Below are positions 1 to 64,000 of a stretch of 64,000 bases of DNA, piece after piece. The notes beneath the pieces were generated by a model. The model saw only the letters and a program-made list of their open reading frames with translations. It made no database searches and had not been told where the DNA came from. Both the position numbers and the translations under genes were made by a program. Position 1 is the stretch's first letter, and every line of letters starts with the position of its first letter. Origin of the DNA: Mytilus trossulus (Eukaryota); assembly GCF_036588685.1 (NCBI RefSeq), contig NC_086382.1:50261378-50325377 (forward strand), in the 5' to 3' direction.

Positions 1-1790
1 GATCAAGAAATAACATCCCATGGATCAAACACAAACAGAGGAAAATGCTAAAGAAAAAACAGAGACTATACAAACAAGCCAGGAAAACAAACAAATGGTC
101 AAATTATAGGTCTTTCCAAAAGGAATGCAAGAAACAACTGAGGAAAGCAGAATACGAATATGTCAACCAAAACATCTTTGAGGGACTAAACAACAATTAC
201 ACAAAGCTGTTTTGGAAATACACTAAATCCAAACGCCAGGACTCAGGAGGAATAGCACCATTAAAAAAGGGAACTACTGTCAGTGACAGTAAAGGGAAAG
301 CCGAACTCCTACTAGATCAATTCAAGTCCGTATTCACAATAACATCAGACACTAACCTACCAACAACAAGAATACGAGCTAAAATCAATATAACACCATT
401 AACGATCGACCAAAAGGGACTGGAAAAACTACTTAAAAACACAAACCCAAATAAAGCCTCCGGACCAGACAACATCCCAAACCGCATACTTAAGGAATGT
501 GCTGAACAACTAGCACCCATACTACAAATCATTATGCCATGATCGCTAGACACAGGTGAACTACCAAAAGACTGGAGAGACGCCAACATATCCATTATCT
601 TCAAAAAAGGAGACAAACACCTGGCAGAAAACTACAGACCTGTATCCCTAACATCTGTCATCAGCAAAATTCTAGAACATATCGTATGCAGGCATATTCT
701 AAAACATCTGGAAAGAAACAAAATCCTAACCAACTTAAACCACGGCTTCAGGTCAGGATACTCATATGAAACCCAGCTCATAACTACCATCAACGACTTC
801 TTACAAGAACACGACAAGGGACATCAAATCGACGTAGGCATATTAGATTTTTCAAAAGCTTTCGACACAGTACCATACAACAAATTATTACATAAATTAG
901 ATCAGTATGGAATTAAAGGAAATACACACAAATGGCTTAAGAACTTCTTAACTGCAAGATCAATGAGAACCATCGTGGAAGGCGAATCATCTGGCGAAAC
1001 AACAGTCGACTCTGGGGTCCCCCAGGGCACAGTCTTAGGACCAATCCTATTCCTGTGCCACATCAATGACCTACCAGACAGTGTAACATCATCAGTAAGA
1101 CTATTTGCTGACGACTGCCTACTATACAGAACAATTAAAAATAGCCAAGTCCAACAAAAGCTACAAACAGATTTGGAACAACTATAAATCTGGGCCAACG
1201 CCACCTTGGGCTTTCTTTGGAGGAACTTGAGGAACGTACCAGAAGCATGTAGGAAAGTAGCATACATATCCCTTGTAAGATCAACAATGGAATATGGCGC
1301 AACGATCTGGAACCCATATATGAAAGGGGATATTGACAAACTAGAACGTATCCAAAACAGAGGATTACGATTCATCAAGAAAAACTACAGGAGTCGAGAG
1401 ACAGGGTCCATAACTAATATGAGACGCCAGCTTGAAATGGAGACGCTAGAGGAAAGAAGACACAGCCTCCGTCTTATCCTGATTTACAAGGTGGTTGAGG
1501 GTCTGGTGCCGGCTCTACCAGCCGACAATTTTGTCATACCAGCAAGACCGAAACGAACAATAAAAGCCAAAACTTATTCAAACTGTGAAACTGACAATAT
1601 CATCGAACGTCAAGTTATCAATAACACCAGAGGACTTAAGGTACCAAATAGCAACAAACCACAGTACAAACATTCATTTTTTGTGGAAACAACTATTCAC
1701 TGGAACCAACTACCAGATAAAGTTGTACATGCAGGTTATGTAGAGGCATTTAAGACCGCTTTTCAAGAACATCGCCCATAACAACGGCGC
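1..1790 (+). mobile_element. 5'-truncated non-LTR retrotransposon (LINE, jockey/CR1-like RT), degenerate copy 1
   Basis: ORF 45-542 continues through 1187 as a reverse-transcriptase domain (motifs PDNIPNRILK, FADD), and a C-terminal LINE domain follows at 1206-1781. Stops in all three frames near 540-570 and a roughly 180-bp internal deletion relative to copy 2 at 1187-1195. Confidence 0.8.
45..1781 (+). pseudogene. LINE ORF2 (RT) pseudogene, interrupted by stops and frameshifts
   Basis: Three ORF segments from the six-frame track (45-542, 963-1187, 1206-1781) together form one RT protein only after frame corrections. Confidence 0.75.
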
Positions 1791-2393
1791 TCTTCTCCGC
1801 CGTGTATAAAAGCCTAAACAGGATTCTACACGTACCACTACAGATACAGACAGATCAAACAATGTCAACTCGCCCCTGTTGCCAATCGGCCCATACTATT
1901 TCGCCACCTTACAAAAAAATCGCCCCACTCTTGTTTACCTACTCGCTCTACTTTTGAAAAAGTATAAAACCAAATTGAACAATCAGTCTGACAACTCACT
2001 TATTAACGAAAAAGTTTCAAACTCCAATGAATACAGGTCTGCCAGCTCGCCCCACTTATAAAAAGATTTGCTTCCTTTAAGTATGTTAAATAACTGTTAG
2101 TTCGTATCCCGGAGTCGTATCCAGGCGTCCTGGACTGGTGTAGTGGTATGTGTCGTGGCTTGATGTGCTAAAGGTCTTGAGTTCGAATCCCACCATATAC
2201 ACTGGAGTTTTTCTACATGAAGATAGTCTCCGTATGATTAATTAAGTTTTATAGTGGATTTGACATTCCCGCTAAAATGTTCAAGAACTATTGGTGTTCT
2301 CCTGAATTGATTAGCTTTACCAATGTGTCCTTGGGCAATCTACGAAGTTATGAAAGGTATCAATCTTACAATTTGATACGCCTGAAGTGCCTG
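1791..2393 (+). repeat. LINE 3'UTR / tail with tRNA-like module, copy 1
   Basis: Non-coding tail after the ORF stop. Contains a tRNA-like stretch (tagtggtat ... gagttcgaatccc). Its last 80 bp are shared with an unrelated SINE-like repeat at 8640-8720. Confidence 0.55.
2125..2195 (+). other. tRNA-like (degenerate) module inside LINE tail
   Basis: D-loop-like TAGTGGTAT and T-loop-like GAGTTCGAATCCC, but no clean cloverleaf. Confidence 0.35.
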
Positions 2394-3290
2394 ACAGTGT
2401 AACATCATCAGTAAGACTATTTGCTGACGACTGCCTACTATACAGAACAATTAAAAATAGCCAAGTCCAACAAAAGCTACAAACAGATTTGGAACAACTA
2501 GAAATCTGGGCCGACAAATGGGGAATGCGTTTCAACGCCAAAAAGTGCTATGTCCTATCCATAAACAAAAAAGCAGACAAATTCTACACGCTGAATAAAC
2601 ACATTCTACAAGAAGTACAAGTAAATCCCTGCTTAGGACTCCAAATCTCAAACGATCTGAAATGGAGCTTCCACATAAATAACATCAGCAAGAAAGCCAA
2701 CGCCACCTTGGGCTTTCTTCGGAGGAACTTGAGGAACGTACCAGAAGCATGTAGGAAAGTAGCATACATATCCCTTGTAAGATCAACAATGGAATATGGC
2801 GCAACGATCTGGAACCCATATATGAAAGGGGATATTGACAAACTAGAACGTATCCAAAACAGAGGATTACGTTTCATCAAGAAAAAACTACAGGAGTCGA
2901 GAGACAGGGCCCATAACTAATATGAGACGCCAGCTTGAAATGGAGACGCTAGAGGAAAGAAGATATAGCCTCCGTCTTATCCTGATTTACAAGGTGGTTG
3001 AGGGTCTGGTGCCGGCTCTACCAGCCGACAATTTTGTCATACCAGCAAGACCGAAACGAACAATAAAAGCCAAAACTTATTCAAACTGTGAAACTGACAA
3101 TATCATCGAACGTCAAGTTATCAATAACACCAAAGGACTTAAGGTACCAAATAGCAACAAACCACAGTACAAACATTCATTTTTTGTGGAAACAACTATT
3201 CACTGGAACCAACTACCAGATAAAGTTGTACATGCAGGTTATGTAGAGGCATTTAAGACCGCTTTTCAAGAATATCGCCCATAACAACGG
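2394..3290 (+). pseudogene. LINE ORF2 3' portion, copy 2 (tandem duplicate of 1078-1787 but retaining the 180 bp missing from copy 1)
   Basis: ORFs 2387-2920 and 2922-3284 are near-identical to 1078-1781. A frameshift lies near 2886. Confidence 0.75.
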
Positions 3291-3960
3291 CGCTCTTCTC
3301 CACCGTGTATAAAAGCCTAAACATGATTCTACACGTACCACTACAGATTCAGACAGATCAAACAATGTCAACTCGCCCCTGTTGCCAATCGGCCCATACT
3401 ATTTCGCCACCTTACAAAAAAATCGCCCCACTCTTGTTTACCTACTCGCTCTACTTTTGAAAAAGTATAAAACCAAATTGAACAATCAGTCTGACAACTC
3501 ACTTATTAACGAAAAAGTTTCAAACTCCAATGAATACAGGTCTGCCAGCTCGCCCCACTTATAAAAAGATTTGCTTCCTTTAAGTATGTTAAATAACTGT
3601 TAGTTCGTATCCCTGAGTCGTATCCAGGCGTCCTGGACTGGTGTAGTGGTATGTGTCGTGGCTTGATGTGTTGAAGGTCTTGAGTTCGAATCCCACCATA
3701 TACACTGGAGTTTTTCTACATGAAGATAGTCTCCGTATGATTAATTAAGTTTTATAGTGGATTTGACATTCCCGCTAAAATGTTCAAGAACTATTGGTGT
3801 TCTCCTGAATTGATTAGCTTTACCAATGTGTCCTTGGGCAATCTACGAAGTTATGAAAGGTATCAATCTTACAATTTGATACGCCTGAAGTGCGTTTCGT
3901 CTACATACGACTCACCAGTGAGGCTCACATTTAAAAAGTGAAAAGTCAAACAAGTACAAA
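3291..3960 (+). repeat. LINE 3'UTR / tail with tRNA-like module, copy 2
   Basis: Near-identical to 1791-2393. The tRNA-like part lies at about 3627-3697. Confidence 0.55.
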
Positions 3961-3964
3961 GTTA

Positions 3965-4340
3965 AAGAGCATTGAGGCTTTAAAAATTCTGCCAAATATG
4001 GCTAAGGTAATCTAAGCCTGGAATTGGAATATCCTTAGTATTTCGAATAATTCACACTTTTGCAAACAGTCAATTTATACAATTGATATGCATGTCAACA
4101 TCGAAGTGCTGACTACTGAGCTGGTGATACCATCAACTCAGTTAGGTCGTCTCTCTCCAATTTTAAATAGTTGAAAAGCGCTTGTCTCTTCTCGAGTTTC
4201 TTTTCAATAGCTTCCGATCGAAAACCCTATCAAGATCAAATTCCGTAATGGTGTTCTCCTGAATTAATTGACCATACAATTGATATGCATGTCAACACCG
4301 AAGTGCTGACTACTGAACTGGTGATACCATCAAGGACAAA
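3965..4340 (+). repeat. interspersed repeat (family with core aattgatatgcatgtcaacaccgaagtgctgactactgaactggtgataccatcaa), two adjacent partial copies
   Basis: The same core recurs at 4270-4340 and 8560-8640. A related block (gttgtgccaaatatggctaaggtaatcta) lies at 3990-4040 and 9245-9300. Confidence 0.45.
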
Positions 4341-5565
4341 ACGTCTACCAGCAGTGGCATCGACATTGTACCCCATCTAGCCTTCTTTCCTTTCCTTACT
4401 GTTTCGTTCACCAGCATCTTTCTTCCTAGTCAGAGATTACTCAGATGTTCAACGGCTGTTTTGCTAGAAAATCTGGGGCCATGGGTCCTGTTGGACGTCA
4501 GAATAATCTCGGACTACTTTCTTCCGATCTCTATATTCCCATCGACCCAGTATTTGAATTGGGTTTTTCTATGTCTACAACATATGCATCTGTTCCATAC
4601 TAGTTTGCTCATACAAAATCGCTTCTTTCTCTCAAGTGGATTTCTGCAATTGTTTGGTATTCGATCCTTGTCTTTGAAATAAACAAGGGAAATTCACTCT
4701 ATTAAGATCTCAAATGCTCTAGTCTCGACAGATAAGCAGATCCTGATCCACATGTGGCATGCGTCGTGTTGTTCATGTAAGTACAAAAACGGGAAAAGAC
4801 AGTTGATACATAACCTCCGTACAGCAATATTTACGCAAATCGAATGTTCTAAAAACAGAACCATTGACCGGTGATCACAGTGTGTCTTTATGGCCTTCTC
4901 ATGTAGCTCTTCTCTGTTGCGTTGTTTGCCTCGTCCTCTGTTGGTCATTCAGAAAGAATGATATCATATGATCCATTGTTTTATTTGTACTGGTTGTAGA
5001 CAGGACCTTCTTTAAAAGAATTAAAAGAAGCTAACATTATCCATTACCTTCACTTTCCATTATTTAGATAATTTTCTCACATTGGAATAGACACTTTCCG
5101 TTTTGAATTTCCTCGGAGTTCGGTATTTTTATAATTTTACTGTTCTCTCCTAATATGTGGTGACTTAGTTGAACGCATCGATCCCATCGAACTTGAAATA
5201 AAGGATTACTCACCTAATGTTAAGTCTGCCTAATATCTTATTTTTCTACTACATCTACTTATTGACAATGAGAATTGACAATGAGGGTTTGTTATGAATA
5301 AAATTTTATGACATATGAGATGGTTTCAGTTCACAGTTGTGAATACTCATTTTTTTTTAAATCACATTTCATCAAGATGAAGTATATGTTTTATGAGTTT
5401 GAAATATCAGCTAAATTAAAGCCTTGGCAGCATTCACCTCTTTAATAAGGTGGGTTTCATTAGAGTCCAAGCGTGACGCGGGATTGTCGATTTTTAGTAA
5501 GGGCGACACGTGGAAGTCTCGGAAGCGTATTAGGGACATAGAAAAAAATAAAATTGGTAGTGACT

Positions 5566-6075
5566 TTTTTTTTTCAAAGTCAAAATTTTGGCTTTTCAAT
5601 CTCAAAATTTCGACTTTAACTCGAAATTTTAACTTTTCTTATCTTGAAATTTTAACTTTCTAAAATCTTGAAATTTCAACTTTTTTAAAACTCGAAATTT
5701 CGACTTTTTCTAAACTCGAAATTTCGACTTTTTCTTAACTCGAAATTTCAACTTCTTTTAAACTCAAAATTTTGACTTCTTTAAAACTCAAAATTTCGAC
5801 TTTTTAAACTCGAAATTTCGTCTTTTATTAAACTCGAAATTTCGACTTTTTTTAAACTCGAAATTTCGACTTTTATTAAACTCGAAATTTCAACTTCTTT
5901 TAAACTCAAAATTTTGACTTCTTTAAAACTCAAAATTTCGACTTTTTAAACTCGAAATTTTGTCTTTTATTAAACTCGAAATTTCGACTTTTTTTAAACT
6001 CGAAATTTCGACTTTTATTAAACTCGAAATTTCAACTTTTTCTAAACTCAAAATTTCTACTTTTTCCACACATTT
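5566..6075. repeat. tandem minisatellite (about 24-bp monomer, about 146-bp higher-order unit), left arm
   Basis: aaactcgaaatttcgactttt-type units, about 21 copies. Confidence 0.85.
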
Positions 6076-6181
6076 TGTCAATTTATATTCGTAATTGGTT
6101 TTGTTCTTAAATTAAGATATTGATCAGCATTTAATATTGAAGAAATCATTCGTAAAAAGAACATGCATGTTGACAGAAACA

Positions 6182-6204
6182 CCCCCCCCCCCCCCCCCCC
6201 CCCC
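6182..6204. repeat. poly(C) homopolymer of about 23 nt
   Basis: Read directly from the sequence. Confidence 0.9.
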
Positions 6205-6711
6205 ATATTTCATTTTTAAGTTTCCACGACACTGTCATAGGATCGTCAGATCTGAGGACATTTAGCATCACAGTTTCAAAGGCTTGTTTGGTATCCCAAT
6301 AGCAAGTCACTGACTTTGCCTTGTTTAAACAAAATGCCATTCATATTCAGGACGACCAATGAGTTGCTCAGTTTTCTAGTTTTGGAAGTTTGCATTCTTA
6401 TAACACAACTATTAACCCTTGTCTTTATATATTAGACTGTTGAATAAAAGTATGTCGTAATCTAGGTGTGTCGGAATAGCGGGGTGTCTTGATACATATA
6501 TCTGAAGTTCAGACTTAAAGTATGTATTCGAACGTGAAACATATTTTATTTATTCTTCGCCAAGAACAAGATTTTCTATCTAAAACAACCTCTCTAACAT
6601 GGTTTAATTTATTAAAATATGCTTATGAAGTTTGTGATGTATATGGCTCTCCGCCTTACTGATATAAATGACTGTGAATGTGGTAATCGCAAACGTATAA
6701 ATATGGGGAAA

Positions 6712-7018
6712 AGTCGAAATTTTAAGTTTAAAGAAAGTTGAAATTTCGAGTTTAAATGAAGTCAAAATTTCGAGTTTCGAAAAAGTCGAAATTTCGAGTT
6801 TAAAAGAAGTTGAAATTTCGAGTTAAGAAAAAGTCGAAATATCGAGTTTAGAGAAGCCGAAATTTCAAGTTTAAAAAAAGTCAAAATTTCGAGTTTTAAA
6901 AAAGTTGAAATTTCAAGATTTTAGAAAGTCAAAATTTCAAGATAAGAAAAGTTAAAATTTCGAGTTAAAGTTAAAATTTTGAGATTTGAAATGCCAAAAT
7001 TTTGACTTTGAAAAAAAA
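6712..7018. repeat. same minisatellite, inverted orientation, right arm
   Basis: aagtcgaaatttcgagttt-type units are the reverse complement of the 5566-6075 units. Confidence 0.85.
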
Positions 7019-7284
7019 GGTCACTACCAATTTTATTTTTTTCTATGTCCCTTATACGCTTCCGTAGAAGTCAAATTATTTTGCCGTGAAAACGTAAATG
7101 AAGTGTAGCGGGACACGGGAAATTACAAAAAAAAGAATTAGTAACGTACATAGTGTACTATAGGCGAAATATAGGAATCTGACAAAACAGTAAGCGTGAT
7201 CCGGGATCAGACCCTTTCCCCATGAAACCCCCTTAAACACTTCACTTTTTAGCTCACCTGGCCCACAGGGCCAAGTGAGCTTTT

Positions 7285-7336
7285 TCCATCACTTGGCGTC
7301 CGTCGTCCGTCGTCCGTCGTCTGTCGTCCGTCGTCC
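7285..7336. repeat. (CGTCCGT)n microsatellite
   Basis: cgtccgtcgtccgtcgtccgtcgtctgtcgtccgtcgtccgg. Confidence 0.85.
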
Positions 7337-7340
7337 GGTG

Positions 7341-8440
7341 TCGTTAACTTTTACAAAAATCTTCTCCTCTGAAACTACTAGGCCAAATTTTACCAAACTT
7401 GGCCACAATCGTCATTAGGGTATCTAGTTTAAAAAATATGTCCGGTGACCCGGCCAACCATCCAAGATGGCCGCCATGGCTAAAAATAGAACATAAGGGT
7501 AAAATGCAGTTTTTGGCTTATAACTCAAATACAAAAGCATTTAGAGCAAATCTGACATGGGGTAAAATTGTTTATCAGGTCAAGATCTATCTGCCCTGAA
7601 ATTTTCAGATAAATCAGATAACCTGTTAGTGGGTTGCTGCCCGTGAATTAGTAATTTTAAGGAAATTTTGCTGTTTTTGGATATTATCTTGAATATTATT
7701 ATAGATAGAGATAAACTGTAAACAGCAATAATGTTCAGCAAAGTAAGATTTACAAATAAGACAACATGACCGAAATGGTCAGTTGCCCCTTTAGAAGTTA
7801 TTGCCCTTTATAGTCAATTTTTAACCATTTTTCGTAAATCTTAGTAATCTTTTACTAAAATCTTCTTCTCTGAAACTACTGGGACAAATTAATCCAAACT
7901 TGGCAACAATCATCATTGGGGTATCTAGTTTAAAAAGTGTGTGGCGTGACCCGGCCAACTAACAAAGATGGCCGCCATGGCTAAAAATAGAACATAAGGG
8001 TAAAATGCAGTTTTTGGCTTATAACTCAAAAACCAAAGCTTTCAAAGCAAATCTGACATGAAGTAAAAATGTTTACAGGTCAAGATCTATCTGCCCTGAA
8101 ATTTTCAGATGAATCAGTCAACCTGTTGTTGGGTTGCTGCCCCTGAATTGGTAATTTTAATGAAATTTTGCTGTTTTTTTTTATGATCTTGAATACTATT
8201 ATAGATAGAGATAAACTGTAAAAAGCAATAAATGTCGACAAAGTAAGATCTACAAATAAGTCAACATGACCGAAATGGTCAGGAGTTATTGCCCTTTATA
8301 GTCAATTTTTAACCATTTTTCGTAAATCTTAGTAATCTTTTACAAAAATCTTCTCCTCTGAAACTACTGGGCCAAGTTCATTATAGATAAAGATAATTGT
8401 AAGCAGCAAGAATGTTCAGTAAAGTAAGATGTCCAAACAC
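7341..8440. repeat. satellite of about 500-bp units, about 2.2 tandem copies
   Basis: Units begin near 7341, 7855 and 8340 and are about 85-90 percent identical (ccaagatggccgccatggctaaaaatagaacataagggtaaaatgcag...). Confidence 0.8.
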
Positions 8441-10029
8441 ATCACCATCACCAAAATACAATTTTGTCATGAATCCATCTGTGTCCTTTGTTTAATATTC
8501 ACATAGACCAAGGTTTTTCGAAAAACTCAAAGTTTTGTAAACAGGAAATTTATAAAAATGACCAAATTATTGATATTCATGTCAACACCGAAGCCACGAA
8601 ACATCCACCAGTATCGACCCAGTGGTGTAAATAGTTGTCAAAGGTACCAGGATTATAATTTAGTACGTCAGACTCGTGTTTTGTCTACATAGGACTCATC
8701 AGTGACGCGCATATGAAAATAGTTATATGTTGAAGAGCATTGAGGATCCAAAATTCCAAAAAGTTGTGCCAACCCTGTTACTTATCGATAAAATACATTA
8801 GACAAAGAGAAAATAAACACATTAATTAATTTCATACTATAAGTACATACCTTGCAGGAGATAGCAGTCATGTTGTATGTTTTTTTTATATCTCTTTAAT
8901 TTATATTGATTACGGTAATCCATGGTTTAAAGATGCACTCGATTATGTTAAAATGTTATGTGAATCTGGTTTAAAGGTGCACTCGTTTATGTTTTTATAA
9001 TGTTATATTATTTACCACTAGTAGTACATTCTATAAAGATATTCCTTTTTCACTCATTGTCATATAAAAGAATATGAGTATTATAACATGTATGCTATTT
9101 TTTTCGGATAATACAGTGCACTTTTTTCAGCCTCCTGCTTCCCGGACAGTTGGTTTAAATGTAAACGGGAATCCACAGTTTGCATCCTGGGCAACTGAGG
9201 AAATTGTAAACAGAAAATATTTGGAATAAACAAGTATCAATTTAAAAAAAAAAAAAAGTTGTGCCAAATACGGCTAAAGTAATCTATGCCTGGTATAAGA
9301 AAATCCTTAGTTTTTCGAAAAATTCAAAGTTTTGTAAACAGGAAATTTTCGAAAATTCAACTTTAAAATGTGTTTTTATATAAAACCATCATTCACGCAA
9401 TTAACCTTCAAATTTCATGCAAGGACCGAAGCCCCTAAATTCGGCAATTAATGTGTTAAACGCAAGACTTCAGGAATGTCCGTAGAACGGACAACCTTGG
9501 TTCGGAAGTTGAATTTTGACCTGTGAACTTTACTAATACTTTTAAAATTCCCGCCATTTAAACTTCAAATCATTTCTATATTTAGAACGACAGGAAGTTG
9601 TGAAAGAAGAAACTGAGTCAAACTGAAAACTGAAACATCAACATGTAATTCTTGCCAACATTCGCAGTGTTTACCTGTTAACTATCTCATATGTTCTTAT
9701 AGCCACTTTTCCAATAATAGTTAAAAACTCTTCAGGTAAAAATTGTTGTTGGTGCCGAGTTGATTTATTTGTGCGTCGCGTAAAAAATATTATGCTACAA
9801 AAGGGGATTTCCATGTTTCACGACTCTGATCCAAATCAGCAAAAAGTGACTGACTTGTATACTATAGTCATGAGTCAATTAGATAAACATGAATTTAGAC
9901 ATGATATCAGAAGACACTAGATTATAAATACATTGTACATTACAAATGCATTAGGATCGTGATATGGTGTAGTATACTATATATTTTTATGAACAAATAA
10001 GAAAAATCATCTCCTGCTGTGAGTGATCT

Positions 10030-10520
10030 AAGTGTAGTGGGGTTGCTTCCCATTAGTACAGGTAGAACATATATAGCTAGTCTTAATCAACTGAGCTAGG
10101 GAATCGATTCTTTGGCTCAGTGGGTGAACGCACTGCGTGACTGTCACCCAGATGACAAGGGTTCGAATCTGGGTGATGACGATATGAATTTGTAGAGTAG
10201 ATCTATACGTGCTATCCGGTGACATTTGGCGCCCGACTAAAAAATCCACGATGGTTATCTGGAGTATAGCCAGGGTTTGTGCTGTTAAGAGTCATATATG
10301 AAGATATGATGACTCTTGTTGTGGGGGAATAGTGTAGGGGGATTGCTTCCCCTCAGTACAGGTAGAACATATATATTGCCAGTCTTAATCAACTGAGCTA
10401 GGGAATCGATGCTTTGGCTCAGTGGGTTAACACACTGACTTCACCTAGACGACCAGAGTTCGAATCCCGGTGATAACGATATGAATTTGTAGAGTAGATA
10501 CGTGCTCTCCGGTTACATAA
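10030..10520 (+). repeat. tandem pair of tRNA-derived SINE-like units (about 290 bp each)
   Basis: Both units contain ggctcagtgggt.aac and a gttcgaatc T-loop-like box. They lie about 400 bp upstream of PARP4-like exon 1. Confidence 0.45.
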
Positions 10521-10915
10521 GCATCACTTTATTTTAATTCAACAGATTTTCACTTTTCACCTAAAATAATGAAATATACAGTGACAATTAAAGCAAGGAT
10601 TAACGCATGCAAAAGGGGCGTAAATTAGACCTTATTCAGTTATTCTGGATAATTTGAGACCTTTAATGATTACGAGGGGCGTTAAATTAAAATGTCTTGC
10701 AAGTTGAACTTTTAACCGATTTCATAAAACACAGTGAAAAACAAACTTTTTTTACGGATGCACTTTAAATATTGGATTTTCATCGAACTATGCAGCTATC
10801 TCAGATATATATTAAGCTTACTGAACCCCAGGTCATTTTGTTTTTTGTTGTATTGCTGAAAGTTTATCAATAGAAAATAAGAAAGTAATGATATATTTCT
10901 GTTTTCAGATAAAAA

Positions 10916-11044
10916 ATGTCAATATTTAGTGATTGTCAGATAGTCCTGGACTTGACTACCAGTGTCAACTTAAAAAAAAAGACAGAAATCAGGAAAAAGA
11001 TCACTGAAAATGGAGGAATTATTTCTTACCTTGTCACCAAGAAG
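10916..11044 (+). CDS. PARP4: PARP4-like exon 1 (start codon; BRCT N-terminus MSIFSDCQIVLDLTTSVNLKKKTEIRKKITENGGIISYLVTKK)
   Basis: ATG at 10916 and a GTATGT donor at 11045. Aligns to the human PARP4 N-terminus (KKKLQTDIKENGGKFSFSL). Confidence 0.6.
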
Positions 11045-11107
11045 GTATGTACAAGGCAATAATAAATTTTGAATGAAAATTTGCTTGTTGAACAATTCAT
11101 ATGAACT

Positions 11108-11535
11108 ACTATTCAAAATTTTATTCAAAGTAATAGACCACTTTCGAGTTCATCCGTCACCGGAAAAAACTCGTCAATTATACGCGCCTTTATCATCGTC
11201 ATTTGTGCGTTTAGGGGCGTCGTCACTTCCTTCCAATGTTGAGCGAGTGGTTGGAAAACTATAATTCTATATTGTACGAATTATTCGGCAAATTGAATTC
11301 TCAAAATTGACAATCAACACTGCTGTCATTAGGGAAATGTCAGTAAGTACCTACAGAGCAACCATTATTTCTAGTTTATCCTGCACAAAGACGATCACTA
11401 AGACGCTTGATGAACGTAAATAGTGCAGGGATACAGGCGAGCCCCTCTATCTGGTAAATGACGTCATAAAGGCGTGCATAATTGACGAGTTTTTGCCGGT
11501 GACGGATGAACTCGAAAGTGGTCTATTCAAAGTAA
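11108..11535. mobile_element. MITE-like element with about 70-bp terminal inverted repeats (intron 1)
   Basis: Positions 11120-11190 are the reverse complement of 11455-11535 (aagtaatagaccactttcgagttcatccgtcaccgg...). Confidence 0.55.
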
Positions 11536-11699
11536 AAATTAGCTTCAGGTCACCCACACAATTGGTGTCCCTTTGATCATAGTTTTTGAAGAGATTTTAT
11601 TGTAAAGCAAATATCCATCAGAATTTCAGTCTTATTTAACTTTATAAAAATAATGAGATGTGGTATGATTGCCAATGAGACAACTATCCACCAAAGTTC

Positions 11700-12920
11700 A
11701 AATGAAGTGGATGTAAGCAATTATTGGTTTGTTTTTTCTAAAAAACTAGTAATTACGATGCGAAATATGTTCTTGTTACCCCCCTTTGGCCGATCATTTG
11801 ATATTCTCGCATAACTGATTTTGAATTGTGTTCACTCCACCTTTAGTTTTAAAGTGAATTCTTTTTCCTAGTCATTACATTAGAATATGTTAGAGTAATC
11901 AGATCGAAATACATGCTATTAATCATATGTAAATAATTTAGTATTTTGTATTTTGTCTTCATGTATGTCATTATTATTATTTAGTTTTTATAGGCTAGCC
12001 TAAAGGGAGTGTTTCATTCCTTAGGTGTTTGAATTTTCAAGGGAGTGTTTCATCCTTTGGATTCATCAGTGTATATATGTCTCTTTAAGGTACTCTACTT
12101 TTAGGAGAGATTTCCGTGAGTATCTCCTAAGTAGATCTAGCAGCTGAAGAAGTGTTTTATTCTTCCTGCTTGGAGTTGAACTTTCAAGAGAGTGTTACAT
12201 CTCTTGGGTTTAACCACATCTGTAACTTGTTTGGTTTTGTTTGGCGGGCTAGTTTGGCGGATATTTAATTTTTGTGGCCCGCCTTAATTTATATTATTCT
12301 AGTTTAACTGAATAAGTATTAATATTTGTATATGTATTGGTAATTGTTCTTTATATTATTGTAATTCATGTATGTAAAGATTTATGTTTTCGGCCAAATA
12401 AATTTATATTATTATTACAGTCTTTTATGAAGCCAAGAAGTAATTGGTTTGTTTTTTCTAAAAAACTAGTAATTACGATGCGAAATATGTTCTAGTTACC
12501 CCCCTTTGGCCGATCATTTGATATTCTCGCATAACTGATTTTGAATTGTGTTCACTCCACCTTTAGTTTTAAAGTGAATTCTTTTTCCTAGTCATTACAT
12601 TAGAATACGTTAGAGAAATCAGATCGAAATTTACCCACCCGCCCTCTCCTTTTTTTTTTATTTTTGTCAAATTTCTAGTTTATTTATTTTATTTTATTTT
12701 TGCATTTTATGCATCAGTAACTTATGTGGCGGATATTTAATTTTTGTGGCCCGCCTTAATTTATATTATTCTAGTTTAACTGAATAAGTATTAATATTTG
12801 TATATGTATTGGTAATTGTTCTTTATATTATTGTAATTCATGTATGTAAAGATTTATGTTTTCGGCCAAATAAATTTATATTATTATTACAGTCTTTTAT
12901 GAAGCCAAGAAGTAATTGGC
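11700..12920. repeat. tandem segmental duplication (about 700-bp unit, 1.7 copies) in intron 1
   Basis: 11700-11900 matches 12420-12640, and 12240-12440 matches 12720-12920. Confidence 0.7.
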
Positions 12921-13677
12921 ATCTGTACATGTAAGGCTTATATATGACAACAAGAAAAATCCATGCTGTTTAGTCTGCTATAAAAGTCTCCAAACATGAA
13001 AAATTAGAAAACAATTCAATTCAGCAAACACTGAATTACAGACTCTTTGATTGGTTATTAACTGCGCCCTGGTGTGTTGTTGTAGCATGCTTGCCTCAAG
13101 TGCAGGAGATTGTGGGTTTGAAACCAAGAAGTATAACACAAAAGACTTTATTATTGGGTATTTGCTTCTTTTCTGTGATGCAACCGCATTAAAAAAATAA
13201 GAACAAGGACTGGTTTACCCTGAGTAAGAATTATGTGTTAAGGGTATACTGAGATGATCTGATTAATAGGGTAAAATTAAATAAATCAAGAATTCAAAAT
13301 TGATACTTTTAGCTTGAAGAGTATTAGTTCAGGATCAAAATAAGCTAAAATTGATAGGTCATGTAGCTCTTTTCAAGATATTTGACTTATGAAATATGGC
13401 AGAAAAAGGCTGACTTGGACTTTAACATTATATATGCAATGGTATTTTTTAGGTCTCAAATCAAAAGGAAGAAAATTAAGAATCTGCTTAAATTTTGTCA
13501 AATAACCTTTTATGAGCTATTAAGTCTCATGTAAAAAAGATAGATAGGTGTTATTGGGCAAAATATTTTACCTTGTTTGTATGGAAAATCACATTCAAGG
13601 AATCTGAACATTTGACACAAATTTCAAAACCTCCCTAATGGCTACATGTCTTCCGTAGAGACTCATTATCATCTTTA

Positions 13678-14275
13678 TTGTCTAGCTTGTTATATGTTTC
13701 TGGTTTATTTACAGAGTACACATGTTGTTTGTAATGACCCAGAAAAGGCAGATATCAGTTACAAATGTAAAATGGCCACAAAGTATGGATTACCAGTAGT
13801 GTCACTTGATTATATCCATGATTGTGTAGACCAGGGGAGATTACTCAATACAGATAATTACATCCTTGTTGTCTAGTTTGTTATATGTTTCTGGTTTATT
13901 TACAGAGTACACATGTTGTATGTAATGACTCAGAAAAGGCAGATATCAGTTACAAATGTAAAATGGCCACAAAGTATGGATTACCAGTAGTGTCACTTGA
14001 TTATATCCATGAGTGTGTAGACCAGGGGAAATCACTCTGTTGTCTAGCTTGTTATATATTTCTGGTTTATTTACAGAGTACACATGTTGTATGTAATGAC
14101 CCAGAAAAGGCAGATATCAGTTACAAATGTAAAATGGCCACAAAGTATGGATTACCAGTGGTGTCACTTGATTATATCCTTGATTGTGTAGACCAGGGGA
14201 GATTACTCAATACAGATAATTACATCCTGGTTGGAAAGACAAAGTCACAAGAATTCAGCAGTGGCAAAGTACCAG
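13678..14275 (+). repeat. PARP4: tandem triplication of a unit comprising the intron 3' end (acceptor) plus the BRCT-coding exon
   Basis: Units begin at 13678, 13869 and 14039. Each has ttatttacag followed by AGTACACATGTTGT... Only copy 3 continues to a GTAAGT donor (14276). Copy 2 is truncated and copy 1 ends without a canonical donor. Confidence 0.75.
14077..14275 (+). CDS. PARP4: PARP4-like exon 2 (BRCT: STHVVCNDPEKADISYKCKMATKYGLPVVSLDYILDCVDQGRLLNTDNYILVGKTKSQEFSSGKVP); alternative upstream copies at 13715-13864 and 13906-14035
   Basis: Phase 0 in, phase 1 out. Matches human CTHIILDNADV...IREKRLLDVKNY. Confidence 0.6.
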
Positions 14276-14282
14276 GTAAGTA

Positions 14283-14810
14283 TTTATGCCCCTGCCATAG
14301 GGGAGGGGGCAATAAAATTTACCCTTGTCTGTCTGTACCTCAGTCCATACATACATGTAGGTCCCACAGTTGCTTTCCGTTCTCTAACTTTATTTTGCCT
14401 CAACCAACTGTTATGAAACTTATACACAATGCTTAATACCACCAATTACAGATCAAGTTTGAATTTTGGTGGTGTCACTTTAACTTTTCTAGAGTTACAA
14501 ATGTATGCCCCTTTACGAATGAAAACATTTCTGAATTTTTGTTTCCATTCTCTAACTTAAGTTTGCCTCAACCAAATAGTATGAAACTTTATAATACACA
14601 ATGCTTATTACATGTACAACAAAATACAGATCAAGTTTGAATTTTGGTGATGTCACTTTAACAGTTCTAGAGTTATGCCTCTTTACAAATGTTATAAAAC
14701 TTATTACTACAAACCCAGATCAATAACAAATTTGGAAAGTATCACTTTTGCCATTCTTCAGTTATGTCCCTTCATATGATATACAAGTGGGGGCATAATC
14801 TGTGTCCCAT
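14283..14810. mobile_element. non-autonomous element with termini TATGCCCC...GGGGCATA and internal tandem repeats of about 180 bp
   Basis: tatgcccctgccatagggg at 14283 and gtgggggcataatc at about 14800. Internal units at 14380-14760. Begins 8 bp after the exon-2 donor. Confidence 0.45.
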
Positions 14811-15358
14811 GGACACGTTCCCAATTTATTTATTTTTAAATTGGATAATTATTAAAAACAAAAGAAGTTTTTATCGGTATTTCTCGTTAACTTATTAACT
14901 TTTAACTTGGGTTGGCATATCTTTTATCATTTTTCTGTGACATGAAATTGTGTAACCTGATAAAAAGGTATACCAAGGAGAGTACATCAGCCTCCCTCAA
15001 TAGGAGATCACTCTGACCTACATTTAACATTTTATCTACAATCACATCTTGTAGAATAAAGTAGACTCCATGAAAATAAATGACTCTAAACTAGATTTTA
15101 TACTTCAATGACTCTATTTAGTTTTATCTCCAAAGTCATAGGTTTAAAGTTTCCTGATATTATATGAAGAATTGTTTGGTTATATATGTATAGGAATGTA
15201 GCAGTATCTGGCAAAAAGGGCACTAAATTTTACATTATAATTTATTTTGTAGACAATAAGTGACTTTTGGTTCAAGGGGAGATAAGTGCTGTTATATGTA
15301 TCTTCAGTTTTGATAAATTAATTTATTTACATAACCCTGTTACTGTATTATTTTGTAG

Positions 15359-15501
15359 CAAGCAAGTATCAAAGTAAAGATGTGACAAAGAAGAAAATCA
15401 AAATAGATCCCAAAGGTGTTAAAGTGTGGCACCCTGGTAATAAAAATTCACCTGATTACAATGAGGAGAAATATGAAGTGGCCAAGTTTGCTATGTTTCA
15501 G
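15359..15501 (+). CDS. PARP4: PARP4-like exon 3
   Basis: ASKYQSKDVTKKKIKIDPKGVKVWHPGNKNSPDYNEEKYEVAKFAMFQ. Acceptor tttgtag, donor GTAATA. Phase 1 in, phase 0 out. Confidence 0.6.
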
Positions 15502-16432
15502 GTAATACTATTTACCAATTATCACAATTTGATATTTGTATTAATTCATACATGATACATAATGATTGCAGTGAGTGCTATTAAAGCAATGTATTTTGAT
15601 TTTTTTCAGATTAAATTTCTTGTAATTTTCAATTATTTTTTAAGAGGCCTATTCTTTTTAGTTTAAAATAATGGAGAATGCAAAGGAACAATTGTTGTAT
15701 AGTTTGATCGGCCTTACTCTGTTACATTTGTATGTCAATCTGTGTTTAAGGAGGCTCCTGGGTACAAAAATTTTAGCAAAAAATTAAACCTTTACTTTTT
15801 CATTACAAATTTTATTTATTACACTATAAGTTGTTACTTTATGACATGGTACAAAAAACAACCCACAAAAATGATTTGGTTTGGCCCCAGATGACTTTAA
15901 AACTTGAAAAAGCTCCAAATTATCTCCCTTTGGTGCGAAAATGCCATTTTTTGGCCTTAAATTTGAAATATCTTGTTTAACTCATCGGTGACCTATATTT
16001 TTTATTATTGTTTTCAAATAAGCTGTACATAAACTAAATTATTGTAAAATTTAAGCGATTTTTTATATTAGGTTATTTTTTTATTTCGATATTTCCTCTT
16101 TTTCTCCTATTAGTTCAACAGAAAAAAAGGACATTAACAAAAATGTATGCTTTTTCCAGAGGCAGATTTTAGCTTAAATGAACGGTGACCCCATTTTTTT
16201 ATTTCATTTTTCTTTTAAGTATATGATAAAGTTCAGTTATGAAAAAATATAGCGAAATCCTATATTAGAAAAAAAAAATCATTTATACCCAGGAGCCCCC
16301 TTAAGGGCTGGAAGTTTTTTAAAGTGTTTTAAAGAACTATAAAATAGTACCATTCTTTTTCTATTTATTAGAAACCTTTTTGTTTTATCATCCAAAATAA
16401 AATGAAGGTTCTATGAAGATTTTATATTTCAG

Positions 16433-16567
16433 AAATATGACAAGTTAAAAGAGACCACGCTGTTTTATAATTTGGAGATACATGTAGCTGAGCCGGTGGA
16501 TTTGAACAGATCAGACTGTTATAGATTCAGGATATATTCACACTATGGTTCTACACAGGACATACAG
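16433..16567 (+). CDS. PARP4: PARP4-like exon 4
   Basis: KYDKLKETTLFYNLEIHVAEPVDLNRSDCYRFRIYSHYGSTQDIQ. Acceptor tatttcag, donor GTAATG. Confidence 0.6.
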
Positions 16568-16864
16568 GTAATGCTGCACATAAATTATCAATCAATAATA
16601 ATACATTTCTTGTATTTTAAATATAATCAAAAGCATTCATCTGTTTCATAGTGGATCACAAGACCAGGTAGAGTGAGTTTTACTTTTGCACTTTAATTGT
16701 ACTAAATGTATTTAAAGATAGGGATTTTGCATTTTCAGAAAGGTATTACACTGTTGAATAGCACTTAAGATTGTATGAAAGTCATGGAAAAAGGCAATTT
16801 AAATTTTCAAAACCAAAGTAATAATCTTAAAGATGAAGTGGACAGAAAATTCACAGATTCAGTC

Positions 16865-17150
16865 TTTTTTACCTGTCCTAAGTCAGGAATCTGATGTACA
16901 GTAGTTGTCGTTTGTTTATGAAATATATACGTGTTTCTCATTTCTCGTTTTTTATAAAGATTAGACAATTGGTTTTCCTGTTTGAATGGTTTTACACTAG
17001 TAATTTTGGGACCCTTTACAGCTTGTTGTTTGGTGTGAGCCAAGGCTCTGTGTTGAAGGCCATACATTGACCTATAATGGTTTACTTTTTTAAATTGTTA
17101 TTTGCATGGAGAGTTGTCTCATTGGCACTCACACAGCATCTTCCTATATC
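16865..17150 (-). mobile_element. SINE family A copy (core gatgtggtatgattgccaatgagacaactctcc), minus orientation
   Basis: Reverse complement of the core at 17100-17140. Confidence 0.6.
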
Positions 17151-17220
17151 TATTTTTGTTATTTTTAGGAAGTTGGCAGTCAACAAAGTAACCTACCTAA
17201 TAATAAATTTTTATTTCCAG

Positions 17221-17373
17221 GAAGCTGTTGTGGAATATCGCTATATCATTACATCAGATGATGCTCTACATGTGTATGCTTATCTGTATACTGAACAGTC
17301 AAGACCTCCACGTAATATGAATGTCATTTATCAGCCAATGATGAGAAATATTGGATCTAGAAAATTTCAAAAG
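17221..17373 (+). CDS. PARP4: PARP4-like exon 5
   Basis: EAVVEYRYIITSDDALHVYAYLYTEQSRPPRNMNVIYQPMMRNIGSRKFQK. Phase 0 at both ends. Confidence 0.55.
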
Positions 17374-20300
17374 GTATATCATTTTGTTAAACAGATAATT
17401 GTATCATTAATAAAGTAAATTTTGATTTAAATAAATATATAGAAGTTTAACTTTTAAATCTTGAGAAGGACATAAGAAAGTGATGAATTCAAAGATAATG
17501 ATGCATGTTCACACAGTAATATGTGTGTGAAGAATTATTGAAATCTGTGGATGATGCTTTGATAATAAAATAAATGCTTTAAAGGGAAACTTCGCAAAAA
17601 ATCAAAAATTGATATTATGTCCATTCTGTATAAAAATGCTCAAATTTATAAATATTAAAGTTTTATTCCGCTAGATAAGAGATCACCATCGATTTTAAAT
17701 TTTGAGTATCAGTTCTCTGCCTTCCGCCATTTTGTTATCTTGTCCAAATAAAAATCCCGATATGTCTATAAACCACAAAGACACAAAACTACAGTAACCG
17801 ATGTAGTCTTTATTACGTGATGATATCTTGTCAATCGTACGATTGTTTTATCTGACTAACTAACTTGATACGGAAAATGTTCTTATTTTTTTAATAACCA
17901 TATAGTCTGTTATTTTTAAACTGTTAATATTGGAATTAGTTAAAAAGTCAAAGTTCAAATCATAAATAAGTGTTCCGTGAAAATTGTTTTCGAAAATCTA
18001 ATTCGTTCATAATTCTTTAAAGTAATATACTTTATTCAAATAAATTAGGATCTTCGCTCCACTGGTCACCCGCATGGCTTAAGGTATTACTCCCAAAGGT
18101 ATTGTGAGGGGTGTAAGGTGACACGTCCAGGTATTCAAGCGATTTCCTGTCGGGCTTGCAAGTTCATGCATCGTTTCACTTCTGTAGGTATTGATCAGTG
18201 TACACGGCCGATAACTTATAACTTTCCATTTTGAACTATCAGGTGCATTTATAATATACATCTCTGTCTTGCGTGTCCGAAAGTGATGTAATATACTAGT
18301 CATTACTTAACTCATACGCTTGTTTATAAATAAAATTTCTATTGTAAAGAATATTATTTAAAAAAAAAAAAATGATACAAAAAAAAAAAAAAAATGGAGA
18401 TATACAAATATACGCATTTTTTCCAAGGGTTAATTTGGGAAAATCAGAGACATATAATTGTATTATATGTCTCTGGGAAAATGTAATATTTACTCGTTGT
18501 CAATAGTAATGGACATAGTTGGATCATTCCAGAAATGTTGATAAAAAAAATGTGCGCACTTGTCGACGATTCGTTTATACGCCCGGATAGAAAGTTACGG
18601 AACTACAGCGCAATTTAAAATGTATACATGTATACATTGAAAGAAACATACCTTTTGTGCAAATTGGGGTAAAAGTTTTGTAAATAGACTAGTCCACGTA
18701 TACCAACAGTATGTAATCATCCAATTCGATAGACTATCATATACCAAAAGAAGAAGAAGAAGAGGACCAATTTGATTTAAATACAGGTCGATCTATAACT
18801 TGCTTTGGTTCATCGAAGTTATGAACATAGTAAAATCACAGATTTATATATCAATTAGATTGTTCTCGAATAATAGATTGTTCTCGAATAAAGAAAGAAA
18901 TTTGTCATCACCATAATTGTTCCGACATATGCACCTGGACGTACACTAATAATCCCCGAAGGATGTGAATATTTTCTAGGAAAGCTATTGAGTATTAAAG
19001 TTTCAAATCATTTTCGGGATTTATTTTCTTTCTTGATATTCAATGACAGCAAATTTAAAGAATAAACTGCTTGTCAGATATTTGTCCGCTTTAGGGGTAT
19101 TCTTGCCAGTTGAACAGACTTATAATTACATTCAAAAATAGGGAAAGATGACATTAAATTCGTTGTCTTTTGTTTTTAAACATCTTTGGTCAAATAGTTA
19201 TTAAGTATTATACGTTGTGAGACGAAGACTATTTTAATAAGGACGTCCCCGATTATGATTAAATTTGGTTGACCTTTTTCACACTTGATAAAAAAATATC
19301 TATTCGTAATTTTTCGATTCCTTTCCAAGAAGACCTTAAATTTGCTGTCAATTTTTTAAAACTTCTCAAGTAGAAAAATATTTTTTCTTTATTCGTTCAT
19401 ATTATATTCTACTTCGGTAGAGTTATCTTCAGTGAGTTCCAGTTATTAATTTATACGTGGCTTTTAAAAAGTCTAAATCTAAGTGTTCTCATTCATTTAT
19501 TTGCCTAATAAAGACAAATAAAAATACTTTGGTAAAGCTATTTATAATTTCTAAGTACTCCTTTTTATTAGACATCAATCAAGGACAAAAGGTGTAAATC
19601 ATTTTGATCGGACATATGATTTAAGTTTCCCTCTTTAACCGAAAATTGTGTATTTCTTAGTAAATTAACTTATTTAGATTCAAATAAATAATAGCACAAA
19701 ACATAATTAAATAATTCCACGGCGATCAATTTTTATTTGTCACCAACTTGAATATATATTTTAAATATGTATATTGAATGCTCCCTTGTCTTATAATTCA
19801 CTGATCCGAATAGACAGTCACACCTGGCAAAGTGTGCCCGAGAGGCGTGGTTAAATACCGAAGTGCAAATAACAATTTACCTTTCAACAAGCCATCTACG
19901 AGTATTGCCACAGAACCGTGAATACACACATCCTATCAACCAAGTCATAGCAGAGATAGTAAAAGGTCGATAAGAGTACACCAACATATTGTCTTTACAG
20001 ATTATTGTTCTTTACTTTGTTCACCTTATCAGTCCGAAAATATATTAATTAAAAATAAATTTATAACTTTTTGTGTTGTCTACAAAAATAATTCGAATAT
20101 ATACGTTTAACATAGAAAATTTATCTCATGAATATGTACAATTGAATGTCTGTGCGTTTTATCTTCTTATTATCGGATGGTTATTTAGATAAAGCATAAG
20201 TCATCGGCGCGCTTACGATTACGTTAAAATATGATTAAAAACCAAGACTTTTAATGATTGTATTTTAAATCCCGGCATGCAAAAACCAGGAGAAAACGTC

Positions 20301-20731
20301 ACGACCTACAGGAAGTAGTTAATATTTTTTCATTAAATATTGAATTTCTCCTTTATTACTGCACATATAGCGATAAAACTTTGTGAATATATATATTATG
20401 TCATAATGAACATATTTAAACCATAAGTAAAAAATCGTGAATTTTCCCTTTAATGACCATCATATACATTGAGTTTCAGAGGTATGGCCTTTTCATTGTT
20501 ATATTTGTGTTTTAGGTAATTATATCTTTTCACCAAAACACAATTTGCTTTTGGAATATACAAATCTATGAATACAAATTTAGTTGTTTTAAGCTAGTTT
20601 CATTTTAGATTTTTTTTATTGATTTTATGCCTTTTATATCAAAGAATTTCATGAAGTTTGAAGGTTCACACTTGAAGTTTGACATGATAACTACCGGGTA
20701 AGTCTGATTGCATTAAATGTAAATTTTGTAG

Positions 20732-20869
20732 ATGGTAGAAGAATATGGAATGGATACTCGTCCCTTATCTCCTTCTGTCGTAGAGTTGATGGAACATATC
20801 TGGAAAGAGGCTACAGGTGAAATTGAAGAAGTTATCAGTTCACCCTTACAGAGCCTCAAACTAGAACAG
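20732..20869 (+). CDS. PARP4: PARP4-like exon 6
   Basis: MVEEYGMDTRPLSPSVVELMEHIWKEATGEIEEVISSPLQSLKLEQ. Human counterpart is SQEVSDLVEMIWAEALGHLEHML. Donor GTAAGT. Confidence 0.65.
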
Positions 20870-20885
20870 GTAAGTATATTTAAAA

Positions 20886-21072
20886 AAGAAGATGTGGTAT
20901 GAATACCATTGAGACAATGTCTCACAAGCAACTAAATAACACAAAAAATTAATAACTACAGGTCACTGTTTGGCCTTCAACAATGAGAAAAGCTTAAATA
21001 CATAGTCAGCTACAAAAGGCCCTGAAATGACAAATATAAAACAATTCAAACAAAAAAACACAAAAACAGCCT
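20886..21072 (+). mobile_element. SINE family A copy
   Basis: aagaagatgtggtatgaataccattgagacaatgtctc. Starts 17 bp after the exon-6 donor. Confidence 0.6.
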
Positions 21073-21326
21073 AATGTATGTACAAAAAAAATGGTTCATT
21101 TAAACTATCATTATGTCAGATCCATAAAAATTATTACTAAAAAATCACATAAATTTCAAAATTCATTTATTTGACCTATTTTATCAAATTTTATCCTAAC
21201 TTTGAGTGAATTATATAAATTCATACACTGACACAGACTTATTCACTGCTCAATTACTTTAACTTTTAGTATTCAAGATCTGTATTTTATTTGTATATGC
21301 TATTTAAGTTTTTGTTACCATTTTAG

Positions 21327-21494
21327 ATAGAGAAAGCAGAAGCTATTTTATTAAAATGTAAAAATTGCGGTGACAACCAACAGAGAACAGGTCTAGTCGA
21401 TGAATTCTACAGCTGTTTGCCACATAGGAGAAAACATACACCATCAGACACAGAACTTAAAGCTTGGCTTTCTCAGAAACAAGATATATGTCAG
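21327..21494 (+). CDS. PARP4: PARP4-like exon 7
   Basis: IEKAEAILLKCKNCGDNQQRTGLVDEFYSCLPHRRKHTPSDTELKAWLSQKQDICQ. Human counterpart is AEGILLLVKAALKNGE...FYRLIPHK...KADLCQ. Confidence 0.7.
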
Positions 21495-21589
21495 GTAATG
21501 GTCGCATTTGACTGGTTAATATAAAAGAAACACTTTCTACAAAGTAATTACTATTAAAAAAAGATTGGTAGGTATCTATTTTTAATTGT

Positions 21590-22400
21590 TTATTTTTTTT
21601 CTGACTCACCTATTGCACCTAGGGGCATTATGTTTTTTGGTCTGTGCATCTATTAGTTCTTCCATCCTTCTGTCTGTTTGTCTGTCTTTGCCACTTCAGT
21701 TTAAAGTTCTTGGACAGGGTAGTTTTTGATGTAACTGAAGTCCAATCAACTTCAAAATTAGTACATGTTCTTTATGATATGATGTTATTTTAATGCCAAA
21801 TAAGAGTTTTTACCTCAATTTAGAGGTCCACTGAACATAGAAAATGATAGTGTGAGTGGGGCATACATGTACTATGGAGATATTCATGTTTTATGACAGT
21901 TTCCTTGATAGCTTACATTATGGTTTTGGTTTTGCTTATTTTTATGCCCCACCTACGATAGTAGAGGGGCATTATGTTTTCTGGTCTGTGCCTCCGTTCG
22001 TCCCTTGGTCCGTTCGTTCGTCCTGCTTCAGGTTAAAGTTTTCGGTCGAGGTAGTTTTTGATGAAGTTGAAGTCCAATCAACTTGAACCTTAATACACAT
22101 GTTCCCTATGATATGATCTTTCTAATTTTAATGTCAAATTAAAGTATTGACCCCAATTTCATGGTCCACTGAACAAAGAAAAAGATAGTGTGAAGCTCAG
22201 GTTAAAGTTTTTAATCAAGGTAGTTTTTGATGAAGTTGAAGTCCAATCAATTTGAAACTTAGTACACATGTTAACTATGATATAATCTTTCTAATTTTAA
22301 TGCCAAATTAAAGTATTGACCCCAATTTCAGGGTCCAGTGAACATGTAAAATGATAGTGCGAGTGGGGCATCCGTGTACTATGGACACATTCTGTTCAAC
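21590..22400. repeat. composite repeat (family B: ggggcattatg...gtccgttcgttcgtcc...cttcaggttaaagtt...gtttttgatgaagttgaagtccaatcaactt...ccactgaacatagaaaatgatagtg), about 2.7 tandem units of about 300 bp
   Basis: Internal repetition visible at 21630, 21950 and 22200. Contains the hairpin terminus ttatgccccacctacgatagtagaggggcattatg. Confidence 0.6.
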
Positions 22401-22429
22401 TTTATTGTTTACATCCTTTTCATTAAGTC

Positions 22430-22830
22430 TCGTGTGCAATATCTAATAAGCATATGACATTTCCATATTATTGCATAATAATTACATTAGATGTAAGTTT
22501 CATTATAATACGTTATTCTGATTGGCTAACATGTTATTCCGTAAACAATTGCATCAGACAATAACATTTATCATGCATGATGACACGAGGTCCCACAAAA
22601 AAGTGCACAGGTGAATTAAATAAAACTGGATAAAAATCGTGTTTTCATGATTTTAGCTAAAAAAAATGTAATTATTAGTATTGAATACTTCTTTTTGAAA
22701 CTTTATAGGGTTGTAAAAGCGTTGACCGTGCGTACATTTTTAGAATGAAGCGCTTCCGCGCTTCATACAAAATGTACTTCGGTCAACGCTTTTACCACCC
22801 AATAAATTTACAAAAAGAGGCATTCAATTC
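22430..22830 (-). mobile_element. MITE family C copy (palindromic core ggttgtaaaagcgttgaccg ... gaagcgcttccgcgcttc ... cggtcaacgcttttac)
   Basis: Other copies at 24935-25320 (minus), 43355-43680 (plus) and 60975-61340 (plus). Confidence 0.65.
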
Positions 22831-22925
22831 TTAATTACTTGTCTCAAGATTCATACTTTGCACTCTATAAGTATAGATCATCGGGTTTTCTGCACATTGA
22901 TATCGTAAATATCAGCCGTAAGCCA

Positions 22926-23185
22926 CAAGGCCTAAATTAATATATTGTTTGTTTCCCCAATCCCAACCCTGCCAAGCAAGGTGTGGGTAGGTAGGTAGGG
23001 AAATCATTTTTTTTTTTCCAAAAAGCCTGAATAGTATCATAGTATTGGACGATGCTGCAAGCCGAAAAATCTGAAATGAATAAAATAATTTTCGACTTAG
23101 TTTTGACAATAAAGTTTTATGAGTAGCACCGTTTTTGAAAGGTTGTTCAGGATTGGGGAAACAAACAATATTTTATTTTAGGCCC
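22926..23185. mobile_element. MITE of about 260 bp with about 35-bp TIRs
   Basis: ggcctaaattaatatattgtttgtttccccaatcc at 22926 is the reverse complement of ggattggggaaacaaacaatattttattttaggcc at 23150-23185. Confidence 0.55.
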
Positions 23186-23708
23186 AATGTGAACCTTGTT
23201 GGTGAGTGAGCTCAGGCAATGAGCAAAAAAGCTTCACATTGTGTGATATTTTACGTATCTGTTTGAAGAAAACATGATTATCAGTTTATCCTTCTTTTAC
23301 TGTTTTTTCCCCCTCCCTAAAACAGTTTTACACTTGACAAAAGGAAGCTTGATAATGTCTCCTCTCTCATTGTGACGTTGCTGATAACTATTTGTCAGAC
23401 ATTGTGATGTTGCTAATAATGTCTGCTCTTTTCTCAAAGCCATGATACAAGAAATATGGAGCGACTAAGGAGGGTGATATATGCATAGGGAAAGAGGATA
23501 AATTAACATACAGCATAGCAGCATTGGAATATCAAGCAATTGAAACATTTTGTGAGAACTAATTAAAGTAAATTTACTAATTATTTTGGTTATATAAATA
23601 AGTATCTGTAAATCTGTCAGATTTTTCACATCTTAAGTTAGGGCTATGTAGATTAAACAATTGAACATATAGCTAGGCTAAACTTTAATTTAATTTGACA
23701 TATTTCAG

Positions 23709-23873
23709 ATGATTAAAGATATGGTAGCTGTGAGTGAGTCTACAAACTGGTCGACCAGAAGTAGTACGGAGGCCAAGTATAAAGCATTACGATGTAGACT
23801 GGATGGTTTAGAGATTACAGATACAGAATATAAACAGATCAAGGAACACATTATACAGTCTCTAAAACAGTTG
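23709..23873 (+). CDS. PARP4: PARP4-like exon 8
   Basis: MIKDMVAVSESTNWSTRSSTEAKYKALRCRLDGLEITDTEYKQIKEHIIQSLKQL. Human counterpart is LIRDMVNVCETN...LAKYRALRCKIEHVEQNTEEF. The donor is taken as TTG|gtatta and is uncertain by a few nt. Confidence 0.6.
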
Positions 23874-24450
23874 GTATTATACTTGACATATTTGTGATTC
23901 AGTTATTCAGGTGTAAAATTTATTGAATTAGTGACTTGAAATTAAAAAATTACTTTGTGTGTTTATAATTTCAATTTTGACATGATTTGAGATTAATTAT
24001 GGCAATTTCTGAATAAAGCTGCATACAGATATAATTAAATTAGTTAAAGGGCTTTTTTACTTCAGGAAAACTTTATAAAATATAGATTGACATATTTTAA
24101 AAGTAAATGAAGAGATGATAAAACCATTAACAAAAGAGGGACAAAAGATACCAAAGGGACAGTCAAACTCGTAAATCTAAAACAAACTGACAACGTCATG
24201 GCTAAAAATGAAAAAGACAAACAGAAAAACAATAGTACACATGACACAACATAGAAAACTAAAGAATAAACAACATGAACCCCACCAAAAACTAGGGATG
24301 ATCTCAGGTGCTCAGGAATTAACAATTTACACAGTTGCATTATTTCTTACATGCACTACTGGATAAGGAATTATTATTTGTCAGAAAACAGTTTAGTGAA
24401 CCTTTTTATTTTATAGTACTAACAATCACATTATTTTCAGAAATGACCAG

Positions 24451-24578
24451 CTTATAGTAGAAAATATATTCTGTGTTCATCGACAAGTAGAAGAAGACAA
24501 TTTTAGGAAAGATTTGAGACCTCAGAAGTTGTTGTTTCATGCCTCAAAAGTACAGAACTTTGTAGGAATATTATCTAG
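24451..24578 (+). CDS. PARP4: PARP4-like exon 9 (PARP catalytic: ...KLLFHASKVQNFVGILS)
   Basis: Contains the catalytic His motif (human LLHGSPVQNIVGILCRG). Acceptor chosen at accag|CTT to keep phase 0; alternative acceptors exist 7-10 nt upstream. Confidence 0.6.
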
Positions 24579-24934
24579 GTGAGAACATACATATCAGAAT
24601 AGAATGTTGATTTGCATTTTCTTAAAAGCATGTACATTTTTGTAATGAAATTGAGAATGGGAATTTTTTAAAGAGACAGCAACCTTACCAAAGAGCAGAA
24701 AACATCCTAAGGTCCACCAATGGGTGTTCAATCATGCAAAAAACTAAAACTGGAAGGGGCTTTTGCTGGACCCTAAACACAAATGTGTACTAGTTTAGTG
24801 AAAATTGACGTTACACTATAACTAGGACTATTTTCAATAGATAACAGTACATTAAAGAAGTTTTTGATATGCATGGAGTAAAAAAATTAAAAAAATATAA
24901 CAGTAAGCTCATGAATATTGACCAACTAGATGAT

Positions 24935-25320
24935 CTTTCATGTTAATTATATATAATTACATTAGATGTATGTTCATTATAATACGTTATTCTGATTGGC
25001 TAACTACACATCACATGTTATTCCGTAAGCAATTGCATCAGACAATAAAATTTATCATTCATGATGACACGAGGTCCCACAATAAAGTACACAGGTGAAT
25101 TAAATAAAACTTGATAAAAACCATGTTTTCATGATCCTAGCTAAAAAATGTAATTATAAGTATTGAATGCTTCATTTTGTAACTTAATAGGGTTGTAAAA
25201 GGGTTGACCGTGCATACATTTTTAGAAGCGCTTCCGCGCTTCATACAAAATGTACTTCGGTCAACACTTTAACACCCAAATAAATTTACAAAAAGATGCA
25301 TTCAGTTCTTAAATAATAAG
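24935..25320 (-). mobile_element. MITE family C copy
   Basis: Near-identical to 22430-22830. Confidence 0.65.
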
Positions 25321-25384
25321 AAAAAACACATAACATGATATGCCTCAATACTCAATTACTCAATATACTGTGGGTATTATTAGT

Positions 25385-25520
25385 TATCTTGGTGTAATCA
25401 GGGGTGTACGGAATTTTACACCGTTGTTGAAAATTTATACACCCTGAGGCGCAGCCGAATGGGTGTATGAATTTTCAATAACGGTGTTAAGTTCTGTACA
25501 CCCCTGATTACACCAAGATA
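25385..25520. repeat. near-perfect 136-bp palindrome (hairpin / mini-MITE)
   Basis: tatcttggtgtaatcaggggtgtac ... gtacacccctgattacaccaagata with 25-bp perfect termini and complementary inner arms. Confidence 0.7.
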
Positions 25521-26220
25521 ACGAATTTATCTCTTATGAGCAATATTCCTTTACTCATTTTGAAACCAGGATGTAAAATTGTAAAAATGGTAATGAAAAA
25601 TTTCCAGCGTAATATTTTTTCAATGTCCATGCTGCTGCACATTGTCAAATACTTTTTTACTTTATTTTTTGGAAAAAATTCAGAAAATTTTGGTGTTTTA
25701 AGTTTACAAAAAAAAAAAATTTTCAAATTATTATTCATTTTCTTAATTTTCTTTATTTTTCTTTATTTTGGCAAATTTTTTGGGCAAAATTTCATTTTAT
25801 TTTTAAATTTGGCAAAATTTTATTTATCCCTGGGTGAACTAGGGTGGGGTGTTATTTACGACGGGGTAGTCAACCAATCAGATTGCAGTATTTTTGCTGC
25901 ATAAGAAATAAGATTTTTTATTGCTTGATGATCAATTGTATTTTTATGAATTTTTAATTCATGGCTTTAGCAAAGACTTCATACCAGCAATTAAATTTTC
26001 ATTAAAAATTTGAAATTGTAGTTTATTTAAACCAATGAAATCTGTAAAATTATTTTATCCCACAATAGAAAATTATTCCACAGTAGTTACAGAAAAAGAA
26101 ATTATATTAGATAAGATAACAAAATGTTTACAAATATAAAAGGAGACACCAATTTCTCATTAAACCTGCTCTTTAAAACACTGAAGGAAATTTTACTTTA
26201 AATGTAAATATTTTTTGCAG

Positions 26221-26319
26221 AGGATTAATGCTGCCTAAAGTTGTAGTGGACGATTTTGGGGGAACAAGAACAGATGCAGGAATGCTGGGAAATGGTGTCT
26301 ACTTTGCCAGTTCTGCTAG
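26221..26319 (+). CDS. PARP4: PARP4-like exon 10 (RGLMLPKVVVDDFGGTRTDAGMLGNGVYFASSAR)
   Basis: Contains the catalytic Tyr motif GNGVYFAS (human GSGIYFSD). Phase 2 in, phase 2 out. Confidence 0.7.
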
Positions 26320-26728
26320 GTAAGTAAATGTAATTCTGTTTAGATAGACGTGTAAATGCTACTTTGACTGCTATATATATTTAAGGTAAGATACATGTGA
26401 ATAGAAATAGTGGAATTTCAGAAACTATTGCATGCATTTAAAATTGTCATTTTTTAAGATCTATTAACCAAAATGTGTGACTGATAATTCAATTTCAGCT
26501 TATATCAGAACATGCAAGTTCTTATTAATGCAATACTCATCCAGTCCCATTATTCACATTTATAAAACCCTTGCATCAATTTACTTAGAGATTGAAACAT
26601 AAATGTTTGGAAATGCAACTTACTTTTATTTTTCAAAAGTGCAAAGTGCTAATTGTATAATTGGGTGCCAAAAAAGTTGATGATATCAAAATACATAATT
26701 AACAACACCTGGTACCTTTATATTGCAG

Positions 26729-26912
26729 TACCAGTATACAGTACTCAGACCAAAGTAAATGTAAGGGAACCAGGATGATGCTAGTCAGTAATGTTGCCCT
26801 TGGCAACTGTAAAGATTTCACAGAATACCACAAAGATCTACAGGGGCCTCCAGAGGGGTATGATAGCTGTCATGGTGTAGCGTCATCAGAAGAGCAACCA
26901 TCAGAATTCAAG
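26729..26912 (+). CDS. PARP4: PARP4-like exon 11 (TSIQYSDQSKCKGTRMMLVSNVALGNCKDF...PPEGYDSCHGVASSEEQPSEFK)
   Basis: Human counterpart is SIKYSHPGETDGTRLLLICDVALGKCMDL...APPGYDSVHGVS. Confidence 0.7.
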
Positions 26913-27739
26913 GTATAAAATCAGAGGCAAATGCACCTTCTATGTTGTGATGAAATTGAAAATAACTATCCTAATGTTTTGGGTGGTTTTTATACCCCCG
27001 CTTTACCCGCTTTAAAAAAGGGGGTATACTGTTTTACCTCTGTCTGTCTGTCCGTCAGTCCGTCCGTCAGTCCGTCCATCAGTCCGTCCATCAGTCCGTC
27101 CGTCAGTCAGTCCGTCCCATGAAACTTTCGTCACATTTTTCTCAGGAACTTACAATATAAGGATTTCTGAAATTTGGTTTCAGGGTTTATCTAAGTCACC
27201 TATACCGTGTGATGCGTTTTCAGATTGATCACTTGACAACTTCCTGTTTACCGAACACTTGTATGATTTTATACATGATAGCCAAGTTGAAAATTTTCGT
27301 CACATTTTTCTCAGGAACTACAATACAAGGATTTCTGAAATTTGGTTTCAGGGTTTATCTAAGTCAGGTATACCGTGTGATGCATTTTCAGATTCATCAC
27401 TTGACAACTTCCTGTTTACCGAACACTTGCATATTTTTACACTATTAATATTATCCACTTGCGGTGGGGGTATCATCAGTGAGTAGTAGCTCACAGTTTA
27501 CTTGTTATTATTGATCTTTTGCATTAGGATATACTCCAAAAAACTTTTCCTTTCTTTTAAGAATATGAATAAATTCACCACTTTTGACTTATTAAAAATC
27601 TAAGCAAGGTAAATAATTCTTTGCAGTTAATCCAGTTTCAGCTAATTTTGAAATAGAAGGTACAATGTCCAATGAATGTTAAGCAGGGGTTCTGATCCCG
27701 AATCCCACTTACTGTTTTGTAAGATTCCCTGTATCCCAC

Positions 27740-29029
27740 TTGCACTACATGTATGTAAGTAACCAATTCTCTTTTTGTCGAGCCTTCGACTTTAGTCGAA
27801 AAAGCGAGACTAAGCGATCCTACTTTCCGTCGGCGTCTGCGGCGGCGGCGGCGTCAACAAATATTCACTCTGTGGTTAAAGTTTTTTATACGACCGCTTC
27901 AAAATTTTCGTCGTATATTGCTATCACGTTGGCGTCGTCGTCTGTGCGTCGTTGTCGTCGTCGTCGTCGTCGTCGTCCGAAAATACTTTTAGTTTTCGCA
28001 CTCTAACTTTAGTAAAAGTGAATAGAAATCTATGAAATTTTAACACAAGGTTTATGACCATAAAAGGAAGGTTGGTATTGATTTTGGGAGTTTTGGTCCC
28101 AACATTTTAGGAATTAGGGGCCAAAAAGGGCCCAAATAAGCATTTTCTTGGTTTTCGCACTATAACTTTAGTTTAAGTTAATAGAAATCTATGAAATTTT
28201 GACACAAAGTTGATGACCACAAAAGAAAGGTTGGGATTGATTTTGGGAGTTTTGGTTTTAACAGTTTAGGAATTAGGGGCCAGAAAAGGGCCCAAATAAG
28301 CATTATTCTTGGTTTTCGCACAATAACTTTAGTTTAAGTAAATAGAAATCAATGAAATTTAAATATAATGTTTATGACCACAAAAGGAAGATTGGTATTG
28401 ATTTTGGGAGTTTAGATCCAAACAGTTTAGGAATTAGGGGCCAAAAAGGGACCCAAATAAGCATTTTTCTTGGTTTTCGCACCATAACGATAGTATAAGT
28501 AAATAGAAATCTATGAAATTTAAACACAAGGTTAATGACCATAAAAGGAAAGTTGGTATTGATTTTGGGAGTTTTGGTCCCAACAGTTTAGGAAAAAGGG
28601 GCCCAAAGGGTCCAAAATTAAACTTTGTTTGATTTCATCAAAATTGAATAATTGGGGTTCTTTGATATGCCGAATCTAACTGTGTATGTAGATTCTTAAC
28701 TTTTGGTCCCGTTTTCAAATTGGTCTACATTAAGGTCCAAAGGGTCCAAAATTAAACTTAGTTTGATTTTAACAAAAATTGAATCCTTGGAGTTCTTTGA
28801 TATGCTGAATCTAAAAATGTACTTAGATTTTTGATTATTGGCCCAGTTTTCAAGTTGGCCCAAATCGGGGTCCAAAATTTAACTTTTTTGATTTCATCAA
28901 AAATTGAATAAATGGGGTTCTTTGATATGCCAAATCTAACTGTGTATGTAGATTCTTCATTTTTATACGACCGCAAATTTTGAAAAAATTTTCGTCGTAT
29001 ATTGCTATCACGTTGGCGTCGTCGTCGTT

Positions 29030-29062
<33 letters not shown>

Positions 29063-32000
29063 CGAATACTTTTAGTTTTCGCACTCTAACTTTAGTAAAA
29101 GTGAATAGAAATCTATGAAATTTTAACACAAGGTTTATGACCATAAAAGGAAGGCTGGTATTGATTTTGGGAGTTTTGGTCCCAATATTTTAGGAATTAG
29201 GGGCCAAAAAGGGCCCAAATAAGCATTTTCTTGGTTTTCGCACTATAACTTTAGTTTAAGTTAATAGAAATCTATGAAATTTTGACACAAGGTTTATGAC
29301 CACAAAAGCAAGGTTGGGATTGATTTTGGGAGTTTTGGTTTCAACAGTTTAGGAATTAGGGGCCAAAAAAGGGCCCAAATAAGCATTATTCTTGGTTTTC
29401 GTACAATAACTTTAGTTAAAGTAAATAGAAATCAATGAAATTTAAACACAATGTTTATGACCGCTAAAGGAAGGTTGGTATTGATTTTGGGAGTTTCGGT
29501 CCTAACAGTTTAGGAATTAGGGGCCAAAAAGGGACCCAAATAAGCATTTTTCTTGGTTTTTCGCACCATAGCGTTAGTATAAGTAAATAGAAATCTATGA
29601 AATTTAAACACAAGGTTTATGACTATAAAAGGAAGGTTGGTATTGATTTTGGGAGTTTGGGTCCCAACAGTTAAGGAAAAAGGGGCCCAAAGGGTCCAAA
29701 ATTAAACTTTGTTTGATTTCATGAAAATTGAATAATTGGGGTTCTTTAATATGCCGAATCTAACTGTGTATGTAGATTCTTAATTTTTGGTCCTGTTTTC
29801 AAATTGGTCTACATTAAGGTCCAAAGGGTCCAAAATTAAACTTAGTTTGATTTTAACAAAAATCAAATTCTTGGGCCTCTTTGATATTCTGAATCTAAAC
29901 ATGTACTTAGATTTTTGATTATGGGCCCAGTTTTCAAGTTGGTCCAAATCAGGATCTAAAATTATTATATCAAGTCTTTTCAATTGCACAGTATTGTGCA
30001 ATGGCAAGAAATATCTAATTTCACAATATTGTGAAATAGCAAATTTTTTTTTAATTAAGAGTTATCTTTCTTTGTCCAGTAAAGTAAGCAAGAAATATCT
30101 GCAAGATTTTTTTTTAATTGGAGTTATCTTTCTTTGTCCAGAATCAACTTAAATCTTTGTTATATACAATATACAATGTATATTCACTTTTTACTACCAA
30201 CTGATAAATTTAAATAATCTTTACCATTCAGTGATAACAAGCAGTTTTTTTACATCTTAATATTTTATGATGTATTTAAATGAGTAGTAATTGTTGCAAA
30301 CTTCATTAGAATATTTTAATTGAAATTAGTTTTGGAATAAGGGAGAGGGGGATGTGATTAAAAAATTGGGTTCAAATTTTTCTCATTTGAAATTTCATAA
30401 ATAAAAAGAAAATTTCTTCAAACATTTTTTTGAGAGGATTAATATTCAACAGCATAGTGAATTGCTCTAAGAGAAAACAAAAAAATTAAGTTCATTTGAA
30501 TACATTCATTCTGTGTCAGAAACCTATGCTGTGTCAACTATTTAATCACAATCCAAATTTAGAGCGGAATCCAGCTTGAATGTTGTGTCCATACTTGCCC
30601 CAACTGTTCAGGGTTCAACCTCTGCGGTCGTATAAAGCTACGCCCTGCGGAGCATCTGGTTGGTCCTGTTTTCAAATTGGCCTACATTAAGGTCCAAAGA
30701 GTCCAAAATTAAACTAAGTTTGATTTTAACAAAAATTAAATTCTTGGGCCTCTTTGATATGCTGAATCTAAACATGTACTTAGATTTTTGATTATGGGCC
30801 CAGTTTTCAAGTTGGTCCAAATCAGGATCTAAAATTATTATATTAAGTATTGTGGAATAGCAAGTCTTTTCAATTGCACAGTATTGTGCAATGGCAAGAA
30901 ATATCTAATTTCACAATATTGTGAAATAGCAAATTTTTTTTTAATTAGAGTTATCTTTCTTTGTCCAAAATAGTAAGCAAGAAATATCTTATTGCAAGAA
31001 TTTTTTTTAATTGGAGTTATCTTTCTTTGTCCAGAATCAACTTAAATCTTTGTTATATACAATATACAATGTATATTCACCTTTTACTACCAACTGATAA
31101 ATTTAAATAATCTTTACCATTCAGTGATAACAAGCAGTTTTTTTACATTTTATTTACAGTTTATTTTATGATGTATTTAAATGAGTAGTTATTGTTGCAA
31201 ACTCCATTAGAATATTTTAATTGAGATTAGTTTTGGAATAAGGGAAAGGGGGATGTGATTAAAAAATTGGGTTCAATTTTTCTCATTTGAAATTTCATAA
31301 ATAAAAAGAAAATTTCTTCAAAAATTATTTTGAGAGGATTAATATTGAACAGCATAGTGAATTGCTCTAAGAGAAAACAAAAAAATTTAAGTTCATTAGA
31401 ACACATTCATTCTGTGTCAGAAACCTATGCTGTGTCAACTATTTAATCACAATCCAAATTAAGAGCTGAATCCAGCTTGAATGTTGTGTCCATACTTGCC
31501 CCAACCGTTCAGGGTTCAACCTCTGCCGTCGTATAAAGCTACGCCCTGCAAAGCATCTGGTTGAAATTTTAATAACTTTCTTAAACTATAATGGATTTCT
31601 ACCAAACTTGGACAGAAGCTTGTTTATGATCTTAAGATAGTATCCAGAAGTGAATTTTGTAAAAATAAAATTCAAATTTTTCCAAATTTTACTTATAAAT
31701 GGACTTAGTTTTTCTACGGGGAAACATTACATTCACTCTGTGGTTAAAGTTTTTAGAATTTTAATAACTTTCTTAAACTATCCTGGGTTTGTACCAAACT
31801 TGGACAGAAGCTTGTTTATGATCATAAGATAGTAACCAGAAGTAAATTTTGTAAAATAATAAATCCATTTTTTCCATATTTTACTTTTAAATGGACTTAG
31901 TTTTTCTGCGGGGAAACATTACATTCACCCTGTGGTCAATGGTGGTTAAAGTTTTTAAAATTTTAATAACTTTCTTAAACTATCCTGGGTTTGTACCAAA

Positions 32001-32250
32001 CTTGGACAGAAGCTTGTTTATGATCATAAGATAGTATCCAGAAGTGAATTTTGTAAAAAAATAAATCCATTTTTCCGTATTTTTCTTTTAAATGAACTTA
32101 AATTTTCTTCCAGTTAACCATACATACATGTACAGTCTGCAGTTGTTTTTAAAACATTTATTAGATTCATAAACTATCCTGGATTTTAACCAAACTTAGA
32201 CAGAAGCTTCTTAAAATCAGAAGATTGTATCAAGAGGAATATTTTTATTG
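27740..32250. repeat. nested repeat/TE cluster: (GCG/CGT)n microsatellites, TTTTATACGACCGC-type termini, 180-bp tandem arrays (28010-28620, 29120-29700), a 650-bp direct duplication (29950-30660 vs 30840-31560), and a 190-bp tandem array (31560-32250)
   Basis: Read directly: 27880-28965 is similar to 28965-29950; ttttatacgaccgc at 27880 and 28965 versus the inverted gcggtcgtataaag at 30625 and 31523. Confidence 0.6.
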
Positions 32251-32515
32251 ATTTTTTTCCGTATTTTTGTTGAACCTGCGATTTACAGCAAAAGTAGGCG
32301 AGACACCGGGTTCCGGGGAACCCTTACAACTTTTTTTTGTAATTTCCCGTGTCCCACTAGACTTTATTTCCAGTTTTCATGGCACAATAATTTGACTTTC
32401 AGGTGTCATGCTTATAACAAATCAGCCAATGCCGAGTCACACTTAGACCCCAATGAAGTATATAACTTTCTATTTAGAATTAGCTGTAGAATAAATAATT
32501 TGTCTTTAAATACAG

Positions 32516-32660
32516 GATGATGAGTTTGTGATTTACGAAACTGACCAACAGATGACACAATACTTGGTAGAGTTCTCTGTCAGGGGAGATAACAAGAAGA
32601 CAATGAACATAGAGGAATTGTCAGACGAAATAGAGGAAGACACAGAAGTAGAAGACAAAA
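32516..32660 (+). CDS. PARP4: PARP4-like exon 12 (DDEFVIYETDQQMTQYLVEFSVRGD...; catalytic Glu)
   Basis: Human counterpart is DDEFVVYKTNQVKMKYIIKFSMPGD. Donor A|gtaaac gives phase 1. Confidence 0.65.
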
Positions 32661-33178
32661 GTAAACCAGTTCAAATAATTATAATATTAAGAAAAACTAT
32701 GCAGGAAATCAGGTTTCAAGGCCATATTTGAACACAGTATTATTTATAAAATTGATAGCCAATGAGATAACTCTCCAACAGTGATCAAATGACATAGAAG
32801 TTAAAAACTATAGATCACTGTACTACCATCAGCTGGTAAAACTTTGTCAAACTTGGGAAATCTTTTAAACATTTATCACTTTGTAAATTGCTTTGGAGGA
32901 TTGTATCAGGTTTTAACTTTTTTCTTACAGTCTAAAATAAGTACAATCCTGTAAAAAATAATGTTAATATTTCTGAATGTTTTATTTTTTCAAATATGAC
33001 AACTATTGCACCTATGCTAACTTATTTGGATCTTTTGATAAATATCTTCATAGCTGGCATGTGCTCTTGATATTATTAGCTGCAAAACAGCATAGATAGT
33101 TTTTATTTTGATTGGCAATCAGGTTTTTCCTAAAAATATGTTTCCTTGGCTAAATATTCATATTGTTTTGTATTTCAG

Positions 33179-33312
33179 TTGATTTAAAAGATGTATCTGG
33201 AATAAGGAATCCCATGGACAAAGTAGAGCCAGGATTGGTATCTACTTCAGGAGAATCATGTGTTCTTAAATCAGTCCATATCAGAGCTCAGCTTATGGAC
33301 TTGGCCTCAAAG
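33179..33312 (+). CDS. PARP4: PARP4-like exon 13
   Basis: IDLKDVSGIRNPMDKVEPGLVSTSGESCVLKSVHIRAQLMDLASK. Phase 1 in, phase 0 out. Donor GTATGA. Confidence 0.55.
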
Positions 33313-33851
33313 GTATGATTATAATGAAAACTGGTCATAGCAAAAATCATTTCATAGTTGATATGTTTTTAAAACAAAAGCTTCATCAGATAGATGGGTA
33401 TCGACTTAAAATATTGATCTCAAGTAGTTTCAAAAAGACAAAGAAAATATTCAGTTTTGTAAGCCTCCTAATCAAGTTAATCTTCACATGCTGCAGGGAT
33501 AGGAATGGGTTAAATATCTTTGAAAAAATTAGACACAATAGATCTGATACTACAACAACATATTATTTTTAGTTGTCACAAAAATACCTCACCAACCTTG
33601 TCTCTACTTTACAAACATATTATATCTTTTTCTTACATCATTTTATATTATACATCAAGTGGACTATCACCATCAAATGGTACAAGCTGGTTATAATAGT
33701 CCAAGGTGGATACTGATGTTGTCTTAAAAGCCTTGTGAAACTAAACCTATAAAAAGACAACTGCAAATTATATTATCTTGAAGACGCAACTGTTAGTTGC
33801 CAAAAAGCATTCCTTTCAAAAATTATGGGTGTTGTCTTTTATTATATAGAT

Positions 33852-34110
33852 ATAGGAAGATGTGGTATGAGTGCCAATGAGACAACTCTCCATCCAAATA
33901 ACAATTTAAAAAAGTAAACCATTATAGGTCAAGGTACGGCCTTTAACACAGAGCCTTGACTCAAACCGTACAACAAGCTATAAAGGTCCCCAAAAATTAC
34001 TAGTGTAAAACCATTCAAACAGGAAAACCAAAGGTTTATCTATATAAAAAAAAAACAAGAAAAGAGGGACATGTATAAATAATATAAACAAACCACAACT
34101 ACTGTACGGG
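33852..34110 (+). mobile_element. SINE family A copy
   Basis: tataggaagatgtggtatgagtgccaatgagacaactctccatcc. Ends about 33 bp before the exon-14 acceptor. Confidence 0.65.
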
Positions 34111-34142
34111 TACATCAGATTCCTGTTATTTTAAACTGTTAG

Positions 34143-34367
34143 GTTGTAGTACTCCAAGAATACCACAACACCAGTACCTCTACTCTAGAAGCTAAGTATG
34201 TATTCCCATTGGATGATATGGCTGCTGTTTGTGGATTTGAAGCTTTTATAAACGGTAAACATATCGTAGGAGAAGTAAAGGAGAAGGAGACGGCTCACAA
34301 GGAATACAAGAAGGCAATAAGTGAAGGACATGGAGCCTATCTCATGGATCAGGATGAAGAAACTCCT
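34143..34367 (+). CDS. PARP4: PARP4-like exon 14 (VIT domain: EAKYVFPLDDMAAVCGFEAFINGKHIVGEVKEKETAHKEYKKAISEGHGAYLMDQDEETP)
   Basis: Near-identical to human EAKYIFPLDDKAAVCGFEAFINGKHIVGEIKEKEEAQQEYLEAVTQGHGAYLMSQD. Confidence 0.85.
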
Positions 34368-34437
34368 GTAAATAAATTCTAATGTATCAATGATTCTGAC
34401 TGGGCTCTTAATATCAAAATTATGATAAGGAAAAAAA

Positions 34438-34630
34438 AAGAAGATGTGGTATGATTGCCAAAGAGACAATTCTCAACAAAAAAACAAATGACAAAAAATT
34501 TAACCACTGTAGGTCACCATATGGCCTTAATCAATGAGTAAATCCAATACCACATAGTCACCTGTAAAAGGCCCAGAAATTACAAATGAAAATTAATGTC
34601 CTCATATATAAACAAAATAATGAATGAACA
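34438..34630 (+). mobile_element. SINE family A copy
   Basis: aagaagatgtggtatgattgccaaagagacaattctc. Lies 70 bp after the exon-14 donor. Confidence 0.6.
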
Positions 34631-35250
34631 CTGTTATGATCTCTTCTTTTTGTTTGTGGTTTTTATTAAACGCAGCAAAAGAAAGTTAAATGAAAATTTA
34701 AAAAAATTAAAAATAAAATAAATTATAACCTTAAGTGAGGTGTTGAATACAAAAAAAATATATTTGTCTATGCAAAATTGGTTATGACTTAATAGATATT
34801 ATACTCTATTCAGGACTTGCATGATATCTCTTATAAATATGGAAATTTAAACCATCCATGTTACTTAGAAATATATGTATTAAAATTGAGTTGGTCTGAG
34901 GTAAATTGATAGTTGCCATTGTCAATTGATGATTGCAGCTTTAAAATACAATACAGTTATTACAAACTTTAAAATTCAGCTCTGTGTCATTTTGTGTGTA
35001 TGTATGTTGTGTGGTTTTTTTTGCTTCCTATTTTTTTCTTTTTTTATATAAAGAAAAGTTTTGGGCTGTAATAAAATTATCAAACTCAATAAATTTAAAA
35101 AAAAGATTGTTGATTATTTTTTCCATGGATACCACTGGCTTTGAATTACAAATATTAGTTAGACAAGGCTATTAGTATGTATGTTTTTCTGATTGTAATA
35201 CATTTGTTGATGGTTCTGTTTAAAGGTTATAATAAGGAATTTCTTTTTAG

Positions 35251-35406
35251 GATGTATTTACAGTCAGTGTGGGTAATCTACCACCAGGGTGTGTGGCCCT
35301 CATCAAGATAACTTATGTATCAGAATTACAAGTAGAGGGAGAATTGATTAACTTTACAATTCCTGGATCTGTGGCTCCTTGGAAACAGGGACCCAGTAAT
35401 ACTGAG
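35251..35406 (+). CDS. PARP4: PARP4-like exon 15 (DVFTVSVGNLPPGCVALIKITYVSELQVEGELINFTIPGSVAPWKQGPSNTE)
   Basis: Human counterpart is DVFTVSVGNLPPKAKVLIKITYITEL...ATVAPWQQD. Confidence 0.8.
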
Positions 35407-35692
35407 GTAAGGGAGGTAATCTACCACCAGGGTGTGTAGCCCTCATCAAGATAACTTATGTATCAGAATTACAAGTAGAGGGAGAATTGATTAACTTTAC
35501 AATTCCTGGATCTGTGGCTCCTTGGAAAGAGGGACCCAGTAATACTGAGGTAAGGGAGGTAATCTACCACCAGGGTGTGTAGCCCTCATCAAGATAACTT
35601 ATGTATCAGAATTACAAGTAGAAGGAGAATTAATTAACTTCACAATTCCTGGATCTGTGGCTCCTTGGAAACAGGGACCCAGTAATACTGAG
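35407..35692 (+). repeat. PARP4: two extra tandem copies (143 bp each) of [first 8 nt of intron + last 135 nt of exon 15]
   Basis: gtaaggga + GGTAATCTACC...ACTGAG repeated at 35407 and 35550. The copies differ from the exon at a synonymous GTG-to-GTA site. The 143-nt length would shift the frame if the downstream donors were used. Confidence 0.8.
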
Positions 35693-36943
35693 GTAAGGGA
35701 GGTATTCTATAATATGGGGCTCTCATTATGGGTCTGATCCAGGATCCTGTTTATTGTTTTGTCAGATTAAAGAAGCCCACTTATCATTGTAATAAGTCAA
35801 TGGAGATAATTGGGACAACACCTCAAAATGAGGAACTCAAAAGTCATGTGTAAAGAAAAATCTCTGTGTAGTGAAATTGGACATGTTTCTATTTTTTTCA
35901 AATGACTGAGCTTAACCATTTGTGGTGATTAGGAAAGTAAAGAAACAAAGAATAAATTTGTAAAAACTATGGAGCTATTGAATATGTTCAAAGTATTAAA
36001 ATTTTCAAAGAACTTATTGTGTTAAAAAGGGGATACTTTACCACAAGGAGCCGCATCAAAAAGGATGTTCGGAGAATGCTAATTTACGAAAAAAGTAATC
36101 TCACTTCGTACCTTGAAAATTTAACCACATATGTTAAAATGTCACAAAAAAAGCTATCCTACATATCCAAGTTTACGATATGGATTAAGCTACAGGAAAA
36201 AACGTTACCATTACCGCCTATGAAAAAACAATAAAAGATATTGACCCAATTGCAAATAGACTGAGACAATGTGTTTGTCCCTAGATATGTTTTGTGCCAA
36301 AAATACAAGTCGTTCAATCTACAGTTCAAATGCTTGTTACAGGGAGAATGAGAAGGATAGACAATTAATACATAGAGAATAATACATGGCAAAATCCGTA
36401 TTATATGTTGTATCATCCCGAGACATCAATATCAGCCCAAGGGCCTTTAGGCCCGAGGGATGATATTGGTTGAGGGTGATACGGCATGTGATATGGATTT
36501 TGCCATGTATTATACGCTTTATCATATATTTCAACAGAAGAGTATTATATTATATGAACTGTTATCTGATCCATAGCACTGGGTTACCTTCAGTTCTGCA
36601 TTTGTCTTGTTTCAAAGCCTTAAAATAACTGCTCAATTATTTATACGAAGCACCTGGATTTTGCCATGTATTATCCTTACAATCTGTTGTTTTAAAAATA
36701 TTTTGTTTATTATTGTATTTATTTGAGTATTTTGTATTTTTTATACATGTATAGTTGCATTCAGTGTACCAAAAAATATGTTGTGAAAACTTATGTTCAT
36801 GACGTCACATACAATATTAAACTTGACGTTCGTGACGTTACATACCAAACAATGACGTCATTAAAAAAATTGACCTATTTTAAGGATTTTTTTCTTAAGC
36901 CAAAAATAAACAAAAACTGACTTCATGTAAAAAAAAAAAAAAA

Positions 36944-37020
36944 AAAAGGTATGCCATACGGGGTATGCGATACGGATTTAGCTATGCGATACAGGTATGC
37001 GATACAGGGTAAGTGATACA
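36944..37020. repeat. (GGTATGCGATACAG)n-like minisatellite
   Basis: ggtatgccatacggggtatgcgatacgg...gctatgcgatacaggtatgcgatacagggtaagtgatacag. Confidence 0.7.
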
Positions 37021-37363
37021 GACTGGAAAAACGAACCTTTATTAGATATACAAAATAGCTGTATTTTGTACTAAATATATGATAACGGAGTATATATAAC
37101 TGCTTGATTTCTTGGTTCTGTTTGTCAGTAGAGAAGCAGAAAGCCTATAAAACTGATGTAAAAGAGATAACTTAGAGTAAAGGGAGAGAAATATTAATGA
37201 CTTTATTATAATCTCTTATGAAAAAGGAAATCTGCATCCAAGAATAAATTGGAATAGTTTAAAGTTGCAAGAGTACCCATGAATTTCTGTATTCTTGGAC
37301 CTGGTAATGTTTTTTGTTGTACCAAATAAAAAAGAGTAATGTGAACGATTACTATATTTTCAG

Positions 37364-37456
37364 AGTTCAGAAGACAGTTGTAGTATACAAGTCTCCGTAC
37401 AGATGCCATTTGACATCAGAACTATAACATGCCCAACACATCAAATTAGAAAAAAG
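37364..37456 (+). CDS. PARP4: PARP4-like exon 16
   Basis: SSEDSCSIQVSVQMPFDIRTITCPTHQIRKK. Human counterpart is SFSLTMSIEMPYVIEFIFSDTHELKQKRT. Confidence 0.6.
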
Positions 37457-37467
37457 GTATGTATAAA

Positions 37468-37650
37468 AAAGAAGATGTGTTATGATTGCCAATGAGACAA
37501 CTCTCCACAAGAAACCAAAATGACACAGAAATTAACAGCTATAGGTCACCGTACGGTCTTCAAGAATGAGCAAAGTCCATACTGCATAGTCCGCTATAAA
37601 AGGCCCCGAAATGACAATGTAAAACAATTCAAACCAGAAAACTAACAGCC
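37468..37650 (+). mobile_element. SINE family A copy
   Basis: aagaagatgtgttatgattgccaatgagacaactctcc. Begins 12 bp after the exon-16 donor. Confidence 0.6.
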
Positions 37651-37765
37651 TTATTTCTGGACATGGCATATAGTATTGACTTTTGTTTAGTTTTATTATC
37701 TATTTTGTCAGGTTGCTGTCACCCCCACTGCGTAATTCACATAACAATGCATTTTATAATTGTAG

Positions 37766-37900
37766 AAAACAGCCACTAGTTGTATCATTGAGATGATTGG
37801 ACAGAAAATATCTGATGGATTTCAATTACTGATAGGACTTGCTGAAATACATGTTCCGAGGATGTGGGTTGAGGTGGATAGTGAAGGGACACAGACTGAG
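37766..37900 (+). CDS. PARP4: PARP4-like exon 17
   Basis: KTATSCIIEMIGQKISDGFQLLIGLAEIHVPRMWVEVDSEGTQTE. Human counterpart is DCKAVISTMEGSSLDSSGFSLHIGLSAAYLPRMWVEKHPEKESE. Confidence 0.75.
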
Positions 37901-38287
37901 GTACGTGTAAATATCATTTGAAAAAAAATAACCATATTATTTACAAAACTAGTATATCAGTTATTGGCTATGCTTCTGGGAGAAACAAAACTTTTTATGC
38001 TACTATACATTTATATGCTTTTAGTAATACAAAGTTAAAACAGCCACCAGTAAATTTGACTAATTATTAGGGTTTAACTTGCTAAAATGAGTAGTCATTA
38101 TTGTGAAATGCATTCATTCTCATTTTTCTCAAAAAAATTATCATTGAATATATATATAACTCTTAGTGCTGGTACTACAACTATAATGAAGTTAAAATAT
38201 TGTTATCTTTCCATTATTTTCAATATGCCCTTTGACCTTACAATACAGTTTACAGAAACTTAAAATCACACAATATTATTTTTTTAG

Positions 38288-38474
38288 GCAGCCATGTTGA
38301 CATTTTATCCAGAATTTGAAGCAGCAGAAGACAACGAAACAGAGATAATACTTGTCCTCGACCTTTCAAATTCAATGAAGGGGAAAGCTTTGTTGGAAGC
38401 GAAGAAAATTTTACTGCTGACATTAAACCACTTGACAGCTCATAGTTTGTTTAACATTGTAGTTTTTGGCACAA
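38288..38474 (+). CDS. PARP4: PARP4-like exon 18 (vWA domain start: ILVLDLSNSMKGKALLEAKKILLLTLNHLTAHSLFNIVVFGT)
   Basis: Human counterpart is VIICLDCSSSMEGVTFLQAKQIALHALSLVGEKQKVNIIQFGTG. MIDAS-like DxSxS motif. Confidence 0.75.
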
Positions 38475-38579
38475 GTAAGTTCTGAACCATATATTTTATG
38501 CTGTATTTACAGGCTTAGTTAACTGAAAGAAACCTCACTAGCTTGAAGTTAAACCTTTGCTCAAAGACAAATCCCTCTA

Positions 38580-39110
38580 TTGGTTATGCGCATATACCAG
38601 CGCAACAGTACTATGCCGTCAGTGTTTTATGACGTCGTGGTTTCCGCGAACTCGAAACGTTAATGAGAGTTATTCCTCTTTGAGCCGATGGAGAGAGTGA
38701 CAAACGTTTTGATAAGTAGATTTTCCGAGAAGAAAATGAAAATTGTTTTTATATAATAGACATGTTCCAGAATTTGATTTATAGATTAATTATGTGAATT
38801 AAGTGTATCTGAAACAAACAACAAAACAGCAAATGATAAAATATATGAATAAAAAGAGAGGTAACTATACAGCAAACTAACAACTGTCAAGAAATGAAAC
38901 AAAAATCTAGATACTCGATAACAAGATGGAGGAGGATATGACCTTTATCGGGACTATGGGATCGGGTGTTTTAAGCTCGGGATTTTGGGATCCGGGAATC
39001 CTTTTTAACTTTACTTTGTTTAAACTCGGGACCTCGGGATTTCGTTTTTTTAAGTCCGGGATTTCAGGATTGGCCAATCATATTATAATATAAAACTAAT
39101 TTCCATAATT
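38580..39110. other. CpG-containing island-like block with periodic CGGGAT(T/C)T repeats and a CCAAT box, inside an intron
   Basis: tcgggactatgggatcgggtg...ctcgggattttgggatccgggaat...ctcgggacctcgggatttcg...gtccgggatttcaggattggccaatca. Confidence 0.35.
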
Positions 39111-39589
39111 TCCTACGTGAATGGATTGATCTGTTCTATAGAGACAATCTCTTCGGTAGCCTAGGTTTTAAATTGTATTTATATTTCCACAAATCATTAA
39201 GAAAGTACGAAAATCATCAATCATGTCATCAAAATTCAATGTATCTATAGAATTAGAAACCTTACGTACCTATATGGCAAATTTCACATACGTCATTTTG
39301 AATGTGTAAGGCGATAACATTTTTACACGAATATAATATTCAGATTTCTGATAAGCACCAACAAATCAGTTACCCAATGACGCATACGTGTAAAATAAAA
39401 GAAAAGTTAACATTTACGCTTCTAACATTGTAGGTTTTTGTATTTGACCACTCCTGAGTATGATCCGATTTGCCGAATTTTAAATTTATGTACTAGGTGC
39501 GCAATTGTTTTTTAAAAAAACAACATAATCCTGCCTGTGTTTAAAAGTTGTCTGAATGAAGAATTAAAGAGAAATGCATATGAAACAAG

Positions 39590-40015
39590 AATGTGTCCAA
39601 AGTACATGGATGCCCAACTCACACTATCATTTTCCATGTTCAATAGACAGTGATATTGGGTAAAATAATCTAATTTGGTATTAAAATTAGAAAGATCATG
39701 TCATAAGCAACATGTTTACTAAGTTTCAAGTTGATTGGACTTCAGCTTCATAAAAAAACTACCTTGACCAAAAACTTTAACCTGAAACTTGCACTTTCAT
39801 TTTCAATGTTCAGTGGACCTTGAAATTGGGGTCAAAAGTCAAATTTGGTCTTAAAATTAGAAAGATCATATCATAAGCAACAAGAACTTCAAAAACTACC
39901 TTGACTAAAAACTTAAACCTGAAGCGGGACAGACTGACGGAAGGAGGAACGGACGCACAGACCAGAAAACATAATGCCCCTCTAATAGTCTATCGTAGGT
40001 GGGGCATAAAAAAAG
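39590..40015 (-). repeat. repeat family B copy, inverted orientation
   Basis: Positions 39960-40010 (cataatgcccctctaatagtctatcgtaggtggggcataaa) are the reverse complement of the 21935 terminus, and the ccactgaacatagaaaatgatagtg block appears in reverse complement. Confidence 0.6.
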
Positions 40016-41085
40016 CAATATTTGTTTTGAGAAAAAAAGTCAGACTAGGTTCCATTCATTATCATGATATGACAACTGTATGAGTATACTTAGACTGAGT
40101 TTCTAGCAACATGACGGAATATTTTGATATGAAAGATGTCTATGGATGAATGATCAAAACAGTAGTATGTTAAATAGACCCCGTTAACACTTGCACTAAA
40201 TTGAATCGATCTTTTAAGAGCATCTCTCATTTACTATTTTTTTAGAATTTGTGATTTTAAATTAAGTATACATTGCAATCCTAAAATAATCAGTCATTTC
40301 GTTAAAAAAAACCTCGTAGTAAATAGAATAACGGGAAGGAAATATTTGGTTCATTAGATGTGTTTCTGCATTTATTAATTATCTTTTTTTATTAATATGT
40401 CATAAGTCCTTTTAAAAACAAAGAAATTCCAGAATAATTTTACTTATAACTGTCATTTTGTTTGAAGATGAGGAATTTACAGAAAATAATATAAAAAAAT
40501 AATAATGAATAAATACAATTGAAAAGATAGTTTTTAAAATGTGCACCGATTAACACACGTATATTTAGCGAATACGGAACGAATAAGTAACGGTATCAGT
40601 CGAGCACTGAAACGGGTCCTGTCCAAGGTCAGGAGCTTGTAATTAAGTAGTTGTCGTTTGTTTAAGTATTACATGTTTGTTTTTCATGTATTTATTTTTT
40701 GTTCATAAATTAAGCCTTTATTTTCTCGTTTTTCATTTGTCATTTCTGGACCTTTTATAGGTTTATATGAGATTTGCTCATTGTAGAAGGCCGTACGATG
40801 ACCTTTTATAAATAGTTCCTGTGTCAATTGGTCTCTTGTGGAAATTTGTATTATTTGATATCATATCTTTATCTTTCAGGAAAATGACAAAAAAAACTAC
40901 GTATACATTTTTTTTTAATCTTCATGTTCTCTCAAAATCATTTGAGTATACGGATGAAACTTTGAAATCAGTTACTTATAAGAATATATTAAACTGACCA
41001 TGCGCAGTTTTATTTTCATATCTACATAAAACATTTTGAATTGTAGATCGATTTATCTAAGCGTTTAAACTTAAAAAAAGATCAG

Positions 41086-41252
41086 GTTGCGTTCAATATC
41101 GTAGCGGCTACATAGGGCTACGTAGATTTATGACTATTGAACATGTAGCTAGTCTAGCTGCTACATTATTGATTGCAGCTAGCCTAGCTACTCGTTCATA
41201 AGATCAAAATCTATGTAGAACTACGTAGCCTTTACGATATTGAATGCAACCC
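41086..41252. repeat. long imperfect palindrome of about 167 bp (hairpin / MITE)
   Basis: ggttgcgttcaatatcgtagcggctacatagggctacgtag ... ctacgtagcctttacgatattgaatgcaacc. Confidence 0.6.
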
Positions 41253-42667
41253 GGTCCATAAAAAAATCAATCTTTTTAAAACTACATTTGGAAGTGGTAT
41301 TTTTAAGTCCGATCTTTCTGAGTCATATTTGCAATATCGGCTCCTCGATCTTTATTGTTAGGGGTCTTAGATTTCTCTTGATTTTAAGTTATTATCATCA
41401 AAATAAAAAGGAACAACATTCTTAACCTCGAAATTAGAATTCATGATATCGAAAGCAAAGGTCTGTCCTGTCTTTTAGATATACTTTGACTGAACTATGA
41501 AATAATATAACAAATGTATTCACTATTTTAAGAAGAATTTCTGTTCAACACATAAACACTATAAATAAGTTGAATAGAAATGTTGTTCATAGAAGCATAA
41601 TCCATTCGCGTGTACATTTGTTCAACGCATTGTTATTCCAACCACCGCATTTATATTACGTGTCTGTGAAACTGACTGAAAACTAAGTACTATCACGTGT
41701 AAATTAATATGCATTAATAGTAGTTGAAAACAAACAAACAACATAACAGCAAATAACGAGAACTGCGTTGTCCGTAATTTGTATAGGAATAACGCCCAAA
41801 ACCGGCGGAACGGCTTTCGACGTTATGTTAGAATTTGCGCAATGTATTCCCGCCATTTTAAATTGTTAAGCCTTTTATAGAAATATCTCTTTTTCCATTC
41901 CGGTGACCCCATCGTTTTATTTCATGATTTTATCTAGAAATAAACAATGCATATTCTGTTGAATACTCATCGAGAAATTATTGGTCAATTTTTTTAAAAC
42001 ATCATTCTTTTATAGTTATTTCACAATAAATAAAGGCGGGAAAATTATTATAGCAACTTATCGCTATTATTTTCCCCTCAGAAATTGGTAATATTATTAA
42101 AATAGTTTGTATTAACAACTTGGTTAACAGAACAAACAAGTTTTATGGGAAACTAACTTTTAAAAAAAATATTGCACTGCTATTGACTAGAGGTCTCGAT
42201 TATCAAATTCCATGAAAAAGACGGCGTTCTAAATCGAAAACGAGGTCAGTGACCCCATTTTTTTATCTGCTTATTTTGAAGCTTTTACCTAACCTAAAGT
42301 AAATATAAAATATAAAGAAGATATTATTGGTTGATCTGAATAGAAGGATTTGTCTTTAATAATTCAGAACAATAAACATATGTTTATGTTTTGAAAATTT
42401 AACTGTAAAAGCAAGTATTATAGGATATAAATAGTATACTGTTTCATTAATTATATCAAATTACTGAATAGGATAAAACTTTAATCATGCCAAGTATTTC
42501 TTTATTTGAAACAAAGATAAATTCTGCACAATTTTTTGGGAAAGTGCAAATTTAACAAAGACTAATGGGGGAAAATCAATGGTAGTATTGCACATGAATC
42601 AGTATCTGACAGTATTTTGTTGTCATGCATTTGCTATCTCATATGACATTACTTTTGTATTACCTAG

Positions 42668-42741
42668 GTTATAAAGAATTATTCCCAACCAGCCAAATCA
42701 AATCAAAAAGTACTCTGAAGGTTGCAGAACAGTTTGTTCAG
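42668..42741 (+). CDS. PARP4: PARP4-like exon 19
   Basis: (S)YKELFPTSQIKSKSTLKVAEQFVQ. Human counterpart is GYKELFSYPKHITSNTMAAEFIMS. Phase 1 in, phase 0 out. Confidence 0.7.
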
Positions 42742-42990
42742 GTATTGCACTTTACTAGCTGTTAGTTTTTATATTCTTCACATTTATTGTTCACAATTGT
42801 TGAATTAATTTATAAAGTATTGTATAATAATATAATAAGTTGATTTGAGAGCAAAATTATAATTTCTTGATGAAAAATAAAAGTAAACAGTCATGTCTTT
42901 TGATTTGTATAATATTCTACATAAAATTATGAATGATTTCAGGAAGTCTTGATGAGATATCATAATTGAATATCTATTATACTTTTACAG

Positions 42991-43178
42991 GGAATACATG
43001 CTAGTATGGGTAGCACAGAGGTATATCGTCCCCTCCACAGTTTCTTCCTCCTAAAACCGGAGAACTCCTTGAGAAATGTCTTTATATTATCTGACGGCCA
43101 TATTAACAATGAGGAGACAACTCTTAAAGCTGTTCATGACAACTGTCAGCACACTAGGATCTTTACATTCGGTGTCAG
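42991..43178 (+). CDS. PARP4: PARP4-like exon 20 (vWA: ...LRNVFILSDGHINNEETTLKAVHDNCQHTRIFTFGV)
   Basis: Human counterpart is SRNILLVSDGHLQDESLTLQLVKRSRPHTRLFACGIG. Confidence 0.8.
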
Positions 43179-43354
43179 GTAAGCAAATGTTAAAATTTTG
43201 GTTGGTGTATTTGTCAATTTATTCAAATATTACAAGACAGAGTAATTTTTATTTTTAAAATATTCAGGATGGAACCATTAATTTGACATGGCTATGAACA
43301 CTGCTCTGAAGCAGACCTTACACATTATTTTGTCTTTTTTCCAGCTGGTGTCTA

Positions 43355-43680
43355 GTTTTTATTTAAGAATTGAATGCTTCTTTTTGTAAATTTATTGGGG
43401 TGTAAAAGCGTTGAACGAATTACATTTTGTATGAAGCGCGGAAGCGCTTCATTCTAAAAATGTATGCACGCATTGCACGGTCAACGCTTTTACAACCCTA
43501 TAAAGTTAAATTTTTAAATTCACCTGTGCACTTTATTATGGGACCTTGTGTCACCATGAATGAAATGTTATTGTCTCATGCAACTGCTTACGAAATAACA
43601 TGTGATGTGCAATTAGCCAATCAGAATAACGTATTATAATGAAACATACATCTAATGTAATTATTCTATCTTATTAATAC
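43355..43680 (+). mobile_element. MITE family C copy
   Basis: tattgaatgcttctttttgtaaatttattggggtgtaaaagcgttgaacg...gaagcgcttcattc...gtcaacgcttttacaaccc. Confidence 0.65.
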
Positions 43681-43978
43681 TGTATTGTTAGCAGAGAAGC
43701 AGCCAAATACAAAATTTAAAGTTTTTGTTTTGACTCTGATAACAAGCAAACCCATACCCTGCCACACACAATGTGAGTAAGATACCACATAAATACCATT
43801 GCAGTTGTGTTTTGTCGAGAGAAAAAACAACACTAGTATCTTGTACTGATATGCCACAAATAATAAAATAGATTGGAAGTACCTGTACTAATTTGATAAT
43901 TATTAAGGTATCAGGACAAAAGGTAGTGTGCTGTGTGAGTACTGATGTAAATGAAAACATGGTTTACTTATATTTCAG

Positions 43979-44078
43979 TTCTATTGCTAACAAACATGTA
44001 TTAAAGGCTATGTCCAGACTTGGAGCAGGTTCCTTTGAATATTTTGATTCTCATGCAAAATCAAAGTGGGAAAGTAAG
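43979..44078 (+). CDS. PARP4: PARP4-like exon 21
   Basis: (S)SIANKHVLKAMSRLGAGSFEYFDSHAKSKWESK. Human counterpart is STANRHVLRILSQCGAGVFEYFNAKSKHSWRKQ. Confidence 0.8.
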
Positions 44079-44352
44079 GTAAGATGTGATATACAGATAG
44101 ATGCATATTTTTTTTTAAAGTTTATAGGAATAAGTTACAATAAGCAAAGAACAGCATTACTTTATATATTTGTAAGTACATGTTTTTGTAATTTTATATT
44201 ATATTGTTGTTTCAGTAAGGTTTCTTTGTGACTGTTTTTATTTCATGATAGCATATATATGTTATGGTAAATTCTATGTTTCACTATTATTTTTCTTAGT
44301 TCAGATAGGAGGAAGTGTGTTGCTGATACAGTAAATGTTTTGAAAATTTTAA

Positions 44353-46457
44353 TGCCCGTGTCACACTGTCCCGATTTTTATATACGATGGACACCCGAAT
44401 GTGAAAATTGTAAGCTCGTACGAAGTTAGTCCCGATCTCGTTAAAATACCAAAAAGTGACCGAAGCAAGAACGATGAAGAACGAAGTCTATACGATGGTG
44501 CCGAAATTATATACGATAGCAAAAGATGGACATACGAAGGTTAACCGAAGACGGTTATTTAAGCTTCATATCTCAGCCGAAGCCTACAAGTTGGATCACG
44601 AAGGCTACACGATGGATTACGTAGGCTACACGATGGATTACGATGATGGCGCGATGGCCATACGATGTCTAAAATGTGTTCTACCTGTTATGAACTTTTT
44701 ATGATACGAACAGAATAACGACAACATATCGTTTCTGTACAAGTCCGCCATGCATGGCGGGAAATCGATCTTTTTATCTTATTCTTATGAAAGTTAGTTT
44801 ATTATCCCCCTCGCCTACTTCATGTAAGTTGCGTGTAGATAAAATGTTATGGACACTCTAGAACCAAAACGTCAAAACTTGGTATGGTGTTACTCGTTAA
44901 GAATATCTTAAGCGCTTTTGACTTTAAAGTTCAAAGGTCAAGGTCACAGTGGCAGTTGTAATACAAGGCAATATCACCCTTGTGGACACTCTAAAACCAA
45001 TATGCTTCAAAAGATTTTAACCACATTTGGTATATTGTTCCTCCTTGTATTAAATGATCTGACATTTTTTACGTTCAATGCCAAAGGTGAAGGTCATGCA
45101 GATGGACTTGTTTTTTCTCCTTGAAATAACATAATACACAGGAAATTGGTTGCTCAATTTTTTACCTGCTGGTTCTAAAGACACTATTTAGATATTTCCA
45201 GTTACATTGTACTCAATGTTTTGGTTGATTTCTAAAAAAATAGTTTATGTATCAAATATGCATATTCAATTTACCATTTTCTGCATGTGTCATATACACA
45301 TATAGTGTCCATATTTGTCCCCAATATGTTACATACGAGGGGATGCCACGCTCGGCATTGTCTTGTTTTAACTGTAAAATGTGTAGACTAGTCTGAATAA
45401 TCACCCATAATTAAGCCCATGTTTACTGATCTATCTTAAAGTTAAGGTAATGGGTTCGGTGATCCCTTTTATTCTAAAAGAGCTCTTTCCAGGAGAATAT
45501 CATAATAACATAGACAAAATAAAGGATGTGGGGAAAGCAACAAATGCGGCAAAATATGACATATAGAAAACAAGATGGTTATGGAGTAAACATTCGTGTG
45601 ACAACAACTCAGACGATACATAAAAAAATCAGAATAATGAAGAAAAAGTTGGTTTCCCTATATACGTGTACCTTCAGTGTTGGTGTACGAGGCGCGTTTA
45701 TGATTTTCATTATGTTACTTGATATATTTATATGAAAAATTTACAAAAAATAATATTTGACTTGTAAAGGTAAATCCTTAGCCTGTAATAGCTGCTCTTC
45801 TTGTTCCATTTGAATTAATAGAAACAACGCTGTCGCCTTTCTTGATCTCATAGAATCATATGATAGGAGCTCCATGTTGTGTGAACGTCTTTCTTAACTG
45901 TTGTATTAGACTGACCAGTGCATATCGCGCATGGCACTTTTAATGTATTTTAGCGCTAAAATTAACTTAGATTTTGCTAGATTTATTGCCGTCGTAGATT
46001 CATCTTGTCGCCTTCGTACATTTATTCGATGGCAACACGACGGTATTACGAGGTATTCACGTAGTCGTGTTGCCATCATACGACCTTCGGGTAGCTTCGT
46101 GATTCATTCGTGTAGACATCGTAATGTCAAAACTGCCCGATGGAAACGATGGAAACACGAATGCAATACGATGTTCAAAGATGCATTCCCGGTGACATTA
46201 CGATGGGAAGGATGGTGATACGAACTCAATACGAACCCTCAACATCGGACGCACCTTCGGGGATTTTTTAACATGTTAAAAAATTTAGAACCCTTCCCGA
46301 AGTTGTCCCCGAAGGCTAGAAAAAGTGGCCGATGGTTCTACGAAGGTTAAAGATGGCACTACGAATAGCCCGATATGGATACGATCAGTCCCGATTTTGA
46401 AAATTTCCATAATCGTGTTGCCATCGGCATAAAAATTGGGACAGTGTGACGCGGGCA
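44353..46457. mobile_element. non-autonomous DNA transposon of about 2.1 kb with about 27-bp TIRs and flanking TAA direct repeats (PIF/Harbinger-like)
   Basis: TGCCCGTGTCACACTGTCCCGATTTT at 44353 and its reverse complement at 46431-46457. TAA at 44350-44352 and again at 46458-46460. No long intact ORF inside; the internal ORFs of 68-95 aa are low complexity. Confidence 0.55.
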
Positions 46458-46566
46458 TAACAAATAACATTTTACTGCTTAATATATATGTGATGTCATT
46501 GTACATCTTTAAACGTTATGTTGATCATTTGATATATCACGGGGCTAATTAATTCTTTGTTTACAG

Positions 46567-46731
46567 GTGAAATCCCAAATTCAGAAGACCTCTCAACCAG
46601 TGCTGACCTCTGTATCAGTTGCTTGGCAACAGTTTGATAATCCTCCTCCAGTTCAAGCGCCACAACAAATCACAGCTCTGTTTAATGGCTCCAGACTTGT
46701 GGTATATGGATTTGTTAGCAATTGTAAAATG
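46567..46731 (+). CDS. PARP4: PARP4-like exon 22
   Basis: VKSQIQKTSQPVLTSVSVAWQQFDNPPPVQAPQQITALFNGSRLVVYGFVSNCKM. Human counterpart is SVSVKWQQLNPDVPEALQAPAQVPSLFLNDRLLVYGFIPHC. Confidence 0.8.
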
Positions 46732-46999
46732 GTAATTGATTATGTAGGACAATTGTTGATTAGGCAAAGTGGAATTTCTCATCTTCAAGGAAATTGACAA
46801 TTGTACAATTTATTTTGAAGTATAAAAACGATAAATAACTGATAAAAAAATAAATCAGTATTTTAGGACCTGATTTATTGTCCTCTCAGTAACTTATGTG
46901 GTAAACCTCACCAGATTGTTAAGCCATTTTGAGAGTTTTAAATGTCATTGTATTTAAATGAATTGAAATTTATATAGATAACCAAGAATTCAATAGATA

Positions 47000-47253
47000 T
47001 AAGAAGATGTGATATGAGTGCCAATGAGACAACTCTCCATCAAAGTCACAATTTGTAGAGTTAACCAATATAGGGCAAAGTACAGCCTACAACACTTACC
47101 TTGGCTCACACCAAACAACAAGCTGTAAAGGGCTCCAAAAATGGCTAGTGTAAAACCATTCAAACAGGAAAACCACAAGTTTAATCTATATAAAAATCAA
47201 GAAATGAGAAACATTCATAAACCACATCAACAAACAACAATCACTAATCATCA
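47000..47253 (+). mobile_element. SINE family A copy
   Basis: aagaagatgtgatatgagtgccaatgagacaactctccatc. Confidence 0.6.
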
Positions 47254-47413
47254 GGTTTCTGGCTAAGGAAATTTTTGCAAACAAATGCAACAGCTTTAAA
47301 TTTTAAATAGGAGCCAACCTTCCCCTTAACCTGAAACAATAGTGTTACATCCCAACATATAAAGTCACACTATACAATATCAATTGAAATGGCTTTAATT
47401 TTGTATATTATAG

Positions 47414-47494
47414 GCTACATTGAAGGCAGAAATAGGTGGGCAACAAATATCAACAGTAGTATATACATCAGAATTAAGTTTGACGAAAGGAAAG
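47414..47494 (+). CDS. PARP4: PARP4-like exon 23
   Basis: ATLKAEIGGQQISTVVYTSELSLTKGK. Human counterpart is ATLCALIQEKEFRTMVSTTELQKTTGT. Confidence 0.65.
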
Positions 47495-48504
47495 GTAAAA
47501 ATTAAATAACAATTTTGAAATTTACAAGGTGCTACATATGTGTTTTACAATAGTAGGTATGAGAGCAGAGTTATCATCCTTTGCTTTTCTTTTTCTACAA
47601 ATATAGTCTCTAGTGTGGACAGTGTATAACTTGCAATGTTTTTTTAGACTTTTTATAATTTAGATAAATTATTTACATTGTTATAAATCAAATATGAGTA
47701 TATGAGTCAAATGTAGGAACATGAATTTAACAGCTAGTGCCCCTTCAATTCTTGAATACTATATTCATATGTATATTGGTAGATATAGTTATACTTAAAT
47801 GACCAGATAATGTTAAAATAAGTTCTGAAGAAAATTTAAAAGCGTAATTTCAAAAGTGTTAAAAGCAATGTTTCTGATACAAATCACTATATTAAGGGGG
47901 CTTGCGGGTCTAAATCATTTTTTTTTTTTATTTAATATAAGTTTTCAATAATTTTTTCTATAAATGAACTTTATCTTATATCTAAGAGAAAAATAAAATA
48001 AAAAAGAGGGGTCACCGATCATTTACGCTCACAAAATGCCTTCGAAAGAAGCATACATTTTTGTAAAGGTACTTTTTTTTTTGTTGAACTAATAAGAGAA
48101 AAAGAGGTAATATCAAAATAAAAAAAACATCCTAATTACAGAAATCGCTTAAATTTTACAATTATTTAGTTTATGTATAGCTTATTTGAAAACAATAATA
48201 ATAAATATAGGTCACTGATGAGCAAAAAAAAATATTTTAGTTTTAATGCCAAAATATAGCATTATTCACCAAAGGGAGATAATTTGGAGCTTTTTCAATA
48301 ATACAAACATTTTAAAAGTCATCTGGGGCCAAACAGAATCGATTTTTTGGGTAAATTTTTGTATCCTATCATAAAGTAGTAACTAATAGTGTAATGAATA
48401 GAATTTGTTATGAAAAAACAAATGTTAAATTTTTTGCCGAAATTTTTGTACCCGCGAGCCTCCTTAAATCATCAAATATGAAAGTGTACCTTTAACATTG
48501 ACAG

Positions 48505-48585
48505 GTTCTTCACTGCTTGACTGCTAAAGCTGTGATCAGAGACTGGGAAGATGGAGTACTCTCCCCTGACAGTATTGACCATCAG
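48505..48585 (+). CDS. PARP4: PARP4-like exon 24
   Basis: VLHCLTAKAVIRDWEDGVLSPDSIDHQ. Human counterpart is IHKLAARALIRDYEDGILHENETSHE. Confidence 0.7.
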
Positions 48586-48725
48586 GTAAATATATACTTT
48601 ATAATAGAGACTGGAAAGATGGAGTACTCTCCCCTGATAGTATTGACCATCAGGTAAATATATACTTTATAATAGAGACTGGGAAGATGCAGTACTCTCC
48701 CCTGATAGTATTGACCATTATGTAT
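48586..48725 (+). repeat. PARP4: two extra tandem copies (69 bp each) of [first 24 nt of intron + last 45 nt of exon 24]
   Basis: gtaaatatatactttataatagag + ACTGG.AAGATG.AGTACTCTCCCCTGA.AGTATTGACCAT repeated. The copies carry a synonymous GAC-to-GAT change. Confidence 0.75.
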
Positions 48726-49215
48726 GCTTTATAATAGAGCTGACCCTACATGCAATAGATATTATCACTTCTAACTTTCATCACACTTAGTAAAATGATA
48801 AATACAGGGTATCTTAGATAAAAGTATTAAAAAGGGTACAGATTTGACATACAAAAAATTCTGAGAAACTTCATGACTGATCTTAGTGCAAAAACATCAT
48901 GGCTAAACGTGATGTCATACAAATGAAAACTTACAAAATGAAGGTTATTATGTTACCTCTACGATTCAAATTTAATTTGAATAAAATTACATTGAAACAA
49001 AGAAATCGAGGTAGGTGTTGTTTTACTTTCGATAATTTTGTAGTAATAGAACATTTGTTGATCAAATCAAATAAAAAAACTTAGTTACGCCTGGTCAACT
49101 GTGGATTTGACGGTAAACTGTTAGCCAATGAAAAAAATCATTACATACTTATCGCATTAGAAATGTACTTCATCTGGACTATTTCTTCAACTTGCATTCA
49201 ATTTCTATATTTTAG

Positions 49216-49317
49216 TTAAAGAAGATGAATATGAAAGACTATATAATAGAACTGAGTAAGAAATATTCCATTGTTACACAGCTGACAAGTTTTATTGCTG
49301 TAGAGAAAAGAGAAAAG
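49216..49317 (+). CDS. PARP4: PARP4-like exon 25
   Basis: LKKMNMKDYIIELSKKYSIVTQLTSFIAVEKREK. Human counterpart is LKSLIIKLSKENSLITQFTSFVAVEKRDE. Confidence 0.75.
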
Positions 49318-50149
49318 GTAATACTGAAATTTTGTGTATAAAAAAAACAGACAAAATTTTTCCGTAGTCATCTCAAAGTCTTGTTGCTGATTGCTTGAAT
49401 TACCTATTTATGAATCTCCCAGTAAAATAACATATCTTACACAAAAGTGATAGACCACATAAAACATGTTATTCTATTTACAAATATGCACACTGTTTAA
49501 AAAAAATATACCTAATACTTTTGTTCTTTTATTAATGTTAAGGTGAACTTAGGTGAAAATAAAAAAAATCAAGAATTAAAAATTGATACTTTAAGTCAAA
49601 TGAGTCTACCTTAAGAAACAAAATCAGCTTAAAATATTGATAGGTTAAGGAGATCCTTTTCAAGATATTTGATTTATAAAAAATGGGGTAAATGGTTACC
49701 TTATATTTGCATTGGTATTAGTTGGGTTTCAAATCAAAAGAAAAGAAATCAAGAATTTGCTAAAACTTTGGTAAATCATGGCTTTCATGAGCTATAAAGT
49801 CCTATATGAAAAGAAAAATGGGCGTAATGGGGCAAAATATGTTACCCTGCATATTAAAAAACAAGGAACATCTGACATCTTTTCCTAAACTGCACCCAAG
49901 TACATCCTTAATGTAAAATTAAAATAAAACTTGATGAAATGTTATGTTCAGGCCTGTAGCCAGGAATTTCCAAAGATGGTGTTATTTTGACTCACTAACT
50001 CGACTTTAACAGTCACAATTCAAACAGAACGTTGACTTTAACAGTGCTTATTTGTTTTCAAGGGGGTAGGTTGTACGAACCTATGAACCCCCTGGCTATG
50101 GGTATGATGTTAACATCTTTATATTGTGGATCATTAACTGATTATGATT

Positions 50150-50600
50150 AATTTTTATGCCCCACCTACGATAGTAGAGGGGCATTATGTTTTCTGGTCT
50201 GTGCCTCCGTTCGTTTGTTATCTGTCCAATCACTTTTGGTCAAGGTAGTTTTTGAAGAAGTTGAAGTCCAATCAACTTGAAACTTAGTACACATGTTCCC
50301 CATGATATGATCTTTCTAATTTTAATGCCAAATTATAGCTTTGACCCCAATTTTATGGTCCACTGAACATAGACAATGATAGTGCGAAGTTCAGGTTAAA
50401 GTTTTTGGTCAAGGTAGTTTTTGATGATGTTAAGGTTACATCAACTTGAAACTTGAAACTCAGTACACATGTTCCCTATGATATGGTCTTTCTAATTTTA
50501 ATTCCAAATTAGTTTTGACCCCAATTACACGGTCCACTGAACATAGAAAATGATAGTGCAAGTGGGTGATCCGTGTACTATGGACACATTCATGTTTTAG
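50150..50600 (+). repeat. repeat family B copy
   Basis: tttatgccccacctacgatagtagaggggcattatgttttctggtctgtgcctccgttcg ... gtccactgaacatagaaaatgatagtgcaagtgggtgatccgtgtactatggacacattc. Confidence 0.65.
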
Positions 50601-51019
50601 AAATGATATAAAATCTGTCTTCTGCAATTGATGTATCCAACCTGAGTCACTGTCATTATATCTAACAGATATTTTTTAAAAAGATTCAACTATTTCTAAA
50701 ACTTGGGAATATGTATGTGGCTTCTCAAAATCCTGAAGAGATCTAATATATTGAAAAATTTTAGAATGATTTTTTTTATTGTGATGGATTTTTGATTAAT
50801 TGACAAAATTGGAAGATTAATTATTTAAATTTTTAAATACAAATAAAACAAGCAAAATTTGAAAAAGAAGTTTTCATTTTTGCAAAGCTTATACTGTTGC
50901 AATTTTCTCAATATTAAAAACATCACAAATTATATCTGAATTTACTGTTTTAAAAGCAACACATTTATGAAGGCTGTCTTGATTATATACACAAACATTT
51001 TAAAAGCCTCTACTTGTTT

Positions 51020-54000
51020 GTTAAAGATTGTTTATTAAACATTTGTAGGATGAGGTAATATTGTCAGAGGGATCATTTATATTAGAGTTAGTTGATAGTT
51101 TGTTAGAGATTGTTTATTAAACATTTGTAGGATGAGGAAGTATCGTCAGAGGGATCATTTATATCAGAGTTAGTTGATAGTTTGTTAGAGATTGTTTATT
51201 AAACATTTGTAGGATGAGGTAGTATCGTCAGAGGGATCATTTATATCAGAGTTAGTTGATAGTTTGTTAGAGATTGTTTATTAAACATTTGTAGGATGAG
51301 GTAGTATCGTCAGATGGACCTTTTATATCAGAGTTAGTTGATAGTTTGTTAGAGATTGTTTATTAAACATTTGTAGGATGAGGAAGTATCATCAGATGGA
51401 CCTTTTATATCAGAGTTAGTTGATAGTTTGTTAGAGATTGTTTATTAAACATTTGTAGGATGAGGAAGTATCATCAGATGGACCTTTTTTATCAGAGTTA
51501 GTTGATAGTTTGTTAGAGATTGTTTATTAAACATTTGTAGGATGAGGTAGTATCGTCAGAGGGATCATTTATATCAGAGTTAGTTGATAGTTTGTTAGAG
51601 ATTGTTTATTAAACATTTGTAGGATGAGGAAGTATCATCAGATGGACCTTTTATATCAGAGTTAGTTGATAGTTTGTTAGAGATTGTTTATTAAACATTT
51701 GTAGGATGAGGTAGTATCATCAGAGGGATCATTTATATCAGAGTTAGTTGATAGTTTGTTAGAGATTGTTTATTAAACATTTGTAGGATGAGGTAGAATC
51801 GTCAGATGGACCTTTTATATCAGAGTTAGTTGATAGTTTGTTAGAGATTGTTTATTAAACATTTGTAGGATGAGGAAGTATCATCAGATGGACCTTTTAT
51901 ATCAGAGTTAGTTGATAGTTTGTTAGAGATTGTTTATTAAACATTTGTAGGATGAGGTAGTATCATCAGATGGACCTTTTATATCAGAGTTAGTTGATAG
52001 TTTGTTAGAGATTGTTTATTAAACATTTGTAGGATGAGGTAGAATCGTCAGATGGACCTTTTATATCAGAGTTAGTTGATAGTTTGTTAGAGATTGTTTA
52101 TTAAACATTTGTAGGATGAGGAAGTATCATCAGATGGACCTTTTATATCAGAGTTAGTTGATAGTTTGTTAGAGATTGTTTATTAAACATTTGTAGGATG
52201 AGGTAGTATCGTCAGAGGGATCATTTATATCAGAGTTAGTTGATAGTTTGTTAGAGATTGTTTATTAAACATTTGTAGGATGAGGTAGAATCGTCAGATG
52301 GACCTTTTATATCAGAGTTAGTTGATAGTTTGTTAGAGATTGTTTATTAAACATTTGTAGGATGAGGAAGTATCATCAGATGGACCTTTTATATCAGAGT
52401 TAGTTGATAGTTTGTTAGAGATTGTTTATTAAACATTTGTAGGATGAGGTAGTATCGTCAGAGGGATCATTTATATCAGAGTTAGTTGATAGTTTGTTAG
52501 AGATTGTTTATTAAACATTTGTAGGATGAGGTAGAATCGTCAGATGGACCTTTTATATCAGAGTTAGTTGATAGTTTGTTAGAGATTGTTTATTAAACAT
52601 TTGTAGGATGAGGAAGTATCATCAGATGGACCTTTTATATCAGAGTTAGTTGATAGTTTGTTAGAGATTGTTTATTAAACATTTGTAGGATGAGGTAGTA
52701 TCGTCAGAGGGATCATTTATATCAGAGTTAGTTGATAGTTTGTTAGAGATTGTTTATTAAACATTTGTAGGATGAGGTAGAATCGTCAGATGGACCTTTT
52801 ATATCAGAGTTAGTTGATAGTTTGTTAGAGATTGTTTATTAAACATTTGTAGGATGAGGAAGTATCATCAGATGGACCTTTTATATCAGAGTTAGTTGAT
52901 AGTTTGTTAGAGATTGTTTATTAAACATTTGTAGGATGAGGTAGAATCGTCAGATGGACCTTTTATATCAGAGTTAGTTGATAGTTTGTTAGAGATTGTT
53001 TATTAAACATTTGTAGGATGAGGAAGTATCATCAGATGGACCTTTTATATCAGAGTTAGTTGATAGTTTGTTAGAGATTGTTTATTAAACATTTGTAGGA
53101 TGAGGTAGTATCGTCAGAGGGATCATTTATATCAGAGTTAGTTGATAGTTTGTTAGAGATTGTTTATTAAACATTTGTAGGATGAGGAAGTATCATCAGA
53201 TGGACCTTTTATATCAGAGTTAGTTGATAGTTTGTTAGAGATTGTTTATTAAACATTTGTAGGATGAGGAAGTATCATCAGATGGACCTTTTATATCAGA
53301 GTTAGTTGATAGTTTGTTAGAGATTGTTTATTAAACATTTGTAGGATGAGGTAGTATCGTCAGAGGGATCATTTATATCAGAGTTAGTTGATAGTTTGTT
53401 AGAGATTGTTTATTAAACATTTGTAGGATGAGGTAGAATCGTCAGATGGACCTTTTATATCAGAGTTAGTTGATAGTTTGTTAGAGATTGTTTATTAAAC
53501 ATTTGTAGGATGAGGAAGTATCGTCAGATGGACCTTTTATATCAGAGTTAGTTGATAGTTTGTTAGAGATTGTTTATTAAACATTTGTAGGATGAGGAAG
53601 TATCATCAGATGGACCTTTTATATCAGAGTTAGTTGATAGTTTGTTAGAGATTGTTTATTAAACATTTGTAGGATGAGGTAGTATCGTCAGAGGGATCAT
53701 TTATATCAGAGTTAGTTGATAGTTTGTTAGAGATTGTTTATTAAACATTTGTAGGATGAGGAAGTATCATCAGATGGACCTTTTATATCAGAGTTAGTTG
53801 ATAGTTTGTTAGAGATTGTTTATTAAACATTTGTAGGATGAGGAAGTATCATCAGATGGACCTTTTATATCAGAGTTAGTTGATAGTTTGTTAGAGATTG
53901 TTTATTAAACATTTGTAGGATGAGGAAGTATCGTCAGATGGACCTTTTATATCAGAGTTAGTTGATAGTTTGTTAGAGATTGTTTATTAAACATTTGTAG
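51020..54000 (+). repeat. PARP4: tandem array of about 38 copies of a 78-bp unit, where each unit is the intron 3' end (ttgttagagattgtttattaaacatttgtag) plus the first 47 nt of exon 26 (GATGAGGAAGTATCATCAGATGGACCTTTTATATCAGAGTTAGTTGATAG)
   Basis: Read directly. At least three unit variants (GAGGAAGTATCATCAGATGGACC, GAGGTAGTATCGTCAGAGGGATC, GAGGTAGAATCGTCAGATGGACC) alternate in a higher-order pattern. The last unit runs straight into the authentic exon 26. Confidence 0.9.
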
Positions 54001-54097
54001 GATGAGGAAGTATCGTCAGATGGACCTTTTATATCAGAGTTAGTTGATAGAGAAGATGTGGACTTCCTTAACTACCTCAACTGGGAGGGAGAGACAG
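54001..54097 (+). CDS. PARP4: PARP4-like exon 26
   Basis: DEEVSSDGPFISELVDREDVDFLNYLNWEGET(G). Human counterpart is PFPDIPKVSELIAKEDVDFLPYMSWQGEPQ. Donor GTAAGT. Phase 1 out. Confidence 0.75.
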
Positions 54098-55127
54098 GTA
54101 AGTAATCAATAGACTTTTCTCATAATACCCACTTTTGACTTCAGATTTTTTTTTCTGTCAAAAGGTACCTATTATGTGGTAAACATCTTAGTACTCAGAC
54201 AAGTCAAGAAAGAGCAACAAGAAGAAGTAAAATCAAACATCTAATTGGTTCAATTTTTGGGAAAAGTTTTCTGTTTCCCATAATTTGTCCTATAAAGAAA
54301 AAGTAAAACTAAATTTCCCCTTAAATTGTAAAGATTGTAAGCTTGGCTTCTTTAACTGAAAGTTGCTCCTACTTGTCAGAGTACCAGGATGTCCAACTAC
54401 AGATAAGTTAACCTGTCTAAAAAAACAAACTACGGAGTCAAAAGTTGGTAATATGAAAATAGTCTTATGTTCTAAAAATTCATCTGCTTACCAAAGAAGT
54501 ATTTTTTGCCATAATTTGTAGATGTTTATATTTAACCTTCTGTGTGATCCTAACATATTTTGGAGTTTTGTGACTGTAACACCTTGTGGAGGAATCTCTT
54601 CTGAGACGATTTCACAGAAAGCTCTCACATGCATATCAGTCAACTGACCCGTATTCTGCGGGTGTGACCCGAGATTTTCACAATTATGAAGGATCACCCG
54701 GGACACCCGCCGGGTCATTCAAATAACCCGGGAATTCCGAAAATGACCCGATTTCACCCGTTTTTCTTAGCTTTGAGATTGATTTCATAAGTAATATATT
54801 CCTTTGAAATACCGGAATATTCGTAATTCTTCCATGAACAGGAAGTTCATTTAGCTATACAAACTGTCAAATTAAGTGACCCATTAAGGGTATGGCTTCA
54901 CTTGACAGCTTTGGTGTCAAACAAACTGTTAATTAACACCAATTACCTTAGCTTTAGGTCGTAAATAAATTGTAAACATATTTCAAATAGACGTCTAGAG
55001 TTACTTCCCCTTATTTGTCACCATTCAAAATTATTCCTTATATTTACGTTTTGTGGGTGAAAAAGATTAAATCATTAATAAATATAAAATTCAAATACAT
55101 ATTGAAAACTAAATTTTTATTTATATA

Positions 55128-55245
55128 GATATAGGAAGATGTGGTGTGAGTGCCAATGAGACAACTCTCCATCCAAATAACAATTTAAAAATTAAACCAT
55201 TATAGGTTAAAGTACGGCCTTCAACACGGAGCCTTGTACCTTTAT
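55128..55245 (+). mobile_element. SINE family A copy (3'-truncated)
   Basis: tataggaagatgtggtgtgagtgccaatgagacaactctccatcc. Confidence 0.55.
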
Positions 55246-56107
55246 ACAATTTTAAAAAAAAAGTTGAAAATTATTTTTTACATTTATACCTTCTTTAACT
55301 ATATTACTATATTTTTTCTTCTATAATCAAAAATGGTATGTTAAAAGGCTACATAGCCAGCAATTTCAAACATTTATAAATCACTTTTGAACAATTTTAA
55401 TTCTTTATTTGGATGAATACAAATAGTAATGAACATAAGACTGTTACACAGAATTATAAAAATCTTTAAAAGTGCAATGAAGTAATAATTAATAGGATTT
55501 AAAATGACTTAACCAAGTGAACATGCATTGATGTTGTGGTATCTTTGATATACTTTACAAGAAAATGTACCATAAATACTGAAATTCAGCTCGAAAAAGT
55601 TCGTACGCGTTATGACCTGAGATTTGATTCTTCAATGCAGGTCATGACCTGCATTTTCATCATCACAGGTTGACAGGTATGCACATGTGTTACTATTGTT
55701 ACTGTCATTATATTCTAAAATATAAAAGTGAGGAAACCTTGACAATATTTTGAAGCTTATGACAATAACACCCTGTGAATGCAGCTACTATGAGACCATT
55801 TTATAAATTTCTCATACTTGGTAAGATTGGTTCTTATTGTATATAGTTGATTAATTGATTGTTGGTGTTTAACTCCTCTTTGTAGTGCCACTTTAAGGCA
55901 ATTACATAGCGGCCAGTTTTTAATGGTGACGGAAGCCCAGTGAAAACAACTAACCTTCGTTTGGAAAACCGACAATTCCTGTCAAGATTGGAGTCAAGTG
56001 TACCTATACCAGCAGGGTTTCAAAACTCACAACTTCAATTTTATAATTTCATGCATCAAAGGTGTTCAAAGGAAATTTTATGAGCCTCCATGAATTTATT
56101 ATTTAAG

Positions 56108-56230
56108 GAAGTGTCTATAGTAGTAGCAATGAGGAAGAAAGCACTAGTGAGGATGAAAGTCTAAGTAGTGGAGGATTTGTAAAAGGAGTTCAAAGAGGAG
56201 CAGTGGATGGGGAAGATCTTATTACTTCAG
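56108..56230 (+). CDS. candidate exon 27 (acidic/Ser-rich linker: SVYSSSNEEESTSEDESLSSGGFVKGVQRGAVDGEDLITS)
   Basis: Acceptor atttaag and donor G|gtaaaa. No in-frame ATG. The preceding in-frame genomic codon is TAA, so this must be an internal exon. Phase-compatible with both exon 26 and exon 28. Confidence 0.45.
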
Positions 56231-57948
56231 GTAAAATAGAGGCATTTGTGCTATAGGAGATTAAGATTAAGACAAAAAAGTCAAGTTTTGAAAATACTAA
56301 AGAACTGAAGATCATTTTGAAAAAATATGGTTAGTTAATGTGATTAATGAAGGGAGAGGTATATTTTGAGGCTCTTGATCATAAATATAATAGGACAATT
56401 CTGTTTTTGATAACCTTTTGACTCCAAAGCTTATGTGAATGATCTTCATCACTTTGGTATTGGTCATCCTCTGCCTTAAGCTATTTTTGGGCTGGCAAAT
56501 TTAACAAAAAGCATAGATTTAAAAATAAGGAGACGTGGTATGATTGCCAATGAGACATCTATCCAACAAAGTTCAAATAAGTGGATGCATGACACCAGTT
56601 GTAATCTGTTCAGATTGACCAGTTTGCAAATTTTTCTTCTCTGAAACTAAATTGTGAAATGAATTTGAAATTTCTTAGGATTGATGATTCTAAGACCCTC
56701 CACAACTGTCCTCATTTTATGTCAATTTAGTGGCAGATATGACATCATCTTGATACATTGCTACCATTTGAAAACAATTAATAAAAAGCAGAGGCAGATT
56801 TAGGGCCCTTTAGTGGAAACATTTTGGTTGGTTATATAGGGAATCACCGAAGCGTGATTGGAGCGGGCCCCCTCATAGGCAGCCAGTGAGCCCCCACTTA
56901 GGAAAATTTCTGGATCCGCCACTGAAAAGCATCATTAAACTGTTTAAATCATGACTAAAACTGTGATCACTTTGATAGTAAAACACTTTGATTTTCACCG
57001 TAGCACTAATATTGAAAAAACTTTTTTGCTGAAGCACAATGGGATTAGGATATTTAAAATGCCAAAATCATATAACTCTTACCTTGACCCTTGACCCATA
57101 TGATAGATATTTGAGTTCAGGGCATAATTGCATGTTCTTTGAAAACTTAGAATAACCAAAAATAAGTCAAACTTAGTGCGCAGATGCATTATGGGAAGGC
57201 GATTTTTCAGTGACATTTTTGTCATTGTGGCATTTACCTTTGACCCCCAAAAAGTTTTTGAACTTTACATTTGCTATCAGCAAAAATGGTAGTTGAATAT
57301 CCAATAAATATCAAATGATCATATAAAATGAATGACTGACTAGACGAACAAGCCAGAAGTTAATATTTATGTACAGTGGTTGAGGGGCTGGTTCCCCCTA
57401 TATTGAACCAGACGAATTCCTCAAAAAAGCATGTCCAAAGAGAACCATAACTGCCTAGAGATTTGAAGAATACCACACAACAAATATTGTGGAAAAGCAA
57501 GTAAAGAATAACTCTAAGTGTTTTGACATTTCACCAAGCAAAACACCACAATACTCAAACTCAATCTTTGTAAAGACAATGATCGTGTGGAATCAGCTAG
57601 ATGTCACTGTAGTGCTTGCATCAAGTGTAGAGAGCTTCAAATCTGCTCTCATGCCCCATCAATGAATTGGTGTCACTCTCTCAAACCATTGTATGAAAGC
57701 AAGTATTGGTACAGACAACGTATTCATACAGGTACAGATGACTGAAAGCAAAAAATCGCAAAATGACATTGTCTCAATACGCAATTTCACTGCAACACCT
57801 AGAATACATGTGCAGGTATTAGTCTGAAACTATATGTTGGAAAAGCTCTAACTGTAATTGGGTAAATGTCTCATTGATGTTTACCACACATTTGGTTTTG
57901 TTTATGTATATTTTTGATTTTGATATTTAATAATATGTATATTTTCAG

Positions 57949-58092
57949 AACTGAAAGAAGCTTTCCATTTATTTTCTGAAGATGATGGGCATACAATTTC
58001 TACAAAAGATGTTGGGCCTCTCATGAAGGCTTTGGGTCAAAATCCAACAGAAGCAGAACTACAAATCATAATAAATGATCTTGACTTTGATG
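57949..58092 (+). CDS. calmodulin-like exon (EF-hands 1-2: [49 protein letters not shown])
   Basis: Aligns to calmodulin [49 protein letters not shown]. Acceptor attttcag, donor G|gtaatc. Confidence 0.7.
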
Positions 58093-58196
58093 GTAATCTA
58101 TTCCAAGCATAATTTGTATCAATGAAAAATAATCTATAAGATATAGATAGAAATTTATAAATTATGTCTGCAAGCAAGCTAATTTTAAGTGGTATA

Positions 58197-58575
58197 AACT
58201 AGTGTTGTCGGTTAACCGTCGTAAGGACCAAATACCGAATACCAAAAACGCTAAGCGGTTAACCGGGCGGGTTTTTTTTCTTCAAATTTTTAGATTTGAA
58301 ATAAATGTATTGAAATCATTAATTAATATATAATAAACGCCATAGTAGTTACAGAGTATGGGATTATTAAAAGTCAAACTTCCGCAGGAATCCTCACAGA
58401 CAACGCTTTATAATGTCAAAGGACAAACTTTAGTTCATGGTATATAATATTAAAACGTACATTTAAAAGTTGCAACAGATAAGGCCGTCAAACATTAACT
58501 TAAACTACTGGTTAACCGGTTAATCGGTCGAACGATACTTCGAGTAACCGGTTAGGCAAAACTGTACAATTTGAC
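58197..58575. mobile_element. MITE-like element with about 12-bp TIRs (ACTAGTGTTGTC ... GACAACACTAGT)
   Basis: Both termini are flanked by ATAA(ACT). Confidence 0.4.
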
Positions 58576-59645
58576 AACACTAGTATAAACTGTACTCAAC
58601 TGAAATAAAAACTTGTTTTTGTTTGCTAAAAAATTATCATGTATTGTTTTCAGTGTAATGCCATTGTTAAAAGATACTTACATATATAAAGGACAAGGTA
58701 CGATAAGGCCCAACTTTCTGGTTTTATACAAATATTGTAATTATTATTGACTTTGTAGGTGTTCAGTACAACTAATTTTTAGTTTTTTAGTGCCTGCCCG
58801 AACGTGACCCAGGATTTTTTTTATTCCAATGTCATGAGAACTGTTTTTGCTGTCTAAATCGCCATAATTTTCTCTTGGTCACGTAGGCACACACTATTAA
58901 ATTTTAAGAAACAATGGCCGAAAAACGTTATTTTCCTTCTTTTGGATTTTTTATGCCCTTTTACCCTCCTCACCTCACCCATTTTCTGAAATTGATGGTT
59001 TTGAAGTTCATCCAAACAAACTTCAAACCTAAGGGAATATTTTAACGTGATAAGAAGCTTTCCAAAACAAAATTTGAAAATGAGAAAATAGGGGGGCCAA
59101 AAACCAGCCTTATAGTACCTTGTCCTATATATAATATGAGGCAGGCATTACCTGTAAATGGGGACGAAGTCTGTATGAATTATATTTTTGTAACTTAAAT
59201 ATTTGTTAAAAAAAGAAACGGAAATATACCGTCATGTTTCCGATATTGGTTCTGTCGTTAGGGAGTTTAGTTGTGACGTTATTTAAGTTATGACGTCATA
59301 TGCAATGTAAACAAAGAAACACTATCATCAGGTAACGTTTTTTCATTAAAAATGAAATTGATATTGCGTTTCTTCCTTTTTATAATAGATTGGTAAATAT
59401 ATATTTTACTTAAAGATTCATACAAACAAAACCGGAAAAAGGAAGTACATTGTAGATTTCTGCGCAAGTCCGGGATTTCAAAACATGACATAAAAAAAAT
59501 TGAATGATTTTGAGTTCATTAGTACAATGAAAAATTCGGGAAATTTTCCCGATTTTTTTTTTTATATTGAAATTTCTACTGTTATTGGGGACTTCGTCAC
59601 CATATAAAAAAATATATAAATTTAGATTTTAAATTTGTATTTTAG

Positions 59646-59953
59646 ATAGAGGTACAGTTGACTTTCCAGGATTTTACACATTAATGACACATAAAATGAA
59701 AGATACTGATGCAGAAGAAGAAATAATGGAAGCATTCAAAGTATTTGACAAAGATGGTAAAGGATCTATCAGCATGTCAGATTTAAGACATGTGATGACA
59801 AACTTAGGGGAGAAATTAACAGACGAGGAGATTGAAGAAATGATGAGAGAAGCTGATGTGGACAGTACTGACCAACAGATTGATTATTTTGCCTTTGTAA
59901 AGAGGATGATGGACGAGGAAAAATGTGAACCAGTTCAGCCTTCGGGTAATTAA
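59646..59953 (+). CDS. calmodulin-like terminal exon (EF-hands 2-4, stop TAA at 59951)
   Basis: [84 protein letters not shown]... Calmodulin counterpart is [76 protein letters not shown]. Confidence 0.8.
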
Positions 59954-60071
59954 AGTGTCCTGTATATTTATCTTTCAAATATAAACTGATTAATAGTATA
60001 GTATAGTTATAGATGAAAAAAAAATGCTAAATTCAGGTTGTTTGGTTTCATTTAAGTCATAAGAAACCTCA

Positions 60072-60077
60072 AATAAA
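60072..60077 (+). promoter_or_regulatory. candidate polyadenylation signal AATAAA about 120 nt after the stop codon
   Basis: Hexamer match only. Confidence 0.3.
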
Positions 60078-60685
60078 CAAAAATATGCATATGTTTTTTT
60101 ATAACTAAATAGATAGTTTTCATTATACAACTTATGTACATGTACTTTTTTCTGAGGAAAATTCTTTAATTTGTCCACATTTAGAAGAAGTTTTCTTATT
60201 TTTCATTGCTTCCAGGAAGCAATTCGCTGACATAATTTCCGTATGCATAGTGACCTGAGCGTAACCCTCCTCGTTAAAATCCGGTGATCGCAATATGCAT
60301 GGATCTGTCATTAAAATAAACAATTATCTGATTGTACATGTTAAACACATGCTCAATACCTATGCTTTTTGTTATTTGTTTACTATAAGGTGACAATAGG
60401 TAAACTTCGTCTTCAAAATACGGTATTTAATGAGCAGCCATATTTGTTAAATCATAACAGACAGGAAGAGAGAAAAAAATGACGATTAAATGATATATTT
60501 GCGTAAAAAATGATAAATTCCTGCCCAGTCTGGACTAAGTTTAAGATATATACTTGCATTGGTTCAAGAATTGGATAACATTATTTTTCACCACTCACTC
60601 GTTTCTTATGACTTTAATGATCATTGATATGCAGATAAATTTCAAACATTTATATGAATAGAAAATGATCTACTGTTAATTTCAG

Positions 60686-60874
60686 AACAAGACACAAGAT
60701 CCAAATCCAGCCAAATAAAGAACAAAGGTGGTTTTAAAACTCCTGCAGCACAAGAAACTGTGGAAAACTTAAAGGAAAAAGAAGTCATGTTAGGGAAAAA
60801 ACAAGATTTCCTTGAAAAGAAGGTGGACAAGGAACTGAAGTTGGCAAAAGAAAATGCTGCCACAAACAAAACAG
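60686..60874 (+). CDS. CHMP4: CHMP4/Snf7-like (ESCRT-III) internal exon
   Basis: ...KNKGGFKTPAAQETVENLKEKEVMLGKKQDFLEKKVDKELKLAKENAATNKT. CHMP4B counterpart is GGPTPQEAIQRLRDTEEMLSKKQEFLEKKIEQELTAAKKHGTKNKR. The start codon lies upstream and was not found; the in-frame upstream genomic codon is TGA. Confidence 0.7.
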
Positions 60875-60974
60875 GTAATTATTGCAAGTAATCTTAAAAA
60901 TTGGAGTTATCTTCTTATGTAAACAATTGTAGTTGATTCAGCTACAACCAATGCTTATACAATGCAATATTTAA

Positions 60975-61340
60975 TTTTACTTAAGAATTGAATGCATCTT
61001 TTTGTAAATTTATTGGAGTGTAAAAGCCTGGACTGAAGTACATTTTGTATGAAGCACGGAAGTGCTTCATTTTTAAAAATGTGTGTACGGTCAACACTTT
61101 TATAACCCTATAAAGTTACAAAAAGAAGCATTCAATACTTATAATTACATTTTTTAGCTAGGATAATGAAACACGATTTTTATCAAGTTTTTATTTAATT
61201 CACCTGTGTACTTTATTATGGGACCTCGTGTCATTATGAATAGTTTTATTGTGTAATGTAATTGCTTATGGAATAACACGTGCTGTGCAGTTAGCCAATC
61301 AAAATTAACGTATTATAATGAAACATACATCTAATGTAAT
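60975..61340 (+). mobile_element. MITE family C copy (in a CHMP4 intron)
   Basis: aagaattgaatgcatctttttgtaaatttattggagtgtaaaagcctggactg...gaagtgcttcatt...ggtcaacacttttataaccc. Confidence 0.6.
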
Positions 61341-61878
61341 TATTTTCCATTGATAAGTTGAATCAATCTACCATTCAGTACTGATAATTATTTAAATTTA
61401 CTGTTTTGCCTAATACCTGTATGTTGAATACTTTTAAAATTGTTAGATATAACCTTTAATTAGTAGATATGAAGCTTCATCAGTATTTGAAAACATTGAT
61501 CCAAGAAATTTTGAATGTAGCACTGCAGTAAAAAGTGTGCAGTGCTGTTACTTTAAAGATCCCATAGGACAACAAAACAGAAACCTTCAATAAAAAAAAA
61601 TGGCTATTTTAATGCTAGCACCTAGAAATCACTAGTTAAAAACTGTCTGCACACAGTTTTTTGATGATCAATGATTGCTCCTTGGATCCTGTTTTGATTC
61701 AAGTGTCACTCATGAGTCTTTTGTAGACCAAACACATGATCAGTGTACACAGTTTTAATCCTGGTATTGTGAGTTTATTATATTTAATGGCAATATGATT
61801 GAATGAATATTCCATTTAAATCTTCATCTTTGTGTGCATTAACATGGAAATTTATAGTGAGTTTTCACCTATCAATAG

Positions 61879-62056
61879 TTGCTCTGCAAGCTTTAAAGAG
61901 AAAAAAGAGGTATGAAAAACAGTTACAGCAAGTGGATGGAACACTAACAACTATGGAATTTCAGCGAGAGGCATTGGAGCAGGCAACAACTAACAAAGAA
62001 GTTTTGAGTTGTTTGGGTGGGGCTACTAAAGCCTTAAAGATGATCGAGCAACACGG
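61879..62056 (+). CDS. CHMP4: CHMP4/Snf7-like exon
   Basis: (V)ALQALKRKKRYEKQLQQVDGTLTTMEFQREALEQATTNKEVLSCLGGATKALKMIEQH. CHMP4B counterpart is AALQALKRKKRYEKQLAQIDGTLSTIEFQREALENANTNTEVLKNMGYAAKAMKAAH. Confidence 0.85.
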
Positions 62057-62918
62057 GTAAGAATCCAAACATGCATTAAATGTTTAATATCTCATATTTT
62101 TTAATTCTTTACTAAAGAATCCAATTTGATTTTCTTCATCCGACTTCAACAATGAACAAAACCCTTACTATTTAGTAGCTTTAACAATTAAGGAAAACAA
62201 ATGTGTAGGACAGCTATCAAAGCAACCCAATAACATGCTCCCACCTTTATATACAAAATGTGGTAGGTTATACAGATTTGTGAGCACTTATTCTCACCTT
62301 ACCTTGGACAGAAGTGTAACAGCACAACATAAGAACAAACTATGGTATTCAATTTACATAGAACAGAAAACAACGAATAAATATACTAAAGAAACAAAGT
62401 ACAGATCTAAGATGACTGGCAGCTTGTGAAGGTCTATGTATGATCTTAGTTAAAAAGTTTTCCCTTCAGACTTCATTCTTTATTAGCACTGAAGCAATTT
62501 TTCAAAGATTTTATGCTTATATTTAAGGATTTATTTGTAAAGGTATGTAAAATAATTCTCGATGGATTTAACTTGATGTCATTTCTCATCTAGAAGACTG
62601 TTTATCTTTATTTTGCTTTATTTATAGCATTACAGCTGACTGTGATAGGTTTCCCAAAACACAAAAACAGATCTATTACTGACTTATATTAAGTTTTATG
62701 TATTTCATTCAATTCAAAATAAATCTCTAATATTTTAGTAACCTTTCCTAAAGTATTTGCTGTGACAATACAATTTTTCATGGAAAAGCATGGACGATTT
62801 CATTTTTTTTTTTAAAAGGATGAAATTCTCTGAGAGGAAGAAATCATTCTGCCACAAAGTTGACTATTTTTTTTTCTTCCTCATATAACATATATGTAGT
62901 TTTTATGTTTTTTTCCAG

Positions 62919-63003
62919 GGATATTGTTCATGTTCATGATCTATTGTCTGATGAAATATGTGATGCTATTTCTTCTAATTATTTTGGATTGACAGCAGAT
63001 GAG
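62919..63003 (+). CDS. CHMP4: CHMP4/Snf7-like exon
   Basis: (G)DIVHVHDLLSDEICDAISSNYFGLTADE. CHMP4B counterpart is DNMDIDKVDELMQDIADQQELAEEISTAISKPVGFGEEFDEDE. Phase 2 in, phase 0 out. Confidence 0.55.
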
Positions 63004-63439
63004 GTTAGTATTGTCATGAAAATGCATGATATATTTGCCACTGGAAATTAAAACAACTTACACTCAACAGTATATATGCATATCAGAAACACAAGGGTGA
63101 TCTGATAACTGTTAGAAAATAAAGGGGATCTGGGATATACATCAGTTAGACAGCAACAAAAACAATCAAAGAATTGACTACAATCAAGTTTTTTCTGGTA
63201 TATTCTTGATTGAGGTCTGAGAGTTTATTCACATTTCTCAAACATTTAAATAAAAATCTAGTTCATGTTCAACCAACAATTGTCAAACAATATCTTGGTA
63301 TTTATTAAGGAATTCCATGTATTTTTATTGAAAAGGTTATGTAAGATCACTATATATATCTATATGATTGTCCCTTTCAACAGCTGAAAATGAAATGCAG
63401 GTCGTGTTCTACATTGAGGAAGAAAAAGTCCAGTCAAAA

Positions 63440-64000
63440 TATGAGGTATTTTGTGTTTTGATATGTTCATCCCTTCATCTGTCAGTTTGTTTGTTCGTCC
63501 ACTCTTCTTTCTGTTCCACTTCAGGTTAAAGTTCCTGGTTAAAATTGAGGAAGTTTTTGATGAAGTAAAAATGTTCATGTACTATGAACACATTTTTATA
63601 CGACTGCCAAAAAAATTGCATTTGTATAATGGTATGATGTCGTCTGCATCGTTGTCTGAGTCGTCGTCTGCGTCCTTGTTCTAAGAAACATTTGGTGTGC
63701 GGACAATAACTTTAGTTAAAGTAAATGGATCACTATGAAATTTTACAAAAAGGTTCAATACCTCAAAAGGAAGGTTGGGATTGATTTTGGATAGGATGAT
63801 TCCTACTGTTTTGGAATTAGGGGCCCAAAAGGAGCCCAAAAAAAAACATTTTTCGACTTTCAGGATATCAACTTTTGTATAATCATTGTAAAATTTTTCT
63901 CATTTGAGATTTCAGAAATTAAAAGAATTTTTCTACAAATATTTTTTTTGATGGGATTAATATTCAACAGCATAGTGTATTGCTCAATAGCAAAAAAAAA
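63440..64000. repeat. family-B-like segment plus a copy of the TTTATACGAC / (CGTCGT)n / ggacaataactttagttaaagtaaatgg element also seen at 28965-29120 and 30300-30480
   Basis: 63590-63760 parallels 28960-29120, and 63860-63990 parallels 30360-30480. Confidence 0.5.

Follow-up and report, generated by a model that had tools for sequence, protein, structure and literature searches.

The question raised by this locus is whether a PARP4-like gene of Mytilus trossulus is continued in frame into a calmodulin-like (CaM-like) module and, if so, whether that module forms the end of the protein. The sequence-only reading of the window (the whole stretch of 64,000 nucleotides from contig NC_086382.1 that was analysed) had proposed both, based on four exons; its description of these exons stands, as each of the four intervals is bordered by a canonical acceptor AG and donor GT and all join in a shared frame. 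In-frame joining of PARP4-like to CaM-like sequence is plausible in view of a Mytilus edulis protein model (CAG2205447.1), an open chain of 32 exons, a linker exon that has no start and an unrelated eukaryotic contig (L002), but the placement of the CaM-like module at the C-terminus is not upheld. The four exons are considered, with a probability of about 0.6, to be coding exons of one long M. trossulus PARP4-like (vault PARP) paralogue with a modular tail, in which the CaM-like unit is internal; the predicted in-frame fusion as such is rather likely. The features of the locus are as follows.

10916 to 49317, + strand: PARP4-like core, 25 exons from the ATG at 10916, encoding BRCT, PARP_reg, PARP catalytic, VIT and vWA domains and the 'RDWEDG...FIAVEKREK' region.
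51016 to 54050, + strand: tandem array of an 82-nt unit in 37 copies (TRF: 96% matches, score 5517).
54001 to 54097, + strand: PARP4-homologous exon encoding DEEVSSDGPFISELVDREDVDFLNYLNWEGET(G), starting in phase 0 and ending in phase 1; donor CAG/GTAAGT.
56108 to 56230, + strand: acidic Ser/Glu-rich linker exon, the 3' end of which codes for the initial half of EF-hand 1 helix A.
57949 to 58092, + strand: CaM-like exon 1, completing EF-hand 1 and covering EF-hand 2 as far as its loop; in-frame ATG at 58023.
59646 to 59945, + strand: CaM-like exon 2, running from the EF-hand 2 loop through EF-hands 3 and 4 to a short tail; donor CGG/GTAATT.
60686 to 60874, + strand: Snf7/CHMP4-like exon 1 (EQDTRSKSS...ATNKT), joined to the CaM-like exon in phase 1.
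61879 to 62056, + strand: Snf7/CHMP4-like exon 2.
62919 to 63003, + strand: Snf7/CHMP4-like exon 3; donor GAG/GTTAGT.

Within the window, 32 exons from the ATG at 10916 to 63003 form one open frame of 1543 aa (4.6 kb coding) with intact splice signals and the architecture BRCT-PARP-VIT-vWA-CaM-like-Snf7-like. Pfam profiles match this model with E values of 1.7e-12 (BRCT), 2.5e-29 (PARP), 1.4e-36 (VIT), 9.9e-20 (VWA_3) and 1.1e-21 (Snf7), and the order of BRCT (2-81), PARP (394-570), VIT (627-739) and VWA_3 (864-1014) is that of PARP4 / vault PARP (Clade 5); the motifs LLFHAS, GVYFAS and DDEFVIY also appear to be present when the model is inspected by eye, without a reference alignment. The exons are collinear with the M. 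edulis PARP4-like protein P0129, of which residues 1-1150 are covered by the core exons (tblastn), with GT-AG junctions resolved in frame. Between 49216 and 63003 eight successive exons form a single 406-aa frame with AG/GT at each border, and the last five of them are an exact match to residues 1-274 of the RefSeq protein XP_063404519.1. The chance of a phase fit at a single junction is about 1 in 3, to be compared with the 32 exons that keep an unbroken frame of 1543 codons. A search for spliced transcripts, or proteins derived from transcripts, across 49317>54001, 54097>56108 or 56230>57949 found none, but its power is considered low, as it also missed XP_063404519.1 itself; use of the junctions 49317>54001 and 54097>56108 in vivo is inferred.

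The assignment of exon 54001-54097 to PARP4 homology is borne out by residues 1151-1181 of P0129, which match 54001-54093 with 65% identity (tblastn, E 2e-6); the motif 'EDVDxLxYLxWEGE' following 'FIAVEKREK' is also seen in PARP4 from Saccostrea (P0132) and, in weaker form, in sea-urchin PARP4 (P0134). The 82-nt array runs into this exon, and each of its units consists of the 33-nt 3' end of an intron with its acceptor (..ttgtag) plus the first 49 nt of the exon; the last unit takes in the first 50 bases of exon 54001-54097, with 36 more copies of acceptor and exon 5' end lying upstream. On the + strand no ORF of at least 30 aa is present from 51055 to the 54001 exon; the array contains stops in all three frames and is therefore considered to be intronic and to supply decoy acceptors. 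Splicing into exon 54001 might be led astray by the 36 acceptor copies that precede it, a point against the one-gene reading. Four tandem arrays straddle exon-intron junctions in this gene copy. Both the array and exon 54001-54097 are missing from the syntenic locus of M. edulis.

The linker exon cannot start a protein, as had been proposed, since it contains no in-frame ATG and is immediately preceded by an in-frame TAA (...EFII, stop, GSVYSSS...). Its final residues, GEDLITSE, align with the N-terminal half of helix A in EF-hand 1, and the M. edulis copy (28489-28611 of the syntenic stretch, L003) is identical at 39 of 41 aa. The two exons at 57949-58092 and from 59646 onward are confirmed to be calmodulin-like by Pfam (EF-hand_7, E 3.9e-25, in two stretches); the four EF-hands are collinear with residues 11-146 of calmodulin (PDB calmodulin, E ~1e-54), and 55-65% identity is kept outside the Ca loops. 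The unit does not have the form of a free-standing ~149-aa calmodulin with its own Met; helix A is completed by the ATG-less linker after the in-frame TAA. The claim that no start codon is visible in these exons requires qualification: in-frame ATGs do exist, including that at 58023 (MKALGQ), which is the start of the RefSeq model, but none is found at the natural N-terminus of the domain. A canonical Ca loop of 12 residues features D at position 1, D/N at 3, D/N/S at 5, G at 6 and E at 12; by this standard the loops are degenerate, as was noted from the sequence, and none is canonical. The position-12 Glu is missing in all four (D, G, D and F/A), the position-5 ligand is lost in loops 1-3 (G, R and K) and loop 4 has an extra residue. 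Ca binding by the module is therefore probably lost, as all four loops lack the bidentate position-12 Glu and three lack the position-5 ligand.

The CaM-like domain had been read as ending at the TAA at 59951-59953; this end point is called into question by the donor CGG/GTAATT at 59945/59946, which precedes the TAA and is used by XP_063404519.1, a 376-aa M. trossulus protein annotated as 'charged multivesicular body protein 4c-like' that maps to the window at 100%. The model maps exactly if the 59945 donor is used, and the TAA is then intronic; the equivalent donor in M. edulis is CAG/GTAATT. The CaM-like unit is thus considered internal, because the TAA at its apparent end falls in the next intron, and a C-terminal position of the module is not supported: the frame runs on through splices to Snf7/CHMP4-like exons and to a SNAP-25-like fragment. 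The CaM-to-Snf7 junction is used by the RefSeq model, which joins CaM-like to Snf7 and SNARE sequence, has its start at Met 58023 and lacks any connection to a PARP4 model, the last two points counting against the one-gene reading. The Snf7 unit likewise has no start of its own; it covers profile positions 2-112 of 171, with no ATG before VMLGKK. Past the window the gene includes an acidic stretch and then a SNAP-25 SNARE fragment, the tail of the RefSeq protein matching SNAP-25 in the PDB with an E value of 1.7e-11. The last residues of that protein (VSDLN, stop) are considered to be a donor read-through, because the M. edulis SNARE exon ends ...RISTK/GTTAGT; with such a C-terminus the RefSeq model is apparently truncated at both ends.

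An independent, overlapping gene model comes from the syntenic locus of M. edulis. CAG2205447.1 ('PARP2_3_4', 775 aa) joins PARP, VIT and vWA domains to the linker and CaM-like module and stops exactly at the point equivalent to the TAA (...PSGN). The donor of the M. edulis 'EKREK' exon is in phase 0, mismatched to the phase-1 acceptor of the linker, and CAG2205447.1 uses a cryptic donor (CTGA/GTAAGA) within that exon. In the same copy, exons for VIT, vWA and Snf7 are disrupted by frameshifting indels, which are either assembly errors or decay; like the missing exon and the phase mismatch, these weigh against the one-gene reading. A full-length paralogue, CAG2205451.1, lies close by, four accession numbers away on one 5.16-Mb contig. 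The next M. edulis gene downstream (1579 aa) is labelled, by precomputed Pfam assignment, as having Snf7, HSP70 and the MVP-interaction domain PF26156 (PARP4_MVP-ID), the HSP70 and MVP-interaction parts being located beyond both the window and L003. No copy of PF26156 lies inside the window; in view of the label on this downstream model, the proposal that the CaM-like module stands in place of the MVP-binding region is not supported. Together XP_063404519.1 and CAG2205447.1 hold all proposed junctions from the linker onward, except that from PARP4 to the linker in M. trossulus, and each is partial: the former begins inside EF-hand 1 and ends by donor read-through, and the latter comes from a frameshifted locus, relies on a cryptic donor and ends at the TAA.

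Fusions of this kind recur in other lineages. The contig L002 encodes, in a single 1166-aa ORF, PARP, VIT and VWA domains, a 14-3-3 fragment and EF-hand 1; one in-frame GT-AG intron of 148 nt links this ORF to the remaining CaM-like unit, after which SNARE-like motifs, Pol II CTD heptads and an SH2 domain are found. Fragments of actin (residues ~2-70), ubiquitin, 14-3-3 or the HSP70 substrate-binding domain (SBD) follow the vWA domain in about 35 of 150 PARP4-like representatives, and Pfam confirmed tail fragments in all nine proteins checked (oyster, Nematostella, amphioxus, Biomphalaria and M. edulis); judged from these sequences, PARP4 tails with host-protein fragments are widespread across invertebrates. 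A housekeeping-protein domain after vWA lies in the same ORF in L002 (given its one in-frame intron) and in the oyster, Nematostella and amphioxus proteins; for the window it is predicted from the continuous frame and the one M. edulis model with the fusion.

Three other explanations are weighed against the single long gene. A protein that ends with the CaM-like domain at the TAA at 59951-59953, with the 59945 donor unused and polyadenylation soon after, is quite unlikely, be it the principal isoform or an alternative one. No stop interrupts the frame between the PARP4 exons and this TAA, CAG2205447.1 stops at the same place and an AATAAA lies at 60072, ~120 nt beyond; however, a consensus-like donor precedes the TAA in both species and is used by the RefSeq model, the start-less Snf7-like exon is entered in frame, and the MVP-interaction domain is annotated farther downstream in M. 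edulis. It is also unlikely that two genes are present, the PARP4-like one stopping at or before exon 54001-54097 and a CaM-like/CHMP4-like/SNARE chimera being expressed from its own promoter, through a short undetected first exon or a start at Met 58023. A Met 58023 start would halve EF-hand 1 and leave the conserved linker exon, which encodes the beginning of helix A with no ATG, unexplained; XP_063404519.1, annotated as an independent protein from that Met, looks truncated at both ends, its C-terminus being a donor read-through. Were the 54097 donor unused, a stop would follow two codons on (..ETGK, stop), with AATAAA at 54964 and 55077, and the absence of the 54001 exon from M. edulis breaks the simple in-frame path; a few right-phase candidates with an ATG plus donor also exist between 54.1 and 56.1 kb, yet these are weak and at chance level. 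No promoter-like CpG o/e signal is seen over 55.5-58 kb, where values of 0.2-0.3 fit a methylated gene body better than a promoter, which is a weak indication. Moreover, a downstream MVP-interaction domain is sensible only within a PARP4 gene, and in L002 one ORF together with a single intron carries this fusion.

The remaining explanation, to which little credence is given, is that the CaM-like and Snf7-like exons are exon-capture relics in a redundant PARP4 paralogue, drifting neutrally and yielding no functional protein. Between the window and M. edulis dN/dS is ~0.02 for the core exons, which indicates that these are under strong purifying selection and speaks against decay of the gene; for the modules it is 0.8-0.9 (CaM-like 0.81, with 7 nonsynonymous vs 2 synonymous changes; Snf7-like 0.90; linker 2 nonsynonymous vs 0 synonymous), and such values near 1 are equally compatible with neutral drift. 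Decay would also account for the degeneration of all four Ca loops, the frameshifts and missing exon of the M. edulis orthologue, the four tandem arrays across exon-intron junctions and the full-length paralogue nearby in M. edulis; on the other side, 32 of 32 exons in the window are open with intact splice signals over 4.6 kb of coding sequence, calmodulin identity is retained outside the loops and modules of an equivalent kind turn up repeatedly in distant lineages. In addition, vertebrate PARP4 is marked by high dN/dS in the tail alone (Daugherty et al. 2014), and the core/tail rate contrast estimated for the window matches this pattern.

Under the preferred reading of one long gene, the protein would consist of a conserved core (BRCT-PARP-VIT-vWA-'FIAVEKREK'-'EDVDFL') followed by a modular tail; each module would be an in-frame copy of part of an abundant cytosolic protein, lacking a start, with acidic linkers between modules. 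The window would supply the full-length CaM-like unit with its four degenerate Ca loops and then the Snf7/CHMP4-like unit; a SNAP-25 C-terminal SNARE fragment would lie just past it, and an HSP70 fragment and the PARP4 MVP-interaction domain would come next, by synteny with M. edulis. The most likely role of such a tail would be to show host-protein look-alikes on a PARP4 scaffold that the MVP-interaction domain keeps in or on the vault; there they may serve partners, possibly pathogen factors, as binding platforms or baits. A tail of this sort would parallel the fast-evolving disordered tail of vertebrate PARP4. Without Ca ligands the CaM-like module would present a Ca-independent, CaM-shaped surface and not a Ca sensor. 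A bolder and doubtful extension is that in non-vertebrate animals and their relatives the PARP4 tail is a cassette array of pathogen-targeted host look-alikes displayed on an ADP-ribosyltransferase that is tethered to vaults through the MVP-interaction domain, the vault PARP being a bait-carrying innate immune sensor or trap. Examples may include the actin N-terminus, ubiquitin, the 14-3-3 tail, the HSP70 substrate-binding domain, calmodulin, CHMP4, the botulinum-substrate segment of SNAP-25, Pol II CTD heptads and SH2, and the mussel CaM-like module with its dead Ca loops may be one such bait.

What PARP4 and vaults do has long been an open question. Should transcription of the mussel gene follow the model, PARP4 tails would be more than disordered spacers, namely evolvable racks on which start-less pieces of abundant host proteins are mounted, and the positive selection in vertebrate PARP4 tails would be tied to a modular mechanism that is visible in invertebrates; it would then be asked which partners a vault-tethered, Ca-blind calmodulin, a CHMP4 core and a SNAP-25 segment have. 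The annotations in two Mytilus species would also split one gene, under the misleading names 'CHMP4c-like' and 'Sulfhydryl light chain'.

Novelty of the architecture, which had been proposed for a CaM-like module on a vault PARP, stands in part: an EF-hand or CaM-like module on PARP4 was absent from the literature searched and is not mentioned in the available portion of Perina et al. 2014 (DNA Repair 23:4, PMC4245714), which does describe PARP4-like proteins with added 14-3-3, actin or ubiquitin-related domains. In those proteins, as far as that portion shows, a heterologous housekeeping domain follows VIT and vWA, as it would in the mussel gene, and these classes were recovered here too, in oyster, Nematostella, amphioxus, Biomphalaria and others; the mussel tail, however, would chain several modules, and neither EF-hand/CaM-like, Snf7, SNARE or HSP70 modules nor the fact that modules are fragments lacking a start are discussed there. 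Human PARP4 shares with the mussel gene the order BRCT, PARP catalytic, VIT and vWA, followed by the motifs 'RDWEDG...FIAVEKRE' and 'EDVDFL..W.GE' and a fast-evolving variable region; it ends in an MVP-interaction domain, the mussel counterpart of which is predicted by M. edulis synteny. In vertebrate PARP4 the variable region is a single large exon, disordered and lacking recognisable domains, whereas that of the mussel is spread over many exons with recognisable fragments of calmodulin, CHMP4 and SNAP-25. Calmodulin itself and the mussel module both have four EF-hands and a conserved central linker (MKDTD.EEEI); unlike calmodulin, the module has no start of its own, has an acidic N-terminal linker spliced onto helix A and is predicted to be embedded in a much larger protein. 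Plant NLR immune receptors carry integrated decoy domains; these offer a possible functional analogy with no homology, as they are likewise pathogen-targeted host-protein fragments within a fast-evolving protein of a family implicated in host-pathogen conflict.

A PARP4-like gene starts at about 10.9 kb on the forward strand of the window, in eukaryotic sequence of 30-35% GC; residues 1-1181 of the M. edulis protein CAG2205451.1 (P0129, 1730 aa) are collinear, in pieces, with positions 10916-54093 by tblastn. With core junctions set by GT-AG sites and P0129 as guide, 32 exons were assembled from the ATG at 10916 to 63003, giving 1543 codons in one frame with no interruption; the order of Pfam domains on this model is BRCT, PARP_reg, PARP, VIT, VWA, EF-hand pair(s), and Snf7. 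The calmodulin-like exons and those next to them most likely lie inside the coding part of a single PARP4-like gene whose tail is modular, a reading given a probability of roughly 60%. Upstream of the gene, positions 1-3300 hold two partial copies, in tandem, of a retroelement with a reverse transcriptase; the ORFs include ...YRPVSLTSVISKILEHIV... and ...FADDCLLYR....

Exons at the junction of core and tail (window coordinates)
ending at 49317, forward strand: 'EKREK' exon of the PARP4 core, encoding the FIAVEKREK motif
54001-54097, forward strand: PARP4-homologous 'EDVDFL' exon
56108-56230, forward strand: linker exon
57949-58092, forward strand: calmodulin-like exon
59646-59945, forward strand: calmodulin-like exon
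60686-60874, forward strand: CHMP4-like exon (EQDTRSKSS...), lacking a start codon
61879-62056, forward strand: next exon in the same frame
62919-63003, forward strand: last exon of the assembled model

The four intervals from 54001 to the second calmodulin-like exon, put forward in the sequence-only reading, are real, with canonical AG/GT borders and a single reading frame. Exon 54001-54097 matches P0129 residues 1151-1181, and EDVDxLxYLxWEGE comes after FIAVEKREK in Saccostrea PARP4, with a weaker version in sea-urchin PARP4. The linker exon, as described before, lacks an in-frame ATG and has a TAA in frame directly upstream; helix A of EF-hand 1 is completed by the exon's final residues, so that the exon groups with the calmodulin-like exons and a role as first exon is impossible. 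Calmodulin residues 11-146 align collinearly with the calmodulin-like unit (PDB match, E about 1e-54; Pfam also matches), and the degeneracy noted for the Ca loops of this unit is borne out, as the position-12 Glu is gone in all four and the position-5 ligand in three.

The boundaries of this unit bear on two rival readings. It had been stated that the calmodulin-like exons show no start codon for an independent gene; in-frame ATGs are in fact present, and that at 58023 is the RefSeq start, as would suit the two separate genes annotated there. A start at 58023 would halve EF-hand 1, and among 28 candidates for a first exon with an ATG and a phase-1 donor at 54.1-56.1 kb, all are short and none stands out; a tiny first exon is compatible with the sequence. 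The CpG o/e is very low at 55.5-58 kb, 0.2-0.3, where the window as a whole has a median of 0.53 and the surroundings of the gene start (10.5-12 kb) about 1.0; the low value hints at gene body rather than promoter. Overall, two genes are considered unlikely. At the other end, the unit had been read as C-terminal, closing at the TAA at 59951-59953, which a true C-terminal isoform would use; a good donor precedes this stop (CGG/GTAATT in the window, CAG/GTAATT in M. edulis, the slash marking the exon end). If the exon stops at 59945, the frame enters the CHMP4-like exon and the two that follow, and the exon chain with this donor is an exact copy of the M. trossulus RefSeq model XP_063404519.1 (P0029, 'charged multivesicular body protein 4c-like'), which is 100% identical to the window over 274 residues, so that the window is from M. 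trossulus or an indistinguishable source; the isoform is judged quite improbable. Past the window the RefSeq model includes part of the C-terminal SNARE motif of SNAP-25 (PDB match, E 1.7e-11); the M. edulis SNARE exon ends ...RISTK/GTTAGT, and the RefSeq terminus 'VSDLN' plus stop is thus donor read-through. In M. edulis, the SNARE and Snf7 exons are followed by large intronic satellites, at 37673-40193 (61 nt x 41) and 33316-34167 (39 nt x 22) of the syntenic locus CAJPWZ010001022.1 (L003).

The single PARP4-like gene is also suggested by gene models from both Mytilus species. CAG2205447.1 (P0141, 775 aa) joins PARP/VIT/vWA to the linker and calmodulin-like unit, and the RefSeq M. trossulus model links the calmodulin-like unit with Snf7 and SNARE; these independent gene models overlap, tiling the same unit. 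L003 is collinear with the window at 85-98%, and the next gene called there has a 1579-aa product labelled Snf7, HSP70, and PF26156 PARP4_MVP-ID. If there is one PARP4 gene, an MVP-interaction domain is expected beyond the modules, as is annotated in M. edulis; the protein would end in this domain, outside the window. Actin-like or HSP70-like exons were seen in neither the window nor L003. Of the proposed fusion, the in-frame joining of PARP4 to the calmodulin-like unit is likely, based on the open 32-exon frame, the M. edulis model, and a contig (L002) described below; its C-terminal placement is not retained, since the frame continues into Snf7.

The two junctions tying the core to the linker are probably used; no transcript-derived sequence was found over 49317>54001 or 54097>56108. 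A word-indexed protein search with linker and junction peptides gave no linker-containing match and also missed P0029, indicating low power; concatenated PARP4 exons returned short fragments only. The only spliced fragment recovered, the partly spliced transcript L001 (ENA ERZ27229307 k141_1964) of a close PARP4-like relative, was set aside as evidence on the window junction due to its 87-89% identity to the window and a different exon after 'EKREK': positions 377-505 encode EEERNGDVRQTPWAKVDK... (EEERNGDV...) after FIAVEKREK, with no counterpart in the window. L001 probably belongs to another species or a paralogue; the exon following 'EKREK' therefore varies among paralogues or species. The orthologous M. 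edulis locus is without exon 54001-54097, so its 'EKREK' exon, with a phase-0 donor, does not match the linker acceptor, which is in phase 1; CAG2205447.1 avoids this through a cryptic donor, CTGA/GTAAGA, inside the 'EKREK' exon.

A decaying paralogue with drifting tail exons is the remaining rival. The dN/dS between the window and M. edulis is about 0.02 for core exons, in which substitutions are nearly all synonymous, 0.81 for the calmodulin-like unit (7 nonsynonymous vs 2 synonymous), and 0.90 for the Snf7-like one; the linker has 2 nonsynonymous vs 0 synonymous changes. Comparing exon with intron conservation against M. edulis does not discriminate, the flanks of the calmodulin-like exons being conserved as much as the exons themselves. 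The module values are compatible with drift or with fast tail evolution, as documented in vertebrate PARP4 (Daugherty et al. 2014). Frameshifting 1- and 2-nt indels in the M. edulis orthologue have two possible sources, errors in the assembly and pseudogenisation of very recent date; with the window frame open across all 32 exons, decay is regarded as improbable.

M. edulis intervals with indels (L003 coordinates)
13694-13914: VIT exon
16244-16426: vWA exon
31250-31439: Snf7 exon

Four tandem arrays, each spanning an exon-intron junction, were detected by TRF in the PARP4-like gene.

Tandem arrays (window coordinates)
13665-14233: 191/171 nt x 3, at the BRCT exon acceptor
35272-35709: 143 nt x 3.1, at a VIT-region exon donor
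48538-48718: 68 nt x 2.7, at the 'RDWEDG' exon donor
51016-54050: 82 nt x 37, at the 'EDVDFL' exon (54001-54097) acceptor

The 82-nt unit consists of 33 nt of intron 3' end and 49 nt of exon, and exon 54001-54097 takes its first 50 bases from the last unit. The array was rejected as coding repeats: a repeat of 49 nt is out of frame, each of the frames contains stops, and 33 nt is too little for an 'intron'. The array is absent at the M. edulis syntenic locus, and TRF listed no equivalents of the 143-nt and 68-nt arrays on L003 9000-41082, a range that excludes the BRCT region. The four arrays are either real duplications creating decoy splice sites or an assembly effect.

Modular tails recur on PARP4-like proteins elsewhere. 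The eukaryotic contig L002 (ENA ERZ1764460 k141_22657699; 16.5 kb, GC 54%) has a PARP4-like gene at 4702-12269, with a product 37-39% identical to amphioxus and Nematostella PARP4. A single 1166-aa ORF runs from PARP, VIT, and vWA through the 45 C-terminal residues of 14-3-3 and an acidic Ser/Glu linker to EF-hand 1; one 148-nt GT-AG intron connects it in frame to the remaining calmodulin-like unit, followed, with only short gaps between pieces, by acidic linkers, SNARE-like motifs, about eight Pol II CTD heptads (YSPTSPS), poly-Pro, and SH2. After SH2, a Cys/His-rich region resembles a TRAF-type zinc finger by eye. About 35 of the best 150 PARP4-like representatives have fragments after the vWA region, namely actin residues about 2-70, ubiquitin, 14-3-3, or the HSP70 substrate-binding domain; carriers (among P0129-P0284) include molluscs, cnidarians, amphioxus, and echinoderms, and some have several in a row, such as ubiquitin, actin, and HSP70 in P0184. 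Pfam confirms tail fragments in M. edulis, Magallana gigas K1PUC2, RefSeq Nematostella PARP4, Branchiostoma lanceolatum PARP4, Biomphalaria, and others.

Each tail module is probably a piece of an abundant cytosolic protein that has no start codon and lies between acidic linkers. For the function of the tail a display or bait role is tentatively favoured, in which host-protein look-alikes would be carried by an ADP-ribosyltransferase at the vault and the Ca-blind calmodulin-like unit would present a Ca-independent, calmodulin-shaped surface; this is speculative and held with little confidence. The mussel tail provides a concrete handle on the role of PARP4 tails. The architecture had been proposed as new, which needs narrowing: Perina et al. 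2014 (PMC4245714) already describe appended 14-3-3, actin, and ubiquitin-related domains on PARP4-like proteins, and in the literature searched no mention was found of EF-hand, Snf7, SNARE, or HSP70 modules on PARP4. Appended-domain PARP4-like proteins are a known but little-studied kind, to which chained calmodulin-like, Snf7, and SNARE modules are a new addition.
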